Shown one piece after another: positions 1 through 54,228 of a stretch of DNA of 54,228 nucleotides (position 1 is its first letter; the number at the start of each line of letters is the position of its first letter). The position numbers were made by a program, and so were the translations under genes. The DNA comes from a virus: positions 1 through 54,228 of the IMG/VR virus record IMGVR_UViG_3300045988_069299. One strand, written 5' to 3'. The notes under the pieces were generated by a model that had not been told where the DNA came from, ran no database searches, and was given only the letters and a program-made list of their open reading frames with translations.

Positions 1-108
1 ACCTGTGGCAGAGGATGCACCGCAGTTACCTGTGGCAGAGGATGCACCTTTGTAACCTGTGGCAGAGGATGCACCGCAGTTACCTGTGGCAGAGGATGCA
101 CCGTAGTC
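1..108. repeat. 27-nt tandem repeat, 4 units (ACCTGTGGCAGAGGATGCACC + 6 variable nt)
   Basis: Units at 1-27, 28-54, 55-81 and 82-108. Identical repeat family at 54091-54228. In frame, encoding xxGASSATG on the minus strand. Confidence 0.95.
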
Positions 109-450
109 TTCATCACTTTCAGCTTCTTTTTTAACTCTACTCATAGTAAAATCAATGGCCGCCTTTACCAGTCCAGAAATATCCAATCTCGCACCAATCT
201 TTATTTTTGTGGATGCAACCTTGGAATCATCTTCACCTCTGTCAAATTCACCGTTCTGCTCCACTTCATGGTAAACAGATTCGTTCGGAGAATAATAACC
301 AAGGCAATCCAGAGGATATTCACAAGCATGGAATCCGCTGTGGCAGGCATCTGCTGTCTCCTCTTCGTACTCCTTGCCTTCTTCGTACTGAAATCCACGG
401 CAAGTCATGTCCTTGTTGAACCCTTTGTAACTCTTAATTACTTTTTCCAT
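1..450 (-). CDS. Tandem-nonapeptide-repeat phage protein, N-terminal part (runs off base 1 and continues at the window end)
   Basis: Hand translation: ATG at 450 behind GGAGGAAGTG gives MEKVIKSYKGFNKDMTCRGFQYEEGKEYEE...SRVKKEAESDEDY, then 9-aa repeats (xxGASSATG) down to base 1. The same frame and repeat resume at 54228. Missing from the ORF track because it has no in-window stop. Resembles a family I recall as DUF7666 (unverified). Confidence 0.8.
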   Translation of the reverse strand, partial: MEKVIKSYKGFNKDMTCRGFQYEEGKEYEEETADACHSGFHACEYPLDCLGYYSPNESVYHEVEQNGEFDRGEDDSKVASTKIKIGARLDISGLVKAAIDFTMSRVKKEAESDEDYGASSATGNCGASSATGYKGASSATGNCGASSATG

Positions 451-2395
451 TTTTCACTTCCTCCACTTTCAAAACCGCATCATCACTTCTGCGGAACATA
501 ATCAACTGACTGTCAACATCAGGAATCTTCCAAGGGTCAAGGCTTTCGGTATCGTCAACCATGATAGGCAATTCCACACCGCACCGCTTCTGAAACGCAT
601 TGCAAATGTCAATTTCCGTCAGAATCCTTGCTCCGTGGTTCATGTTTCGGCTGTAAGGCTCTCCACGGTATGTAAAGTCACAACATTCTTCCGTGTCACC
701 ATTCACAAGAGGTCTAAACATCCGCACAGTGCAGAAGCAAAGATACTTGTTCACATCAGCTTCCAACAGTTCGTTCTTCTTCCGGCTGAATTTCTTTAAC
801 AGGTCAAGCTGTGCCTGCACATCCGTAATCTTCTGTGCAATGTTCTTGCGCTCCTGTTCCAGTTCTGTGATACGCTTATCCACACTCTCGTTAATGCTTA
901 CACTCGCCAAAAACTTATCAACCACAGAAATATCATTGCGGATCTGCTCTTCATCACCTTTTAACTGGATTCTGAGAAGATTCATGTCAGTGAATTTGTG
1001 CATGGCAGCTTCTTTCTCTGCAATCTGTGACTGAATAGCTTTGTATTCTTCTGTGTTGGAAATATCCACGCTTGCCGGAATGGAATTTAAGGCATTATCA
1101 GCAATGGCAATCTCTTTTTCCAACCGCTCCACTTCATCCTCGGTCTTTTTCAGTTCCTCACGCTTATGCTCCAGTTCTTCCTGATCCGCTTTGATATGGT
1201 CAGCACAGGAAGAACCCTCTTTGGTAATCAGTTCCAGTTCATGTGCCTTATGCGTATCAAACTCCGTTCTTAACTGCTCTTTCTTCTCTTCCGGATATTC
1301 CTGTCCACAGTAGGGGCAAATCAGAGAATTTTCATCAAATTTAAGGCTTTTATTCAAATCCCAACTCTTCTTCAATTCCTGTCTCTTCTGCTCATACTGT
1401 GCGATACGCTTTTCCAGTTCCGTGATCTCTTCACGAATGGTGTCTGCCTTAAGCAACTCTTTCTGATGCTCATTCTGAATCTGATTCAGTGTTGTGCGCT
1501 TCTCTCTTCTATCCGCATCCAGTTTTTCATTTGCTTTCTGCTGCAATGCGCTCAACTGACCTTTTAACTCAATGATTCCATCAGACAGCTTATCGTAGGA
1601 AATCATGCTGTTCTGCGTATCTGTCTGCTGCTTAATGTTCTCTGACAGCTTATCCAGTAAAGCTTTCTTTTTCAGTTCCAGATCAGCAAGGTCAATATCC
1701 ACTCTCTGACGGCTCACCTCGTCAATACGGCTCGGAATTTCATCTAACAGGTCCTGCAAACCCTTGGTTCCATTTCTTCCCCTTGTGCCGTACAACTGCG
1801 TATTGCAACGCTTTTTCAGTTCATCAACCGTGCCGTCCTGCAGAACAGCCCTTAATGCTTCAAACTCCGGAAACTGATTGCAAATGTCATCATTACTGTG
1901 CTGACCAAACATATCAGCAAGAATTGCTCTCTGATCCGTTCCACCTTTCAGAAGAAGTGTCATGGCATTGATGCAAAGTGAGAACTTATCTTTTCCGCAT
2001 ACACTCTCTTCCAAAAATGCTTCAAAATCTGCTGCCTTTTTGGGAATATCATTCACATAGTAATCCGTGACATTGCCGGTAAACTCGCCTTTTTTATTGA
2101 AGTTCTGACGGCATACTTTTTTCAGAACCTTGTCTGTACCGTCAATCTCCACGGTAACTTCTGCGGTAATATCTCCGTCGATGTCATTGCCGTCCTTATC
2201 GTGCGGTCTGATTCCGGTGATCTCTCTGCCGTTCTCGTCACGGCATCCAAAAATATACTGAATTGCTCTTTTGATCGTGGACTTACCTGTTTCATTTACA
2301 CCGGAAACCTCTGTCCGGTCGTATAAATCAGTGTCCACTACGTTAGAACCATAGAATTTGCAGAAATTCTGCAAAAAGGTGTGTTTAATCCTCAT
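434..2395 (-). CDS. Rad50/SbcC/SMC-like AAA ATPase with coiled coil and zinc hook
   Basis: ATG at 2395 behind GGGAGGA. Walker A GVNETGKST, a long heptad-rich middle region with CPYCGQ, and a C-terminal Walker B-like LPIMVDDTESLD. Confidence 0.8.
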   Translation of the reverse strand: MRIKHTFLQNFCKFYGSNVVDTDLYDRTEVSGVNETGKSTIKRAIQYIFGCRDENGREITGIRPHDKDGNDIDGDITAEVTVEIDGTDKVLKKVCRQNFNKKGEFTGNVTDYYVNDIPKKAADFEAFLEESVCGKDKFSLCINAMTLLLKGGTDQRAILADMFGQHSNDDICNQFPEFEALRAVLQDGTVDELKKRCNTQLYGTRGRNGTKGLQDLLDEIPSRIDEVSRQRVDIDLADLELKKKALLDKLSENIKQQTDTQNSMISYDKLSDGIIELKGQLSALQQKANEKLDADRREKRTTLNQIQNEHQKELLKADTIREEITELEKRIAQYEQKRQELKKSWDLNKSLKFDENSLICPYCGQEYPEEKKEQLRTEFDTHKAHELELITKEGSSCADHIKADQEELEHKREELKKTEDEVERLEKEIAIADNALNSIPASVDISNTEEYKAIQSQIAEKEAAMHKFTDMNLLRIQLKGDEEQIRNDISVVDKFLASVSINESVDKRITELEQERKNIAQKITDVQAQLDLLKKFSRKKNELLEADVNKYLCFCTVRMFRPLVNGDTEECCDFTYRGEPYSRNMNHGARILTEIDICNAFQKRCGVELPIMVDDTESLDPWKIPDVDSQLIMFRRSDDAVLKVEEVKNGKSN

Positions 2396-2705
2396 TTTTC
2401 CTATCCTCCCAAAGATATAAATACAGTGAATTAACAAACATATAGATTGAGACCGGCTTGTCTGTCTCATTGATCTCCTTGTATAGCTCTGTGCTTGGGT
2501 TCATCTTATCAACAACCCACTTGATCGCCCGGTACACGCTTTCCTTGGTTGTGCTGTGTTCCTCTCCGATAATCCGGTAGATTTCAGAAAGTCTTCTGTT
2601 CCGGTTCTCAAACATCAGCGTTTCAACCTCGATGATGTACTGGAATCCCGGCAAGTACTGTTTCAGCCCCAGTTCTACCAAGATTTTTCTTATCTTCCTT
2701 TCCAT
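2385..2705 (-). CDS. Spo0A C-terminal-domain-like DNA-binding protein
   Basis: 106 aa. LGLKQYLPGFQYIIE and TTKESVYRAIKWVVDKM parallel the Spo0A effector-domain pattern (IGVPAHIKGYQYLREAI ... TTASRVERAIRHAI). Overlaps the next gene by 11 nt. Confidence 0.55.
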   Translation of the reverse strand: MERKIRKILVELGLKQYLPGFQYIIEVETLMFENRNRRLSEIYRIIGEEHSTTKESVYRAIKWVVDKMNPSTELYKEINETDKPVSIYMFVNSLYLYLWEDRKNED

Positions 2706-2806
2706 TTCCTCACTCCTCCGGCTTTCAGTCTTCTGTTACGTGGATCATGTTGTCCTCTTCGCTGATATACAAGATTCCTGCATCTAACAGTCTTGCAATC
2801 AGAATC

Positions 2807-3001
2807 TCATTCGCACGGACGATGGGGATAATCTGTCGCTTCTGCATAAAAATACTCCTTTCTTAACCATTTTTTCTTCCCGGTATTGCGGTTTACAATT
2901 CTGTAATAGAATGCTGTTTCACGGTCAACTTCCCATTCTTTCGGACTGTAAAATATCTTTCCGATGCACCCTTTGACGGTAAACCGCTTTTTGGCACTCA
3001 T
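2807..3001 (-). CDS. hypothetical protein (64 aa)
   Basis: ATG at 3001 forms an ATGA start/stop overlap with the upstream ORF. The earlier start in the track is less likely. Confidence 0.55.
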   Translation of the reverse strand: MSAKKRFTVKGCIGKIFYSPKEWEVDRETAFYYRIVNRNTGKKKWLRKEYFYAEATDYPHRPCE

Positions 3002-3390
3002 ACGGTGTCCTCCGCAAGTTTTCCTTGATTCCACCATGAGAAATCACAAACGCTGTCCCTTGAAAAAGAAGTAGCACCATTAGTCCATGTAAATATTTCC
3101 CCACCTTCAAATTTTGCAAAATATCTAGGTTTCCAAGGGTCACTATCGGAATCTCTTACGTACACTTTCGTGTCCACAGGCACTTTCGACCAGTCAACAG
3201 GTGGTTCAACATATTCCTGCTCTGCCCATTCTTTGAACCTTTCCCTGCATCTGCTTTTATCACTCCATGCGCAATCGGAACAAAGTATTACATTGCAATC
3301 ACATAACTTTCCTTCTTTGTCCACAGCTATCTCTATACTATCAAGTGCCATGTCAATAATCTGTTCCGCATACTTCTCTCTGTTCGTCAT
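2998..3390 (-). CDS. hypothetical protein (130 aa)
   Basis: Complete ORF packed tightly in a co-directional operon. No recognisable motif. Confidence 0.65.
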   Translation of the reverse strand: MTNREKYAEQIIDMALDSIEIAVDKEGKLCDCNVILCSDCAWSDKSRCRERFKEWAEQEYVEPPVDWSKVPVDTKVYVRDSDSDPWKPRYFAKFEGGEIFTWTNGATSFSRDSVCDFSWWNQGKLAEDTV

Positions 3391-3860
3391 TTTCCATTCA
3401 TCCTTTCCAGTTCTGCGCTCCTGGTTAATATCCAGTCTGCGTAATCACTTAATTCTGTCTTTGTAGCTGCGTTCTTCTCTCCGTGGTAAACCATGAGGAC
3501 AATTCCTACATCACAGTACTTTTCAAATAATTCCGACAAGTAGTCGGCTCCCACATGGATATTGCCGTCCACAGAGTAGATGTCCGTCACTCCCAAACGT
3601 TCCATGCGGTCTTTATGCCATCTGTCAGAAATCTGCATCAGACCTTTGCAACCGCCACTTTCCACATCCGGTCTGCCGGAAGATTCTTTCTCGATCATTG
3701 CCATAAGCAGTTCCGGGCAGATGCCATATTCCTCACCGTACTTTACACACGATTCCTGCGCTTCCTCGGAGATAAAACTACCGGATGGCTGTGCTGTGGA
3801 AGTAAATGTGATGGAGAGTGCTATTATAATAGGAAGAAACATCTTTATTGTTGTTCTCAT
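3387..3860 (-). CDS. secreted lytic transglycosylase (SLT domain)
   Basis: MRTTIKMFLPIIIALSITFTSTA looks like a signal peptide. MIEKESSG...GLMQI matches the SLT catalytic motif pattern. Start at 3860 avoids overlap with the upstream ORF. Confidence 0.8.
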   Translation of the reverse strand: MRTTIKMFLPIIIALSITFTSTAQPSGSFISEEAQESCVKYGEEYGICPELLMAMIEKESSGRPDVESGGCKGLMQISDRWHKDRMERLGVTDIYSVDGNIHVGADYLSELFEKYCDVGIVLMVYHGEKNAATKTELSDYADWILTRSAELERMNGK

Positions 3861-3864
3861 AGGC

Positions 3865-4161
3865 TTAATACCATTCGGATACGAACGTACCCAGTAAGTC
3901 ACTGATAATGACATCCAAAAACATATTTGATCCGTCCTCTTCCTCTGCAATGTATGTCGTTAAAATTGCATTTGTAAAACTTACTCCATTACCCATTTCT
4001 ACTTCAATATCTGTTACAGATACACCGTACGAAGCTTCTTCATCATAGAACAACTTCTGGAATGTGGAGGCACTGTCTACTTTTGTAAAGTACATTGCCT
4101 TCCCTTTGTTGTCCGTTGATGTAATTACACTGTTACTCAATTTCAAATATTTGTTTCCCAT
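3865..4161 (-). CDS. hypothetical protein (98 aa)
   Basis: Complete ORF in the operon. No motif recognised. Confidence 0.6.
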   Translation of the reverse strand: MGNKYLKLSNSVITSTDNKGKAMYFTKVDSASTFQKLFYDEEASYGVSVTDIEVEMGNGVSFTNAILTTYIAEEEDGSNMFLDVIISDLLGTFVSEWY

Positions 4162-4173
4162 TCCTCTTCCTTT

Positions 4174-4956
4174 CTATGAGCAGTACCTCATTGCGTAATT
4201 CTTTACGATTCCCTCGAAAATTGCTTTCAACTGCGGTTTCTCATAAATAATTTGAATTTTAGTTGTGCCGTTTTTAATAGCTGTTTCGTTATTCCCTGCC
4301 TTTTTCATCTTATTTATCTTGTTCCTTTGAAGCATATTTAAGCTACAATGTGCTGTCGTTTCCAGTTCACCGTACAGCTGTCCATATAATGTCTGATATC
4401 CAATTCCACTCTTAACTGAAATCTCCCGTATCCTTCCATTTATTTCCGATTTCCAGTCTCCGATAGGCTTCGTGAAAATATCTTTCATGTTGGAGACAGT
4501 CTGCTCTATGCGGTTTACCTTTTCCGCTTGTCTCTTCTGTTCCAGCTCCTGTCTCGCCATACTTTCAGCCATTTGCATAACCATCTGCATCTGTGGAGAA
4601 AGTTGTGACCGATTTATTACTTCCTGTTTCGCCCTGTCCTCTATGGTGATAAAATACTGTCTTGCTTCTTTGCCCCTTGCAGAATGGCTTTCCATTGACA
4701 GATGTTTTGCAAAGTCGGTAGTTAGTCGGTAATCCTTGCATTCGTTACCGTTCGTCACTGTGACGAACCCCCACCAATCCTTGTTTTCTTCATAGAACTC
4801 ATTCTGTTCAATGTTCCTTTTCGCCCATTTTGAAAAGTTGCTTTTCTCTCCGCTTAAGAACTCATACAGTGCTTTTGCGGTAGTCATTCCGTTTTCATCA
4901 ACACCCAGTGCAATCTCAATTGGTGTTTTCATGTTTGATGTTTGTAATTCGTTCAT
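4174..4956 (-). CDS. phage antirepressor (AntA/AntB-like N-terminal domain)
   Basis: TAKALYEFL...FSKWAKRNIEQNEF...DYRLTTDFAKHLSMESHSARGKEARQYFI matches the recalled AntA pattern (ARELHEFL..F.DWIKRRI...L.MAKELSM..R.EKGKQAR.YFI). Confidence 0.7.
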   Translation of the reverse strand: MNELQTSNMKTPIEIALGVDENGMTTAKALYEFLSGEKSNFSKWAKRNIEQNEFYEENKDWWGFVTVTNGNECKDYRLTTDFAKHLSMESHSARGKEARQYFITIEDRAKQEVINRSQLSPQMQMVMQMAESMARQELEQKRQAEKVNRIEQTVSNMKDIFTKPIGDWKSEINGRIREISVKSGIGYQTLYGQLYGELETTAHCSLNMLQRNKINKMKKAGNNETAIKNGTTKIQIIYEKPQLKAIFEGIVKNYAMRYCS

Positions 4957-5003
4957 TGTTCTCCTTTCTGTGGTATAATGTTCTAAAAAACTGGAGGTTT
5001 CAT

Positions 5004-5384
5004 ATGCTTCTCAAAATCGAAAGAAAAGTACTTAGAAAAACTGTAAAATCTTCTGAATGTTCCATTTCATTGTCTGAAATAGGGAATTACAATGGTGAAG
5101 ATGTTTACCAAGCATTTTTATCCTTAAAGGAAAAGGGATATTTCACCATAGTTAGTTCATCCATAAATCGTGAAATGTTCACATTTACTTTGTCTTCAAA
5201 AGGAAGATTCTATAAAGAACATTTATTTCTCTCATTTTTGAGAAATATACTCATACCGTTTGTTGTAGCTTTAATAACTGCAACTGCCACATACCACTTA
5301 GAAAAAGTAGCAGATAGCTATTCCTACAGCCGCCCCAGCCAATGCACTTATGAACTGAACCAATGCAGTGATCCAAGGTTCTAA
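5004..5384 (+). CDS. hypothetical membrane protein (126 aa)
   Basis: ATG at 5004 behind CTGGAGGTTTCAT. Hydrophobic segment ILIPFVVALITATATY. The 3' end overlaps a convergent small ORF, so one of the two may be spurious. Confidence 0.45.
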   Translation: MLLKIERKVLRKTVKSSECSISLSEIGNYNGEDVYQAFLSLKEKGYFTIVSSSINREMFTFTLSSKGRFYKEHLFLSFLRNILIPFVVALITATATYHLEKVADSYSYSRPSQCTYELNQCSDPRF

Positions 5385-5429
5385 TTTGTCAAGAAGATCT
5401 CTCTTCTGGCGGTAAGTCCATTTTTTCAT
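5298..5429 (-). CDS. small hydrophobic-tail protein (43 aa), not in ORF track
   Basis: MKKWTYRQKRDLLDKLEPWITALVQFISALAGAAVGIAICYFF. ATGA start/stop coupling to the upstream 50-aa ORF. GGAGAAC lies 5 nt upstream. Confidence 0.5.
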   Translation of the reverse strand: MKKWTYRQKRDLLDKLEPWITALVQFISALAGAAVGIAICYFF

Positions 5430-5578
5430 TCATGTTCTCCTTTCATTGCATGAGAAACTGCATTACAAATGGTCGTATGCTGTTTCTCTTCATCATTCAT
5501 GGACTTCTCAATTCTTTTCAGAGTACTGTCAATGCTCTTTAAGGTTTTGAGAAGTTCTCTCTCAAACTGGCTTTGCAT
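5426..5578 (-). CDS. small protein (50 aa), not in ORF track
   Basis: AAAGGAGAACTGTT then ATG at 5578. MQSQFERELLKTLKSIDSTLKRIEKSMNDEEKQH.... Directly downstream of the Cro-like gene. Confidence 0.5.
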   Translation of the reverse strand: MQSQFERELLKTLKSIDSTLKRIEKSMNDEEKQHTTICNAVSHAMKGEHE

Positions 5579-5593
5579 AACAGTTCTCCTTTC

Positions 5594-5779
5594 CTATTCC
5601 AAGAAATACTCAATCGTCACCCCAAAGTAATCAGCAATCTTTTTCAACTTATCTGCTTTAGGATTGCTCTTCCCACTTTTCCAGTCGGAAAACAATGTAG
5701 GAGAAAATCCGAGGTCTTTCGCAACCTTATATGTTGTACAACCTCTAGCATCTAAAAGTTGCTTAAATTTTTTATACAT
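5594..5779 (-). CDS. XRE-family HTH regulator (Cro-like; first gene of the early operon)
   Basis: ATG at 5779 behind AAAGGAGCG. HTH pattern TTYKVAKDLGFSPTLFSDWKSGKSNP. Divergent from a second HTH gene across an operator-rich spacer. Confidence 0.85.
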   Translation of the reverse strand: MYKKFKQLLDARGCTTYKVAKDLGFSPTLFSDWKSGKSNPKADKLKKIADYFGVTIEYFLE

Positions 5780-5831
5780 CAAAACGCTCCTTTCTCTTGA
5801 AATTAGTTAGGAAATGCTATATAATAAAGTT

Positions 5832-5912
5832 GTCTCATTTATTGGCGTTTTTGAGACACTTCAAGTTCTGGCTAGGGCGATAGGAAATATTTTCTTATCG
5901 CCCTATTTTATT
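5832..5912 (+). promoter_or_regulatory. left hairpin module: hairpin A, conserved 22-nt block, terminator-like hairpin B
   Basis: GTCTCA[TTTATTGGCGTTTT]TGAGAC at 5832-5857. ACTTCAAGTTCTGGCTAGGGCG at 5858-5879. AGGGCGATAGG...CTTATCGCCCT at 5874-5904, followed by ATTTTATT. A mirror copy lies at 6660-6740. Confidence 0.5.
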
Positions 5913-5932
5913 GCAATTTCCTAACTTTTATA

Positions 5933-5961
5933 TTGCATTTTGTTAGGATTTCCTATATAAT
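5933..5961 (+). promoter_or_regulatory. sigma70-type promoter candidate for the 6087 HTH gene
   Basis: TTGCAT (5933-5938), 17-nt spacer, TATAAT (5956-5961). Operator copy O1 sits in the spacer. Confidence 0.55.
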
Positions 5962-6066
5962 ACTTTTTGGCGAAAATATTATGATAAAAAATTGGGATTT
6001 CCTAACTTGTTTTCAGTATAGTTGAGATATCCTTATTTGTCAATACCTATTTTTAGGATTTCCTAA
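5943..6066. promoter_or_regulatory. three copies of a 14-bp palindromic operator TT(A/G)GGATTTCCTA(A/T)
   Basis: 5943-5956 TTAGGATTTCCTAT, 5992-6005 TTGGGATTTCCTAA, 6053-6066 TTAGGATTTCCTAA. Half-site-like TTAGGAAAT / ATTTCCTAA at 5807, 5881 and 5915. Located between divergent HTH genes. Confidence 0.7.
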
Positions 6067-6086
6067 TTTTTTATGGGAAGGAATGT

Positions 6087-6410
6087 ATGTACGAAATTTT
6101 TGAAAAGTTATTGAAAAAAAAGGGTGTCAAGGCTGCTGATGTGTCAAAAGCAACAGGAGTTGTTGCTTCTACGTTCTCAGACTGGAAAAAAGGTAAAAGT
6201 TCCCCTAAGATCGAAAAAATGGTAGATATTGCTCATTATTTTAATGTGAGTTTAGATTACCTCGCTACTGGAAAAGAATATAGATTTCCGAATCCGGATT
6301 TATCTGATGAATTTGTAGAATTGATAGACCTGTTCAATTCTTGTGACGAAGAAGGTCAAAATAGAATCATGGAATATGCAAGAATGGTTGCAAAAGAATA
6401 TAAGAGATAA
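6087..6410 (+). CDS. XRE-family HTH regulator (107 aa)
   Basis: HTH pattern KAADVSKATGVVASTFSDWKKGKSSP. RBS GGGAAGGAA. Followed by an intrinsic terminator. Confidence 0.85.
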   Translation: MYEIFEKLLKKKGVKAADVSKATGVVASTFSDWKKGKSSPKIEKMVDIAHYFNVSLDYLATGKEYRFPNPDLSDEFVELIDLFNSCDEEGQNRIMEYARMVAKEYKR

Positions 6411-6434
6411 AAGTGGCATTATAGCCACTTTTTT
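6411..6434 (+). terminator. rho-independent terminator after the 6087 gene
   Basis: AAGTGGC-ATTATA-GCCACTT followed by TTTT. Confidence 0.6.
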
Positions 6435-6544
6435 CTTGCTGAAATTATGAAACTGTATATGAACCGCAAAAACTCATTGCTTTCTATATCAGAAATAGCT
6501 TCTACTATTTTCTCCTTATACTCTTCATTGCTCAAATTATTCAT
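6419..6544 (-). CDS. possible small protein (41 aa)
   Basis: GGGAGAGGGTTAC then ATG at 6544. MNNLSNEEYKEKIVEAISDIESNEFLRFIYSFIISARKKWL. Its 3' end overlaps the terminator hairpin, so the call is weak. Confidence 0.3.
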   Translation of the reverse strand: MNNLSNEEYKEKIVEAISDIESNEFLRFIYSFIISARKKWL

Positions 6545-6659
6545 GTAACCCTCTCCCATCTCCTCGTGTTTCTCCTCACGAACTAAAGTAGCGAACAAAC
6601 ACATTGTAGAACATATGTTCTTAACAATCAATATATTTGACGCACGTTTTTTATTGTTG

Positions 6660-6740
6660 TAAAATATCAACAAAAGAGGGCGGTGAAAACGCCAATAAAC
6701 ACCGCCCTCGCCAGAACTTGAAGTCCCTTGAAACAAGGGA
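6660..6740 (-). terminator. right hairpin module: minus-strand terminator with the same 14-nt loop and 22-nt block as the left module
   Basis: GAGGGCGGTG (6676-6685) pairs with CACCGCCCTC (6700-6709). The loop is AAAACGCCAATAAA, the reverse complement of the left loop. On the minus strand it is followed by TTTTGTTGATATTTT. Block 6703-6724 matches 5858-5879 in inverted orientation at 21 of 22 positions. An extra hairpin TCCCTTG-AAA-CAAGGGA lies at 6724-6740. Confidence 0.55.
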
Positions 6741-6777
6741 TGTTACAAGTGTATCATGTGAAAGGGGGATAAAAAAC

Positions 6778-7569
6778 ATGATGAAAAAAGACCGAATCAA
6801 AGAAATATCGACACATCTATCAGTCAACAGAGTAAATTATATGGTAAGTTTTCGTGGGAATCTCCATGAATTTCTAAATGAACCGGACATGACGGTTTAC
6901 AAGCTTGCTGATGAAGCTAATTTGCCTTATTCTACGCTTAATTCACTACTATACGGTAATTCTAACGACACGAAGCTATCGACCGCTGTTGCGCTTGCTA
7001 GAGCCTTTGGAATCAGTGTAGATGAACTGGTAGGTTGCGGCACTATGGAAGATAAGATGTTGGAATCTGTCAAGATATGCCGCAGTCTGCCGGAACACTC
7101 TCTGTACCTTATCCGCTACTTCATCCGTCACCAAGATAAAATCTATTCCAGTCTTGAAAAATCACACAAGTATATTTCTGTCCTTAAACCGCAACTTGTG
7201 AATGGAATTATAGCCACCACAAACGCTGTAGAACCTATTTGCATAGACAAATTACCGGAAGATATAAAATCCAAGGCTTATATCGGTGTGAAAATTCCTT
7301 GCGACTACTATATGCCGTTTTATCTGCCTGGGGAAATTATTCTCCTTGCAGCGGATCGTGAACCGCAATACGGTGAACGATGTATTGTGACCAGTAATGG
7401 TGGGATATATATTGTCGTGAAAACCCATATAATTGAAGATGGTGTAAGAAAATGGAGATATGTTCCGCTCATGTCTCCGAACAGTATACTCCCGGAACAC
7501 ATAGTTGATGACATAATAGGATATGTGGTTGGTTTCGTAAACAATGACGGTGACTGGGGAATCAGATAA
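6778..7569 (+). CDS. CI-like repressor: N-terminal XRE HTH plus C-terminal S24/LexA-like domain lacking the usual Ser motif
   Basis: ATG at 6778 behind GAAAGGGGGAT. HTH pattern TVYKLADEANLPYSTLNSLLYG. The C-terminal half aligns by eye to lambda CI (VKIPCDYYMPF..LPGEIILLAADREPQYGERCIV...IVVKTH), with CDYYM where G(D/N)SM is expected. Confidence 0.7.
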   Translation: MMKKDRIKEISTHLSVNRVNYMVSFRGNLHEFLNEPDMTVYKLADEANLPYSTLNSLLYGNSNDTKLSTAVALARAFGISVDELVGCGTMEDKMLESVKICRSLPEHSLYLIRYFIRHQDKIYSSLEKSHKYISVLKPQLVNGIIATTNAVEPICIDKLPEDIKSKAYIGVKIPCDYYMPFYLPGEIILLAADREPQYGERCIVTSNGGIYIVVKTHIIEDGVRKWRYVPLMSPNSILPEHIVDDIIGYVVGFVNNDGDWGIR

Positions 7570-7576
7570 ATAGATT

Positions 7577-7610
7577 AAGAGCATGGCTTTTACACCATGC
7601 TCTTTTTTGT
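7577..7610 (+). terminator. strong rho-independent terminator after the CI-like gene
   Basis: AAGAGCATGG (7577-7586) pairs with CCATGCTCTT (7595-7604), then TTTTGTTG. Confidence 0.8.
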
Positions 7611-7632
7611 TGTTATTTCGCAAATATTTTTT

Positions 7633-7971
7633 ATGACTACTTCTGTAAATGGCAAGTTAAACCAGAACACCGATTTGACTTTAGTCAATTGTGTATCATG
7701 GGAATCTGACAATACAATTTCAAAAATAGGTAACAGAGTATTTGTAACGTTAGGCGTACAAATTACATCTGAGCAGTCTAGCGGATCATTAATTATTGCC
7801 AGTATTGCAAGGACATATTACCCTAAAACTACGTATGTTAGAGCAAATGCAGCAGGTGGTACAAATGGCGATAATCACATGCTTTATATTAATAAATCTA
7901 ATGGCGTAGTAATATTAAATCTTTCGACAGAACGGTATTATTCTGCCAGTTTCTCATACTTGGCAAATTAG
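7633..7971 (+). CDS. silent alternative tail-fibre C-terminal cassette (112 codons)
   Basis: Open frame MTTSVNGKLNQNTD...SFSYLAN with no RBS, directly behind a terminator. Shares VNGKL, encoded by the 17-bp inverted repeat, and a VNC.W motif with the expressed fibre tip. Its stop lies 1 nt from the fibre stop. Confidence 0.6.
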   Translation: MTTSVNGKLNQNTDLTLVNCVSWESDNTISKIGNRVFVTLGVQITSEQSSGSLIIASIARTYYPKTTYVRANAAGGTNGDNHMLYINKSNGVVILNLSTERYYSASFSYLAN

Positions 7972-8234
7972 GCTATTTATATGCTACAACAAAATTTAGG
8001 GTAAATGTTGCGTCATTACTTACAGTAGCAATTTGATATGCATAAAAATTACCATTAATTGAAAGACGCACATTAACAGCCCAATTACAGTTTACGAACA
8101 CGCCAAATACGTTAGCATTACTTGGTAATCCAAAGTCAGATAAAGATCCTAATAATGACTGTCTATTTGTCACTAGCAGAGTAACAGATGTTGATATTGA
8201 TGCAAATTTCAAACCACTTAACTTGCCATTTACA
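7644..8234. mobile_element. candidate invertible DNA segment bounded by a perfect 17-bp inverted repeat
   Basis: TGTAAATGGCAAGTTAA at 7644-7660 and its reverse complement at 8218-8234. Both copies sit in the same codon phase (V N G K L) of the two convergent reading frames. Confidence 0.6.
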
Positions 8235-9061
8235 TCACTTAATCCCCCAGTGATAGTCCCATCGCCAATAGTCGAAATATCGGTAGTTCCGATAAGGCCT
8301 ATAAGTGATTTAAGGTTTTTTACAGCCAGTTTAAGTTTCCCAAAAATAGATGATAACTTTTCTCCTGTCGTTAATTCCTCTAAAGTTGTTGCTTCTTCAA
8401 ACACCGCAGTCAAATTACTACCGTCACCAGTTTTGGTCAAATAGTTTGTCAAATACGTTTTAGGAATTGCATCTATTTTTTTATCAACGCTTGTTTTGTC
8501 ATAATAATTTGTCAAATCAGAAACTTTTTTTGTAATGTATCCTACATCATTTTCTAATTCGCTAACTTTTGTTGGTATTCCTCCTGTTTGCTGTTTTGCT
8601 TGTTCCATATAATACTTTGCATTATCGGTATCTTCTCCTTCTCTTGTTCCGGTTCCACCTACGGCATAAGATTCAGCCAATACAGATTTTGCATTTGCGG
8701 ATTGCGCATAAGCAGATGCATTTGCGGATTCTACTCTAATATCTGCTAAATAATTAGGCTGAAGCATATCATCTGTTACTGATCCTGTTTTTATCGAAAA
8801 AGAATAAGTCTTATTCTTTCCAGTACCAGTCACGGATACAGCTATGGTTGCAGAATCTTCAAATGTTAATACCGGAACCATAGAACCAATATCAGCTGTA
8901 AACTGTGTTCCATCTTCTGTAGTCATGGTAATGATTCCGTCATCAGACATGGAAAAGCCAACAGGTATTTTTTTCAATGTTAAGGTCAAAAATAATTTTT
9001 TCACCGTTGTATTTTGTAATAGTAATAACACCGGTTGTTTCGTCCATAGTCCAGTCTGCAA
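7973..9061 (-). CDS. tail fibre protein, main reading frame (entered from the 8943-9233 frame at a homopolymer)
   Basis: Long ORF at the end of the tail module, rich in Ser/Thr/Gly/Asn. The portion upstream of about 8975 in this frame looks non-coding (MQTGLWTKQPVLLLL...). The N-terminus is supplied by the overlapping ORF. Confidence 0.75.
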   Translation of the reverse strand: MQTGLWTKQPVLLLLQNTTVKKLFLTLTLKKIPVGFSMSDDGIITMTTEDGTQFTADIGSMVPVLTFEDSATIAVSVTGTGKNKTYSFSIKTGSVTDDMLQPNYLADIRVESANASAYAQSANAKSVLAESYAVGGTGTREGEDTDNAKYYMEQAKQQTGGIPTKVSELENDVGYITKKVSDLTNYYDKTSVDKKIDAIPKTYLTNYLTKTGDGSNLTAVFEEATTLEELTTGEKLSSIFGKLKLAVKNLKSLIGLIGTTDISTIGDGTITGGLSDVNGKLSGLKFASISTSVTLLVTNRQSLLGSLSDFGLPSNANVFGVFVNCNWAVNVRLSINGNFYAYQIATVSNDATFTLNFVVAYK

Positions 9062-9233
9062 TGTTTCCGTTTATTGAAGACTTGTCTACTTTTAAGGCAT
9101 CCTGTGATATGATACGGTTGTCCAACGCATCAATAGCAGAATCCATCTGATTAAGATGGTATGCATCTAAATCCGTGTTTTCACTTGGATAATCTTCCCA
9201 GTTAATTCTGGTATAAACCTTATTCAACGCCAT
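8943..9233 (-). CDS. tail fibre protein, N-terminal fragment (same gene as 7973-9061, different frame)
   Basis: MALNKVYTRINWEDYPSENTDLDAYHLNQMDSAIDALDNRI is a typical fibre N-terminus. The frame ends 8 codons after a run of 7 A (plus-strand T7 at 8968-8974). Removing one A fuses it in frame to ...IEKIPVGFSMSDDG.... Confidence 0.75.
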   Translation of the reverse strand: MALNKVYTRINWEDYPSENTDLDAYHLNQMDSAIDALDNRIISQDALKVDKSSINGNIADWTMDETTGVITITKYNGEKIIFDLNIEKNTCWLFHV

Positions 9234-9402
9234 CTGCAGATACCTCGCTTTCCTCTTTCATAATCTGCATATCTGATAACTGTTTAGTCTCCGAATACAC
9301 TTCATACAGTACAAGCCTTTTCACCTCGATAGGCAACGGTGTTTGATTTAATACTGTCACAAGGTTGCTTTTTAATTTCTTAATCTCAAAGTTTGCTGCC
9401 AT
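9220..9402 (-). CDS. hypothetical protein (60 aa)
   Basis: Complete ORF between the tail-tip and fibre genes. Confidence 0.55.
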   Translation of the reverse strand: MAANFEIKKLKSNLVTVLNQTPLPIEVKRLVLYEVYSETKQLSDMQIMKEESEVSADGVE

Positions 9403-9403
9403 A

Positions 9404-9706
9404 TCAATTCTCCCTTACATAGATTTCTTTTCCTTGCTCTTCTGCATATGCATACAGATTTTTGCACAGTTCAGATACCTCATATCCGCTCTGTGCAACC
9501 ACTGTATCCGACATGTCAATAAGTTGCTTCATAAACTCTTCAAAACCATCGCCATCTTCCGTGCTAAACAATGTGGCATTTATTTCCGTAAACGTGGAAA
9601 TTCCAATGGTAAAAGCTATATATTGCTGAATTTCTTGCCTTTCTTCCATTACTTCTTTCATTGTTTTTCCAATAATCGTTTGAAGAATAAATATTTTTTT
9701 TACCAT
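9404..9706 (-). CDS. hypothetical protein (100 aa)
   Basis: Complete ORF in the tail module. Confidence 0.6.
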   Translation of the reverse strand: MVKKIFILQTIIGKTMKEVMEERQEIQQYIAFTIGISTFTEINATLFSTEDGDGFEEFMKQLIDMSDTVVAQSGYEVSELCKNLYAYAEEQGKEIYVREN

Positions 9707-9716
9707 AATAAATCTC

Positions 9717-11630
9717 CTACGTCATAAGTGTGACAATTCCAGATGTTGCAGTGAGCAAACCTCCAAGTGATGAAACTCCTGTAATAAAATTAACATTATA
9801 TCCAGGATAATCAGCAACATTGGCTGTTTGTGTTACCAAAGATACATCTGATACGGTTCCATTTATATAATTTCTTGTGACACTTAATGTGGCACTTGTC
9901 AGTACTGTCTTACTGCCTAATATTCGAGAAGTTGTTGATATGTTTTTTACATATTGTGAATTATATGTTGCTCCATTTCCTACCACTAAAATTCCGCTTA
10001 CACTTACCATTGAAGCATCAATAGTAAGATATTGTCCCAATCCTTTTATAGATCCTGTGCTTTGCAATAGTTCGTTATAAAATTTAATTTCACCTGATGA
10101 TACTTCTGTGTAACTTCCGTCTTCCCCTATAGACTTAAAACTACCAGTCATTACTGCGTTTTTAGCTGTTATAGTTCCATCTGCTGATATGCTACAGTTA
10201 TCTGCTTCCAATACAAAACGGTTTCCAGAAATACTTACCTGTCCACTTTCAACACTTAACTGAGAACTGACATCACCTTTTGATACTTTTAATTTGATTT
10301 GGTCTGCCTGCAAAGATATTGCCGCTGCCAATTCTACTTCTGTATCTGTTGCCCTTTTCGCTTCTGCTTCAATTTTTCCTGCATTTTGCGTAATTTTCGT
10401 ATCCAATCCGCTCTCTACATCCTTGATCTCAGACCGGGTCTCTTCTACATTCCGTTCTAGTTCATTAGTCTTTCCACGGAGTTGAATTATACTTTTGTTA
10501 ATTCCATTTACTTGTTCACTGTACTTTGGAGATTTTCCGCTTGCTGATATGGTGTCTTTCGGTTGTTGGATTCCTTTGTATGTTCTGCTCAACACATAGC
10601 TTTCTATGATTTCTTTAGCCGTATATACATTGACTGCTTCTCCAAGGCTCAAACAAGGATTTCCTATTTTTTCACAGTTATAAGGTCTATATTTTACAAC
10701 TTTAATAACCTCATACAGATTTCTTGCAACCGTTTCTAGGGCATCTGCACCCATTCCATAAACAAGGAAATTATCTTGAAGAATATAACTGTTGTCGTTC
10801 TCGGTAATCTCTGCATCCGGGTAAACTGCACCAATATCATTTTCTGATTGTCTTATCTGCACTTTTGTAACTTTTTGGCAAACAAAATCTTCATATTTAA
10901 CTGATTTGTATTTTCCACCAGTAACCTTTTCTTTTTCAGAACCTTTTCTAGGGTATAATCCTTTCTGTGGATATAATCCTTTCTGTGGATATAATCCGGA
11001 TATTATTTCTTTAAGGAAAACATATTCAAATTTTCCATCATGGTTAATGTGGCCAAAACATCCGTTTATTGAGCAGATTGCTTCCATGACCGTCTGGCCA
11101 GAAAGTTCGCTTGGTTTGATTGTTTCTTCCACTTCCATGCTGTCATTAGGTAATGTGGTTGCTACTTGTTCAACACCAAAATATGAAAAAAAACTGTCTC
11201 TGAACTGCTTTAAGGTCAGAGGAAATTTCAACCCGTTATACCAGGAAGATACTTCTGATTCTCCAATATCGTATATAACGTCATATGCCGTCACATTTCT
11301 GTAACGCTTATCATCTGTTGGTTTATCGGAAATGACACGGTATTTTCCGAAAACAAACGGTGTGTCAGTATGTCCATTAATCACAGCAGAAACATTTATC
11401 TGTTTCCCAATCATGCTTGTGAACACGTTGGAAATTTTGAATTTTAACTGTGATGCATTGCACTGTCCAAATGTAAGGTAATCATCATCACATAGTATTT
11501 CTTTTAATTCAAACTGTTCAAAATGGATTTCGCTGTTGGTGATTTTTACAGACTTGTCCTCTGTTTCAATCGTGATTTCCTTTTTGGATGCACTTTTATC
11601 AAACAAATCCGCATAGGTATAGTTACTCAT
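9717..11630 (-). CDS. tail-tip / tail-associated minor structural protein (Tal-like position)
   Basis: 637 aa, third gene after the tape measure. Coiled segment (ELERNVEETRSEIKDVES...) and a beta-rich C-terminus. Assigned by synteny. Confidence 0.65.
   Translation of the reverse strand: MSNYTYADLFDKSASKKEITIETEDKSVKITNSEIHFEQFELKEILCDDDYLTFGQCNASQLKFKISNVFTSMIGKQINVSAVINGHTDTPFVFGKYRVISDKPTDDKRYRNVTAYDVIYDIGESEVSSWYNGLKFPLTLKQFRDSFFSYFGVEQVATTLPNDSMEVEETIKPSELSGQTVMEAICSINGCFGHINHDGKFEYVFLKEIISGLYPQKGLYPQKGLYPRKGSEKEKVTGGKYKSVKYEDFVCQKVTKVQIRQSENDIGAVYPDAEITENDNSYILQDNFLVYGMGADALETVARNLYEVIKVVKYRPYNCEKIGNPCLSLGEAVNVYTAKEIIESYVLSRTYKGIQQPKDTISASGKSPKYSEQVNGINKSIIQLRGKTNELERNVEETRSEIKDVESGLDTKITQNAGKIEAEAKRATDTEVELAAAISLQADQIKLKVSKGDVSSQLSVESGQVSISGNRFVLEADNCSISADGTITAKNAVMTGSFKSIGEDGSYTEVSSGEIKFYNELLQSTGSIKGLGQYLTIDASMVSVSGILVVGNGATYNSQYVKNISTTSRILGSKTVLTSATLSVTRNYINGTVSDVSLVTQTANVADYPGYNVNFITGVSSLGGLLTATSGIVTLMT
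10951..10999. repeat. 18-nt tandem repeat, about 2.7 copies, inside the tail-tip gene
   Basis: GG(G/A)TATAATCCTTTCTGT repeated. Encodes GLYPQKGLYPQKGLYPRKG on the minus strand. Confidence 0.9.
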
Positions 11631-12045
11631 TCGCTACACCTCCGACAAATGAAAATTCTATCTGATTGTATTTAATCTCTCCGTCATAAGTTCCGTAGAT
11701 TGTAGGTTTTATATCAGCCATATATCCATATTGTGTGACATATTGACCTAAAAATGGAATGTATGCCGTGATATTACATCCTTGTTCCGTTGCATCAATA
11801 AAGTTGCTTCGTATCCCGGACAGTAACTCTTGCAAATCGTCATCCGTCAGCATCGCAGGCGTGGAAAAATCAACACTTAATGCTTTTAGCTCCACAGCAT
11901 TTCTATGTACGTATCCATTTGCATCAGTCCACGGGTCTACATCTTGCATATTTATAGCCGGCTGATAACTTTCAGCGGCTATAAATCTTGACTGGTCAAT
12001 AACGTAATCTCCAATTTTTAAAAGCCATCCTTGATATGCTGACAT
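11623..12045 (-). CDS. distal-tail-protein-like tail component (140 aa)
   Basis: Immediately downstream of the tape measure and overlaps the next gene by 8 nt. Assigned by synteny only. Confidence 0.5.
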   Translation of the reverse strand: MSAYQGWLLKIGDYVIDQSRFIAAESYQPAINMQDVDPWTDANGYVHRNAVELKALSVDFSTPAMLTDDDLQELLSGIRSNFIDATEQGCNITAYIPFLGQYVTQYGYMADIKPTIYGTYDGEIKYNQIEFSFVGGVANE

Positions 12046-12102
12046 ACGCCCACCGCCTTATTGCATAAAAATATACAGCACCCATCCAGAGTGCTGTCTG
12101 TG

Positions 12103-15100
12103 TTAAAATACATATACATTCTTGTGTTTTTGGTTAAATTGCTCTTGACCGTATTGTCTTGCTGCAATTCCAATTTGATCGGTTGTTATTCCAAACTCTT
12201 TTTCAAGGATTCCTTGCAGTAGCTGATTATTCTGTTTCAGAAGTGCAATTTCCTGTTGTGCCGTGGAATTGATGGCATCTTTGATTCCAGTGATTTCCAC
12301 TCCACCGGCAACCGCTGTCTTTCCGCCTACTGTCCCGGCAATCTCCGGTACACCGTTTTCTCCTGCCATAAACATTGTGTATCGACTTGGCACGTAACCA
12401 CCGGTATCAAATCGAGGAATGGTAACATTTTGTATTAAATCTACTCCACTCCAACTGTCTCCAGTTATATTTGCACCCCAAGAAACAATTTTATTAAATC
12501 CTTTTAATGCAAAATTTATACCGCTTATGATAAAATTTAATGTACTTTCTATGTTTCCAAGTACTGCGTTCATTGCACTTTTTACACCTGATTTTATTCC
12601 GTCCCACAAGTTTGTGAAAAATCCTGAAATCATTTCTGTTGCATTCCTCCATTTATTTTGTAAAGGAGTTATTATATTTGTCGAAAACCAATCCGTCACT
12701 TTTCCCCAAATGGTTTTTATATTTCCCCATGAACTTGAAAAAATATTTGAAACTGTTACTCCAAATTCTGTGAATTTCTCAGAAACCGGCTCAATTATAT
12801 TAGTGCTAAACCATTCAGATACTACACTCCATATTGACTTTATGTTTTCCCATAAAGATGAAAACAATTCTTTTACATTATTCCATAAATTTGTAAAGAA
12901 ATTTACAATAGGAGTTATAACATTTTCTGAGAACCATTCCGATGATATTATCCAAACTGCTTTTACAACAATCCATAATCCGGTAAAAATCTGATTAACT
13001 CTGTCATAAATTCCTTGAAATACATTCTTTATAGGAGTTGCAATATTTGTTTCAAACCATGTAGTAATATTTCCCCAGACAGAAGAAACAAAATCTTTTA
13101 CTTCCCCTATTTTATTTTTTATTGGAGTGAATATTTTCTCTGAAAACCATTCTGGAATTCCAGAAAACCATTCTTTTATTTCTTCCCAATGGTCTTTTAC
13201 TACAACTACTACCGTAGCAACTGCTGCTACAACCGCTGCTACAATTCCGGCAACTAATGCAGGTGCTCCTAAAAGTACGGCTCCGACAGCTGCTAAAGCG
13301 GTTCCAATAACCATAAGTATCTCATTTAACCAGCTGAAACCTTCTTTTAGCATTTTTACAAAATTTACTACTGCTGTTACAGCCCCAACAGCAGTAGAAG
13401 CTATTCCTGCAAACGTTGTCGCAAATGCAGCTATGGAAGATGCTGAACCGCCAAATACTCCGGCTATTGCTTCGCTAAATGACATTCCATTAAATAATCC
13501 TTCTATTACAAGTCCTATTTTGGTTGAAATGCTTGCTATCCCACGTTTTATCCATCCTAGTAATGCAATTCCGAAACTTGTACCCTCTTTAGCACCCATT
13601 GACGAAATTAAAGACTTTTTAATAGCTGTCCATAAAATATCTCCCAAGCCAGTGAATTTCAAAAGTCCTATTGCTGTTAGAATCGTAGTTTCAATCGGTG
13701 CAGCATCAAAACTTCCTTTCCATAGGTCTATTGCCGCATCTATGGCAGTTTTTATGAAATTTCCGGCAGATGTAAACACAGCAGTCCAGTCAATACCGGC
13801 AAGAAACTGTCCTATGTTTTGTCCAATCTGATACCAGTCTACAGATGCAATAGCATCGGACATCCAGTTAAATATTCCTGTGACAATACCGGATAAATCT
13901 TGTCCTGCTTCGAAGAAATCACCATTGAATAAATCTTTGAATAACTTTTTCACAGGCTCAAGAAGTTTTTCTATCTTATCAGCCCAGCCAAGAGCTGTAT
14001 TCTGCATCTTGTCAAATGCTTCCTGCCATACTTTTTCGTACTCTGCAGTAGCATCCATGATTTCCTTGGTAAGGTCAATTCCTGTTCCACCAGCGCCACT
14101 TCCGGAACCACTGGATTTTGGAGTTGAAATAACTTTCAGTTTGTCAAATTCACGTACTCCGCTCTTTGCATTTTTTGCACTTGTACCAACTTTATCCAGT
14201 GCATCTGCCGTGTCTTCCAACTCTTCATTGTACCCGGATACACCTTGACCGAATGACGAAAAGTCAATCTTGATTCCCAGTAAATTTGCCACACTGACAA
14301 GCAGTCTCTTAATCGCAATTACCACACCATTAATAACAGGAAGTACTTTCTGCAATACCGGAATAAACAACTGACCCAGTACCATGCCGGCTTCTTTTAC
14401 GTTGTTGGTAAACTGACGAATCATGTTACTTGGAGAATTAATTGTATTCGCCAAGTCTCCCCATGATACTTTGGACTGGTCTAAGATTGCCAGTAGACGC
14501 AACTGCTGTTTCTCTGCCTGTGACATTTCAGATACAGCCTTTTCAATGCCGTATCTGTAAGCATAAGTCTGCAGTGTGGCATTCGTGATATCAATACCAT
14601 ACTTATACAGTGCTCTTGACTGACCAATCAAACCGGACTGTAAGTTTGTTGCAACTGTACTGTAATCCACGTTAAACAGAGAGGAAATATCCCCGGCAAG
14701 CATTGTCATGGACTTTGAAATTGCCGTAGTAACTTCTCCGGTCTGCCCTAAAGAGTTGGTAATAGATGCAAGTTGTGAAGCGTACTGCGTAATCTCCTGT
14801 AAATTCAGTCCCAGGTTCTTCATTCCGCTTTCAGAAATCAATCCACCATCTACATCTACTTTCAGACCGGACATTTTACCAAGCAGTTCATTTACACGGC
14901 TTCCAAAACTCTGCGCATAATCCTCTGCGTTGTCGTAACCGAATTTTTCAAAATCCTTGCCCCATTCCTTGCCTACTTTGTTAAATGCTACCGTGTAGTA
15001 GTTAAATGCTTCGATATAGTCCGTAGTTCCCTCTATGGACTTCCACAGACTTTTAATTCCACGGATCACAAGGAAATATGTTGCGTAGAATCTGCCGAAA

Positions 15101-15714
15101 GCCGCAGCAAGGCTAAATGTGCTTTTCGTGGCTCTTCTTGCGCTTACCGTATAGGTGTTCAGATTACGTCCTAAAGAGTTTGCGGCTCTCCCGGATGCTG
15201 CACCGGTAGATGCCAGTCCTGCCAGTGCGTTTGTCATTCGGATAATGTTCTCACTGACATTTGGAACGGTTGAAAGAGTTGTAAATAACTGCTTCAAATT
15301 CTTTGCCAGTAAAGGAATGTTCGTGATTGCTCTGCCGGATGCCACACCACCAAGTCTTGAAATCGAAGATGCTATGCTAGCAATATCCACTACTCCATCT
15401 ACTTTAGTTCCTGCCATGTCAGCAGAAAAAGTCTTCAGTGCAGATGAAATCCTGCTTAATCCGCTTGTATCTATTTTCCCCATTCTGTTAATGGAATTTG
15501 TCAATGTGGAGATATTCTTAATACCGCTCGTATTCATGGAACTGGCGGCATTTGCGATACTCTGTATGCTATTAGAAATGCTTGTCAGTTTGGATGTATC
15601 AATAGACAAGCTTCTCTGAAAATTCGTAAGACTTGATGCAAGTTTATTCAGCGCATTAGTTGCTTTGTTCGCATCCGCACTGATTTTTATTTGAAGATTA
15701 TCAATATCTGCCAT
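12103..15714 (-). CDS. tail tape measure protein
   Basis: 1203 aa, largest gene in the window. Ala/Gly/Ile-rich hydrophobic core and repeated W-containing segments (EWFS.NI..PI). Sits after the chaperone pair. Confidence 0.9.
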   Translation of the reverse strand: MADIDNLQIKISADANKATNALNKLASSLTNFQRSLSIDTSKLTSISNSIQSIANAASSMNTSGIKNISTLTNSINRMGKIDTSGLSRISSALKTFSADMAGTKVDGVVDIASIASSISRLGGVASGRAITNIPLLAKNLKQLFTTLSTVPNVSENIIRMTNALAGLASTGAASGRAANSLGRNLNTYTVSARRATKSTFSLAAAFGRFYATYFLVIRGIKSLWKSIEGTTDYIEAFNYYTVAFNKVGKEWGKDFEKFGYDNAEDYAQSFGSRVNELLGKMSGLKVDVDGGLISESGMKNLGLNLQEITQYASQLASITNSLGQTGEVTTAISKSMTMLAGDISSLFNVDYSTVATNLQSGLIGQSRALYKYGIDITNATLQTYAYRYGIEKAVSEMSQAEKQQLRLLAILDQSKVSWGDLANTINSPSNMIRQFTNNVKEAGMVLGQLFIPVLQKVLPVINGVVIAIKRLLVSVANLLGIKIDFSSFGQGVSGYNEELEDTADALDKVGTSAKNAKSGVREFDKLKVISTPKSSGSGSGAGGTGIDLTKEIMDATAEYEKVWQEAFDKMQNTALGWADKIEKLLEPVKKLFKDLFNGDFFEAGQDLSGIVTGIFNWMSDAIASVDWYQIGQNIGQFLAGIDWTAVFTSAGNFIKTAIDAAIDLWKGSFDAAPIETTILTAIGLLKFTGLGDILWTAIKKSLISSMGAKEGTSFGIALLGWIKRGIASISTKIGLVIEGLFNGMSFSEAIAGVFGGSASSIAAFATTFAGIASTAVGAVTAVVNFVKMLKEGFSWLNEILMVIGTALAAVGAVLLGAPALVAGIVAAVVAAVATVVVVVKDHWEEIKEWFSGIPEWFSEKIFTPIKNKIGEVKDFVSSVWGNITTWFETNIATPIKNVFQGIYDRVNQIFTGLWIVVKAVWIISSEWFSENVITPIVNFFTNLWNNVKELFSSLWENIKSIWSVVSEWFSTNIIEPVSEKFTEFGVTVSNIFSSSWGNIKTIWGKVTDWFSTNIITPLQNKWRNATEMISGFFTNLWDGIKSGVKSAMNAVLGNIESTLNFIISGINFALKGFNKIVSWGANITGDSWSGVDLIQNVTIPRFDTGGYVPSRYTMFMAGENGVPEIAGTVGGKTAVAGGVEITGIKDAINSTAQQEIALLKQNNQLLQGILEKEFGITTDQIGIAARQYGQEQFNQKHKNVYVF

Positions 15715-15803
15715 ACTGCACCGCCTTTACCGAAATAAAAAAGGAAGTGTCTGCCACTTCCAAGAAAAAGAGCGGTAAGCTGTGACACCTACCGCTCCTA
15801 AAA

Positions 15804-16682
15804 TTACTTTTTGAGATATGCCCTTGTAACCGCACCGACTTTTCCATCTACAGTGATTCCAACACTCTTTTGGAATGCTTTTACTGCATCAGAAGTGGTT
15901 TTTCCAAAATATCCGTCAATGTTCGTCTTACCTTTCGCATTTACAGACGGCATAAAGCCTTTCCTTACAAGTTCGTACTGCACCCACTTGACATCATTTC
16001 CCTTCATCATTGCCAGACGCTTGTAATAAAGAAGTCTTTCCGGCTCTGTATAAGGGTTTCTATATCTTGTAGAATCCTCATATACGGCATCTAACTCCTT
16101 GTACCATACATTCATGTCTACATTGCCTACAATGCCGCCTACACGACCTTTAGAAGTATACTGCCATCCTACCATGTTCGGTACTTGCGGTTGATACTTC
16201 ACATTACACTTGCCGTTATTCTTGCCGTACCGTGCAATCCACATAGGATAACTCACACCGCCATAAGGCTTAATGTATGTCTTGTAAAAACTTTCCCCAG
16301 TGTATACACCGAATGGCAATCCTGCATCGGTGATTACCTTTCCGTAAGCATTGATAATAGAAATAATATTTTTGCCAAGACCTTTCATAACGGCATCTTC
16401 AACATCAAGATATACTGTTACTTTTCTGCCATTAAGAATAGTAAGCACTCTTCTTGCATCAGATCGTGATTTTGCAACCGTTGTAATATATCCGTATTCA
16501 TATACTCCGTGCACATGGACATTGTGCTCTTTACAACCTTTCCAGTTCTCTTCAAACTTCTTGTCCGGGTTCAAATCCTTACGGATGACTTTCAAAATAG
16601 CAAAATCAATACCGTTCTGTTTTACCGCCCACCAGTTAATCGTCCCCTGGTATGAGGACACATCAATTCCTGTTAAACTCAT
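15804..16682 (-). CDS. endolysin: GH25 muramidase plus C-terminal peptidoglycan-binding domain
   Basis: GIDVSSYQGTINWWAVKQNGIDFAILKV is a GH25-type N-terminus. The C-terminal GYFGKTTSDAVKAFQKSVGITVDGKVG is a PG_binding_1-type repeat. ATGA overlap with the upstream gene. Confidence 0.85.
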   Translation of the reverse strand: MSLTGIDVSSYQGTINWWAVKQNGIDFAILKVIRKDLNPDKKFEENWKGCKEHNVHVHGVYEYGYITTVAKSRSDARRVLTILNGRKVTVYLDVEDAVMKGLGKNIISIINAYGKVITDAGLPFGVYTGESFYKTYIKPYGGVSYPMWIARYGKNNGKCNVKYQPQVPNMVGWQYTSKGRVGGIVGNVDMNVWYKELDAVYEDSTRYRNPYTEPERLLYYKRLAMMKGNDVKWVQYELVRKGFMPSVNAKGKTNIDGYFGKTTSDAVKAFQKSVGITVDGKVGAVTRAYLKK

Positions 16683-17035
16683 GTTTGTTTCTCCTTTTTG
16701 GGATGTGATAATTCAAAATTAGCCTGCATTGCCATAAGTCCTGCAAGGAACGCTTTCCTTTGCTTCTGAATTTCTTTTTCATTATTAGCAATGTCAGCAC
16801 GTTCTATAATAGGCTTGTCAATATACTTCGATTGTGCTTTTCGACCGTTTAGGCAATGGTCTACGGCAACAGATGTTGCTGCTAGTCCATATTCTCCCCA
16901 CCACATCCACATTTCTCTGTCTCTCTGCTTCATTTCTAGCTTGTACGCTTCTGCATAAGGCTCTAAATCCGCAGGGCAGGAAGAATCTATATCTTTTACT
17001 GTAAATCCGTATCCTTTTGTGCATAAAAGCCACAT
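16679..17035 (-). CDS. T part of the tail assembly chaperone GT fusion (reached by -1 frameshift)
   Basis: This frame is open upstream to 17146 and is entered from the G frame at TTTTTTA. DLEPYAEAYKLEMKQRDREMWMWWGEYGL is typical of the T segment. Confidence 0.7.
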   Translation of the reverse strand: MWLLCTKGYGFTVKDIDSSCPADLEPYAEAYKLEMKQRDREMWMWWGEYGLAATSVAVDHCLNGRKAQSKYIDKPIIERADIANNEKEIQKQRKAFLAGLMAMQANFELSHPKKEKQT

Positions 17036-17067
17036 AGGACGTACTTCTTTACAGTATATTTCCCATG

Positions 17068-17475
17068 TTAGTTCTCTGACTTCTCCGGTGCTTTCTTGGA
17101 GTTCTTCTCCTGCTCCTGTTTCAGGAGCTTCGCTAAAAAACCGTTTTCAAGCAGTTCTCCTTGCACATCAGCAAATAATTTCTGAATGTCAGATTCGTCA
17201 GAATCGAAATAATCATCAAGCATGGAATAAACCTCGCTTAACTTTGCTTCTTTCTGCTCTTTGTTGTAAGGGTCGAAACCGTATTCATCAGAGTGGTATT
17301 TCTGTAAACCTACAAGAATCAGTTCCGGCAGTAACATGAGAATGTTATTCACGGATTCAATGCCGTCTTCCTGCTTTTCAAGGTTTGCCAGTTTCTTAAT
17401 AATGTTGTTTTTTACGGTTGCTTCGTAACCAAATTTAATGTTCAGTTCCTTTTCTCCAAATTTTACTTTCAGCAT
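17068..17475 (-). CDS. tail assembly chaperone G
   Basis: 135 aa acidic protein between the tail tube and the tape measure. Has a slippery site near its 3' end. Confidence 0.75.
   Translation of the reverse strand: MLKVKFGEKELNIKFGYEATVKNNIIKKLANLEKQEDGIESVNNILMLLPELILVGLQKYHSDEYGFDPYNKEQKEAKLSEVYSMLDDYFDSDESDIQKLFADVQGELLENGFLAKLLKQEQEKNSKKAPEKSEN
17134..17140 (-). promoter_or_regulatory. -1 programmed ribosomal frameshift slippery heptamer T TTT TTA
   Basis: Minus-strand GGT TTT TTA in the G frame. A -1 slip yields FFSEAPETGAGEELQES...RPMWLLCTKGYGF, continuous with ORF 16679-17035. Confidence 0.7.
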
Positions 17476-17607
17476 ATTTTATCCTTTCCCCAACATTTTG
17501 TTGGAAAGGAGCCGCCCGAAGACGGCTCTCTTTTTGCTAAATTAATGTTTCATCTACCGCTTCATCAAAGTCAGCCACGGAAGTGTTATTTGTTTCTGAC
17601 TGACTTG

Positions 17608-18084
17608 CTATTCCCCCGTTGTCAGTGCAACGGTAGCATCCAATCCCTTGTATTCCTCAATGGTAAGATTCATTTCGATCGTCAGAAGTTCATTCTGTCC
17701 GATCTCTGGCTGTGGAATCTGCTCAGGTGGCTGTGCCACAACGAAGAAAGATTTCTCTTCTCCGGGAATGACAGTTTCAAACCACATTCTGTTTCCACCA
17801 GTAAGAGCCTTGTAGGCTGTGATAAGTGCAGTCCATTCAGCCACGGTCTCTGATGTAAAGTTGACTGTGACTGCAAAAGATCCACCAGTATCTGCACGAC
17901 CTTTTACATATCTGGTGATTGCATCTTCTAACGCAGAAGCATCAATCTGTTCCGGTTCAATGTTGATGCCGCCAATGGCATTAATTCTTGTAAGTTGCTT
18001 AAAACTTGTAGGTTTTATTCCGGCGGTTGTCTCTGTACCATATCCGAAAGTAATACCTAAAGTAGAAATTCCGGCTGCTGCCAT
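17608..18084 (-). CDS. major tail (tube) protein
   Basis: 158 aa, directly upstream of the chaperones. Beta-rich sequence; assigned by position. Confidence 0.75.
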   Translation of the reverse strand: MAAAGISTLGITFGYGTETTAGIKPTSFKQLTRINAIGGINIEPEQIDASALEDAITRYVKGRADTGGSFAVTVNFTSETVAEWTALITAYKALTGGNRMWFETVIPGEEKSFFVVAQPPEQIPQPEIGQNELLTIEMNLTIEEYKGLDATVALTTGE

Positions 18085-18138
18085 AATTTATACCTCCTTA
18101 AATTTGCATAAAAAAATAGAGCCATATGGCTCTAATAG

Positions 18139-18543
18139 TTACAATGTATCATCAGCACCTACTGTTCTTCTGAACCGTGCAGTGCTTCTGTATGTGTCCT
18201 GCGAAGTATTATTGAACTCTGGCATGGAAGTTATTTGAAATCGCAGACGTTTGAAAAGTCCGGCAACCGTAGACATGATAGCTTCGGCTTCTTCTTGACT
18301 TTTGTTGGTTATCACATCCACCTGGTATGATGCTGTGATTCCATTAACAGAACGTGCTTCAAGGTCTTGTCCTGTCTCTGCGAACGGCATAGCATGAAAG
18401 TACACCGTAGGGAATGTAGGGTCTGACAAATCCTTGCTTTTGTCCGTCACATAAGCTTTAGGATGGCTCTGCGGTATCTTCATTTTTAAGTACGATGCAA
18501 TCTTGACTTTGAAATCTGATACCCACTGATATTCATTATCCAC
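18139..18543 (-). CDS. tail completion / tail terminator-like protein
   Basis: Assigned by synteny. Probable GTG start at 18543 behind AAAGGTGGTG; the start is uncertain (track ORF extends to 18582). Confidence 0.55.
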   Translation of the reverse strand: MDNEYQWVSDFKVKIASYLKMKIPQSHPKAYVTDKSKDLSDPTFPTVYFHAMPFAETGQDLEARSVNGITASYQVDVITNKSQEEAEAIMSTVAGLFKRLRFQITSMPEFNNTSQDTYRSTARFRRTVGADDTL

Positions 18544-19069
18544 TACCAAACACCACCTTTGCTGTCTGTGATACAATATCACGAAGTTCTATTGCAGTCA
18601 GGTACATAAATGGTCTTGACGGCATACCTTCCGTAAAATACCATTTGCCATCATCCGCAGGATAAAACCACCCATATCTCCCATCCGCAAGTTGCCTGAT
18701 AGTTTTACCGCTTGCATACTGCCAGTCAACACCTTCTGGTAGTTGATATGGATATGGCGACTGCTTTCCAACAACACCAGTACCAAACTCTACGAAAGCC
18801 GCATGGTCTGTACCTGCAACCACCGCCCAAACACCGCCACCTTTTACGGATCCAACATATTCCGAATGAATGCTTTGCAAAAGTTCCGATGTAAATATAG
18901 CATCAAGGTCAGCAATTTGGACCCTAGCAATCTCTACGCCCTTTTCTGCCAGTGTTTCAGCCAGTAGCCTACATTTATACTCTAAGCTATTTTCATAGTC
19001 TCTAAGAGCCTTTACAGCCGCTTGTATGGACTTTTGGTCAAACAGGTTGATATTGATTGTCTTTTCCAT
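18536..19069 (-). CDS. HK97 gp10-like neck / tail-component protein
   Basis: GTDHAAFVEFGTG and the C-terminal PSRPFMY resemble the gp10 family pattern. Position fits. Confidence 0.65.
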   Translation of the reverse strand: MEKTININLFDQKSIQAAVKALRDYENSLEYKCRLLAETLAEKGVEIARVQIADLDAIFTSELLQSIHSEYVGSVKGGGVWAVVAGTDHAAFVEFGTGVVGKQSPYPYQLPEGVDWQYASGKTIRQLADGRYGWFYPADDGKWYFTEGMPSRPFMYLTAIELRDIVSQTAKVVFGSG

Positions 19070-19070
19070 A

Positions 19071-19493
19071 TCACTTCACCGTCTTTTGCAACAAAAACAA
19101 ATCTGCTGTCAGTCCCTCGTCTGCAACACCTTTGACAACATAGTCCGCAGTCTTGTTGTCCACAAGTCCGTCATCGTCACGGCCTACTTCTGACTTCTTC
19201 CAGATAACGTCCCCTGCCTTAATCGGCAAATAGCCTTTGTCGGTCACAATCTGACAGTACGAACTGGAATCATCAATACCAAATTCTTTTACCAGTACTT
19301 CCGACAGCTTATTACTGATGTTGGCAGAAAAAAGGACGGGTTCAGAATATCCAGTAGTTTCTCTCAAAACCACTGGAATCCTTTCTCCGTCCATCTCGAT
19401 GTACTTTATTTCTCCGTTTTCGTCCCGGTCATAAATCGTGACTTTTTCTCCCTGCCGTGAGTACTTCATTTCCTGCTTGTTAATGTCAAGCAT
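19071..19493 (-). CDS. head-closure / head-tail adaptor protein
   Basis: 140 aa, placed between the connector and the gp10-like gene. Assigned by synteny only. Confidence 0.5.
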   Translation of the reverse strand: MLDINKQEMKYSRQGEKVTIYDRDENGEIKYIEMDGERIPVVLRETTGYSEPVLFSANISNKLSEVLVKEFGIDDSSSYCQIVTDKGYLPIKAGDVIWKKSEVGRDDDGLVDNKTADYVVKGVADEGLTADLFLLQKTVK

Positions 19494-19758
19494 CTTTCTT
19501 CACCTGCTTGTAAATCTGATTTACACCAGTGCTTGCCAAACCGGAAACAATTCCTACCGCAATCGCATTCAGTACATCATTTGCCGGGAAATCCGGAATA
19601 ACATACATTCCTACTACTCCGAGAATGCCACCGACAATGCCGACAACAACCGGGATGTAGTTATCCTTAATAACCGGAATCAGCTTCGCTCCAATACCGG
19701 CAAGATAGCAAATAACCACGATTGCAACACAAGTTCCTACCTGTGAAAAATCCATCAT
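19486..19758 (-). CDS. holin-like membrane protein (90 aa)
   Basis: Three hydrophobic segments (VAIVVICYLAGIGA, IPVVVGIVGGILGVVGMYVI, AIAVGIVSGLAS) and a charged C-terminus KQVKKDA. Confidence 0.65.
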   Translation of the reverse strand: MMDFSQVGTCVAIVVICYLAGIGAKLIPVIKDNYIPVVVGIVGGILGVVGMYVIPDFPANDVLNAIAVGIVSGLASTGVNQIYKQVKKDA

Positions 19759-20111
19759 TCCTTACCTCCGTTCTCTTTAATGTTAAGTCTTTCCTCAATT
19801 CCATCAAGTCTATGATGCGCAGATGCCGTACTGGCTTCAACCTTTGCCAGCTTCTGTTCATGCACTGCAAGCTCTTTCTTCATCTCTGAACGCTCGCTTT
19901 TCATTTCATTGATAGTATCAAGGATGGTATCCAGTTTCATGTTGATGCGTGTGTTTTCTTTCACACGTTCCTCAATATCCTTTGTGTCTGTTCTTTTGCT
20001 GTTTTTCATACCAATGTAGACGGAAAAACCGAGTGATAACACGCTTATAATGATTGCTGTAGATAACTCTATAGTCACATCATATACCGCCTTCCTTGTT
20101 TGTTGGCACAC
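19755..20111 (-). CDS. N-terminally membrane-anchored coiled-coil protein (possible holin partner, XhlA-like in character)
   Basis: TM segment TAIIISVLSLGFSVYIG followed by heptad-rich ...MKSERSEMKKELAVHEQKLAKVE.... Start codon uncertain (non-ATG). Confidence 0.45.
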   Translation of the reverse strand: MCQQTRKAVYDVTIELSTAIIISVLSLGFSVYIGMKNSKRTDTKDIEERVKENTRINMKLDTILDTINEMKSERSEMKKELAVHEQKLAKVEASTASAHHRLDGIEERLNIKENGGKE

Positions 20112-20207
20112 CGCCCACCACCCTTAAAGTGTGCCGCCTGCAACCTTATTACTGGAATCAGTAACATGGTCACGCACAATCTTCTAAACCCCTCGATTTC
20201 GATGGGG

Positions 20208-20579
20208 TTATAAAACTTTTGCAAATGGAAATACACCCACAAACAGTTCTTCCCGGTCTCTCCATGTTCTCGACACTCCATTCTCTGAATAGCTTGCCAT
20301 GAAGTTTTCACCGGCTTGCGATCTGTCATACACGACAAGATTAACCACCACGGACTGAAATTTTTTCATATCCGCAGCAATCTTCTCTTCCGTGTAACTT
20401 TCCGGGTACATTCTTTTTGCTCTGATGTCGGCTTCTGCTTGACTGATAAGTTGTTCCAAAATAGGATTTTCTTCCAAATGGTCAAACACGACCTTGGAGC
20501 TTTCAGAATCACTTTTAGAATCAATATTAAATTGTTTCAGACGGATTTTTACTTGCTCCAAAGTCGTATATTCTGCCAT
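20208..20579 (-). CDS. head-tail connector (gp6-like) protein
   Basis: MAEYTTLEQVKIRLK... is a typical N-terminus. First gene after the capsid gene. Confidence 0.65.
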   Translation of the reverse strand: MAEYTTLEQVKIRLKQFNIDSKSDSESSKVVFDHLEENPILEQLISQAEADIRAKRMYPESYTEEKIAADMKKFQSVVVNLVVYDRSQAGENFMASYSENGVSRTWRDREELFVGVFPFAKVL

Positions 20580-20589
20580 TTGTTACCTC

Positions 20590-21906
20590 TTATTCATCCT
20601 TTGCAGTTACCGTAGTAATACCTGCCTTTACTGCTCTGTAATTAGGATCACACTCGATAATCATAATTTCCTTGCCGGTTGTTGCTTCAATTTCAGAAGT
20701 GCCATCCCAAGTAGCATACGTCTTTACATTTCCAAGATAAGAAGGTAATTTACAATCATCTGCTACCTTGTATTTGTAAGAATTGTCGCCGCTTTTTGCA
20801 GGGGAAACGCTTACTTTCGTGTATCCATTAGTTGTTTGGCTTGCAGTGCTGTTCACTACCAATGTATCCAAACCGCTTTCTCCTTCGGTTAAAGTACCGA
20901 TTACGATTCCATAAGGGTTAGGAATTACAGGAATAAACACGCCACTAGCCTTAGTCCACTCAGCAACCGGATCAGGAGTTGCCCACTGGGAAATAGTAAT
21001 GAATTGCTTTTTGGATAAGCTTGTAAATGCGCTTGCCTTTTCTTCTTCCGGAGTTACGCCCCAAAGTCCAGTACCAATCTTTCCGTTTCCAGTAGATACA
21101 TAAAGAGTAAATACATTATCCGGTAAAAATCTCTTGGGAGTTCTCGTTGTATTTTCCTTGTTGGCAATTCCGTACATATCATCATCAATTACCATGTTCA
21201 GACCATACAGGCTAAGTAACAGATTTGCCACTTCTGCCGGAGTAATTGCCATTCCAACGAAATTAACTCCCTTAATAGCTTTCATGATTCCTTCATTCTT
21301 AAGCATATAAGAGCGCATTTTGGTAGAAGTCAGTGCGGTATTGACAACATATCCTTTGTCAAGAGCCATCTGAACCATGTCTGCAATATCTCCAAGGATA
21401 TCATGGGTAGGATCTTCCCAGCCTTTTAGTGCCTTGAACTTATTTACTTTGAAGTCAATAGCAAAATTGAGACCATTTTCGTTAATGGTCATCTTACCAG
21501 TAGACATAACCTCCATTTTTGCGATTTCAGTTCTTGTCTTAACAGAATCAGACAGCCGACCCATATCGTCATATACATAGTCAATCAGGTTGCTTTCTCT
21601 TACGCCATGATTCAGCAACTGGCGTAATCTTTCAGACTGGTTGATTTTTTCCTTAATCAGCAGCTTTTCTATGCTTACTTTTTCAAATCCAGGTCTTACA
21701 CCAATAGCAGCCTCGGTATCAAATGCGTGTACCATTGCTGCGGTAGGAAGATCCATTCCCTCGGAAAGTCTTTCGTACTCTGCTTCAAGGTTCTCGGTCT
21801 TGATATCAGGGAAAAGACGGTCACCTACATAATTTCTTGCGATAGAATAGTTTTGGGAAAAATCCAATCTATCCTTGTCTGTAATCATAGATAATACACT
21901 GGGCAT
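20590..21906 (-). CDS. major capsid protein with C-terminal Ig-like extension
   Basis: 438 aa, downstream of the scaffold and decoration genes. N-terminal region DRLFPDIKTENLEAEY...AAMVHAFD resembles lambda-E-like capsid proteins. About 90 aa of beta-rich tail. Confidence 0.8.
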   Translation of the reverse strand: MPSVLSMITDKDRLDFSQNYSIARNYVGDRLFPDIKTENLEAEYERLSEGMDLPTAAMVHAFDTEAAIGVRPGFEKVSIEKLLIKEKINQSERLRQLLNHGVRESNLIDYVYDDMGRLSDSVKTRTEIAKMEVMSTGKMTINENGLNFAIDFKVNKFKALKGWEDPTHDILGDIADMVQMALDKGYVVNTALTSTKMRSYMLKNEGIMKAIKGVNFVGMAITPAEVANLLLSLYGLNMVIDDDMYGIANKENTTRTPKRFLPDNVFTLYVSTGNGKIGTGLWGVTPEEEKASAFTSLSKKQFITISQWATPDPVAEWTKASGVFIPVIPNPYGIVIGTLTEGESGLDTLVVNSTASQTTNGYTKVSVSPAKSGDNSYKYKVADDCKLPSYLGNVKTYATWDGTSEIEATTGKEIMIIECDPNYRAVKAGITTVTAKDE

Positions 21907-21925
21907 ATTTATTTACCTCCGTAAT

Positions 21926-22249
21926 TTAATCAAAATAGATGCCATTTGCCTTAAGGGCAGTCTCCGCACCGCTGTCAACAGTTACAGGAAGATTTTCCTT
22001 AATTACTCTTCCGGCAATGATTACGGAAATAGGCTTTTTTTCGTCATCCGTAATATCAACATCCTCAAACACAATTCCCTTCGCAGAGGAATTATTTGCG
22101 GGAACTACGGTTCCAGCTTTAATGATTTTCTTATCATCTACCTGTGTTGCCATTGCTTGTGTTCCCTCAAAAGTTTTTAACACAAGTCCGACTTCACTTG
22201 CTAAAATGTTTACACCAGAAGTGTAAGTAGTGGTTTTCATGTAAGCCAT
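21926..22249 (-). CDS. head decoration-like protein (107 aa)
   Basis: Small beta-rich ORF between the scaffold and capsid genes. Confidence 0.5.
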   Translation of the reverse strand: MAYMKTTTYTSGVNILASEVGLVLKTFEGTQAMATQVDDKKIIKAGTVVPANNSSAKGIVFEDVDITDDEKKPISVIIAGRVIKENLPVTVDSGAETALKANGIYFD

Positions 22250-22268
22250 AACGTTTATACCTCCTTGC

Positions 22269-22793
22269 TTACTGTTCGATTACATAGCGCTGATTATATT
22301 TCTTTGCCATTTCAGCACCTTTACTTTCAGTTCCATCACCACCGCCAGCACTACCACCGCCAGGATTTGTGGTTCCGTTTGCGATTTCCTGCTCTTTAGC
22401 CTGTGCCGCAGCAGTCTCTTTATCAGAGATAATTTTTCCGAGTACTTCGTAGTCAAAACTGCCGTCATCTTTGATAACCTGTGATGCCTGTTCAGCAGAA
22501 ATGTTAAACTTGGATGCCGCATTGCTTCTCTGTTCCGCAATAGCCTGTGTCTTTTCAAGTTCTGCGATTTTTGCATTTGCAGAATCAAGGTCTTTTTGCA
22601 GTCTTTCCGAATCGGATAAACCCTTATCTTTCATGGCTGTGTATTCCTTTTCCAACTCACGCAGTCTTGTCAACTCTTCACTGTTTTTGTTTGCCTTTGC
22701 GTTTGCTGCCTGAACATCCTTGCTATTCTCAGCAATGATTTTTTCAATCTGTTCATCAGTCAAACCCATAGCTGTCAGTTCTTCTCTCTTCAT
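22269..22793 (-). CDS. capsid scaffolding protein
   Basis: Highly charged Ala/Glu/Lys helical protein (GLTDEQIEKIIAENSKDVQAANAKA...) after the portal gene. Confidence 0.75.
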   Translation of the reverse strand: MKREELTAMGLTDEQIEKIIAENSKDVQAANAKANKNSEELTRLRELEKEYTAMKDKGLSDSERLQKDLDSANAKIAELEKTQAIAEQRSNAASKFNISAEQASQVIKDDGSFDYEVLGKIISDKETAAAQAKEQEIANGTTNPGGGSAGGGDGTESKGAEMAKKYNQRYVIEQ

Positions 22794-22885
22794 AAATTAC
22801 CTCCGTTATGTCCTACGAATTTTTATACGGTGCAACGACACCGATCGACATTGCCGGTTTATACGCTCACGGCATTGCGAATTTT

Positions 22886-22921
22886 TATAAAATAAAAACA
22901 GCTACCTATTTCTAGGCAACT
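22886..22921 (-). terminator. rho-independent terminator overlapping the portal stop
   Basis: Minus strand CAGTTGCCTA-GAAA-TAGGTAGCTG (10 bp, 2 G-U pairs) followed by TTTTTATTTTAT. Confidence 0.6.
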
Positions 22922-24345
22922 GTCTTATTTTGCATTTGTTTTACAATTTCTTGTGCTTTTGCCATCTGCTCTTCCATGTTGATAATGTCAGCGGTTTTCC
23001 ACAGAGCATCAAGGTAAGGTTTGGAAAGGTTGAAAGTCTTTTCGCAATCTCCCCAAAGTCCAACCGTTTTGATTGCAATAAGAGGATGAATACCACACTG
23101 CAGAAGTTGCAGTAATGTCTGCGACTTGGTATACATATTATCTTGTGGACTGTGGTTAATCTGCACATCAAAATCTCTAAGAGTGATTTTCAGATCCTCT
23201 TTCTTAATGCGGATAACATTTAGCGCAACCTTGGCCAGTCTCTTCTCTGCTGTCTTAACAACCGGATCCTTAAGCCTTGCTCTTGATTTTGAAAAATCCC
23301 ATCCGTTTCTCAGCTCAACCGCACCCTGCGTATCACCGCCAGTGTTTCCTTGCTTGTTCGGTATTCCCAAAATTGAAAGTGCGCTGTCTGTTAAATCATC
23401 CTTGGAAACCTGTGTCTGTGTTTGGTCAAGCTCCTGAGACATAACGTCCACATCGGACTTATTATCTTTATTGATGGACTTTACAACCAACGCATGGTTC
23501 ATTTTCATTTTTTTGAACTCTTCTTCGTCAATCTCGCAGTTTACAAATTTGTACCATGCCTGGATAAACTGCTCTATACCATCCATTCTGTTTGACTGCG
23601 TATTATTGATTGCATCCAGAAGGTCTATAACAAGTTCAATATCAGACAATCGCTCATGGTTGTTCGGAAATTCTACAATCGGTATTCCACCAAATCCGTG
23701 AAGTTTCCATGTATCAGGAACAACCGCACTGTTTTTTATCTTACATTCACAGGATTCCGTGTAGCAGAGTTTGTACCACTCGCCGTTTTCATCTTTTAAT
23801 TCCTGTACCGCCAAAATCGGTTCTTCGGAACTGCGGTTGTAAATGACAAACGTGTTCAGGGGATTAGGTGCAACCACACGGATAGGAACATCTCCATTCA
23901 CAATCTGAATAGCTTTGAATGATGTTCCGGTTGCCGACTGCCACTCACCAGCTTTTATGTCCTTCTCATGCTTATTTGCATCTGCTAAGTAATCGTTCAG
24001 TTCGTCTACTGCCTTATTTACAGCTTCATCATCTTTTCTGCTGACAAACTGAATAGGCTCTCCGTAAGTCTGACCGACCTTGAACTGTACCCACTCATAA
24101 GCATGATTCTCAACGATTTTGTTTGTTATATCCTCATTTGACAGCTTTGTTCTGTATAGTACCGGCTGATCTCCTTTGTAGTACTCCCACAAATACTTGA
24201 TAACTGACTTATTGTAATTAAAAACACCGATGCAATCACCAACAACCTTTACAATGTTGTCTTTGGTTATCTGCTCCACATCCGTATATGCAATTTTTCT
24301 ACCGTGACAACCCTTTACAAGGTCTTGAAATTTCATAGTGTTCAT
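22912..24345 (-). CDS. portal protein (SPP1-type)
   Basis: 477 aa, downstream of the large terminase. WEYYKGDQPVLYR / ENHAYEWVQFKVGQ match the recalled SPP1 gp6-family N-terminal pattern. Confidence 0.85.
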   Translation of the reverse strand: MNTMKFQDLVKGCHGRKIAYTDVEQITKDNIVKVVGDCIGVFNYNKSVIKYLWEYYKGDQPVLYRTKLSNEDITNKIVENHAYEWVQFKVGQTYGEPIQFVSRKDDEAVNKAVDELNDYLADANKHEKDIKAGEWQSATGTSFKAIQIVNGDVPIRVVAPNPLNTFVIYNRSSEEPILAVQELKDENGEWYKLCYTESCECKIKNSAVVPDTWKLHGFGGIPIVEFPNNHERLSDIELVIDLLDAINNTQSNRMDGIEQFIQAWYKFVNCEIDEEEFKKMKMNHALVVKSINKDNKSDVDVMSQELDQTQTQVSKDDLTDSALSILGIPNKQGNTGGDTQGAVELRNGWDFSKSRARLKDPVVKTAEKRLAKVALNVIRIKKEDLKITLRDFDVQINHSPQDNMYTKSQTLLQLLQCGIHPLIAIKTVGLWGDCEKTFNLSKPYLDALWKTADIINMEEQMAKAQEIVKQMQNKTVA

Positions 24346-24353
24346 ATTTTCAC

Positions 24354-24554
24354 CTACATAAATGTCATTCCGCTGCTTTGGTCTCTTTTTGGAAGTTTCT
24401 TGATCTCACGTTCTCCGGTCTCCGTATGGTAAACAACCATCTTATTGCAATTCCGGCACTTATATGTCTTGTCGATATGCGATTTTGCACTACATTCACC
24501 GACTAACCGTCCGCATCCCGGACAGTACACTCTAATTTTTTGGTTAAAAATCAT
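24354..24554 (-). CDS. zinc-ribbon protein (66 aa)
   Basis: ATG at 24554 behind AAAGAGG. CPGCG...CRNC pair. Confidence 0.6.
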   Translation of the reverse strand: MIFNQKIRVYCPGCGRLVGECSAKSHIDKTYKCRNCNKMVVYHTETGEREIKKLPKRDQSSGMTFM

Positions 24555-24707
24555 AAATACCTCTTTTCTGCGCACAAAAATACCGCCCTTGCTGATAAGA
24601 GCGGTACTTCTGGAGTCTTCACATGATCTGAGGAAGAAATGAAAAATATCTTGGAATCTTTCTGCATCTTAATAGTATCACGGAAAAATCGGACATATCG
24701 GACAAGT

Positions 24708-25148
24708 TTAATTTGCCATGTAACGATCGAATGCTTTTCTTACGCTATCCTCTGTGTTTCCACCACCGATTCTATCAGCAACCTTGTTCCATGATAATTT
24801 TTCAACAAAACGTAAATTGATGATCCGTCTTATACGACTGTCCTGAACGCTTGCAATAAATTCTTCGACTTCATTATTTTTTTGCAGTAAATCGTCCTCT
24901 AAAAGTTGTAAAGTAGCTTTTCTGGAATAAAGCAGTGTCCGTTTTCTGCTATACTCTGGATAAGGGAATCCTTCAATACGAAAATGTTCAGTGCCGCCGC
25001 ATCCACCTGATACGCTGTCAACAACATTCCCATCCGATTCAATTTTTCTGATATCCGATTCAAGTTTTTTAATCTTCTGCTGTACTTCTTTGATTTCTTC
25101 CTGTAAATCTATGTATTGAGACAAAACATCTTTAGTCACCATAATCAA
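24708..25148 (-). CDS. sigma-70 region-4-like HTH protein (possible late-gene regulator)
   Basis: The C-terminal RIINLRFVEKLSWNKVADRIG is a region-4-type HTH. N-terminal coiled coil. ATGA-type overlap with the terminase stop. Confidence 0.5.
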   Translation of the reverse strand: MIMVTKDVLSQYIDLQEEIKEVQQKIKKLESDIRKIESDGNVVDSVSGGCGGTEHFRIEGFPYPEYSRKRTLLYSRKATLQLLEDDLLQKNNEVEEFIASVQDSRIRRIINLRFVEKLSWNKVADRIGGGNTEDSVRKAFDRYMAN

Positions 25149-26902
25149 TACCTCCGTCCGAAAGAGAATGGGTTTTGAATTGCTTCTGCTTTTGCCATAG
25201 TTCCTGCTCTCATTTCATTTTCAAACAATGCAATGCTATCCGGTGCATCATCGTGTTTTACTTTTCCGCTACGTGTCATAGTGGTTAATTCCTTCATGAA
25301 TTTGTAGTACTGGCTCTGCCTGTCCATTTTCTTGAAATCACGAAAATAGTAATCACGAATTACATTATCCCTTGCATTTTCCATTCTCGTAATTTTGTTG
25401 GAACAGTTAAACTTAAACCTTGCGCTACATCTTCCTCCCTGCGACTTTACAATGTCCATAACATCACGACCAAAATATTCCCCGGCACTGTTACTCTCAA
25501 AAGTGACTGTTTTAACATTGTGCTTAATAAGCATATTTGCGCATTCAGGCTTTGTGAACTGTGTTCCTGCATTATCAAATACTACATCAACGATATATAC
25601 CTCGTTACCGTACACATATCCGACTGGCATAGCGCAGCTATCTTCTCCCTTGTCGGCACTATCGCAAGCCGCCATGATTGCATCCGGCTCTCTGTCAACT
25701 GGAAGTTCCTCAAAATAATTCAACTCACTTTCAGAGAACATTCTTCCCTTTGCTTCGTATGGCTCTTGTTGGAACTCTGCAGCCCAGGTTTCTTCGGAAA
25801 CAAGTTTTCTTTCTTTCCGGTAATAGTCCGTAGTGAATATTTTTCTAAGACCTTTTTTGTCCTTTCGGTAAATTTCCCAGTTACTTTCATCTGTAACAGG
25901 ATCAAGTGCCGGAATTGCAACTTCTCTCCATCTCCACCCCAATTCATCAGCCTTGTTCTGTAACGCTGTAATAGGGTCATACAGGCTGTATTTTGTTCCT
26001 TGGATAATAATGGGTGTACCCTCTAATCTACGCCCTAAAACGTCATCTGTGACCTTTTCACACAGGAACTCTAATCTATCACGGTTTCTTGCTTCCTCGT
26101 GATTTTTTACGCAGTCATCAATATAGACAAGCACGTTTGCTTCGGTACAACCTACGATTGCGCCATCAATAGGTCGGCAAGTAAATGTTGGAAAGATATT
26201 CTTACTTTTAAGGTCTATGGACAGATTCTCTGCACTCTTGTATCCATCTTTGCTTATTTTTGTAGCTTCCGGAAAAACACTTAAAAACCGCTGATAGGTA
26301 CTTTCAGTTTCAAATCCTTGCAAAAGGCCACCGTAAAACCTCTTTACCAGTCCTTCACCTTTTCCAACACCGAAAATACTTCCGTCTGGGTCTCTTCCGC
26401 CCATCATCTGTGCCAGTTTCAGCCCACCAGTGGTCTTACCAGTACGTTTTGGTTGTGAAACTGACAGAAAATCCAGTTTTCCATCGTAAATCTCTTGATA
26501 TGCTCCTACTACTGGCTTTAGAACCTGTCTTCTAGGAAAATAGAACCTCTTCCACGGGTCTTTTTCGTCAATTTCGATGTAATAGAAAAAGCTGTCAACC
26601 AGATAAGCTGCTTCGTACATTAAAACATTGTAGAATTGTTCTAAAACCTTGTATGATGTGTCATTACCTCCTGCGTATACTTCCAAATCAGCAACTCTTC
26701 CACCAGTCTTGTCCTTGACATATTGTGCAATGTAAGATTTTGCTTTTGCAGATTGTTGCAATCCGTATTGAACATCATGTTCTGACCGGAATGAAACCGC
26801 CAAAGCATCTATGTACGCATCAATGACCTGTTCATCAATTCCCTTGCGCTGTATGTAATTGTCATAGCTGTTTACTGCCGATATAAGGCTCTGACTTGCC
26901 AA
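25145..26902 (-). CDS. terL: terminase large subunit
   Basis: 585 aa. Walker A-like SQPKRTGKTT, Walker B-like VLVYIDD, acidic nuclease-half motifs. Apparent TTG start behind GGAAGGAGG. Confidence 0.9.
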   Translation of the reverse strand: MASQSLISAVNSYDNYIQRKGIDEQVIDAYIDALAVSFRSEHDVQYGLQQSAKAKSYIAQYVKDKTGGRVADLEVYAGGNDTSYKVLEQFYNVLMYEAAYLVDSFFYYIEIDEKDPWKRFYFPRRQVLKPVVGAYQEIYDGKLDFLSVSQPKRTGKTTGGLKLAQMMGGRDPDGSIFGVGKGEGLVKRFYGGLLQGFETESTYQRFLSVFPEATKISKDGYKSAENLSIDLKSKNIFPTFTCRPIDGAIVGCTEANVLVYIDDCVKNHEEARNRDRLEFLCEKVTDDVLGRRLEGTPIIIQGTKYSLYDPITALQNKADELGWRWREVAIPALDPVTDESNWEIYRKDKKGLRKIFTTDYYRKERKLVSEETWAAEFQQEPYEAKGRMFSESELNYFEELPVDREPDAIMAACDSADKGEDSCAMPVGYVYGNEVYIVDVVFDNAGTQFTKPECANMLIKHNVKTVTFESNSAGEYFGRDVMDIVKSQGGRCSARFKFNCSNKITRMENARDNVIRDYYFRDFKKMDRQSQYYKFMKELTTMTRSGKVKHDDAPDSIALFENEMRAGTMAKAEAIQNPFSFGRRY

Positions 26903-26981
26903 TATAAAAGAGCCTCCTTCCCTAAAATTTTGGAAATTTGGCTCTCTGCGTAGGCACTCTACGGCTGGTGCTCTGAAATAT

Positions 26982-27455
26982 TTAATTCAAAAGTTTTAAT
27001 ATTCTGTCACAAAATCTTATATGACTTTTTAGTAGTTCCTTTCTTGTATGGTCATTAACAGGAACACCATCAAAACATTCTGCGTATTCGTTTATCCTTT
27101 CCTGTGAAATTCGCTTTTCTGTTTCTAAAAAATCAAAAACCTTATCCTTTGGTAAATTTACACCGATTATATTGATTTTCCCACACTTTGGACATTTGAT
27201 TTCAGTCTGTCCGTTGAATTTACCTAACAGGCGGTTGCATTTGCTACAACGATGTTCGGACAGTTTTACATAAAAACATTTTTTCAAAGCTTCCTCGTCT
27301 TCCTTTGTATCTGCCACTACAATCGGGTCTTCTCCCAGTGTTGTACATTCAATTTTTACATTTTCAATATTACCGATGTTTTTAGGTGTGACCTGTCGAA
27401 ACGCATCACGTTCTATGCTCTCAATTACTGCCGTCATACTCATTTTTTCATCCAC
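26982..27455 (-). CDS. hypothetical protein with Com-like zinc ribbon
   Basis: CSKCNRLLGKFNGQTEIKCPKCGKINI. Confidence 0.6.
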   Translation of the reverse strand: MDEKMSMTAVIESIERDAFRQVTPKNIGNIENVKIECTTLGEDPIVVADTKEDEEALKKCFYVKLSEHRCSKCNRLLGKFNGQTEIKCPKCGKINIIGVNLPKDKVFDFLETEKRISQERINEYAECFDGVPVNDHTRKELLKSHIRFCDRILKLLN

Positions 27456-27801
27456 CTACTTTCATATCAAGCATATATAATATTTCCTGTTCGGATACTT
27501 CTTTTGCTCCTTCTCTAACATGAAACAGTATTTCCATTAGTTGTTGATTATCTTTATCCGTCATTCTGTTTTTATCAATTGTTTCATCGATGCAGTAATA
27601 TAAACAATTCCCATATCCAACACCTAAACGACTTCCATAAAATGATTTTCCAACAATATCATAATTTTCAGTTTTTAAAATATCGTGCTGATAATCTAAA
27701 TCGCACCACTTTTTATTATCTTCCAGTTTCTTTTGAAGATATTTTAAGAAATCTACTACTCTTTCTTCTCTATCACTGATGTATAATATCGTGTCTTTCA
27801 T
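27448..27801 (-). CDS. hypothetical protein (117 aa)
   Basis: Complete ORF with an 8-nt overlap to the next gene. Confidence 0.6.
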   Translation of the reverse strand: MKDTILYISDREERVVDFLKYLQKKLEDNKKWCDLDYQHDILKTENYDIVGKSFYGSRLGVGYGNCLYYCIDETIDKNRMTDKDNQQLMEILFHVREGAKEVSEQEILYMLDMKVGG

Positions 27802-27802
27802 T

Positions 27803-27991
27803 TTATTTCACAATCCTTCTGCTTTCTTCCATCACTTTACAGTTCCTTGCAAAATCTCTTTCAATAAAACTTTGCGGTATCCTTCCAAAATTTTCCAAAG
27901 CGTACTTATCTACCGCTTCTTTGGAAACATCTATACCAAAATTTCGTAATGCTTCTGTTTGCGGTTGATAATCTGATAAAATTTTATTCAT
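27803..27991 (-). CDS. hypothetical protein (62 aa)
   Basis: Complete ORF, tightly packed. Confidence 0.55.
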   Translation of the reverse strand: MNKILSDYQPQTEALRNFGIDVSKEAVDKYALENFGRIPQSFIERDFARNCKVMEESRRIVK

Positions 27992-28199
27992 TCTTCATCC
28001 ACTCCTCAAACTCTTTCCGGCATTTAGGGCATAAGTCATAATTTTTCTCTTCTGTTGAAGTTTTACTATTCAATAATACGCCACAAATACCAAGACTGTA
28101 TGAAGTTTTCTGTGTTTTAGTATTTATAATTGTGCTGTAATTATATTCAATTTCAGCACCGCATCTGTCACACGTATGCCATTCAGATAAATGTTTCAT
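27984..28199 (-). CDS. zinc-ribbon protein (71 aa)
   Basis: CDRCG...CPKC. Confidence 0.55.
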   Translation of the reverse strand: MKHLSEWHTCDRCGAEIEYNYSTIINTKTQKTSYSLGICGVLLNSKTSTEEKNYDLCPKCRKEFEEWMKNE

Positions 28200-28200
28200 A

Positions 28201-28512
28201 TCACACCTCGTATCCTTCTTTACGGCACTGCTCTTTTATGGTTTCCGGCAACTCAATCCCTTTTTCTTTTACGTATCGAACCATTTCCGCTATTTTCTCC
28301 TTGCTGATTTTTTCTATGATTTCAGAATCTTTCAGTCCTGATTCTCGCAATTTTAATATCTCGTTCCATTTTGAACCTTCTATCTTTGAACAATATTCTT
28401 TGCCGTAACTGATTTTATGGTATACATCTATCACTCTTGCATCTATGTCTTCTTTCCAAGATAAAGTTAAGCAAAAATGAGCGTTTTCGCAGTTTTCGCA
28501 ATTCAAAGGCAT
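28201..28512 (-). CDS. hypothetical protein (103 aa)
   Basis: Complete ORF, tightly packed. Confidence 0.6.
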   Translation of the reverse strand: MPLNCENCENAHFCLTLSWKEDIDARVIDVYHKISYGKEYCSKIEGSKWNEILKLRESGLKDSEIIEKISKEKIAEMVRYVKEKGIELPETIKEQCRKEGYEV

Positions 28513-28528
28513 ATTTACTAATCCTCAC

Positions 28529-28783
28529 TCAATATCCGTCATTATTCTCAATAAGCCATTCTTTCAATGCAACGTGTGCTTTTGCGAAGCATAATTCCAT
28601 GTCCGTATCATTTTCATGTACGAGAATCGCATCATCACCATCTCTTCTACACTCAGGATAGTCGTTTGCGCATCCTCGTTTGTAAATATAGATTCCCCAG
28701 TCACATATCTTGCTATATGTTATTTCAAGATGCATCGGAAAATCTTGTGTCTTTTCATCAAAAAACTTTAAGAAATCATTCAT
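28529..28783 (-). CDS. hypothetical protein (84 aa)
   Basis: The start is moved to ATG 28783 (GGAGGATATGAGG then ATG) because the track ORF reads through the adjacent tRNA. Confidence 0.55.
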   Translation of the reverse strand: MNDFLKFFDEKTQDFPMHLEITYSKICDWGIYIYKRGCANDYPECRRDGDDAILVHENDTDMELCFAKAHVALKEWLIENNDGY

Positions 28784-28800
28784 CCTCATATCCTCCGTAA

Positions 28801-28873
28801 CCCATGCAGACGGAATCGAACCGCCGACACACATCCTATGCGGATGCTGTTCTACCACTGAAACTATACATGG
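28801..28873 (-). tRNA. tRNA with anticodon CAT (Met, or Ile2 if lysidine-modified), with G at position 33
   Basis: Hand fold: acceptor CCATGTA/TGCATGG, D arm GTTT-CAGTGGTA-GAAC, anticodon arm GCATC-CGCATAG-GATGT, T arm GGCGG-TTCGATT-CCGTC. 73 nt, no encoded CCA. Confidence 0.75.
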
Positions 28874-29032
28874 GAATCGCACCGTAAAACCTTTTATGGC
28901 TTGCGCTTGCCATAACCAAATGTGCACCGCCTACTTGTCACTGACTATCCACAATCTCACAGTCTTGTCTGTTCTCTACTTCATAGGCTTGGTTTTCGCT
29001 AAACATATGTGGCTTACGTTTTAGCTAGGGAA

Positions 29033-29136
29033 TAGTTGCACGGAGAGTCGAACTCCGTCAGACCAAACCATGCCAATGCATTTCAAATCTGCAAATTCTA
29101 CTTTGCAAAGAGTTTTCTGTTCCCGATAATACAACT
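29033..29136 (-). tRNA. aberrant 104-nt tRNA-like element (canonical acceptor and T arm, non-canonical core)
   Basis: Acceptor AGTTGTA/TGCAACT. T arm CGGAG-TTCGACT-CTCCG. One possible anticodon arm is TGCAG-ATTTGAA-ATGCA (TTG). That leaves a 33-nt D region and a 19-nt variable region. Confidence 0.4.
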
Positions 29137-29205
29137 ACTATCCATATATTTCCCATCGACCTGAACTATTGCAGTAGTACCAGACTAAGTGGAGATAAGG
29201 ATAAA

Positions 29206-29287
29206 CGCCGTACACAGGATTTGAACCTGCAAGCCTTTTACAGCCAACGGTTTTCAATACCGCTCCCTCACCACCCGGACATACGGC
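29206..29287 (-). tRNA. tRNA-Ser (TGA)
   Basis: Acceptor GCCGTAT/GTACGGC, anticodon arm GCGGT-ATTGAAA-ACCGT, 16-nt variable arm, T arm GCAGG-TTCAAAT-CCTGT. 82 nt. Confidence 0.75.
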
Positions 29288-29413
29288 GAATATAGCAGTG
29301 TAGTGGAACTGCTATATCCGAAATTGCTTTTGCCACTACTTTGTACAATCTCATGCGGACTTTCTATACCGCTTACGGCAAACCTTTTCCCAGGTTGATT
29401 GTCGTAAGTTTAG

Positions 29414-29496
29414 CGCAGATACAAGGACTCGAACCTTGACAGCATTTCTGCTGGATAGCTTAGCAAGCTACTGTGTTACCATTACACCATATCTGC
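29414..29496 (-). tRNA. tRNA-Ser (GCT)
   Basis: Acceptor GCAGATA/TATCTGC, D arm GTGT-AATGGTA-ACAC, anticodon arm GTAGC-TTGCTAA-GCTAT, variable hairpin CAGCA-GAAA-TGCTG, T arm CAAGG-TTCGAGT-CCTTG. 83 nt. Confidence 0.85.
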
Positions 29497-29653
29497 GTAT
29501 CGGTGGTTTTTTACTTGGTTATCACCACCCAAGGATCTTTTAGTCAGCCGCAAGCGGCTCTATCAAGTTCCCATGAGATAAACATTAACCGGTGTATTTA
29601 TCCCCTATGCTTCTGTAATGAGCATACTCGGAGTGTACTTGCAACAACACCCA

Positions 29654-29727
29654 TTGTGACGAAGGGACTCGAACCCATACCACACAGTTTAGAAGGCTGT
29701 TGCTCTCTCCATTTGCGCTACGTCACA
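29654..29727 (-). tRNA. tRNA-Arg (TCT)
   Basis: Acceptor TGTGACG/CGTCACA, anticodon loop CTTCTAA, T loop TTCGAGT. 74 nt. One mismatch in each of the D, anticodon and T stems. Confidence 0.7.
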
Positions 29728-29854
29728 ATGTGCGTTTCCATAAGCTGTATGCCTACATTTAAGGAGCTGACGCAGCGCAACACTTATGGCTATTTTTTTA
29801 ATGTAGGGCATCCGCCAGTCACCTACGTGTTGAGTTGGGAGCGACCCAACCCCG

Positions 29855-29938
29855 TGGGGAAAGAAGGAGTCGAACCTTCGGTGTTTCTAATGTCACGGTT
29901 TTACAGACCGCTGCAATCGCCACTATGCATATTTCCCC
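29855..29938 (-). tRNA. tRNA-Tyr (GTA), class II
   Basis: Acceptor GGGGAAA/TTTCCCC, anticodon arm GCGGT-CTGTAAA-ACCGT, 15-nt variable region, T arm GAAGG-TTCGACT-CCTTC. 84 nt. Confidence 0.8.
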
Positions 29939-30201
29939 AAAACCTGTGCCGTATAACCACGACTAAACTTCTGGCACACATATCTGCCACCTACCGATTA
30001 TTGCAATCACGGTATCGTCTTATCACCGCAGATAAAGTTTTCTCCGCTATATAGTTGCAAGGCTTCAAGCGGTTACGTGGAAAACCCTCACGAGCCTTGC
30101 GACGGCTCTTAACAGCATTCCGCTATGAGGTGAAAGGAGTATTCCATGTAGGTGGAATATTCGCAGATGGCAAAGACCAAAAGAAGAAAACATCTGCGAA
30201 A

Positions 30202-30273
30202 CAGGACTACCAGGATTCGAACCTGGGAATGCAGCAGTCAAAGTGCTGTGCCTTACCGCTTGGCGATAGTCCT
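30202..30273 (-). tRNA. tRNA-Gln (TTG)
   Basis: Acceptor AGGACTA/TAGTCCT, D arm GCC-AAGCGGTAA-GGC, anticodon arm CAGCA-CTTTGAC-TGCTG, T arm CCAGG-TTCGAAT-CCTGG. 72 nt. Confidence 0.85.
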
Positions 30274-30571
30274 AAACTCCGGGAGAGAGACCATCTGCTC
30301 CCGGATTATTTCCGTGAAACACCCTATCTTTATCTAAAAAATTGTCTCGCCTGTGTACGGTACTTTGAAAAACTTGGTGTTGTCGAACGCATATTTCCAT
30401 TTTTCGTTTCCCACACACAGGCTACATACACTCTTGATGCCTTGATTTCTCTGCCACATATCCAATGCCAACACAACACCGGATATTCGGCAATAACAAT
30501 GGCTTTATGAATTTAACCCATTCAACATTGTGATATGGGATAATTCGCATAATCTCCGGTAACCACATAAA

Positions 30572-30724
30572 TTATACCCACATAAAAGTTATTCCAAATG
30601 CAAGGAACATTGCGAACGCAAATAAAATAACTCCGTCTGATGCTGTTTTCTGTTTTGGAGCATACCATAAAGCAGATATTGCTAAAACTGTCAATACCAA
30701 CGTTGTCATTATTTTTAAAATCAT
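30572..30724 (-). CDS. small two-TM membrane protein (50 aa), not in ORF track
   Basis: MILKIMTTLVLTVLAISALWYAPKQKTASDGVILFAFAMFLAFGITFMWV. ATGA start/stop coupling with the upstream gene. Replaces the 80-aa track ORF, which is in another frame. Confidence 0.6.
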   Translation of the reverse strand: MILKIMTTLVLTVLAISALWYAPKQKTASDGVILFAFAMFLAFGITFMWV

Positions 30725-31134
30725 GAATCCAAGCATTTTTTCTTCGTCCTTCCTTCAATTTCATCGATCATTGCCATTACCAGTGCTTTAGCAAACTGGC
30801 TATTGTTATGCATTTTAATCAGCAGATTGCCTTGACGGATAAGATATTCCCAGTCTTCATCCGTTTTCGGATTAGCACACTCTTTATGGATTTTCCAAAC
30901 CTCTGTGTAGATTTCTTTAATCTCCGGTGGCAATTCACATTTCTCCTTAACTGGTAAATCTTCTTTAGGCTCTTTATCAAGTCTGCTCTTTTGGTGCTCC
31001 ATCTGACAGCTAACCATTTCCGTAACGTTCTCACGGTCTCTCTTGATTCCGTGACCTTGCAGAAACAACTCACATTGCAGGACTTCACCGCATTTTGAAC
31101 ATTCGTCTTTTATCTCTTTCCCAAATATCTGCAT
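30721..31134 (-). CDS. hypothetical protein (137 aa)
   Basis: Complete ORF. CSKCG near the N-terminus. Confidence 0.6.
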   Translation of the reverse strand: MQIFGKEIKDECSKCGEVLQCELFLQGHGIKRDRENVTEMVSCQMEHQKSRLDKEPKEDLPVKEKCELPPEIKEIYTEVWKIHKECANPKTDEDWEYLIRQGNLLIKMHNNSQFAKALVMAMIDEIEGRTKKKCLDS

Positions 31135-31138
31135 ACAC

Positions 31139-31258
31139 TTAATCTCTACCAGTGACTACCGCTCTTAAAAATACTCCGATGATGAACAGGATATATACCC
31201 ATGCAGGAGCATGTAATTGAAACAGTATCCATGCTAAAACTATGTAAATGAAAATCAT
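31139..31258 (-). CDS. small membrane protein (39 aa), not in ORF track
   Basis: MIFIYIVLAWILFQLHAPAWVYILFIIGVFLRAVVTGRD. TAATG overlap with the MazG stop. Confidence 0.5.
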   Translation of the reverse strand: MIFIYIVLAWILFQLHAPAWVYILFIIGVFLRAVVTGRD

Positions 31259-31674
31259 TACACATCACCCTCTTCCCTATTGTTTGCCCGATCAATGTCA
31301 AAGCCTTCCGGGTAACGTGCCTTAAGCTTATCTACATTCATCTGCATAATTTCATCAATACTCCATCCAAACGATTCACAAAGCATTGCCAGATACCAGC
31401 AAATATCTCCTGCTTCTTTCTTCGCATGGTCAATATCTAGCGGCTTCTCATGGAAAATCCACTTTTTAATCATGTCGTTGAACTCGCCAACCTCGCCAGA
31501 TAATCCCAAGCAAGCATTTAATATGCCACCAATTGATACATCGTTTTTTGAATCTATTACTTTTCTCTTTTCAAAATCAGAGTATGTATGCTCGCTAATC
31601 ACTTTGCAAAGTCTGTCTGTTGCATTGCCATCATTTGTTCTCATTGCTAATTTCTGATATTCTCTTCCAGTCAT
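31258..31674 (-). CDS. MazG-like nucleotide pyrophosphohydrolase
   Basis: REYQKLAMRT...GLSGEVGEFNDMIKKWIFH...EAGDICWYLAMLC...KLKARYPEGF is the classic MazG/NTP-PPase motif set. Confidence 0.85.
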   Translation of the reverse strand: MTGREYQKLAMRTNDGNATDRLCKVISEHTYSDFEKRKVIDSKNDVSIGGILNACLGLSGEVGEFNDMIKKWIFHEKPLDIDHAKKEAGDICWYLAMLCESFGWSIDEIMQMNVDKLKARYPEGFDIDRANNREEGDV

Positions 31675-31871
31675 TGTTTTTTCTCCTATACACCCTTTTT
31701 ATTTTTGAGGAAATTTGAGGGACTAAGTAGGGGCTGTTCGCTGGTCCTGCCAGACCCCCTCCCCCTGTGTGCTATGTTTCTTTTCAACTATGCGTTAAAC
31801 TTGTCTTTCACGCAGTCTTTATTGACACGTCCTTAACTATCCCCTATTTCCGCACGTTTCCGCACTTGTTG

Positions 31872-32630
31872 CTACTCATTTGCATCTGTATTGTCACTGT
31901 CATACGTTCCGGAATCGGTCAACATTGATTTATTTTGTCCAAAATTTGTGTCTAATCGTGGAAGTTGGTCGGCTGTCCTGGTTATCTTGTGTACAATCTC
32001 TTGCTGTGTGGTCTGTTTCCGCCCGTGGTCGTTGTTTAATCGTTCCGTTGCTCCCAGCGCATTCCGCAGATTAAAAGCAACAAGCTGATCACAATCTGCA
32101 TCATCTAACCAATTTACAAAAGCTTTTCTGACCTCGTCCATGCTCGATGTACTTGATTTAGTCCTCCATGCACTCAAAGCCTGTTTAGATATCCCTGTTA
32201 ATATCTTAAATGTATCAGCTGTAGCAGTCATATCATAAGCATTAGCTAACTCCCTAAGATATAAATAAACCTCATACAACAGATCTATGTTGTACGCATT
32301 GTAGTTAGTTAGCATTTGGTTGATACTATTATCCACTACGTTTTGGGGTATATCTTTTAATACATTACTAGGTCTTATATAATTGTTATATATATATTGC
32401 ATGGCACCATTAAAAACCGGTTGCCGTTGTGATCTCATGTCATCGATGCCATAAGCTGCACAATAATCGTCAAAGTATTTCCGGATATTTTTTTTAATCT
32501 CGTCAATGTTTGGAATCTCTCTGACGTCCTGCACCGCTCTACACCTCCTGAAATCTGCAATAAAAAAATCACAAGCATCACTCAATAAACCTATGTCTTT
32601 TGATCTCCTCCACAGATCAGGTAAAAACAT
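31872..32630 (-). CDS. terminase small subunit-like protein (tentative)
   Basis: 252 aa. ILTGISKQALSAWRTK (HTH) followed by LVAFNLRNALGATERLNNDHG resembles the TerS pattern (gis.qT.y.W ... gaiF.LKN.fGw.d). No SD sequence before ATG 32630. Lies about 5 kb upstream of terL. Confidence 0.4.
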   Translation of the reverse strand: MFLPDLWRRSKDIGLLSDACDFFIADFRRCRAVQDVREIPNIDEIKKNIRKYFDDYCAAYGIDDMRSQRQPVFNGAMQYIYNNYIRPSNVLKDIPQNVVDNSINQMLTNYNAYNIDLLYEVYLYLRELANAYDMTATADTFKILTGISKQALSAWRTKSSTSSMDEVRKAFVNWLDDADCDQLVAFNLRNALGATERLNNDHGRKQTTQQEIVHKITRTADQLPRLDTNFGQNKSMLTDSGTYDSDNTDANE

Positions 32631-32790
32631 AAATCTAAAAAAGTGACAAGCTAGTGACTTCTTGTCGTTTCCGGTCTGCCGGCTCCGGTGGTCTTGGTTA
32701 CAATCTGGGCGGCTGCGTATCCAGAGGAGGTTGGATTTGCTCCGCTGTCACTCGCACCGTGTTAACGTCGGCTCCCTAACTGCTTTTATC
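32631..32790 (-). promoter_or_regulatory. GC-rich structured 5' leader ending in a terminator-like hairpin plus T6, directly before the TerS-like ATG
   Basis: Minus strand GACAAG-AAGTCACTAG-CTTGTC then ACTTTTTTAG, 7 nt before the ATG. Upstream AGTGACAGC can pair alternatively with GCTTGTCACT. GGAGCCG occurs twice. Confidence 0.45.
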
Positions 32791-33043
32791 ATACCATAAG
32801 TGTTATTTATAAATCTACAACAACCTTTTACGTGTTTGACAATTTGTTGTGGTGGTATGTCTGCCGGTGATCCTGAGCATATAAAAATCATGCGATTAAA
32901 AAATATCATCCGTGTAAATTTGGCAAATAGGATTTTTTAACAGACAGACAGGTAATTTTTGCAGATGGGCACATAGTGGCAGTTGGTCTGCTCTAGTATT
33001 TATATATACTTGGTTATACAATGTCTTTCTGCTCTTATTTACT

Positions 33044-33123
33044 TTTATTTTATCTAACCTTTATTTTATCTAATCTTCTTTTATTTAATCTGCGTCTACA
33101 AAATGTCTACAATTTGTCTACAA
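33044..33123. repeat. two families of phased short direct repeats
   Basis: TTTATTTTATCTAA at 33044 and 33060. GTCTACAA at 33094, 33105 and 33116 (11-bp phasing). Confidence 0.85.
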
Positions 33124-33159
33124 AATTTAGCACGTTAAAATATCGCAGTGAAAATAGAT

Positions 33160-33186
33160 CAAGAAAAGCAGGCTGTTACACCTGCT
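33160..33186 (-). terminator. rho-independent terminator after gene 33197-33499
   Basis: Minus strand AGCAGG-TGTAACAG-CCTGCT followed by TTTTCTT. Confidence 0.65.
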
Positions 33187-33196
33187 TAATTCTTGT

Positions 33197-33499
33197 TTAT
33201 GCTGTTGCTCTTTCTGTTCTTCTGATCCGTTCCGCTCTCGCTGTGATCCGGTCAATTAGTGCCCTGTCACCGTATGCGGTTTTGCTGGCCAATAACTCCG
33301 GGTCTGTCATGTTCTCCAGTGCTTGGAGCGTTTCCGCTTGCACCGTCTCCAGTGCCTGGAGTTCTGCCAGGTTAAATTCTTTCAGCCGTTCGGATTCCGT
33401 TGTTTCCAGTTGATCCCGGTAGTACCGGAAGAACTGCCGGACGTTTGAGCGGATCCGGGCGGCTTTCTTTGCTGTGATCTGCTCCGGTGTTCCTGTCAT
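33197..33499 (-). CDS. hypothetical helical protein (100 aa)
   Basis: Complete ORF with higher GC than its surroundings, followed by a terminator. Confidence 0.6.
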   Translation of the reverse strand: MTGTPEQITAKKAARIRSNVRQFFRYYRDQLETTESERLKEFNLAELQALETVQAETLQALENMTDPELLASKTAYGDRALIDRITARAERIRRTERATA

Positions 33500-33573
33500 T
33501 TCGTTCGCTCCTTTCGTTTTTTTGTATCTTGATTATATATCATGCTATATAACATGTCAATAGATTATTGCAA

Positions 33574-33972
33574 TTATTTATTGATATTTTTTAAAAATTC
33601 CTCAGCGTCTACAACTTGCGGTTGCTCCGATGCTTTCCGTTCTGCTCTCCTCTGCTCCTGGAGCTGATGCAATCTTTCATTTGCTTGCATCAATGCAACC
33701 TTTTCTTCTACCTCTGTACGCTCTGTATTTTCCTTTTCTGCGGTCTTTCCCGGCTCTTGTGGTAAATTCTCCGCTTGGCTCTCCAAAGTGTCTAAATAAG
33801 CCAATACAGCCGTATTTATTACACCATTTGCGGTAAGTCCTAGATCTGCAATGCGCTCTTTCGTCCCTTTTGGTAACCTGCAAGAGATTATATCCCAATT
33901 TTCTTTTGCTTTTTCGTTCTGCCGTCTTGCTCTCTCTCTTGCGTTTGCTGCTATTTGTTCCGGTGTTTTCAT
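33574..33972 (-). CDS. ribbon-helix-helix (CopG/Arc-like) DNA-binding protein
   Basis: ATG at 33972 behind AGGAGGG. ISCRLPKGTKERIADLGLTANGVINTAVLAYLD is an RHH-type strand-helix-helix. Charged C-terminal tail. Confidence 0.6.
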   Translation of the reverse strand: MKTPEQIAANARERARRQNEKAKENWDIISCRLPKGTKERIADLGLTANGVINTAVLAYLDTLESQAENLPQEPGKTAEKENTERTEVEEKVALMQANERLHQLQEQRRAERKASEQPQVVDAEEFLKNINK

Positions 33973-33994
33973 TTTTGCCCTCCTATAATATTGT

Positions 33995-34130
33995 GTATTG
34001 CAATTTATAACCTCAATATTTGCTTGCAATTATTGTATCATTATAATTGCAATATTGCAACAATTAACCTTGATATTATTATTGCAATAATTATTTTAAT
34101 TTTTATGCAATTATGTATTGCAATTTATAA
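33995..34130. promoter_or_regulatory. cluster of TTGCAAT palindromic motifs (candidate operators or iterons)
   Basis: TTGCAAT/TTGCAAC at 33998, 34024, 34047, 34055, 34082 and 34118, plus one at 33568. The 16-mer GTATTGCAATTTATAA occurs at 33995 and 34115. Confidence 0.6.
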
Positions 34131-34154
34131 TTTTATATGATATAGTTATCTCAA

Positions 34155-34196
34155 CAAATAAATAAAGCCGGTGACACCTACCAAGCGAACACCGGC
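34155..34196 (-). terminator. candidate minus-strand terminator
   Basis: GCCGGTG (34167-34173) pairs with CACCGGC (34190-34196). On the minus strand it is followed by TTTATTTATTTGTTG. Confidence 0.4.
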
Positions 34197-34224
34197 ACCT
34201 AAAAAATAAAGTGAGGTACCAAGT

Positions 34225-34482
34225 ATGCAGAATATAACATTTAATGATTGTCCTTGGGCGGTAGCTTACAAGATCGACAAGAGCACACAGGACGACAGAA
34301 AAACAAAGGTAATTATTACCGCTACTTTCTCCCATCCAGACAACGCAGAAGATTTTATAAATAACTGCTTGCCAAAGAACACAAATGATAGATTTTTTAT
34401 AATTCGGCTGGCAGATCTTGAAAACTGCGAGGATGCCGACAGAATCCAGAAAGTTTCTGAATTCTATGCAAAAATTATTTAA
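34225..34482 (+). CDS. hypothetical protein (85 aa)
   Basis: AAGTGAGGTACCAAGT then ATG. First gene of the plus-strand island. Confidence 0.6.
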   Translation: MQNITFNDCPWAVAYKIDKSTQDDRKTKVIITATFSHPDNAEDFINNCLPKNTNDRFFIIRLADLENCEDADRIQKVSEFYAKII

Positions 34483-34560
34483 GCCGAAACGCTCCGATCT
34501 GGAGCGTCAGCCGCGGGATGGTCTCCCGGCTCTGATGATGGCAGACCAGAAAGGGAAAAT

Positions 34561-34878
34561 ATGAGAACGTACGAACAGGATTTAAAAGAGCTTAATATTT
34601 CAGAGGACGAATTTAATAACATAATTTCGCACATTTACGATAAAACAGCCGATGAAATGGCGGTACTCGCTAAGGCGATTAAAAGCGGCGCGGCTGTTCT
34701 CCCGACTGTAAAAAAAGCATTTGAGCGCGTTCTTGCAATTAGACAGGCGGAAAGACAAGAAGCATATAACATTTATTATAACGATTTAAATACCATGTGT
34801 TATAGCTGTAAAAAATGCGGTATAAGTTGTAACGGTACAGTTTGTAAAACTTGGACGGGTTGCGCAATGAAAAATTAA
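34561..34878 (+). CDS. hypothetical protein with Cys-rich C-terminus (105 aa)
   Basis: CYSCKKCGISCNGTVCKTWTGC. Confidence 0.6.
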   Translation: MRTYEQDLKELNISEDEFNNIISHIYDKTADEMAVLAKAIKSGAAVLPTVKKAFERVLAIRQAERQEAYNIYYNDLNTMCYSCKKCGISCNGTVCKTWTGCAMKN

Positions 34879-34967
34879 GTCGAAACGGCGGAATCTGCCG
34901 CGGTCTGCGGGAACTGCCCTACCTGCACCGATGAGACAGGGCGCATGATGAAAGGATGGTTGATAAT

Positions 34968-35222
34968 ATGAGAAAAGAAACAATACAGGAAAAAGAAATA
35001 AGAATTTTTAATCTTTACAAAAAAGACCTTGAAAAACTCGGGGACGATAACGGGTATATAAGAATGAACGTTATAGAATACGTTTGTAGCTTTCCAAAAA
35101 TTAATCCTTACAAGATGGCAAAATCATTAAAAAATAGCGGTTACAATGTTGTTTTTGATGATTCCAGTATAACAAGGGAAGAAAACGAAAAGAAAAGACG
35201 AAAAGTTGAAAAAATAGCGTAA
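34968..35222 (+). CDS. hypothetical protein (84 aa)
   Basis: Second in-frame ATG chosen for RBS spacing. The start is uncertain (track ORF begins at 34956). Confidence 0.55.
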   Translation: MRKETIQEKEIRIFNLYKKDLEKLGDDNGYIRMNVIEYVCSFPKINPYKMAKSLKNSGYNVVFDDSSITREENEKKRRKVEKIA

Positions 35223-35225
35223 TTA

Positions 35226-35272
35226 AGCAAGTAAGACAGGCTTACACCGGGGTTCGATTCCCCGGCTTGCTT
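35226..35272 (+). other. tRNA-like acceptor/T-arm minihelix (47 nt), also usable as a terminator hairpin
   Basis: AGCAAGT-(15 nt)-CGGGG-TTCGATT-CCCCG-GCTTGCT-T. Perfect T arm and a 7-bp acceptor stem, with no D or anticodon arms. Followed by TTTT. Confidence 0.5.
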
Positions 35273-35316
35273 TTACCCGGAAACGGGAAAAATTGAAAAT
35301 ATGGAGGTATTACGCC

Positions 35317-35454
35317 ATGAGCGAAAACGAACGCAGAAAAGAAGAACTAATAAGACGACTGGACAACCTCGAAGCCTGCAAAGATAACCCGGTATACCTT
35401 GCAGAGATCAAGAAAATACGCAAAGAGCTTGCAGATATAAACTGCGAACAATAG
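35317..35454 (+). CDS. small helical protein (45 aa), not in ORF track
   Basis: GGAGGTATTACGCC then ATG. MSENERRKEELIRRLDNLEACKDNPVYLAEIKKIRKELADINCEQ. Confidence 0.5.
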   Translation: MSENERRKEELIRRLDNLEACKDNPVYLAEIKKIRKELADINCEQ

Positions 35455-35470
35455 CCGCCGCAGAGGATGC

Positions 35471-35499
35471 CCGCCGGATCACTACCGGCGGCGGTTTTA
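35471..35499 (+). terminator. rho-independent terminator
   Basis: CCGCCGG-ATCACTA-CCGGCGG, then CGG and TTTTAT. Confidence 0.65.
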
Positions 35500-35544
35500 T
35501 GGGTGAAATTTACCCAAAAATAAAAAAAAGGAGGTTACCATAGG

Positions 35545-35661
35545 ATGGAAGAAAAGAACATTGAAAGACTATACAAGCTGTTAGAGTGTGCGGAGCGAGA
35601 GAAAGACACGGAGACAGCCGCAGTTTTGCGATGGGCAATTTTTGAACTGGAAAACAGATAA
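35545..35661 (+). CDS. small protein (38 aa), not in ORF track
   Basis: AAAGGAGGTTACCATAGG then ATG. MEEKNIERLYKLLECAEREKDTETAAVLRWAIFELENR. Confidence 0.5.
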   Translation: MEEKNIERLYKLLECAEREKDTETAAVLRWAIFELENR

Positions 35662-35686
35662 AAGACGGCTTGCAACCGTCTTTTTG
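35662..35686 (+). terminator. rho-independent terminator
   Basis: AAGACGG-CTTGCAA-CCGTCTT followed by TTTG. Confidence 0.7.
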
Positions 35687-35759
35687 TCGTGCTATGGGTA
35701 TATGCTGATCTGTTTTCGCTGCTCTTCTATGCTTTGGAAAGATTCCCAAACATATTGAC

Positions 35760-35789
35760 TTGACGGCTTGCGCTGTCTTGGTGTACAAT
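35760..35789 (+). promoter_or_regulatory. sigma70-type promoter candidate
   Basis: TTGACG (35760-35765), 18 nt, TACAAT (35784-35789). Lies 27 nt upstream of ATG 35816. Confidence 0.45.
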
Positions 35790-35815
35790 CAAATATTACA
35801 AGGGGATTATACAAA

Positions 35816-36010
35816 ATGCGAAAAGTGGGAATCGGTCATGTATATGACATTATGGAAAGCGTAGCGGATGCCGGGGAACGGCTGGAAACCGTCATAAAGG
35901 TTGAGAGTGCCGCCGGTGGTCTGTCTGCGGAATCTGCGGAGCTGTTGCGGTCTGCGTATGATTCCATGCTTTCTGCAGTCGGAGACCTTGCGAAAGCTGC
36001 GACACGGTGA
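35816..36010 (+). CDS. hypothetical Ala-rich helical protein (64 aa)
   Basis: AAGGGGATTATACAAA then ATG. Confidence 0.5.
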   Translation: MRKVGIGHVYDIMESVADAGERLETVIKVESAAGGLSAESAELLRSAYDSMLSAVGDLAKAATR

Positions 36011-36337
36011 CAGGTCCAGGACTCGCATTGCAGAAGTGTACAGATGTTCCACGCCTTGAATCGGTCTGAAAAAATCTGCGAAAAAACTCTGAAAACGGAT
36101 TTTTCAGCTTGAAAAGTGCTACCCAGGGGGGATTAAAAATTTTTGCATTATATTTTGACGAAAAATTTTTCTTTCAAAAACCTATGAAAACGAGATTTTC
36201 GGTTGAAAATGCAGACCTACGGGGGTATCAAAAGAAACACATTAAAATTTTTTCAATACTTCGCATCTATTTATCGACAGAATATCACAAATGTGTTAAA
36301 ATTTTATAAAATTCAAAATGAAAGGGGTAATTACTCT

Positions 36338-36463
36338 ATGAAACAAAGTGGTTTAGGAATTGCTTCGATGATTTTAGGAATCATCAGTATTTTGACAGCT
36401 TGTATAGCTTTCGGAATTGTGCCGGGAATTAATTCACAACAACAATGGAAAGCGAATTACTGA
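36338..36463 (+). CDS. small membrane protein (41 aa)
   Basis: AAAGGGGTAATTACTCT then ATG. GLGIASMILGIISILTACIAFGIV is a hydrophobic core. May be a truncated remnant. Confidence 0.4.
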   Translation: MKQSGLGIASMILGIISILTACIAFGIVPGINSQQQWKANY

Positions 36464-36564
36464 AAAAGATTAAAATTCAAGCAATCAAAGAACACCTTCC
36501 TGTATCAGCAATACTGGAAAGACTTATTAAAGAATACTTGTCAAGCCTGCCTAATAACGATTAA
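36445..36564 (+). CDS. possible RHH-like fragment (39 aa)
   Basis: MESELLKKIKIQAIKEHLPVSAILERLIKEYLSSLPNND resembles the strand-helix-helix of CopG/antitoxin proteins but lacks an N-terminal part. Overlaps neighbours on both sides. Confidence 0.25.
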   Translation: MESELLKKIKIQAIKEHLPVSAILERLIKEYLSSLPNND

Positions 36565-36963
36565 ATTAGAGTTCTGAACCTCTACTGCCTGACTTGATGT
36601 ATTCATTACCGAAACTGTTGAACAACAGCATCTTGGAACGTCAATATATGCTTGTGAACTAACATTCTGTAAATTCTCTGCAGCTGCCGGAGTTACAATC
36701 ATTCTTGTGGACTGTAAAGGTTCCCCGTCTACCGCCAGTGCAAGGGAAATTTCCTCAACAGTTCCACCAGTGGGAATCTGAATGTTGCCGGAATAACTTA
36801 CAAGGAATCTTGCACGACACTGATTAGTGATACCTCTTAACTTCACAATTCCGGATCCCTCTCTATGATTGATACAGTTACTTCCATTTACGGCAGTTTC
36901 GGTAAAAGCAACGTCTGCTCCTGCTGCCACAGTCTGTAATGCTACTGCTGTATATTCAGCCAT
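36541..36963 (-). CDS. BclA-C-terminal / C1q-like beta-sandwich protein (140 aa)
   Basis: Alternating beta pattern VAAGADVAFTETAVNGS.I.H..GSGIVKL...G.Y.V.. resembles exosporium BclA C-terminal domains. Contains a CCC triplet. Confidence 0.5.
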   Translation of the reverse strand: MAEYTAVALQTVAAGADVAFTETAVNGSNCINHREGSGIVKLRGITNQCRARFLVSYSGNIQIPTGGTVEEISLALAVDGEPLQSTRMIVTPAAAENLQNVSSQAYIDVPRCCCSTVSVMNTSSQAVEVQNSNLIVIRQA

Positions 36964-37075
36964 AATAAAACCTCTCTTTCAAAATCAAAGGGGCAAACCA
37001 TATAGTCTGCCCCATGTTGTCAGTAATTCTGCATAGCAGACATAACCTTAAGGTTAAGTTACTCGATATGCAGTT

Positions 37076-37858
37076 TTAGCATCCGCAACCAGTGTTGCAA
37101 CCACATCCGCATCCGTAATATACATTAGGGTTGGGAACCTGGTATGCCGGGATGGGCGCAGGATTCACAGCGTTGATGATCTGCTGTGTCTGTGCACTCA
37201 TGGCAGTAGTCAGAAGAGCATTCTGACGATCCTGAGAAGCGGCTCTGCGCAGATCGTTGTTCTCTGCCTGCAGAGTAGCGATCTTATCCTGACATAAGTA
37301 GTCAAGGATTGCTCTTGTACCGGCGTTCTGGCTGTCGATAATATCACGAGTGTTGTTATTCATGGTGTTCTGCAATGCGCAAGTATTCGTTGCCATATTG
37401 TAGTTTACACCCTGGATAGCTTCACGGGTATCGCAGCAGCACTGTGCTAACTGTGCCTGTAAAGCGTTAGCATTCTGCATTCCTGCTACGGTGTCTGCAT
37501 TGATAGCCTGTTGGATGCCATAGCCAGTCTGTAAAATGTTGGTATTTACGCCATTAAATCCGGTAAGCATACCATTGTTTACAGCGTAGAATCCGTCACA
37601 CAGACCGTTGTTGATTCCGTCCAGTTTACCGATGATAGACTGGGTGTCGAACCCTCTTTGCAGTGCAGAATCGGTATAGTAACTGGAATTAGAGCCATTA
37701 CCGCCCCATCCATTACCGCCCCAACCTCCAAAAATCGCAAAAATTACGACTATGAACCAGAGCCATCCACCGTCACCAAATGCACCATTATTTCCGTAGC
37801 CATTTCCGGCAGCCGGAATAACAGGCATGGTAAAAGGACTGTTGTTTGTTTCAAACAT
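37076..37858 (-). CDS. membrane-anchored Gly/Asn/Gln-rich protein with CCC motif and C-terminal (GC)n tail
   Basis: GGWLWFIVVIFAIFGGWGGNGWGGNG (TM plus GW repeats), LAQCCCDTREA, and a C-terminus YYGCGCGCNTGCGC. No family recognised. Confidence 0.65.
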   Translation of the reverse strand: MFETNNSPFTMPVIPAAGNGYGNNGAFGDGGWLWFIVVIFAIFGGWGGNGWGGNGSNSSYYTDSALQRGFDTQSIIGKLDGINNGLCDGFYAVNNGMLTGFNGVNTNILQTGYGIQQAINADTVAGMQNANALQAQLAQCCCDTREAIQGVNYNMATNTCALQNTMNNNTRDIIDSQNAGTRAILDYLCQDKIATLQAENNDLRRAASQDRQNALLTTAMSAQTQQIINAVNPAPIPAYQVPNPNVYYGCGCGCNTGCGC

Positions 37859-37929
37859 ATTAGATTACCTCCATAATTTTATTCATAAAGAGGTCTCCCG
37901 GGTTTTGTGCACAAACCTCTAATATGCTG

Positions 37930-38142
37930 TTAAAAAGGAAACTGACTTTTTATCTGTCTTATTACATCATCAGGATTTATACCTTTCGTTTTGCAGATGT
38001 TTCTCGCAAGATTTTCTACTCCTTGGAAATCACCTTTTTGAGCCATCCCATAAGCGTTTTTTACCATGTCGTTAGACATGATCTGGCTGTTCCCCATCAT
38101 ATTTTGTATAAACTGTTGCGGATTCCCCATTGACTTAAGCAT
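37930..38142 (-). CDS. hypothetical Met/Asn/Gln-rich small protein (70 aa)
   Basis: Complete ORF overlapping the upstream gene by 8 nt. Confidence 0.55.
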   Translation of the reverse strand: MLKSMGNPQQFIQNMMGNSQIMSNDMVKNAYGMAQKGDFQGVENLARNICKTKGINPDDVIRQIKSQFPF

Positions 38143-38614
38143 CTACATCATCCTTTCTTTGCGATTGTGGAGTTTTCCTTTGCGTTTGCGAAGTTTTCAA
38201 CTGTTCAATCTTTTGTTCCAGTTCATCGAAACGCTTCATAAATACCGCTGTGGCTTCGTCTGATAGGTCAAATTTCGCCTTTTCTGTGTCTGGCGGTAAA
38301 TTGTTAGGGTCTGCATCTAAAACAGGCTTGTAAAGCCTTGTATAGATTTTTCCATCTGCTCCCCAGGATTTAGCATAGATCTCCGACAGGTCCTGTTTTG
38401 GGAAAAATGCTGTGTTTCCATCCATAGGAACCTCATTCGGTGCTATGCACTCTTGCGCCGGTACAATACGACCGTACATCTGTACTGTGTTTTGCTGTGG
38501 CTGTTGCATAAATTGCTGTGGTTGGAATTGCTCCTGTTGTGGCATAAACTGTCCGTACATAGGTGTTCTATACTGCGGATTGAAATAGTTCGGATTCATA
38601 ATCGGCTGCGGCAT
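38135..38614 (-). CDS. protein with Gln/Pro/Met/Phe-rich low-complexity N-terminus (159 aa)
   Basis: MPQPIMNPNYFNPQYRTPMYGQFMPQQEQFQPQQFMQQPQQ..., then a globular part and a charged tail. Confidence 0.6.
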   Translation of the reverse strand: MPQPIMNPNYFNPQYRTPMYGQFMPQQEQFQPQQFMQQPQQNTVQMYGRIVPAQECIAPNEVPMDGNTAFFPKQDLSEIYAKSWGADGKIYTRLYKPVLDADPNNLPPDTEKAKFDLSDEATAVFMKRFDELEQKIEQLKTSQTQRKTPQSQRKDDVDA

Positions 38615-38667
38615 GGCTATTCTCCCTTTCTTCCATTGATTCTATCTGTTTCGCAATTTCAACTTCA

Positions 38668-38856
38668 TCAAGTGTCTGATATGTCGGCTTGTTCATAAGT
38701 CCCAACGGACTGAAATTCATAAGCATTACCCGTTTCTCCTAAAACTTCCTCGATCACATGAACCATGATTGATTGATACTTAATCGGCACTTCCCTTGTA
38801 CGTTCTTTGCTGAATATATGTTCCAGTGTTTCATCTGAAAATTTGAATTTTCCCAT
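38668..38856 (-). CDS. hypothetical protein (62 aa)
   Basis: First ORF after the attP-like region. RBS AAGGAGGGATGACCTT then ATG. Confidence 0.55.
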   Translation of the reverse strand: MGKFKFSDETLEHIFSKERTREVPIKYQSIMVHVIEEVLGETGNAYEFQSVGTYEQADISDT

Positions 38857-39208
38857 AAGGTCATCCCTCCTTATGATTAAATTTTTGCATAAAAAAAAGA
38901 GAGTGAAAATATCATTTTCCTCTCGTTAAAATATCATTTGCATAAGGCTTTTCTATGTACCAATTATGTACCAATTTTTATTAAATTATAAAGAATTATG
39001 TTAAATTACGTTAAAGAATAAAATGTCGAAAACACTGATAAACACTGCATTTGTAAGGTTTTGTAAGATTATAAGAAAATACGTGAAATATGGTAAAATA
39101 TAACGATACCTAATTTCATATTTTTTCATCACCTCTTAAATGCCTTGATTTTACGGCATTTCTTTCTTTAAAATTTGTATTTATGTACCAATTATGTACC
39201 ACTTTAGA
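38857..39208. other. attP-like AT-rich region with candidate integrase arm-type repeats
   Basis: The 19-nt ATGTACCAATTATGTACCA occurs at 38955-38973 and 39183-39201. AAAATATCATTT x2, AAACACTG x2, and inverted repeat AATGCC...GGCATT at 39139-39160. Directly downstream of int. Confidence 0.6.
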
Positions 39209-40339
39209 TCAAATTACTTTCAAAGCATCTGCAACCATACTTATTTCTTTCTGCTTCTGGTCGTCTGTCGTGTGCACATAAAGATTCATTGTTATGCCTA
39301 TATTTGAGTGTCCCAAAAGTGTCTGTAATGTTTTTGGCATCATTCCTGCTTCAATACATCTCGTTGCAAAAGTATGTCTTAATATGTGCATTGCAATTTT
39401 TCGTATACCTGCTTTTTCACATACTTTAAAAAGCATCGTGTCGTATGTGCTATTTTTAACTGGCGTACCTTTTCTACAAACGAATACGGCATCTTTCCAC
39501 TCCAAAGATATAAAAGGTAATGACTGATTTTTCTTCTTCTGTAATTTCAACAATCGAATTGCTTCATCTGTCAATGGAATAGTACGATACCCAGATTTAC
39601 TTTTCGGGTCTCCTTTTCTCCACTCTTTAGTAGAATGTCGGTACTCCATAGTTTTAGAAATAGTCATTGTTTTTTTGCAAAAATCAATATCTTTCCATTC
39701 CAACCCAACCATTTCACCTGTTCTTAATCCTGTTTGTAATATAAAGAGATATTGATATTCATAAGGGCAACCAACTATTTCATGGCAGAATTTCTTTTGC
39801 TCTTCAATAGTAAGTGCTTCTTTCTTTTCCGACGGTTTTCCTATGTCGTACTTTACCATTTTAGTACATGGGTTTTTAGTAATTATGTCATTTTGATAGG
39901 CATAATCAAGCATATTATAAAGTGCTATCCTTGCTTGATATATTGTAGTGGTCTTATAACCGTAATCTGACATATTGTTCATAATTTGTTGACAATGCAT
40001 TGTATTTACTTCTTTCAGCAACTTATGTCCTATAACAGGAGCAATGTTTTTAATATATCTTTCTCTGTAATTTCTTACCGTATTTTGTCTTACTGTTTTC
40101 TCTTTTATAGAAATCCAGTATTCGTACCATGCGTTTACAATTATGTCTTGTGGAAAGTCAATATTGCTATGCGCATCTGAATACTGGTTATCTGCAAGCC
40201 ACTTTTGACAATCTTTTACCTTTAAAAATAATTTTTGAATACGCTTTCCATTTTTTGAAGTGTATCTTCCCACATAATATCCGTCTTTTCTTTGACTTAT
40301 TCCTTGTCCCAATTCCTTTCCTTTTAGGTCTTTCCCCAA
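39209..40339 (-). CDS. int: tyrosine integrase (Tn916/phage type with N-terminal arm-binding domain)
   Basis: C-terminal HILRHTFATRCIEAG...LLGHSNIGITMNLYVH (R..H.LRH...Y catalytic pattern). N-terminal ISQRKDGYYVGRY. Likely TTG start at 40339 behind GGAAAGGAG (track ORF extends to 40381, also a TTG). Confidence 0.9.
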   Translation of the reverse strand: MGKDLKGKELGQGISQRKDGYYVGRYTSKNGKRIQKLFLKVKDCQKWLADNQYSDAHSNIDFPQDIIVNAWYEYWISIKEKTVRQNTVRNYRERYIKNIAPVIGHKLLKEVNTMHCQQIMNNMSDYGYKTTTIYQARIALYNMLDYAYQNDIITKNPCTKMVKYDIGKPSEKKEALTIEEQKKFCHEIVGCPYEYQYLFILQTGLRTGEMVGLEWKDIDFCKKTMTISKTMEYRHSTKEWRKGDPKSKSGYRTIPLTDEAIRLLKLQKKKNQSLPFISLEWKDAVFVCRKGTPVKNSTYDTMLFKVCEKAGIRKIAMHILRHTFATRCIEAGMMPKTLQTLLGHSNIGITMNLYVHTTDDQKQKEISMVADALKVI

Positions 40340-40413
40340 AACTTTACACTCCTTTCCAATTATGAGAAAAGCCTTATGCAATCTGATATTTTATCACATA
40401 AGGCTTTAATTGT

Positions 40414-40812
40414 CTACAATTCCACATTATCAGAGATAAACTTTTCAAATTCTTTGCGCTTTATTAAACGTTTTTTTCCTACAAAAATTACAAAATTACA
40501 TCTTGGATTGTTGGAAATTTCTCTGATTTTATTTATTCCTATATTGCTGTATTCGGCAGCTTCATCAAGTGTTAGTGTTACTTTTTCCCATACAGGAACC
40601 GTTTTATTCATAACTTCTTCACCTCCGATTTTGTCTTTTATACTTTTTACTCTTCTGTTTACGGTTGCTATCGGAAGAAAAGTTTTTGCAGATATCTGTT
40701 CTAAACTCTTACCTCCTGCAAGCAACCAAAACACTTTTTCTTCCTCTTCCGTGAAATTGGCGTTCCGGAAGATTTCTTCAAGTTCTGGCTTAGTCAGTTT
40801 TGATAACTTCAT
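40414..40812 (-). CDS. fusion of a sigma/LuxR-type HTH domain and an excisionase-type HTH domain
   Basis: N-terminal half FTEEEEKVFWLLAGGKSLEQISAKTFLPIATVNRRVKSI. C-terminal half VTLTLDEAAEYSNIGINKIREISN...FVIFVGKKRLIKRKEFEKFI (Xis-like). An internal GGAGGTGAAGAAGTT then ATG could give a stand-alone Xis. Confidence 0.65.
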   Translation of the reverse strand: MKLSKLTKPELEEIFRNANFTEEEEKVFWLLAGGKSLEQISAKTFLPIATVNRRVKSIKDKIGGEEVMNKTVPVWEKVTLTLDEAAEYSNIGINKIREISNNPRCNFVIFVGKKRLIKRKEFEKFISDNVEL

Positions 40813-40840
40813 AAGCCATTCTCCTTATCTAAATTTCAGT

Positions 40841-41098
40841 TTACTTAAGTATTTCCACAGTGATTTTAACCCTATCACCGTTCGTAAAATCATAAGAGTT
40901 GGTATACCAATGCTTACCATTCTCTACCATATCCTTATGTATCTCGGTGATGTAATCAACTTCGGTCTCCTTGGTCTTTACCCTTGTATTAACTTCTTCC
41001 TGCATTGCTTTTTCCTCCAATTCTTCCGTACTATATTTTCGATAGCTGATTCCGTAATTTGTAAATCCACCGGACTGATATGTTATAAGTCGTGACAT
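40841..41098 (-). CDS. hypothetical protein (85 aa)
   Basis: Complete ORF upstream of xis-int. Confidence 0.55.
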   Translation of the reverse strand: MSRLITYQSGGFTNYGISYRKYSTEELEEKAMQEEVNTRVKTKETEVDYITEIHKDMVENGKHWYTNSYDFTNGDRVKITVEILK

Positions 41099-41250
41099 TT
41101 CATCCCTCTTTCTGTTTAGATGCTGCTTTCTTATCGCAAAAACAGCAAAACCGTCCTTCGTTTTTCGGCAGAAGGCTAAATATCGTGGTACCGTCTCAGA
41201 AGTTTATAAGGTCATCTTGAACGGTCAAACGGCTGACCCTCTATTTCAGT

Positions 41251-41766
41251 TTACTTCATAAAGAGCAACCACCTTGTCTTACCTCTCTGATCTCCCAACA
41301 AAGGTTTCTTCCCAAATGCTTTTAGCACTTCCGATAATTTGATCTGATCCTCATTCCATTTAAAAACAAGCAGTCCGTCCGCCTCCAGCACCCTCATACA
41401 CTCATCAAATCCGGTTTTCAGGTACGTTGGCCAATCTGCCGGAAGCACTCCGTATTTCTGCCGGAGCCATGACCCTGTACCGGCATGGATAAGATGCGGA
41501 GGATCAAATACCACGATCTTAAAACTGTTATCAGGGTACGGCATATCTCGGAAATCCATATGCACATCCGGTTTTACCAAAAGAGATCTACCGTCACACA
41601 AGGTTGTTTCTATCTCCCGATTATCCGCAAAAATGACATCCGGGTTCTGGCGGTCAAACCAAAACATCCTGCTACCGCAACAGGCATCCAGTATTTTTTC
41701 ATATTTTGTCTCTCTTTCATTTTTCATAACTAACAGATAAACCATATTTTCCTTTGTTTGCGACAT
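41251..41766 (-). CDS. SAM-dependent DNA methyltransferase (DPPH motif)
   Basis: ILDACCGSRMFWF (motif I-like) and IVVFDPPHL (motif IV). The start is uncertain (41766, 41745 or 41727). Confidence 0.7.
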   Translation of the reverse strand: MSQTKENMVYLLVMKNERETKYEKILDACCGSRMFWFDRQNPDVIFADNREIETTLCDGRSLLVKPDVHMDFRDMPYPDNSFKIVVFDPPHLIHAGTGSWLRQKYGVLPADWPTYLKTGFDECMRVLEADGLLVFKWNEDQIKLSEVLKAFGKKPLLGDQRGKTRWLLFMK

Positions 41767-41891
41767 TCACAACACCAATATTCATGATATGCTAATCCGA
41801 TTCTAAATCTTGTGTTATGAAACAAAACAAATCGCTCTGCCATACACACAGATTCAGGGTGATGTATTTTCAAACATCTTCTTTTTGTCAT
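41730..41891 (-). CDS. possible Cys/His-rich small protein (53 aa), not in ORF track
   Basis: GTGGAGAAATAAAA then ATG at 41891. MTKRRCLKIHHPESVC...YWCCECRKQRKIWFIC. Overlaps the annotated MTase N-terminus. Confidence 0.35.
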   Translation of the reverse strand: MTKRRCLKIHHPESVCMAERFVLFHNTRFRIGLAYHEYWCCECRKQRKIWFIC

Positions 41892-41911
41892 TTTTATTTC
41901 TCCACTAAATC

Positions 41912-42127
41912 CTAAACTATCTTCATTTTGCGTCGGAGACGATCTGCCCAGTACTCGGTTATCTTGTACTTAAGGCACTCGTCCCTCCACATCTCCCGTC
42001 CTGTCTTGCCATCCCAGTGAATGCAATCATCGCAGTTAAAGCACGGTTCATCCATCTCTCCCTGGCAATGGTCAAAACATTCTGCGCTATTAGCACAGTG
42101 CTCACAGATACACCCAATGCAGCTCAT
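41912..42127 (-). CDS. Cys-rich small protein (71 aa)
   Basis: 10 Cys, including CIGCICEHC and CFNCDDC. Confidence 0.6.
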   Translation of the reverse strand: MSCIGCICEHCANSAECFDHCQGEMDEPCFNCDDCIHWDGKTGREMWRDECLKYKITEYWADRLRRKMKIV

Positions 42128-42159
42128 GTCATTTCTCCGCTAAATCCTAAGTTACATAC

Positions 42160-42549
42160 TTAATTTCTCACCGTATTCAGGTACTCTTTGCATCTTTGAT
42201 ACACTTTCGGATCGAACTCTTTCCGCTCGTGCTCGTACGCACTGTATTCCGCAGGATCGCATCCGGCAATCTGTGCCATCTTAAACATGGACACTTTCGC
42301 ATCTCTTCTGAGTGCTGCAATATAGCCTGCGTACATATCCTTGTCACCGTTGGCTAACTGTATTCTTGCCATTTCCTGAATATCTTTCGATGCAGATGCT
42401 TCCATTATTTGCTTTATTTCACATTCTTCGTTGTGGCAACCATAAAGGCAACCGTGGATTCCATTCTTGCCATCGAAAAAGCCAACCACATATTTCGTTG
42501 GTTCCTTGCAATCATTACATTTTGCATTTATAACCATAATTTTCACCAC
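42160..42549 (-). CDS. hypothetical protein with zinc-ribbon N-terminus and HTH-like C-terminus (129 aa)
   Basis: CNDC...CHNEEC, and VSMFKMAQIAGCDPAEYSAYEH. Confidence 0.6.
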   Translation of the reverse strand: MVKIMVINAKCNDCKEPTKYVVGFFDGKNGIHGCLYGCHNEECEIKQIMEASASKDIQEMARIQLANGDKDMYAGYIAALRRDAKVSMFKMAQIAGCDPAEYSAYEHERKEFDPKVYQRCKEYLNTVRN

Positions 42550-42731
42550 CTTTTAACTTGCCGAACTACCGAATTTTCCTCGGTAGTTCAATTTCTCCCC
42601 CGTGTTACCGGGGAATTTTAACTTGCTTTTGAGTTATCGAGTGGGAACTAAAATAGAAACTCAAATTTTTTAGTTCCTGATTTCACTTACTCTGCATATA
42701 GCAAAGTTGTTAACAATCAGTTCTCCGTTAA

Positions 42732-43409
42732 TCATGGCATCACCTCCGGCATAAAATCAGATAATCGCATTTGTGCCATTTCTGCATCTAATCTCTTTTT
42801 GGACAAATCATAATAATGCTTGTCCAGTTCAAAGCCAACATATGGATGGTTGGTTCTGTAGCAGGCTATCAAGCTACTAGCACTTCCTACATGTGTGTCA
42901 AGGATAATGTCTCCGGGCTTTGCATAGCGGTTTAGGAGCCATTCATATAGTGCTACCGGTTTTTGTGTAGGATGAATACGGTTTTCTTTGTGTTTCATAT
43001 TTTGCTGAAGCATTCCGTTCCACCTATATTTAATCTTCCTTACTGCAGTACTGAACGAAGTCCATGCAAGTTCACAATCAGCAAAATCAGTATTTCCATT
43101 ATCTTTATCCCAAACAATCCAACAACTACTATCAAACGGCATTTTGCTTATAAAATGATTTGCCCCAAAAATAATCTGATTTTTTGACACTCTAAACAGT
43201 TCATCGAAATATTTTTCGTTTGGTGGATTTATATCCATTCCGCTAAAACTCTTGTAATCCTTTACTTTTGCCAGTCTACCTCTTGTATGGTTTTTATCCC
43301 CATTTTCTCCAATCCCATACGGTGGATCCACAATCGCAAGGTCAAAGTAACCATCCGGGAACTCTTTCATCCCATCCATGCAATCCATGTTGTAATATCC
43401 AAAATCCAT
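42732..43409 (-). CDS. N6-adenine/N4-cytosine DNA methyltransferase (beta class)
   Basis: DLAIVDPPYGIG (motif IV) precedes HPTQKPVALYEWLL and ILDTHVGSASS (motif I). This is the circularly permuted beta order. Confidence 0.9.
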   Translation of the reverse strand: MDFGYYNMDCMDGMKEFPDGYFDLAIVDPPYGIGENGDKNHTRGRLAKVKDYKSFSGMDINPPNEKYFDELFRVSKNQIIFGANHFISKMPFDSSCWIVWDKDNGNTDFADCELAWTSFSTAVRKIKYRWNGMLQQNMKHKENRIHPTQKPVALYEWLLNRYAKPGDIILDTHVGSASSLIACYRTNHPYVGFELDKHYYDLSKKRLDAEMAQMRLSDFMPEVMP

Positions 43410-43424
43410 TACGGCTCCTTTCTC

Positions 43425-44168
43425 TTATTTCTGTGCTAAATAGCACATGATTCCACAATCCGGGAATATTTCTGTGTTCATGTCTCCACGGTTGGGATCC
43501 AGTTCGTCAAGATATAACGGCGTCCCGTCACTCTCTTTCAGAATGGAGTACCCAACCAGTCGTTCCAACTGTGCCCGGCTCTCAAACACTTCCGGGAAGT
43601 CCTTGCGGATCCTGTTCCAATATCCCATACCACCCTTGAAACATCCGATGCAGTTATTGTTCGGATATCCCAGGTCATACATCTTCGGTCGGGGGAAATC
43701 GAACGTCCGCTCAAACAGTCCGTGAACCTCTTCCTTTGACAGATTCCGGTCGATCAGTGGAAATTCATGCTCAGCTTGTGGATTAGATTCTACCGTCCGC
43801 TCTGCCCGGTTGCGCTCTCGCAGGTCGAACCCCCACACATATGTCAGGTCGTATTGCTTATGTTCCTGCTCCCATTGCTTACGTACACGCTTTTTCAGCC
43901 AGTTCGTACATGGGGCAAATCCGTTGCCTGCGCTGCGGAATCCTCCGAACGCTCGGACACATTCTTCCACACATCCATATTCCGTAGATCTAAGTACCTC
44001 AATTTCTTTTCCGATTGCCTTTTCGCAATCTCTGATAAATCTCATGCTATCCTCATGTTGATCGGCAATGTCAATGTAAATCCACTTATCAACATCTCCT
44101 GCAAGGTATCCAGCCATAAAGGATGATACTCCTGCGCTGATCCAACATACCTTTAGCTTTTCTGCCAT
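43425..44168 (-). CDS. PAPS-reductase-like PP-loop ATP pyrophosphatase family protein
   Basis: N-terminal VCWISAGVSS (a variant of the SGG.DS PP-loop). C-terminal Cys pairs NNCIGC and CGIMC. Confidence 0.7.
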   Translation of the reverse strand: MAEKLKVCWISAGVSSFMAGYLAGDVDKWIYIDIADQHEDSMRFIRDCEKAIGKEIEVLRSTEYGCVEECVRAFGGFRSAGNGFAPCTNWLKKRVRKQWEQEHKQYDLTYVWGFDLRERNRAERTVESNPQAEHEFPLIDRNLSKEEVHGLFERTFDFPRPKMYDLGYPNNNCIGCFKGGMGYWNRIRKDFPEVFESRAQLERLVGYSILKESDGTPLYLDELDPNRGDMNTEIFPDCGIMCYLAQK

Positions 44169-44313
44169 AACACCACGCTACAAATGCTGTATCGTGGATC
44201 ACCATTCGTTTGCTCTACATACGCTTATCAATAAGCCTTATAGCCACGGTGTTGTAATTTTTCGGTACGCCACCCCTATTCACTGCGCACCAACCCGGTT
44301 TACCGGGCATTCG

Positions 44314-44535
44314 TTATTCCTTTCCTACAATCGTTTCTGCCTGCTCCTTGTACATCCTGCCCGCCATCTGCACCAGATAGTGCTGTAAGGCTTCATCCAC
44401 GCTGACACGATGCTTGGTACAGTAGCGGTCAACGTACCGCTTAAAGTCGTTATTTTTTTGATAAAGTACTTCATATTCATCAAACTTAACCTCGATATTT
44501 TCAATGTTGGTACAATCAACTCGTTCCATCTGCAT
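44314..44535 (-). CDS. hypothetical protein (73 aa)
   Basis: ATG 44535 overlaps the upstream stop (TGATG). Confidence 0.55.
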   Translation of the reverse strand: MQMERVDCTNIENIEVKFDEYEVLYQKNNDFKRYVDRYCTKHRVSVDEALQHYLVQMAGRMYKEQAETIVGKE

Positions 44536-45230
44536 CACACTCCTTCCGGCTTCTCGCACCGTTCAAATTCGATAACCCACACCCACGGATTAGCGCCCCA
44601 ACCGTAGCGGTCAATGTCGGATTTCTTGATGGTTGATTCCCACAGCCAAGCAAATTGCTCCTTTGCAATCCCATACTCTGGATCTACTTCTGTTCCATAA
44701 TTTTTTTCACTGTACCCTATATCTTCGTAGAAAAGATTTCCAACGCCTTCATTTTCAGAGTCCTTTGGTGTAATCTCCCGTAACCGCTCCACTCTTACAT
44801 CCGTAACCTTAAGCCAGATCCGCGCCGCTTCTTTCGGCATGTGGATTGATGGACGCTTAGCCCAACTATAATTCCACCCCGTTTCTGGCTTTTCGTCCGA
44901 TGCAACGTACTTAAACTCGTTATACCATGACGGTTTTGTATCTCCGTCAATATCCAAATAATACCCTATTTTCTGCCATACAGTTTCTCGAACATACAGG
45001 ATATCACCCGGACAGATAGGACAGGTTCTCTCCGCTGTACTTAACTGTTCCATATGCTCCTTATCAGCAAAGTTATGTACTGCATAAGTTCTCTTGTCGG
45101 CATTGTAAAATTCCATATCCGGCACGGTATACTCATTTGCATCTTTGCATATACGACGGGTGCAGGTCTTCCGCCCATCCAGAATCGCCCGAACCATTTC
45201 TGTATTGAATAAAATCGGTTTAATTGCCAT
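44535..45230 (-). CDS. ASCH domain protein
   Basis: KPILFNTEMVRAILDGRKTCTRR ... RPSIHMPKEAARIWLKVTDVRVERL is the typical phage ASCH pattern. Confidence 0.75.
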   Translation of the reverse strand: MAIKPILFNTEMVRAILDGRKTCTRRICKDANEYTVPDMEFYNADKRTYAVHNFADKEHMEQLSTAERTCPICPGDILYVRETVWQKIGYYLDIDGDTKPSWYNEFKYVASDEKPETGWNYSWAKRPSIHMPKEAARIWLKVTDVRVERLREITPKDSENEGVGNLFYEDIGYSEKNYGTEVDPEYGIAKEQFAWLWESTIKKSDIDRYGWGANPWVWVIEFERCEKPEGV

Positions 45231-45486
45231 CTACTCCACCTCCGTTCACGATTGTAATTGCTTCATCCATTGCCCTGTTCCATTCCAAGTCTTCATCAGT
45301 TCGCACGACTCTGAACTTGTCGTTTAACTGATCTACAACCTTGTCCGGGTCGTAGGCGGTCGGCTCATCATTAACAGCATCAACCATCATATCTAAATCT
45401 GATGTATTTCTGCGTAATTTCTTCCGCAACTCTATCGCCGAGTTGAGAAGAAACAACAAATGATCCGCATCAATCAGTCTTCCCAT
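45220..45486 (-). CDS. hypothetical protein (88 aa)
   Basis: ATG 45486 behind GAGGAGGGCGAACG. Confidence 0.55.
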   Translation of the reverse strand: MGRLIDADHLLFLLNSAIELRKKLRRNTSDLDMMVDAVNDEPTAYDPDKVVDQLNDKFRVVRTDEDLEWNRAMDEAITIVNGGGVDGN

Positions 45487-45500
45487 CGTTCGCCCTCCTC

Positions 45501-45785
45501 TCAATACACTTTCTGCCCGCACCCACAATATCCCGGATAAGGCATTAGGTTATGACACTTTGGGCAGAAGTATTTTCCTTCAATGAGTTCTCTTGAAATC
45601 GCTGTCTGCTTCTCCACAGCTTCACGGCATACCTCCACCGTGCCGATCTGGCGGTACTGCTGCACCTCTTCCAGTGCCTTGATTGCCATTTCCAAATCTT
45701 TCATTCCACATTCCGCGGATACCTGTCCCGCCGTATGCATTCGATACTTAATTCTTTTACATGCTTCATTCTCCGTCATATCCAC
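45501..45785 (-). CDS. hypothetical protein (94 aa)
   Basis: Complete ORF. C-terminal CPKC...CGC. Confidence 0.6.
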   Translation of the reverse strand: MDMTENEACKRIKYRMHTAGQVSAECGMKDLEMAIKALEEVQQYRQIGTVEVCREAVEKQTAISRELIEGKYFCPKCHNLMPYPGYCGCGQKVY

Positions 45786-45791
45786 TCCTCC

Positions 45792-45995
45792 TTAACTCCA
45801 TTTAAAATCCTCACAAGGTCTCATTCTCCGCTGATTCTTACCCCTTTTATTGCATATTCCCCAACCACCGTAATGACAATCTTCGCAGGTAATCGGATAT
45901 TGATTTAAATTTTCCTCAATACATTTCTTGCACTGGTAAGAATTTTGATTATACACATACCGACAATTACGATTCTTGCGTTTGCATGTCGCCAT
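45792..45995 (-). CDS. Cys-rich small protein (67 aa)
   Basis: ATG 45995 behind TTGGAGGAGTAAT. Confidence 0.55.
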   Translation of the reverse strand: MATCKRKNRNCRYVYNQNSYQCKKCIEENLNQYPITCEDCHYGGWGICNKRGKNQRRMRPCEDFKWS

Positions 45996-45996
45996 A

Positions 45997-46455
45997 TTAC
46001 TCCTCCAACAGTTCCTGATTGTCAAACTTGTTACCGAGAACCTCATAATCAAAACCACTCATAGAAATATCATCTGTGCACTCATCAAGTGTCATTTGGA
46101 AATTGCAGCACAGAGCTCTCACATCGAATCTTGCCTTGCACTCATTCCACAGAACCAAACATCTGTAAAATGCCGCTCCACGCTTAATACTGCCATTTAC
46201 AATATCATTCTCCCAAATCACCCTGCCGTTCTTGTCCTTAAGTCCGGTACACTGGCAGATGGTGGATGGTGCTACCTCAAATGCCACAAACTGCAAACAC
46301 CCTTCTTCTCCGACCTTATCACTCTCATTTACCGAGTTACCAACTGCATGAATAAATACTTGCCCTGTTACACCATCATCAATACAATTTCCAACAACCC
46401 ACTCTCCGTTATCAATCCGCTTTCCACGGAATAAATATCTATCCTGCATCTTCAT
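45997..46455 (-). CDS. YopX family protein
   Basis: YLFRGKRIDNGEWVVGN...CTGLKDKNGRVIWENDIV matches the YopX pattern. ATGA coupling at 46455. Confidence 0.75.
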   Translation of the reverse strand: MKMQDRYLFRGKRIDNGEWVVGNCIDDGVTGQVFIHAVGNSVNESDKVGEEGCLQFVAFEVAPSTICQCTGLKDKNGRVIWENDIVNGSIKRGAAFYRCLVLWNECKARFDVRALCCNFQMTLDECTDDISMSGFDYEVLGNKFDNQELLEE

Positions 46456-46724
46456 TCCTCGCTTTCTTTCTGTAACCATGACAATGTACAATCCTTACAT
46501 ACCTTGTCACTTTTTAATAAATTCCGCAGGACACATAATAGCGCCATTGCCAGTTCCTCGCCCGTCATGCTCCTGATCCGGTCTGCGTTGGTCATAGGTG
46601 CGTAGTGCTCGCAATCTCTTTCTATGTCCTCATGCGGACAGTCGTTGATTTTCTCGCACCATGAGTACGCATCAAACCCGTTATCCTTTGTTCCTAAATT
46701 CTTGAAGTTATTACATTTCACCAT
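46452..46724 (-). CDS. hypothetical protein (90 aa)
   Basis: Complete ORF. Confidence 0.6.
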   Translation of the reverse strand: MVKCNNFKNLGTKDNGFDAYSWCEKINDCPHEDIERDCEHYAPMTNADRIRSMTGEELAMALLCVLRNLLKSDKVCKDCTLSWLQKESEE

Positions 46725-46731
46725 CTTCTAC

Positions 46732-46959
46732 CTACTTTTCTTGCAAAAATCTCTTGATGACATCAATATCTCTGTCCAGCACGCTTAAATGCTCTTTGTT
46801 CATTTTTTGATAGACAATCAAGGGATTCTGTCTTCCTGCCTTTTTCGCTCTTAATACTTCCCATATACCTTTCGGTTCTTCAATCGTCCATCCGGTTTTG
46901 ATAAGCCATTTGCGAAAAGCATCCAATTTGTTGCTATGCAGTGTGTTCCTATTTGCCAT
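46732..46959 (-). CDS. hypothetical protein (75 aa)
   Basis: ATG 46959 behind GTGAGGGAGAAT. Confidence 0.55.
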   Translation of the reverse strand: MANRNTLHSNKLDAFRKWLIKTGWTIEEPKGIWEVLRAKKAGRQNPLIVYQKMNKEHLSVLDRDIDVIKRFLQEK

Positions 46960-47422
46960 ATTCTCCCTCACTTTCCCGGTACGGTTCCGGCAGTGGCATC
47001 CACGCAATAACTTCAAATGGAATTTTCTCTCCGTCTGCATTGTTCCATCCGTGACCGTCATATCCGACAAAATACGGAAGTATATTTTCAAAATCCGTTT
47101 GTGTTGACGGCTCACAATCCATAACAGTTACCAAACATCCATATGATTCTTCCGGCAGTCTCTCGCTTACTGGAATCCAACCAGCAACGCTTTTTCTTTC
47201 ACTAACAACCTCAAAGCATTTATCTTTCCATTCCAATACAAAATCAAGGTTATACGAACTGTATCCAATGTGGTAATAGTCCTCTCCGACTTCTTTGTAT
47301 TTGATTCCGTAATAAGGTTTTTCGCTTATCATATTCACAATGATATCTAATTCGCTAACTTTAATACGTTCTGTTTGTTTATTACTCGTATCTTGCATAT
47401 AATCAGCTTCTTCTCTCTTCAT
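46949..47422 (-). CDS. DUF551-like protein
   Basis: WIPVSERLPEE...VIAWMPLPEPY is the recalled DUF551 signature. Confidence 0.65.
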   Translation of the reverse strand: MKREEADYMQDTSNKQTERIKVSELDIIVNMISEKPYYGIKYKEVGEDYYHIGYSSYNLDFVLEWKDKCFEVVSERKSVAGWIPVSERLPEESYGCLVTVMDCEPSTQTDFENILPYFVGYDGHGWNNADGEKIPFEVIAWMPLPEPYRESEGEYGK

Positions 47423-47886
47423 TCCGCACCTTCTATTTCTGCCAGTTTGGCTTCGGCTTCCTCTTTTGTGAAGAATACTGTTTTGCCAATTTCACCTACT
47501 TCTGCATCGATTGTATTTGTACACCAATCTGTAGGGTCTAAATCGTATTCAGGAATAGGTCTTCTGTACGGGAAAATATCTTCATCTGTCGCAAGCGCAA
47601 TATATGCTTTTCTGTCAACAGGATTTATACCTAATCCGCAATGAGTGCACTCAACCACTTCATAATCATAAATAAGATATACTATGTCTCCTGATTTTGT
47701 GTACACTTCTTTACACGGCAACCGCAAGAGCAATCCCTGCTCTTCGGCATCCTCATAATCTGCTAATTTTGTAAGTACTTTTGATGCATAATCACTTACC
47801 GTAGGATATCCTTCTCTGTCTATCATTGACTTTTTGCTTATAGCAGTTCCATTAAAATTTCTTTTTCTTTCTGTCAGTCTTTCCAT
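47419..47886 (-). CDS. hypothetical protein (155 aa)
   Basis: ATG 47886 behind GGAAAGGAGCAAGA. Confidence 0.6.
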   Translation of the reverse strand: MERLTERKRNFNGTAISKKSMIDREGYPTVSDYASKVLTKLADYEDAEEQGLLLRLPCKEVYTKSGDIVYLIYDYEVVECTHCGLGINPVDRKAYIALATDEDIFPYRRPIPEYDLDPTDWCTNTIDAEVGEIGKTVFFTKEEAEAKLAEIEGAE

Positions 47887-48036
47887 TCTTGCTCCTTTCC
47901 GCAATCCTCGGCTTGCTCTCCATCACAGGGTAGCTGCAGTCATACGGTTTTGCCCGTCCGATTCTAATATCATCAGCAACCGGATGTGTAGCCATGTATA
48001 GTAAGTCACCGTTCTGAAAGTTTCATGTTCCCTCTC

Positions 48037-48339
48037 TCATACAGCTACACTCCTTTTTCCGTATGTACTTGCGATTCTGTATACATTGCAAATTTCTCTG
48101 TAATATATTTCCTGTGCATGGATATGAGCATCCACACGGTCAAGTTCCGTCTCACACCACTTTGCAAATTCTTCTGTGGACAATGGTGTCTCCAAATTTT
48201 CAAATTTTTCTCTGTTGTCAATCACAAAACACACCATGTCAACCGGAATGTGGTTCAAATCTGCAAGAATCTGAATCTGTTTATCCTTGTCCTCTGCTTT
48301 TTCATAATTCGCCAACAATTCATAACCTGTCATCTGCAT
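48037..48339 (-). CDS. hypothetical protein (100 aa)
   Basis: Complete ORF. Confidence 0.6.
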   Translation of the reverse strand: MQMTGYELLANYEKAEDKDKQIQILADLNHIPVDMVCFVIDNREKFENLETPLSTEEFAKWCETELDRVDAHIHAQEIYYREICNVYRIASTYGKRSVAV

Positions 48340-48344
48340 CTATA

Positions 48345-48767
48345 TCACCTCTTATCAAGTTTGATTTCTTTGTCGTAGCAATTTTTCTTTGGATTTCCCT
48401 CTACTGGGGAAACCATCTTTTTAGGGTCTGTAGTGTATGATCCGTTTAGTTTCACACCTATTTTGCTTTTTTCATCCACATAGCATGACGGCTTGTAACG
48501 ATCCGGTGGAATGTAGTTGTGAATGCGCCAGTGCTTCACCAACACGACACCACTGTCGAAAGATAAAAGGAATCTGCTGTCTATCAGTATCTTCAAATCA
48601 TCATCAGATGCACCACACATCCTTATGATTTTCCGTGGATTGTTCACAAATCCGTCATCATCCGTGTTCATGCAGATGTGAAAATAAAGCATTTGAGCCG
48701 TAGCAGGAATATCCAAAAAAGCATCACTCTCAATTATTTTTGCGCTGAACATTCTTTTTTCTGCCAT
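48345..48767 (-). CDS. phage replisome organizer (N-terminal domain)
   Basis: ATG 48767 behind AAGGAG. MFSAKIIESDAFLDIPATAQMLYFHICMNTDDDGFVNNPRKIIRMCGASDDDLKILI...VKHWRIHNYI matches the recalled replisome-organizer N-domain pattern. Confidence 0.75.
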   Translation of the reverse strand: MAEKRMFSAKIIESDAFLDIPATAQMLYFHICMNTDDDGFVNNPRKIIRMCGASDDDLKILIDSRFLLSFDSGVVLVKHWRIHNYIPPDRYKPSCYVDEKSKIGVKLNGSYTTDPKKMVSPVEGNPKKNCYDKEIKLDKR

Positions 48768-48777
48768 ATAGAACTCC

Positions 48778-49341
48778 TTACTCAAAAATAGGCTTCTCAA
48801 TATAGATCCCGGTATTTTCCACCAGTTCTCTCCATAAATCCATGAAATCCTTTCCGTTGCACTTGTCTCCAGCTTTGTCCATGTGGTCAGAAAACTTATC
48901 CTTGAAATTCGTCAGCTTCTTCTTACCGAATCCATCTTCCATAAGGATCACCATTCCATATAGGATGTACCTTGTGGACAACTCATTGATAAGGTTGTTA
49001 CATCTGACCTGTTCCTGGATGCATTTCTGCGCTACAACCGACTTGTAATGTGGATAATCAGCTTCGGTAAATTCCTTGTACTCAATCGTCCAGTCTGCAA
49101 AATCGTTAAGCCTGTTCTGCAGCTCCGTATAAGGCTCATTCTCGTACTTTTCGTTGTACTCGGTGAATTTACCACAGAAGTCGGAAAGTCTCGTCTGTGA
49201 GTACTTGTAGTCTTTCCACAGGGTATAGCAGAACAGTGTCAGTATTCCGGTGAATGGACTTCTCTCCGCAGACTGTTTCAAAAGTTCTGTCTGCCGCATG
49301 ATTTTCAAAATTTCCTGCGGATTGTCATATCGTTTTGGCAT
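48778..49341 (-). CDS. hypothetical protein (187 aa)
   Basis: Complete ORF upstream of the replisome organizer. Confidence 0.65.
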   Translation of the reverse strand: MPKRYDNPQEILKIMRQTELLKQSAERSPFTGILTLFCYTLWKDYKYSQTRLSDFCGKFTEYNEKYENEPYTELQNRLNDFADWTIEYKEFTEADYPHYKSVVAQKCIQEQVRCNNLINELSTRYILYGMVILMEDGFGKKKLTNFKDKFSDHMDKAGDKCNGKDFMDLWRELVENTGIYIEKPIFE

Positions 49342-49347
49342 TTTATG

Positions 49348-49539
49348 TTACCTCTTTTCAAATTCTGACTCTTTCCTTTTGCAATGAGTAGCACCGTATT
49401 CTGATTTTCCTACATATTCGTAGCAATCAACACATTTCCATCTACCACTTTGATACGGTTTGTGAGTACGTCCGTTGATTGAGTGCATTGTGTTTGGGTA
49501 CTCATTCCAACAGCTACAATCGTAATTTTTTTCGCTCAT
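49348..49539 (-). CDS. Cys-rich small protein (63 aa)
   Basis: Complete ORF with a 4-nt overlap. Confidence 0.55.
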   Translation of the reverse strand: MSEKNYDCSCWNEYPNTMHSINGRTHKPYQSGRWKCVDCYEYVGKSEYGATHCKRKESEFEKR

Positions 49540-49730
49540 GTAATCTTCTCAAATTGCTTTAACAGGCATTCCTTACAAAACTGTACACCGTCAAACTCGT
49601 AAAGTTCCTCTACCTCTTCCTTACAATCATCGCAATACAAATGTTTCACATTTATGTTCGGGCACCTATTGCCGAGACATGGATAAGCTTCCGTTGCGCA
49701 TCCGCAGCATTCACCTTCGTATTTCACCAT
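49536..49730 (-). CDS. Cys-rich small protein (64 aa)
   Basis: CCGC...CDDC...CKEC. Confidence 0.55.
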   Translation of the reverse strand: MVKYEGECCGCATEAYPCLGNRCPNINVKHLYCDDCKEEVEELYEFDGVQFCKECLLKQFEKIT

Positions 49731-49921
49731 TTTCTGAAAAACTCCTTTAATTTATTGCATACTTGCTGAAATCTATACTTAAACAAATACTTTTTAAAAG
49801 ATTCAGTTCCGTATTGATAGCAAAGATACATAATTTGTTTTTGAGTAGAAAGAGATTCATAAAACTCCTTGTCAGTTTCTTCAACGTATTGTAAAAGTAC
49901 TTCATAGTCTGTTTTATTCAT
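49724..49921 (-). CDS. hypothetical protein (65 aa)
   Basis: ATG 49921 (MNKTDYEVLL...) overlaps the GIY-YIG gene end by 8 nt. Confidence 0.5.
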   Translation of the reverse strand: MNKTDYEVLLQYVEETDKEFYESLSTQKQIMYLCYQYGTESFKKYLFKYRFQQVCNKLKEFFRKW

Positions 49922-50516
49922 TACTTTCACCATCCTTTTCTCCATGCAAAAGTTCCATAAACCGAACAAATTGTCTTTGCGACACGGAATTGTTCTGCTT
50001 CTCAGGCTTCAAACTGATTATCAGATGCTTGTCGGCAATGTTCGCCAGTTCCCTTGCAAGGTTGATTTTGCCTTGCTGTATGCCTTGCGAATAAGTTTTA
50101 GGCTGTTTATATTGCCCTGTTACTTGTTTCCCTTTACCTTGGCTTCCTGCCGTGACGTTGTACATCTGAATACCACTATCAGAACATTTTTTAATATACT
50201 CGACTTCTTTTTCATCAAGTTCTGATATCCCACAGGTTAAAAAATGCAATGACCACCCATGCGGATTATCTTTGCTCTTGAAGCCATGTTTTTTAAGGCT
50301 CAATGCTATATGGTCGTATTCCGCAAGGTGAGAAGATGTGCGCTCTAAAAGTCTGACAGCTTGCCCACAATACCCTCTTCTGATTCCTGCTTCGTCCACT
50401 CTGTAAAACAAATAGATTCCGCTAACATTCGATATTTCGGGGCATATCTGTTTTATTTTTTTCTCACGTTCTGCTTTCATAGCATAGATTTTCTTCCAAT
50501 CAGCCAACCGAATCAC
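49914..50516 (-). CDS. GIY-YIG domain nuclease
   Basis: SGIYLFYRVDEAGIRRGYCGQAVRLLERTSSH ... EKEVEYIK ... YN matches the GIY-YIG motif order. GTG start overlaps the upstream TGA. Confidence 0.7.
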   Translation of the reverse strand: MIRLADWKKIYAMKAEREKKIKQICPEISNVSGIYLFYRVDEAGIRRGYCGQAVRLLERTSSHLAEYDHIALSLKKHGFKSKDNPHGWSLHFLTCGISELDEKEVEYIKKCSDSGIQMYNVTAGSQGKGKQVTGQYKQPKTYSQGIQQGKINLARELANIADKHLIISLKPEKQNNSVSQRQFVRFMELLHGEKDGESNE

Positions 50517-50710
50517 CGCCTTTCAAATGGAATCAAATATCCGTCCGGCAAGGCATTTATAATATTTCTCAATGCCCCATATCCTGTTTTTTGCATATTG
50601 ACTAAAGCATTGCTTTGACAGGTATTCAGTTCGGATATGTTAGAATCAATGCTCTGCATTATTTCACTTCTTAATTGCGGTGTAAGTGGTCTATAAAATG
50701 TGTCAGCCAT
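50513..50710 (-). CDS. hypothetical protein (65 aa)
   Basis: ATG 50710 behind GGTGGTG. Confidence 0.5.
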   Translation of the reverse strand: MADTFYRPLTPQLRSEIMQSIDSNISELNTCQSNALVNMQKTGYGALRNIINALPDGYLIPFERR

Positions 50711-51005
50711 TCGCACCACCATTTCTGTACTTTTCCAGTTCTGCAATCATGGTCTCTCTGCCAATATCTGCGCTCTCATACCACTCTACCGCATGAAAAA
50801 CACCGTTAAGATTCTCGCTCAAAACCTCAATTCTGATACTTGCCGACCGGATATACTCAATCAACCGCTGTGTATCTCGTGCTATGTCCTCGTAACCGTA
50901 CAACTGTAAGTGTTGCACCATAATTTCAAGGTTGGAGATACTTGACGGCTCCATTAGCTCATTGACATCCTTGTAGCACAAATAACCAAAACTTCCACCA
51001 CTCAA
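50703..51005 (-). CDS. hypothetical protein (about 100 aa)
   Basis: Probable TTG start at 51005 behind AAAGGAG, overlapping the MBL stop. The alternative ATG at 51038 has no usable RBS. Confidence 0.5.
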   Translation of the reverse strand: MSGGSFGYLCYKDVNELMEPSSISNLEIMVQHLQLYGYEDIARDTQRLIEYIRSASIRIEVLSENLNGVFHAVEWYESADIGRETMIAELEKYRNGGANG

Positions 51006-51733
51006 AACGGGCACTCCTTTCCATTCTGTAAAATCCATTCCTTGCCTGCTGCCGCATAGTCTACATTCGCCAATGGATCAATCTTTTTTACCTCTGTGAC
51101 ACATTCTTTGGCATCAGAATTATCACGGCTTAAATGGCACAATATGACGTTCTGCAAGGCATCTGATTTGTTCGCAAGAACAAATTCCTTTACTGTTTCC
51201 AGTTCCATATGACCACGGTACACATGGGATTTCTTAGCATCGTTGGAATCCTCTGTAATGTACTTCTTCTGATAGTTACATGAAATAAGGATGTGGTTTA
51301 ATTCATGGAACCGCCACTTAACAAATTCCGTGTCAGTTACATAAAGCAATTTCCCCATTTCCGGGTGAGTAATCAGGAATCCATAACAAGGGCATTCTGA
51401 ACCATCAGCGTTGGTATGTGTCCACTTACCATCCAGTGTAGTAAGATCAAATGCCATTATTTTTCCACCAGTAAAGCATATTTCCATAGGTTCTAAACTC
51501 TCATATGGCTTAAATACTGCTATTCCCATGTGTTCAAGGTCTGATACGGATAATGAGTGGTCTTTGTGCGTATGGGTGCATATAGCACCCACAACACACT
51601 TTATATTCCAGTTAAGACCACGTTTTATGTCCATGATAGAAAGTCCTGCATCCAGTAAAAGTGTTTCACCGTTATCTGCCGTTAGAAGATAGCAGTTACC
51701 GGAAGAACCGGAGCCTAAACATTTTAGTTTCAT
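51002..51733 (-). CDS. MBL-fold metallo-hydrolase
   Basis: ATG 51733. MKLKCLGSGSSGNCYLL...LLLDAG...THTHKDH is the metallo-beta-lactamase motif set. Confidence 0.85.
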   Translation of the reverse strand: MKLKCLGSGSSGNCYLLTADNGETLLLDAGLSIMDIKRGLNWNIKCVVGAICTHTHKDHSLSVSDLEHMGIAVFKPYESLEPMEICFTGGKIMAFDLTTLDGKWTHTNADGSECPCYGFLITHPEMGKLLYVTDTEFVKWRFHELNHILISCNYQKKYITEDSNDAKKSHVYRGHMELETVKEFVLANKSDALQNVILCHLSRDNSDAKECVTEVKKIDPLANVDYAAAGKEWILQNGKECPF

Positions 51734-51747
51734 CAGCGGATACCTCA

Positions 51748-51960
51748 CTATCTGAAAAACAAAAACCAAATCAACGCTGTGAAACTGCATGCAATAGCTG
51801 AGATAAATAAAATAAACACGATAAATCTCATCGGTGTCATTTTGAGTTTTCCGGTGTATGCAAGAGTGATTTTTTCTATTGCGCTAATAGATGAACTTAC
51901 AAAAAAACGACCAATAAAAAACGCAACCCACAGTACAATACCTACTTTTACAAAAATCAT
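51748..51960 (-). CDS. small membrane protein (70 aa)
   Basis: Two hydrophobic segments (VGIVLWVAFFIGRFFV and FIVFILFISAIACSFTALIWFLFF). Confidence 0.6.
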   Translation of the reverse strand: MIFVKVGIVLWVAFFIGRFFVSSSISAIEKITLAYTGKLKMTPMRFIVFILFISAIACSFTALIWFLFFR

Positions 51961-51974
51961 AATCCCTTTTCCTC

Positions 51975-52724
51975 CTACTTAAAGCAATCCGGTGTCTCTG
52001 CGCTGGCAATGTCCGTCTCTGCGGTCTGCGGTACTTCCTCAAATGTTGTGTCAGGAAACTCGATAGTGTTTGCATTTGCCTGTACCTCTTCTGCCACAAC
52101 TTTTTCCACATCAAGTTTCACATCGGAAACATCAGGAAATTCTTCCTGTGCATACAAACCTTGGAATTTATCCGGAAAAGCTTCTCTTAAGGCCTGTACA
52201 ACAGCAACTTTTCTTATCATTGTTGCAGGCTTTTTAGACCATTGACCGTTTATTGTTCCATCTTTTTTTCTTCCAACATATTCATCGAAAGATACTGACT
52301 GGTACTCCGGTGTCTCTCTTCCTTTGATAAACACTTTAGCCCAACCTCCTACAATAGATTCGTCCTTAAGGACAAAAGATCCTTCTCTTTCTTCAACGGA
52401 ACCATCTTTCTTCTGAACAATAATTCCTGCTTTTTTTCCTGCATAATTCGGATTTGCATCGGCTCTTTTTGTAAAAACATCTTTTCCGGTAACAATCGTA
52501 GCAGGATCATTGTTTCCAAACTTAATGAGGTATGCTTCTTTCAAAAAAGGATTAAGATGCTGATATCTGCAAAGAGACATAAACATCATTACTTCCTGAT
52601 CCGATACGTTTCCACCACCGCTTACAAGGTACTTTCTTACCGTTGTTGGGGAAATTTTTACAATTTCCCCATTTGATTCGTATTCCACAATTCCTGTGTT
52701 TTCCTGCTTCTTTTCGTCTGCCAT
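51975..52724 (-). CDS. recT: RecT-family single-strand annealing recombinase
   Basis: FMSLCRYQHLNPFLKEAYLIKF...GGWAKV...FDEY...WSKKPATMIRKVAVVQALREAFP is the RecT family pattern. Confidence 0.85.
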   Translation of the reverse strand: MADEKKQENTGIVEYESNGEIVKISPTTVRKYLVSGGGNVSDQEVMMFMSLCRYQHLNPFLKEAYLIKFGNNDPATIVTGKDVFTKRADANPNYAGKKAGIIVQKKDGSVEEREGSFVLKDESIVGGWAKVFIKGRETPEYQSVSFDEYVGRKKDGTINGQWSKKPATMIRKVAVVQALREAFPDKFQGLYAQEEFPDVSDVKLDVEKVVAEEVQANANTIEFPDTTFEEVPQTAETDIASAETPDCFK

Positions 52725-52732
52725 GTTTCTAC

Positions 52733-53569
52733 CTACCTTTCTACCTTTTTGATGTCGTCAATTCCTATGATGAATACCTTGGTTGTCTTGGGATTCTGAA
52801 TCAGTGCAATAGTACTTGCAAACCTATCATGTTTTTTAATTCTTAAAACTTTGTATTCGTCTTCATTTTTAACATCAGAACCTATTACAAAATTCTGTTT
52901 GTATCCTAAAAGACCACTCCATGTATCGTATAAGTTGTACTGCTTACTGGTATTCGTGACCTTTACGGTATCTCCCACGCAGATTTCGTCTTTCTTCTCT
53001 GGTTCTTTCTCCAGTTTGTAGTTTTCAAGTACAACGTACTCTTCGTGCCATACGTAACAACTTTTAACAGAGTTTTTAACCTTACATCCTACGTTCCCAA
53101 TACCAATTACTCTGAAAATCTCTCCGTTTTCATATGATATAAGAAGAGGTTTTGCATCTATAATCTTGATGTACTCACCGACTTTAGCTTTCCTCTTCAC
53201 CTCACGGACACCGTTATCAGGCTTCACATCCTCGCCCATCAGTCGATTAAAAGCCAACTTAGCACCAGTACGGAAATCAAATTCATCAGCAGGATTGCAG
53301 TTTGCTTCTGCTTTCTCGCCAGTGGACTTGTCCAGCGCAACTACTTTGTTGTCATTGCGGTAGATGACGATTGTTTCACTTCCTACTTTTTTCAACATGT
53401 CAGAAAATAGAGAACCAATTTCAAAATTTTTTACACTATAAGTCCTCCCCGCAATATCTTTGTAAGAAACAACGTCACCACTGATTTTTGTGATTTCAAT
53501 TACAGCACCTTTGTCTACAAACAATTTGCTTGTATATCTTTCTCCAACCTTAAATTTACGTTTTTCCAT
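52733..53569 (-). CDS. hypothetical protein with repeated small beta modules (278 aa)
   Basis: ATG 53569. Three similar segments (KVGERY...I.KI, KVGEYIKII, VGDTVKV). Confidence 0.6.
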   Translation of the reverse strand: MEKRKFKVGERYTSKLFVDKGAVIEITKISGDVVSYKDIAGRTYSVKNFEIGSLFSDMLKKVGSETIVIYRNDNKVVALDKSTGEKAEANCNPADEFDFRTGAKLAFNRLMGEDVKPDNGVREVKRKAKVGEYIKIIDAKPLLISYENGEIFRVIGIGNVGCKVKNSVKSCYVWHEEYVVLENYKLEKEPEKKDEICVGDTVKVTNTSKQYNLYDTWSGLLGYKQNFVIGSDVKNEDEYKVLRIKKHDRFASTIALIQNPKTTKVFIIGIDDIKKVER

Positions 53570-53570
53570 A

Positions 53571-53855
53571 TTATTCTTCCTCGCTTTCCGGCTCATTCAT
53601 AAATCCACTTGCAACTCCCTGATGCACTGTCACATCAGCTTTGTAAATCTCCTTGATGCTTCTAGGCATCACATGAAATGTCACATCCGTATCAGCAATT
53701 TTGCCTTTGAATTTCAAGGCTCCACGGTCTGAAAGTCCCAGGTACACACCCACGCAACACTTGTCATCAAAATTGAATATCACGGTGTCACCGGCATTGA
53801 TTGTTTCTCCGCTTGTTGTCAGAACAGAAATGACTGTCTCTTTCTTAATCTGCAT
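53571..53855 (-). CDS. hypothetical protein (94 aa)
   Basis: ATG 53855 behind GTGGAGGTGGAGA. Confidence 0.55.
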   Translation of the reverse strand: MQIKKETVISVLTTSGETINAGDTVIFNFDDKCCVGVYLGLSDRGALKFKGKIADTDVTFHVMPRSIKEIYKADVTVHQGVASGFMNEPESEEE

Positions 53856-54228
53856 TCTCCACCTCCACAAGTTCACCATTTTCCAATCTGTACCATGTAT
53901 CCGGCTTCACTTTTTCACCGTCTACCCGGAACATCTTCGCACCGACAAACTCCCATGCTTCCTGCTCTGCTCTGTCGTATCTGTCATCCTCTTTACTGCC
54001 AATATATTTCCATTCAGCAAGAACGATATGGGAACCAATGACACCCATTGCTTTCCCTTTGTATCCCCATGCAACCGCAACGCTCTCGGAATCGTTGGCA
54101 GAGGATGCACCTTTGTAACCTGTGGCAGAGGATGCACCGCAGTTACCTGTGGCAGAGGATGCACCGTAGTCACCTGTGGCAGAGGATGCACCTTTGTAAC
54201 CTGTGGCAGAGGATGCACCGCAGTTACC
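53845..54228 (-). CDS. Tandem-nonapeptide-repeat phage protein, C-terminal part (continuation of feature 1-450)
   Basis: Hand translation: ...GASSATGYKGASSANDSESVAVAWGYKGKAMGVIGSHIVLAEWKY...LVEVENAD, stop at 53845. The track shows only the last 67 aa, from an internal Met. Confidence 0.8.
   Translation of the reverse strand, partial: GNCGASSATGYKGASSATGDYGASSATGNCGASSATGYKGASSANDSESVAVAWGYKGKAMGVIGSHIVLAEWKYIGSKEDDRYDRAEQEAWEFVGAKMFRVDGEKVKPDTWYRLENGELVEVENAD
54091..54228. repeat. 27-nt tandem repeat, 5 units plus 3 nt, same family as 1-108
   Basis: Units start at 54091 (degenerate), 54118, 54145, 54172 and 54199. The last 30 nt are identical to bases 1-30. Confidence 0.95.

Follow-up and report, generated by a model that had tools for sequence, protein, structure and literature searches.

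The window analysed here, i.e., the whole stretch of 54,228 nucleotides of viral DNA, contains a perfect 17-nt inverted repeat, TGTAAATGGCAAGTTAA, with one arm inside a tail-fibre gene and the other at the start of a small convergent open reading frame (ORF). The first-pass annotation proposed that the two arms bound an invertible segment whose flipping would exchange the receptor-binding tip of the fibre, and it saw no invertase gene nearby. Two questions arise from this locus: does the segment invert in nature, and which enzyme would invert it? We lean towards the reading that 7644-8234 is a working invertible cassette which changes the receptor-binding tip of the fibre, and that the enzyme is most likely a site-specific recombinase acting in trans.

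Layout of the cassette and its two tips

The features of the locus are collected in Table 1. The repeat is present in two copies only in the whole window, even when up to 3 mismatches are tolerated, and its arms are spaced by 557 nt. A perfect inverted repeat of this length, with its arms no more than 1.5 kb apart, turned up in only two of 200 dinucleotide-preserving shuffles. Both arms are read in the same V-N-G-K-L codon phase, and the plus-strand ORF and the fibre gene end tail to tail with their stops 1 nt apart. The plus-strand ORF follows a hairpin terminator and has no Shine-Dalgarno-like sequence before its ATG. The repeat, its codon phase, the tail-to-tail stops, the terminator and the missing ribosome-binding site had been noticed from the sequence alone, and they hold. 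The terminator ends the convergent gene for a CI-like repressor, and on the opposite strand it follows the fibre operon. This repressor gene stands beside the cassette in relatives too, as a constant neighbour. The same non-coding leader (...ATGACTRCTTC) is found upstream of whichever tip is silent, also in relatives.

Table 1. Positions of the features discussed in the text, in window coordinates.
Feature	Position	Strand	Basis or remark
Convergent CI-like repressor, 263 aa, HTH and repressor-like C-terminal part	6778..7569	+	phrog_4, residues 44-301
Hairpin terminator	7577..7604, T-run to ~7610		stem of 10-11 bp, on both strands
Non-coding leader of the silent tip, constant outer flank	7605..7643	+	holds ATG 7633 (MTTS)
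Silent-side recombination site (putative), VNGKL 7645-7659	7644..7660	+	inversion breakpoint against L056
Silent alternative tip B, 103 codons and stop TAG 7969-7971	7660..7971	+	natural proteins of 441 aa carry it on the trunk
Trunk-linked tip A, 81 codons (8218 to 7976) and stop 7973-7975	7973..8218	-	silent in L001, L002 and L056
Expressed-side recombination site (putative) inside the fibre gene, VNGKL 8233-8219	8218..8234	-	inverted-repeat arm, inversion breakpoint
Trunk of the fibre (constant), start codon ATG 9233, last residues ...TITGGLSD	8235..9233	-	split here by +1 A
Tyrosine integrase Int, sole site-specific recombinase of the genome	39209..40381	-	only match in the recombinase screen
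RecT-family single-strand annealing protein	51975..52724	-	PF03837, E = 1e-42

The length given earlier for tip A after the repeat is correct, while tip B is one residue shorter than the 104 aa first counted. The two tips show no significant similarity to each other (BLASTP E = 0.29). A VNC.W motif is present in both, as had been noted, but at different positions in each, so it is no evidence of homology, and no homology between the two tips was detectable. The suggested comparison of predicted structures with known receptor-binding domains gave a resemblance for tip B: its model (pLDDT 67, i.e., moderate) matches the heads of the receptor-binding proteins (RBPs) of TP901-1, p2 and PSA with TM-scores of 0.55-0.58. 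Tip A is modelled as a beta-sandwich. From the tip B model, the tips are predicted to be receptor-binding heads. The silent ORF is, judging from this model and from natural proteins in which it is joined to the trunk, a real tip, and exchanging one tip for the other would be expected to alter the host range.

The fibre gene on the minus strand had been described as expressed. The gene is there and carries tip A, but its reading frame is broken by an extra A: the run at 8968-8974 is A7 in the window and A6 in relatives, which splits the gene into the overlapping ORFs 8943-9233 and 7973-9061, whereas the intact gene of the relatives encodes a 419-aa protein. Given this frameshift, the copy in the window may be defective or mis-sequenced.

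Orientation of the cassette among relatives

About 190 related loci have one and the same layout, in the order trunk, site, tip forward, tip reversed, site and leader. The in-frame fusion of trunk and alternative tip, predicted to result from inversion of 7661-8217, does exist: in natural proteins of 441 aa (P0113 and others), the trunk is joined at ...GGLSDVNGKL to tip B. In the contigs that encode them, tip A is the silent one, convergent and placed behind an MTTSVNG.L leader. The proposed look at relatives thus revealed both orientations. When the window is compared with one such relative, L056, the segment 8234..7644 (591 nt) aligns reversed at 99.66% identity, both flanks (97.2% and 95.0% identical) keep the same order as far as the arms, and the breakpoints fall exactly there. 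The whole inner segment is reversed in 50 locus pairs.

An assembly artefact was excluded as the source of these inversions, as the 17-nt repeat is below the k-mers of the assemblers and each of the two junctions was seen repeatedly in assemblies made independently (Logan, ENA and JGI). A few tiny contigs (one of 714 nt, and L273 with two leaders) hint at heterogeneity within a sample; they may also be assembly-graph paths through mixtures of phages.

It could be argued that the locus is a frozen relic, i.e., that one ancient inversion or duplication took place and that the two orientations are now stable alleles. The evidence for flipping is a comparison of assemblies from different samples, and the frameshift in the window's fibre gene would also fit such a relic. 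However, both orientations are represented for at least five cassette types and for 12 tip families, the latter in roughly balanced numbers (14/12 for tip A and 11/13 for tip B). Further, two cassette types are 100% identical and yet flipped (L060/L076 over 595 nt and L027/L073 over 565 nt), with flanks that are 3-4% different. A relic is in our view very improbable. Orientations near 50:50 together with flipped cassettes of 100% identity suggest frequent events, and as far as can be read from sequence comparison the flips are recent and recurrent. Within one lineage they would presumably be reversible.

We suggest the following mechanism. The trunk (9233 to 8235, minus strand) ends in V-N-G-K-L codons that would double as a recombination site, and a second, inverted copy sits behind a leader that has neither promoter nor ribosome-binding site, just past the terminator of the repressor gene. 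Between these sites lie two unrelated tip-coding segments, tail to tail. Recombination between the sites would then flip the 557-nt segment, so that the other tip is joined in frame and the first tip is silenced.

The site and the source of the enzyme

The minimal core shared by the sites is TAAATGGCAAGTTA, 14 nt, and the conserved block is asymmetric and 14-17 nt long. A 16-mer is conserved across trunks that diverge at the protein level. It is also kept on the side of the leader, which is non-coding and comes with at least three unrelated outer flanks. The inner flanks of the conserved block are not conserved and the outer flanks differ. Exact occurrences of the site in IMG/VR number at least 116, many of them as convergent pairs. 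Arms that differ at position 13 still flip, and the G/T variant stays linked to its tip; in such flips just 12 nt of shared sequence is available for the exchange. The crossover would accordingly fall in nucleotides 1-12 of the site, TGTAAATGGCAA.

The site also serves as the boundary at which whole cassettes move between unrelated phages. A prophage with a P2-like baseplate, i.e., with a contractile tail, has only 7646-8232/8234 in common with the window, at 99.83% identity, and tip B is 99-100% identical in an unrelated prophage. Other trunks and other leaders are also found joined to the site, which occurs in Amidase_3 and GH25 contexts as well. In total, the family carries more than 50 tip families, in hundreds of contigs of human-gut phages of Clostridia with at least two unrelated phage architectures, and some genomes have larger shufflon-like arrays (L002 and L034) or storage cassettes with no trunk. 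By these comparisons the cassette is mobile between unrelated phages, with its boundaries at the sites.

The ends of the window are adjacent in L004, inside a 27-nt tandem repeat, and the window is therefore a complete circular genome, so that an invertase hidden in missing DNA was rejected. The first-pass annotation had found no serine invertase in the 54 kb and had named a tyrosine integrase as the only recombinase; both statements stand, and the first now extends to 116 further site-bearing loci. With a Hin/Gin/gamma-delta profile, no match to a serine recombinase was obtained in any of the six frames of the genome, and profile and pairwise screens detected no second tyrosine recombinase in the window. 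No tyrosine recombinase was found in the 116 further loci (958 kb), in which only four had a large serine recombinase, about 1 kb off and probably an integrase. A small serine invertase beside the cassette was found in none of the ~190 loci. Two candidates were rejected: a small serine recombinase with a Resolvase domain in L041-43, which is accessory, ~11 kb away and Sin/Bin3-like, and the CI-like neighbour, which is matched full length by repressor families and by PDB sequences through its HTH only. The RecT-family protein of Table 1 is a homologous-recombination protein and not a site-specific recombinase. On the loci searched, the enzyme is not encoded beside the cassette.

A non-canonical use of the phage's own integrase had been considered as one source of the activity. 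Int is the sole site-specific recombinase in the complete genome, and it could in principle double as the invertase. However, Int of the window type is found in only 16 IMG/VR contigs, as compared with more than 469 members of the family, and divergent tyrosine integrases or large serine integrases are found in relatives whose site is identical and whose cassettes are flipped. As the type of integrase varies while the site stays constant, we conclude that Int is not the invertase. It also has the usual arm-binding layout of an integrase, and there is no third copy of the site near int or attP. That Int inverts the cassette is hardly credible. A second 17-nt inverted repeat, around int, was examined as another switch and rejected: it is conserved, yet the orientation of int is identical in 16/16 relatives.

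The first-pass annotation described the site as unlike gix/hix apart from CTGTAAA, and we agree. This stretch recalls what we take to be a gix half-site, and it is the only half-site-like stretch; no dyad symmetry is obvious, and no known recombinase site resembling the present one was found. Another part of the site, ATGTAAA, resembles what we assume to be the XerD arm of Firmicutes dif. Recombination by host Xer was nevertheless rejected, as the central region of dif would lie outside the shared 16-mer and differ between the arms. The host itself is placed only broadly, as a host-flank protein points only to Bacillota/Clostridia. A search of genome contigs with Int for a host or att site returned only a 25% match in Halarcobacter, exact-protein look-ups of the genes at the window ends returned no record, and no cultured phage relative was found.

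The invertase could also be a conserved phage protein of unknown function that sequence comparison does not link to the serine or tyrosine recombinases. Many proteins of the early region have no Pfam or PHROG function, e.g., those at 52733-53596, 49914-50516, 48778-49341, 37076-37858 and 31872-32630. On the other hand, the prophage with the contractile tail shares, in the 15 kb compared, only the tips and a distant lysin with the window, and no conserved gene adjoins the cassette across the different backgrounds. We regard this explanation as improbable.

The main rival is that no site-specific enzyme is involved, and that homologous recombination (RecT with a partner nuclease, host RecA or template switching) acts on the short repeat, with VNGKL being a selected linker. 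The phage encodes both RecT and an SbcC-like ATPase (434-2470), which are near each other in the circular genome and conserved in relatives. Phage recombinases of the Rad52/RecT type are said to drive mosaicism by relaxed homologous recombination, which would count in favour of this explanation, as does the lack of an invertase in the genome and in the 116 further loci. Selection for a common linker for module exchange could also hold the site constant. However, the shared identity is 13-17 nt, or as little as 12 nt for arms with a mismatch at position 13, and an identity of 12-17 nt is far below the lengths of efficient RecA or RecT substrates. The outer boundary of the identity is at the same nucleotide in every lineage. 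The leader has never drifted or been converted to a longer homology with the trunk, which exchange driven by homology would be expected to cause. The apparent frequency of the events, suggested by the balanced orientations and by flipped cassettes of up to 100% identity, also speaks against it. Recombination by homology is, in our judgement, unlikely.

The reading that we prefer, inversion by a site-specific enzyme in trans, would require a conservative site-specific recombinase from the host or from a co-resident element; what kind of enzyme this is and where it comes from we infer from the comparisons above, and it is probably supplied by the Clostridia host. It can tentatively be speculated, as one possibility, that a host-encoded or communal site-specific recombinase recognises TAAATGGCAAGTTA and is a service shared by unrelated phages of the same gut Clostridia, by which tips are flipped and cassettes are swapped. 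If so, co-resident phages and trunk-less storage loci would trade tip cassettes through an enzyme that no phage carries, and the more than 50 receptor-binding domains would together make up a commons resembling an integron or a shufflon.

Relation to known switches and meaning

The layout is shared with the Gin/G (Mu), Cin/C (P1), Pin/P (e14) and Min (p15B) switches, as all of them have a constant fibre part, alternative C-terminal parts and inverted repeats in the coding sequence. Similarly, homologous segments are common to unrelated phages in the case of Mu and P1. In these systems a small serine invertase (~190 aa, Resolvase domain and HTH) adjoins the segment, while there is none here, and an enhancer lies within the segment. 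Their sites are of 26 bp, with dyad symmetry around a 2-bp core, in contrast to the asymmetric 14-17 nt of the present site. They are also systems of Proteobacteria whose segments include tail-fibre assembly genes, whereas here single small head domains are exchanged. The invertases Gin, Cin, Pin and Min are able to recombine one another's sites in trans. The tail-fibre switches of Mu and P1 are textbook cases and, to our knowledge, the invertase always travels with the segment.

The R64 shufflon (Rci, pilV) resembles the present family in having multiple short sites, with a conserved and a variable part, at the junction between a constant N-terminal part and alternative C-terminal tips of an adhesin, and in having multi-segment arrays, here represented by L002 and L034. 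It differs in that the rci tyrosine recombinase gene adjoins the shufflon, in being plasmid-borne and in the sequence of the site.

The closest precedents are the Rin shufflon and an orphan inversion in bifidophages. The Rin shufflon is found in prophages of Bifidobacterium and Eggerthella (PMC6109161, PMC8778435), i.e., like here in Gram-positive gut hosts. It also has a constant N-terminal RBP part and variable C-terminal tips that resemble the TP901-1 RBP head, as the tip B model does, with a short asymmetric repeat upstream of each tip and one copy inside the expressed gene. In the multi-tip arrays of Rin another site comes right after the stop codon of the gene, and the same arrangement is present in the multi-tip array of L002. 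However, the Rin tips have their own armless tyrosine invertase (rin) beside them, while none is found here in the complete genome and 116 loci, and the Rin sites are TTCCCTAACCC or TTCCGTAT as compared with TAAATGGCAAGTTA.

The orphan case is a ~500-bp inversion in the Bifidobacterium prophages 689b-1 and Bb423phi2, which are integrated at tRNA-Met (Mavrich et al. 2018, PMC6109161). No recombinase flanks that locus, and its authors proposed an invertase in trans. The 3' end of a structural gene and a small convergent ORF invert there at a short repeat, as in the present phage, which likewise has no recombinase at the locus. The bifidophage case comprises two genomes with an 8-bp repeat, CAGGGTTA, and genes of unknown function in an Actinobacteria host. 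Here, in contrast, there is a core of 14-17 nt and a fibre tip as target, in hundreds of genomes with more than 50 tip families; the cassette is common to unrelated types of Clostridia phages, and the integrase is excluded by comparison.

The switch described here is common in phages of human-gut Clostridia, uses a very short site and has no enzyme of its own. The idea of an invertase in trans has until now rested on two Bifidobacterium prophages, and the present family makes it a concrete and testable case. A short defined site together with a natural library of tips would also be a ready toolkit for re-targeting phages of hard-to-culture Firmicutes. If the recombinase is indeed provided by the host or is communal, the host range of gut phages would partly be under the control of a bacterial enzyme, and unrelated phages would exchange their receptor-binding domains in the form of discrete cassettes. 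In that case, the prediction of host range from fibre sequences in metagenomes would have to include the silent tips.

Both orientations of the fibre-tip cassette in related phages

A search with the fibre protein returned many intact homologues of 419 aa. Other homologues, of 423–448 aa, are 99–100% identical to the constant trunk over the first ~338 residues and diverge totally directly after ...GGLSDVNGKL, a junction behind which at least eight unrelated tips were found. The 441-aa form (P0113 and others) consists of the trunk and a close relative of tip B, the silent tip of the window; the fusion to the alternative tip predicted by the first-pass annotation thus exists as natural proteins. 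On L001, the contig encoding P0113, the convergent silent ORF is MLFFVVISQIFFMTTSVNGNL followed by tip A, the tip linked to the trunk in the window. L001 carries the window cassette reversed, with the same flanks and the inverted repeat retained.

The population set consists of 80 IMG/VR loci anchored on an SbcC-like gene and covering the fibre region. Wherever that region is present the layout is trunk, site(+), forward tip, reversed tip, site(-), leader (the non-coding outer flank on the silent side) and CI-like gene. Between the window and locus L056 the flanks are collinear as far as the arms of the repeat (97.2% and 95.0% identity), while window 8234..7644 is 99.66% identical in the reverse direction, which places the breakpoints exactly at the arms. 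Over all loci, the whole inner segment is reversed in 50 locus pairs. Two cassette types are flipped yet 100% identical (595 and 565 nt), and their genome flanks differ by 3–4%. Clustering of the tips gave 52 families in ~90 loci; 12 of these are found in either orientation, with a balance in the well-sampled ones (A 14 forward and 12 reverse, B 11 and 13). From the identical flipped types and the balanced orientations it follows that flips recur and that they postdate every point mutation in the cassette.

This is no artefact of assembly: every assembler k-mer is longer than the repeat, and each junction was found again in independent assemblies. The earlier reading as an invertible fibre-tip cassette, for which a check of related genomes had been proposed, is supported by the two orientations, the arm-exact breakpoints and the natural fusions, and we are highly confident that the inversion switch is real.

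Cassette anatomy, tips and genome setting

Locally, the first-pass annotation holds in most details. A repeat finder returned the perfect inverted repeat, and its sequence has only two copies in the window with up to three mismatches permitted; of 200 dinucleotide-preserving shuffles of the window, two hold any perfect 17-nt inverted repeat within 1.5 kb. Direct reading gives V-N-G-K-L for both arms, the two frames do end tail to tail, and the terminator hairpin lies 5' of the silent ORF, with no ribosome-binding-site-like sequence in the region upstream of its ATG. Tip B, given as 104 aa after the repeat, counts 103 residues. The VNC.W motif said to be common to both tips is present, but at different positions, and the tips have no significant similarity (E = 0.29).

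Features of the window and their coordinates
Feature	Position	Strand	Remark
Hairpin terminator	7577-7604		
Silent ORF (tip B)	ATG 7633, stop 7969-7971	+	
Inverted repeat TGTAAATGGCAAGTTAA	7644-7660, 8218-8234		perfect, 17 nt, spacing 557 nt
Fibre ORF	stop 7973-7975	-	
Split fibre gene	8943-9233, 7973-9061	-	broken in A run 8968-8974
Endolysin gene	15804-16682		GH25 + PG_binding_1 in relatives
Inverted repeat TTGCAATTCCGGCACTT	24445-24461, 25904-25920		perfect, 17 nt, 1442 nt apart
tRNA cluster	28800-30274	-	Met, Ser, Ser, Arg, Tyr, Gln
Integration module	38615-40850		
Inverted repeat TTGCATAAGGCTTTTCT	38938-38954, 40365-40381		perfect, 17 nt
Contig-end tandem repeat	1-120, 54109-54228		27 nt: ACCTGTGGCAGAGGATGCACC + 6 variable nt

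The fibre gene of the window is broken by one additional A (A7 versus A6 in relatives, which have the intact protein). This could be a homopolymer sequencing error, an inactivating mutation or phase variation by slippage.

AlphaFold models of the tips have moderate confidence (pLDDT 67 for tip B and 62 for tip A). The best PDB matches of the tip B model are almost all receptor-binding heads, from the lactococcal phages TP901-1 and p2, Listeria phage PSA and adenovirus fibre knobs (TM 0.55–0.58). Tip A is modelled as a small beta-sandwich without a specific PDB match. Together with the natural fusions, the models support the tips being alternative receptor-binding domains, and the switch would then alter host range.

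On the minus strand the gene order is terminase, portal, capsid, GH25/PG_binding_1 lysin, tape measure, distal tail proteins and fibre. The lysin gene lies upstream of the tape-measure gene and not after the fibre genes, an unusual position for a lysis gene. Beyond the fibre follow the cassette, the convergent CI-like repressor gene, a cro-like gene, an anti-repressor and then the early region (SbcC-like ATPase, RecT, DnaD-like loader, methylase). There are also six tRNA genes and a single tyrosine integrase, Int. The third inverted repeat, TTGCAATTCCGGCACTT, spans the region from the portal gene to that of the terminase large subunit.

The window is a complete, circularly permuted genome of ~54 kb, because its end and start adjoin each other in relative L004 and the contig terminates within a tandem repeat. 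This repeat is in frame with coding sequence and explains where the circular genome was cut; its copy number in the assembly may not be the true one. No close cultured phage was found, and the best terminase match (45%) is an uncultured phage from human faeces. The bacterial DNA around a prophage with the same cassette points to an abundant gut member of Bacillota/Clostridia as the host.

Cassette arrays and exchange between phages

Three loci (L002, L003 and L055) carry three tips in a shufflon-like layout: C is expressed, with a site overlapping its stop codon, B is direct and A is inverted. In L034, two fibre genes (...AITELNGKL) stand in tandem and each has a pair to itself; a third cassette there lacks a trunk, is flanked by a leader at either end and resembles a silent store. 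Such trunk-less, leader-flanked cassettes, with both tips silent, are seen at L034 1872-5050 and in L269-L278, in some cases with a GH25 lysin gene on one side and an Amidase_3 gene on the other; L273 joins leaders of two kinds, perhaps because the assembler traversed a mixed population.

Tip B also occurs, 99–100% identical, on quite different N-terminal parts, as in the proteins P0125 (...KEGFTELNGKL) and P0139 (...AIADVNSKL). P0125 belongs to a prophage with a P2-like baseplate (GpU, gp25-like, Baseplate_J, Tail_P2_I). Over 15 kb, its sole DNA similarity to the window is 7646-8232/8234 at 99.83%, ending at the sites, and the proteins in common are limited to the tips and a distant lysin. 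In short Logan contigs the cassette lies beside an Amidase_3 gene, beside a third trunk (...AVADAVTDVTGKL) or behind a GH25 gene, terminator and leader. The P0125 prophage and these other trunks and contexts show that cassettes are passed between unrelated phages as units delimited by the sites.

The recombination site, its candidate enzymes and known relatives

The site reads GATGTAAATGGCAAGTTA on the trunk side and CTTCTGTAAATGGCAAGTTA on the silent side. Its 16-mer is essentially invariant in 76 loci, also in those where the trunk has diverged (...AINDVNGKL); the outer flank of the silent side has three unrelated versions, and the inner flanks, i.e. the first tip codons, are unconserved. 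A G-to-T variant at position 13 always moves with the tip, and since arms mismatched there have still recombined, exchange must fall in positions 1–12. The core in common with other phage backgrounds is reduced to TAAATGGCAAGTTA. Short-homology recombination, by the phage RecT system or by host functions, is an unlikely source of these flips. The exact 16-mer occurs in at least 116 IMG/VR stretches, many with a convergent pair 500–720 nt apart.

In line with the earlier claim, no invertase gene was found: the complete circular genome has no serine recombinase and no tyrosine recombinase besides Int. The CI-like neighbour matches repressor families along its length. A further 116 site-bearing loci (958 kb) contain no tyrosine recombinase. 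In only four of them does a large serine recombinase lie at ~1 kb from the cassette, and its simplest reading is an integrase next to the repressor gene. An unrecognised phage enzyme is quite improbable. L041-L043 have an accessory gene (~15879-16580), ~11 kb from the cassette, for a small serine recombinase of 234 aa that is nearest to Sin/Bin3 resolvases.

The non-canonical use of Int suggested earlier is rejected. Int is carried by only 16 IMG/VR contigs, against >469 family members, and the same cassette and site occur with window-type Int (L008, L040, L075, L076), with other tyrosine integrases (L014, L015, L041-43) and with large serine integrases having Resolvase, Recombinase and Zn_ribbon domains (L004, L005, L063, L069, L074). 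Enzymes of different families are not expected to share one 14–16-nt target. The integration module (also L188-L267) is freely swapped within the phage family: the same genomic position holds at least five divergent tyrosine integrase types as well as large serine integrases, and similarity of the window-type module stops near 40842. The integrase gene lies between the arms of TTGCATAAGGCTTTTCT, of which one falls in the presumed attP region and one at the 5' end of int. These arms are kept in 16 relatives, all with int in the same orientation, and may serve in Int binding or regulation instead of forming a switch.

Host Xer recombination, prompted by an ATGTAAA stretch, was discarded, as the dif-like central region would lie outside the shared sequence. 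Judged by gene content and comparison, the enzyme appears to be neither encoded in cis nor Int. We favour, at about an even chance, a site-specific recombinase that the host or a co-resident element provides in trans and that would flip the cassette. This would explain the one site in unrelated phages of the same hosts, the short, sharply bounded identity and the cassette exchange precisely at the sites.

Programmed tail-fibre inversions in prophages are an established class (Milman et al. 2023, PMC9881135). The inversion logic of Gin/Cin/Pin/Min, invoked in the first reading, is common to our system, but their adjacent serine invertase and symmetric 26-bp sites (gix/hix) are absent, the site here being a short asymmetric block, like the rix sites and the conserved part of the R64 sfx sites. 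The Rin shufflon of Bifidobacterium and Eggerthella prophages (PMC6109161, PMC8778435) is closer: its RBP tips are TP901-1-like, its sites short and asymmetric and its hosts gut Gram-positives, although the tyrosine invertase that it carries is absent here. The closest precedent is the second locus of PMC6109161, a ~500-bp inversion with an 8-bp repeat in two bifidophages, where a flanking recombinase is absent and the authors proposed an invertase acting in trans, described as 'not previously reported in phage genomes'. Here the site, the host phylum and the types of phage are different and the scale is vastly larger; in addition, the integrase is excluded by comparison and cassette movement between unrelated phages is directly evidenced. 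The inversion logic is thus already known, and what is unusual is a widespread, experimentally tractable system that lacks an invertase and that also serves gut phages as a network for exchanging cassettes.

Follow-up and report, generated by a model that had tools for sequence, protein, structure and literature searches.

A recurrent cassette of genes for cysteine-rich proteins in gut-associated tailed viruses, compared with exosporium, fibre and lysis proteins

ExsFA/BxpB and BclA, exosporium proteins of the Bacillus cereus group that belong to the TNF/C1q superfamily, are the described proteins whose fold comes closest to that predicted for one product of the locus analysed here. Other points of comparison are T4 holin T (class III) and the i-spanin Rz, both single-pass membrane proteins of the lysis cassette, the fimbrial and pilus operons of the pap/fim type, in which an attenuator follows the major-subunit gene, and, among fibres and related proteins, reovirus sigma-1, the adenovirus fibre knob and the collagen-C1q proteins.

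The locus lies in a virus (IMG/VR record IMGVR_UViG_3300045988_069299), and "the window" below means the whole stretch of 54,228 nucleotides that was analysed. A sequence-only reading had singled out five co-directional minus-strand ORFs in it, and the ORF list has all five at those positions with the features described. They are named here by the length of their products and listed from the attP side, together with the hairpin that separates the last two.

38668-38856, minus strand: g62, 62 aa, the first gene past attP
38135-38614, minus strand: g159, 159 aa, beginning MPQPIMNPNYFNPQYRTPMYGQF..., family phrog_21718
37930-38142, minus strand: g70, 70 aa, an M/N/Q-rich helical protein
37076-37858, minus strand: g260, 260 aa, the signature protein, family phrog_16490
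36990-37013, minus strand: GC-rich hairpin GGGGCAGAC...GTTTGCCCC followed by TTTGATTTTG, between g260 and g140
36541-36963, minus strand: g140, 140 aa, carrying PRCCCSTV, family phrog_20016

The predicted g140 protein has the same jelly-roll fold as ExsFA/BxpB and the C-terminal domains of BclA and F-BclA, and is about the size of the stand-alone ExsFA/BxpB. However, its sequence identity to these proteins is 10-15%, it has four invariant cysteines and neither a collagen-like stalk nor an exosporium leader, and it is encoded by viruses, including those of non-sporulating hosts; trimerisation and peptide docking are putative for g140. The cassette resembles the viral fibres in that the gene for a helical, stalk-like protein (g260) adjoins that for a C1q-like one, but here two polypeptides would supply the stalk and the knob, g260 ends in a Gly/Cys tail and carries a hydrophobic segment of membrane type, and a place in virions is putative for both proteins. 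Like holin T and Rz, g260 has a short N-terminus and one predicted transmembrane segment, after which comes a large C-terminal domain whose cysteines are conserved, and it is often encoded next to endolysin and holin genes. It differs from them in having no sequence similarity, in occurring in phages that carry separate holins, and in being accompanied by 4-7 conserved soluble partners; moreover, some hosts of the cassette are Gram-positives or archaea, in which a spanin would find no outer membrane to act on. Finally, as in the pap/fim operons, a conserved hairpin directly follows one gene and precedes putative minor-component genes, but the cassette has no homology to these operons and no usher, chaperone, sortase or secretion signals.

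Searches of Pfam, NCBIfam, PHROGs and PADLOC with the five proteins and their partners from other loci returned as informative matches only PHROGs of unknown function (all matching families are so labelled), DUF7841 and Sigma70_r4/GerE. Ten cassette proteins were scanned against PADLOC, where no match reached E 0.05, and its only two weak matches (E 0.06 and 0.08) were both to the disordered-segment protein of relatives. NCBIfam, including the exosporium-leader model TIGR03720, had no match to g260 or g140, GXY collagen repeats were absent from the five proteins, and the cassette proteins showed no sequence similarity to the lysis families of Pfam and PHROGs. Sequence searches of the PDB were likewise empty, and the literature on DUF7841, phage-encoded BclA and the crAss 'spike' annotation yielded no account of the cassette. 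The set thus matches no described system, in line with the earlier remark.

The genes and the hairpin

The five ORFs are genuine genes, as shown by PHROG matches for three of the five proteins (E 6e-13 to 3e-63), by homologues that number in the thousands, and by low dN/dS. The dN/dS ratio was calculable in five of ten pairwise comparisons with relatives, dS being saturated in the other five. It was 0.075-0.10 for g260 and g140 and about 0.22-0.26 for g159 and g62, while g70 yielded no value; the cassette is under purifying selection (0.075-0.25 where calculable). Homologues of g62, which had no family match in Pfam, PHROGs or NCBIfam, occur in 14 loci of the closest relatives only and invariably lie directly upstream of g159. 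The g159 protein (E 6e-13 to phrog_21718) is rich in Q/P/M/F at its N-terminus, carries a small conserved domain in the middle and closes with a coiled-coil helix; its PDB profile search gave coiled-coil noise only, and its gene was found in 87 loci, directly upstream of g70/g260. The start of g70 overlaps the end of g159 by 8 nt, and its homologues lie between g159 and g260 in 65 loci.

The signature protein g260 matches phrog_16490 at E 1e-58, and its family comprises 2,189 representatives at 50% identity. After a short N-terminus come a hydrophobic segment flanked by Gly/Trp (residues ~32-46), a helical region rich in N/Q and, in the C-terminal part, a PxPAY motif with a Gly/Cys tail behind it. 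The architecture is that of a single N-terminal membrane-type segment with a large C-terminal domain. The protein contains GGWLWFIVVIFAIFGGWGGNGWGG, a CCC triplet and the tail YYGCGCGCNTGCGC. In an alignment of 67 sequences C87, C141 and C142 are invariant and C140 is conserved in at least 90%, while C160 and C189 are invariant among close homologues only, to which conservation of the motif PFTMPVxPA is also confined. The Gly/Trp-flanked segment is kept in Firmicutes phages, in Butyrivibrio virus Ceridwen and in the crAss-like phage cr125_1, which retains the whole architecture. A PDB profile search with g260 gave noise only, and its AF2 model, built from a shallow alignment, consists of helices only at pLDDT 37.

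Directly 3' of g260, 47 of 85 loci have a hairpin that reaches at least the strength of -14 kcal/mol and runs into a T-rich tail, as against 11 of 150 random positions; by the same measure none follows g159 (0/79) or g140 (0/43). A strong terminator-like hairpin 3' of g260 is a conserved cassette hallmark, although from one locus to the next its sequence is unrelated. The element may act as a terminator, an attenuator or an mRNA-stabilising structure, and its enrichment would imply unequal dosage of g260 and the products encoded downstream.

The earlier guess that the 140-aa protein has a BclA/C1q-like fold proved right. The AF2 model (pLDDT 88, pTM 0.83) is a compact jelly-roll beta-sandwich within ~130-140 residues. 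Its top Foldseek match is 9h38, the C-terminal domain of F-BclA (E 1e-7, TM 0.74), with 7r1m ExsFA, 8d02 BxpB, 1wck BclA and 2z5w also among the top matches (E 1e-7 to 1e-5, TM 0.65-0.74) and TNF and C1q members next. Matches in BFVD are stand-alone proteins of ~135-142 aa from gut phages, and phrog_20016 is matched at E 3e-63. By its predicted structure g140 is a stand-alone jelly-roll protein of the BclA-C / ExsF / C1q-TNF-like type. At the sequence level Pfam gave no match to PF18573 (BclA_C) or C1q at E up to 1, and the PDB profile searches gave only cerebellin-4 (C1q), non-significant at E = 1. The CCC triplet that had been pointed out in this protein is present, but only a CC doublet is invariant among 35 close homologues and the third Cys is not; the invariant cysteines are C30, C49, C113 and C114. 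The protein has no signal peptide, and signal peptides are absent from all partner proteins of the cassette.

In about 40 loci the g140 slot is taken by another Cys-rich beta-protein, often with Pro/Thr-rich tails at its end, which shows no homology to g140 by hhalign and gave noise only in a PDB profile search. The type of g260 tail and the type of downstream beta-protein showed no clear pattern of co-variation.

Synteny, distribution and genomic surroundings

Co-occurrence of the genes elsewhere, for which a survey had been suggested, was borne out: the order g159-g70-g260-beta-protein is kept in about 85 of 95 loci, and the set thus recurs in other genomes. The full cassette, in order, is as follows.

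Position 1: small HTH regulator of the sigma-70 region-4 type
Position 2: ~125-aa protein with papain-like Cys/His motifs, in some loci
Positions 3-5: g159, g70 and g260, in that order
Position 6: hairpin
Position 7: Cys-rich beta-protein, either the C1q/BclA-like g140 or the unrelated Cys-rich protein
Position 8: protein with an Arg/Tyr/Asp/Gly-rich disordered segment
Position 9: mini HExxH protein or small helical protein

The copy in the window lacks the last two genes through a deletion of ~4 kb, and another locus, L058, holds a fragmented copy. The five genes of the window form a truncated copy of a very widespread accessory cassette, autonomous and horizontally mobile, that is carried by gut-associated viruses with tails.

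A full cassette is present in Butyrivibrio virus Ceridwen, a phage that lacks both integrase and excisionase, has been observed in lytic growth only and infects the non-sporulating Butyrivibrio fibrisolvens. Core genes were found in crAss-like phages, in the cultured Bacteroides uniformis phage C3_41T2LP and in viruses assigned by record annotation to Methanomassiliicoccales. Neither restriction to endospore-forming hosts nor confinement to temperate phages holds, and the cassette is independent of lysogeny and sporulation. A Prevotella-labelled scaffold (L076) was set aside as proof of a Gram-negative host, the locus having 32% GC and being possibly mis-binned; the crAss-like phages and the Bacteroides isolate are firmer evidence. 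Matches come almost solely from animal-gut samples, across host domains. With more than 2,000 g260 representatives at 50% identity and partners in conserved order, the cassette is one of the larger conserved syntenic viral gene blocks of unknown function in animal-gut viromes. It crosses siphoviruses and Crassvirales and, by record annotations, host domains, which suggests that its function is bound up with life in the gut or with a feature common to all cells, the cytoplasmic membrane for instance. Because Ceridwen and C3_41T2LP are cultured, the question is directly testable now.

The genomic position was surveyed in 63 loci by the first gene upstream whose product has 200 aa or more. This was most often an endolysin, and in about five loci a head gene; catalytic Pfam domains of cell-wall hydrolases were the commonest class (22 matches in the 63 loci, with Amidase_2 the largest at 9), and endolysin adjacency holds in roughly a third of loci. 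In cr125_1 the cassette comes after endolysin, holin and LysB-like genes. Since it is also found within head modules and among recombination genes, the link to lysis genes is a tendency and not a rule. The g260 homologue of cr125_1 and its neighbours contain in-frame TAG codons; a preprint reportedly ties TAG recoding to late and lytic genes, and these codons suggest late expression.

The position beside att, which had been read as a sign of lysogenic conversion, is real in the window but not general, the commonest place being after the endolysin. The cassette lies at a prophage end beside att in the window and in L090-L093, and likewise in the 12 other loci where an integrase gene follows it at a distance of no more than about three genes. 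In the window the integrase gene ends just upstream of the cassette, and attP was mapped through an integrated relative. The features on this side are listed below.

38889-38922, minus strand: bulged hairpin with a T8 run, between attP and the ribosome-binding site of g62
38953-39205, no strand: attP region, from the phage form (window and L091) against L090, integrated beside host genes
39209-40381, minus strand: tyrosine integrase (phrog_1, E 5e-78), context outside the cassette
40414-40812, minus strand: 132-aa protein, a fusion of a sigma-70 region-4 / GerE-type HTH with Tn916-Xis

Comparison of the window with the integrated L090 places the attP crossover near 39110-39095, between direct repeats TGGTACATAATTGGTACATA, which the integrase probably uses as arm sites. 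Sigma-70-like promoter matches within the region face the cassette (39097-39068 and 39014-38985). The hairpin at 38889-38922 is probably the terminator of the integrase transcript. The sequence common to all cassette variants starts at its T-run, and in L092 and L093, which are serine-recombinase variants, a different hairpin with T7 is aligned in the same place; phages near-identical to that of the window (L092) carry the serine recombinase instead of the tyrosine integrase. The 132-aa protein matches Tn916-Xis at 1e-27 (residues 69-129) and GerE at 1e-3 (HTH ~19-63) in Pfam. By its HTH half it is a member of the family of small regulators whose genes lie ahead of the cassette in many loci: the jackhmmer family, found in 65 loci, matches this ORF at 1e-21. 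An Rfam search upstream of the cassette gave no riboswitch or leader.

Candidate functions

We tentatively propose that lytic growth yields a protein assembly rich in cysteine and anchored in the membrane, which is possible although we would not call it probable. The cassette would be expressed as its own unit during lytic development, and its several proteins, with their many cysteines, would come together as one assembly on the infected cell's cytoplasmic membrane. The abundant subunit would be g260, anchored by its N-terminal hydrophobic segment, with the long helical domain and the Cys tail facing the cytoplasm. The g140 protein, probably a trimer, would be made in lesser amounts downstream of the hairpin and would cap or nucleate the g260 assembly, while g159 and g70 would be low-complexity adaptors. 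The target would probably be a late envelope event, for example progeny release or the exclusion of other phages. The cytoplasmic membrane is the sole envelope layer common to Firmicutes, Bacteroidota and archaeal hosts. We infer the membrane topology, the stoichiometry, the physical contacts and the cellular process affected, as well as the timing of expression outside crAss-like phages.

The conserved synteny, the purifying selection, the hydrophobic segment, the missing signal peptides and the link to lysis genes are all consistent with the membrane assembly, as are the late expression suggested for cr125_1, the dosage implied by the hairpin, the cassette's own HTH regulator (65 loci) and its accessory status. 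Against it stand the ordinary holins and endolysins that these phages already have and the copies in head modules and among recombination genes, and the topology of g260 is itself inferential, its model being of pLDDT 37. Moreover, C1q/TNF-like jelly rolls are typically extracellular binding modules, and a jelly roll together with the Pro/Thr-rich tails of the alternative beta-protein fits a released or virion-borne role better than a cytoplasmic one. Nor would a 3:3 complex of stalk and knob call for unequal expression of the kind implied by the hairpin.

The main rival, which we consider conceivable but rather doubtful, is a virion fibre or decoration. Here g260 would be a trimeric coiled-coil stalk with its N-terminus docked on the capsid or tail, and a g140 trimer or the alternative Cys-rich beta-protein would be the distal knob, held by the Cys-rich tail. 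Such a fibre might bind gut-specific ligands, for example mucin or cell-surface glycans, which would account for the spread of one cassette among unrelated viruses that share a habitat. The almost exclusive origin of the matches from animal guts, across host domains, speaks for this reading. The fold predicted for g140 resembles not only BclA and the tip fibrillum of F-BclA but also a cyanophage short-tail-fibre domain, the phi812 spike knob and the collagen-C1q proteins of Caudovirales and giant viruses. Depositors have labelled crAss-like g260 homologues, unverified, 'outer capsid protein/viral fiber' or 'spike protein/glycoprotein', and the cassette lies in head or tail regions of some genomes. 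The Pro/Thr-rich tails of the alternative beta-protein point the same way, and partners without signal peptides could reach the outside only through lysis. However, a strictly conserved, uniformly hydrophobic membrane-type segment would be unusual in a virion fibre, low-complexity segments dominate four of the proteins, the cassette is dispensable and eroding, and its genomic place is highly variable, including beside att and among recombination genes.

A module for superinfection exclusion or phage conflict, in which membrane-bound g260 blocks DNA entry or triggers abortive infection and the remaining proteins, including the peptidases of other loci, regulate it, seems unlikely to us. It would suit an accessory, mobile cassette at typical moron positions (after the lysin and beside att), with a predicted single-pass membrane protein, its own HTH regulator and associated peptidase-like genes, and also the left-end position in prophages, where the sigma-70-like promoter matches are kept inside the prophage. 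However, none of the components is matched by a PADLOC model, exclusion proteins as known so far are encoded singly and not in syntenic sets of 5-8 genes, and the in-frame TAG codons in cr125_1 suggest late expression. That viruses of Firmicutes, Bacteroidota and archaea keep a single architecture is, in addition, unlike conflict genes, which turn over fast.

Still less do we expect an undescribed structural module common to tailed viruses of the animal gut that infect Firmicutes, Bacteroidota and, it appears, methanogenic archaea. Its C1q-like trimer would dock on a Cys-rich coiled-coil protein in the manner of ExsF and BclA. The assembly would be redox-sensitive, reduced in the anoxic gut and disulfide-cross-linked in oxygen. 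It might, for example, cover released virions with a coat or fibre that protects them or makes them adhere while they pass between animals.

The original proposal of the sequence-only reading, lysogenic-conversion cargo built into the spore coat, exosporium or cell surface of the lysogen, is largely refuted as a general function and very improbable: the cassette occurs whole in integrase-less, lytically growing Ceridwen with its non-sporulating host and in part in crAss-like, Bacteroides and archaeal-assigned viruses, an unrelated protein fills the g140 slot in about 40 loci, and g140 has no collagen-like region and no match to BclA_C or the exosporium leader. In its favour are the structural likeness of g140 to ExsFA/BxpB and BclA, a spore-coat-like composition (multi-Cys and Q/N-rich, and Tyr/Arg-rich in a partner protein of relatives) and the att-proximal place in this lineage. 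In keeping with the side remark on Spo0A made in that reading, the ORF at 2385-2705 matches Pfam Spo0A_C (31.2 bits, cutoff 25). Integrated L093 lies beside Peptidase_U4 and an adjacent sigma-factor gene, which by our interpretation of the Pfam matches resemble spoIIGA-sigE, and its host thus probably sporulates. The ExsF/BclA spore-surface fold is, for its part, widely used by viruses whose hosts do not make spores.

The gene cassette and its distribution

The five co-directional genes described in the sequence-only reading were all found where it had placed them, with the sequence features it had listed, as minus-strand ORFs, which are named here by protein length (aa):

38668-38856, minus: g62, ORF of 62 aa
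38135-38614, minus: g159, ORF matching phrog_21718 (E 6e-13)
37930-38142, minus: g70, ORF of 70 aa
37076-37858, minus: g260, ORF matching phrog_16490 (E 1e-58)
36541-36963, minus: g140, ORF matching phrog_20016 (E 3e-63)

Pfam and NCBIfam scans of the five proteins gave no match, and the three PHROG families are all annotated as "unknown function." In a word-indexed protein search, homologue clusters at 90% identity numbered 3,081 for g140 and at least 7,996 for g260. Pairwise dN/dS against relatives was 0.075-0.10 for g260 and g140 and 0.22-0.25 for g159 and g62, being calculable in five of ten comparisons (dS was saturated in the other five, and g70 gave no value). Judging from the PHROG matches, the thousands of homologue clusters, and the low dN/dS, all five ORFs are real genes.

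The survey of gene content covered phage records, 80 loci from species-representative genomes, and four contigs with a 99%-identical g260 protein, using ORF calling in every fetched locus and iterative searches. The order g159, g70, g260, beta-protein was conserved in nearly all loci (g260 in 94, g159 in 87, g70 in 65, and g140 in 50), and in ~40 loci the g140 slot was filled by an unrelated Cys-rich beta-protein starting MACKPVCKLC. The proposed set is thus syntenic elsewhere, within a conserved cassette that is larger than five genes. Frequent extra members are a sigma-70 region-4-type HTH protein of ~70 aa (65 loci); a phrog_3754 protein of ~125 aa, annotated as "peptidase" in some phage records, in which apparent papain-like Cys/His motifs were seen by eye; an R/Y/D/G-rich disordered-segment protein with a DGRFAPKG motif, in some cases joined to DUF7841; and one further protein, either small and helical or of 106 aa with an HExxH motif.

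When 1.84 billion representatives were scanned in full with HMMER, 2,189 relatives of g260 came up at E ≤1e-3, including 1,219 at ≤1e-10; the best 150 were 118-340 aa long, with no large fusion among them. Genome matches came nearly all from animal-gut assemblies, the majority being Lachnospiraceae, Oscillospiraceae, other Clostridia, and gut Bacilli. The family was also detected by tblastn in at least 14 crAss-like phages, in the cultured Bacteroides uniformis phage C3_41T2LP, and in two viruses with Methanomassiliicoccales given as the host in their records, of which one carries a phrog_16490 annotation. In the crAss-like phage cr125_1, the homologue retains the Gly/Trp hydrophobic segment, the CCC motif, PxPAY, and the Cys tail, and is located after endolysin, holin, and LysB-like genes, preceded by a protein with DUF7841 and a disordered segment (E 8e-41). 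It has two in-frame TAG codons, as do neighbouring lysis-proximal genes (locus coordinates 3254-6526), a pattern that fits stop-codon recoding in cr125_1.

Integration region and deletion in the window

The main coding strand is minus, and the following features frame the cassette:

54228 down to 41251, minus: methyltransferase and PAPS-reductase genes, read as the early region
40414-40812, minus: single ORF, GerE/sigma-70 region-4-type HTH (residues ~19-63) fused to a Tn916-Xis domain (69-129)
39209-40381, minus: tyrosine integrase
~38922-38889: bulged hairpin and T8 run between attP and g62
6637-7569, plus: repressor
2385-2705, minus: 106-aa ORF matching Pfam Spo0A_C (31.2 bits, cutoff 25), as the likeness noted from sequence had suggested

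The integrase is followed by the cassette, a plus-strand island, and then terminase, portal, capsid, and tail genes. Many other phages encode the HTH on its own, as a ~70-aa gene directly upstream of the cassette. No endolysin or holin was recognized at the expected site after the tail genes (7973-9706, minus), where a 362-aa ORF (7973-9061, minus) had no Pfam match and a weak PHROG "kinase" match only, and two small ORFs upstream of it had no matches.

The 99%-identical g260 copy occurs in four informative contexts: a phage form with the same arrangement (L091), one in which a serine recombinase replaces the tyrosine integrase (L092), and two integrated prophages (L090 and L093) with the cassette at the left end, reading inward. 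Alignment of these loci with the window placed the attP crossover near 39110-39095, upstream of the hairpin and g62, so that the att-proximal position claimed for the genes is correct. On either side of the crossover lie direct repeats TGGTACATAATTGGTACATA (38953-38975 and 39180-39200), the probable arm-binding sites of the integrase. The hairpin and T8 run lie beyond attP, a position comparable to that of the lambda sib/tI element, and the sequence shared among all variants starts at the T8 run. Near-identical cassettes are paired with either tyrosine integrase and Xis or serine recombinase (L091 vs L092, locus coordinates ~7500-8850), with a breakpoint ~35 nt upstream of g62, and the two recombinase types lead to different host integration sites (L090 vs L093).

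Relative to its 98%-identical relatives (L090-L093), the window cassette is without its last two genes (210 and 106 aa) owing to a ~4 kb deletion, which also removed ORF6N and pRha/Bro-N antirepressor-like genes and cut a DUF4190/DUF4352 membrane-protein gene to its first 76 codons (36203-36430, within the compared region 36203-36564, plus). g140, too, is recombinant at its 3' end.

Fold of g140 and possible functions

The likening of g140 to BclA/C1q-like domains was borne out by structure. Its AF2 model, built with 35 homologues, is all-beta (pLDDT 88, pTM 0.83), and the best Foldseek match in the PDB was the F-BclA C-terminal domain (9h38; E 1e-7, TM 0.74), followed by ExsFA (7r1m), BxpB (8d02), and the BclA C-terminal domain (1wck and 2z5w), then by phage fibre/spike knobs, and then by TNF and C1q proteins. 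Sequence-profile searches (Pfam, PDB profiles) miss this fold. The closest viral models were stand-alone gut-phage proteins of ~135-142 aa, one named "BclA protein," with collagen-C1q proteins ranking after them.

No description of the cassette was found in the literature searched, and PHROGs holds its families only as "unknown function," in agreement with the sequence-only reading. One partner domain is DUF7841 of Pfam. Save for the fold of one component, the cassette is unlike any known system. In a comparison of 63 loci, the first gene upstream with a length of 200 aa or more was an endolysin more often than anything else (Pfam domains Amidase_2, Amidase_3, NAGPA, CHAP, NlpC/P60, GH25, and M23). 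It was a head gene in ~5 loci, a serine recombinase in 2-3, and a host gene in a few, and the att-adjacent position is one context among several.

We tentatively favour the reading that the cassette proteins would form a membrane-anchored, Cys-rich assembly during lytic development, because the hydrophobic segment of g260 is universally conserved, the partner proteins are without signal peptides, the cassette tends to adjoin lysis genes, and the cytoplasmic membrane is the one structure that all the hosts share. The main rival, a fibre on the virion built from a coiled-coil stalk and a C1q-like knob, draws on the usually extracellular role of that fold, the near confinement to the gut, and the annotations given by others to crAss-like g260 homologues, and we regard it as possible but doubtful. 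An exclusion or conflict module, placed third, is unlikely. Butyrivibrio fibrisolvens, the host of the virus Ceridwen, does not form spores. In Ceridwen the whole cassette lies directly after the lysin gene. The authors who described this phage detected neither integrase nor excisionase and observed lytic growth only (PMC7372960). Together with the occurrences in Bacteroides, crAss-like, and archaeal viruses, this rules out a spore- or lysogen-specific function, and the earlier proposal of lysogenic-conversion cargo for the spore or cell surface, contradicted by these occurrences, is placed last as highly improbable.

RNA structures

A GC-rich hairpin with a T-rich tail (37013-36990) lies directly 3' of g260 in the window. 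Hairpins of -14 kcal/mol or stronger followed g260 in 47 of 85 loci, and none followed g159 (0/79), g140 (0/43), or the alternative beta-protein (0/37); at random positions the count was 11/150. The hairpins of different lineages are unrelated in sequence, so that structure, not sequence, is conserved. This pattern argues for a role in attenuation or transcript stabilisation, by which g260 would be made in excess over the downstream cassette proteins.

Within the plus-strand island, between two small ORFs, the Rfam model of the type II hammerhead ribozyme (RF02276) is matched over its full length (34482-34550, plus; 66.9 bits, gathering score 37, E 1e-12).
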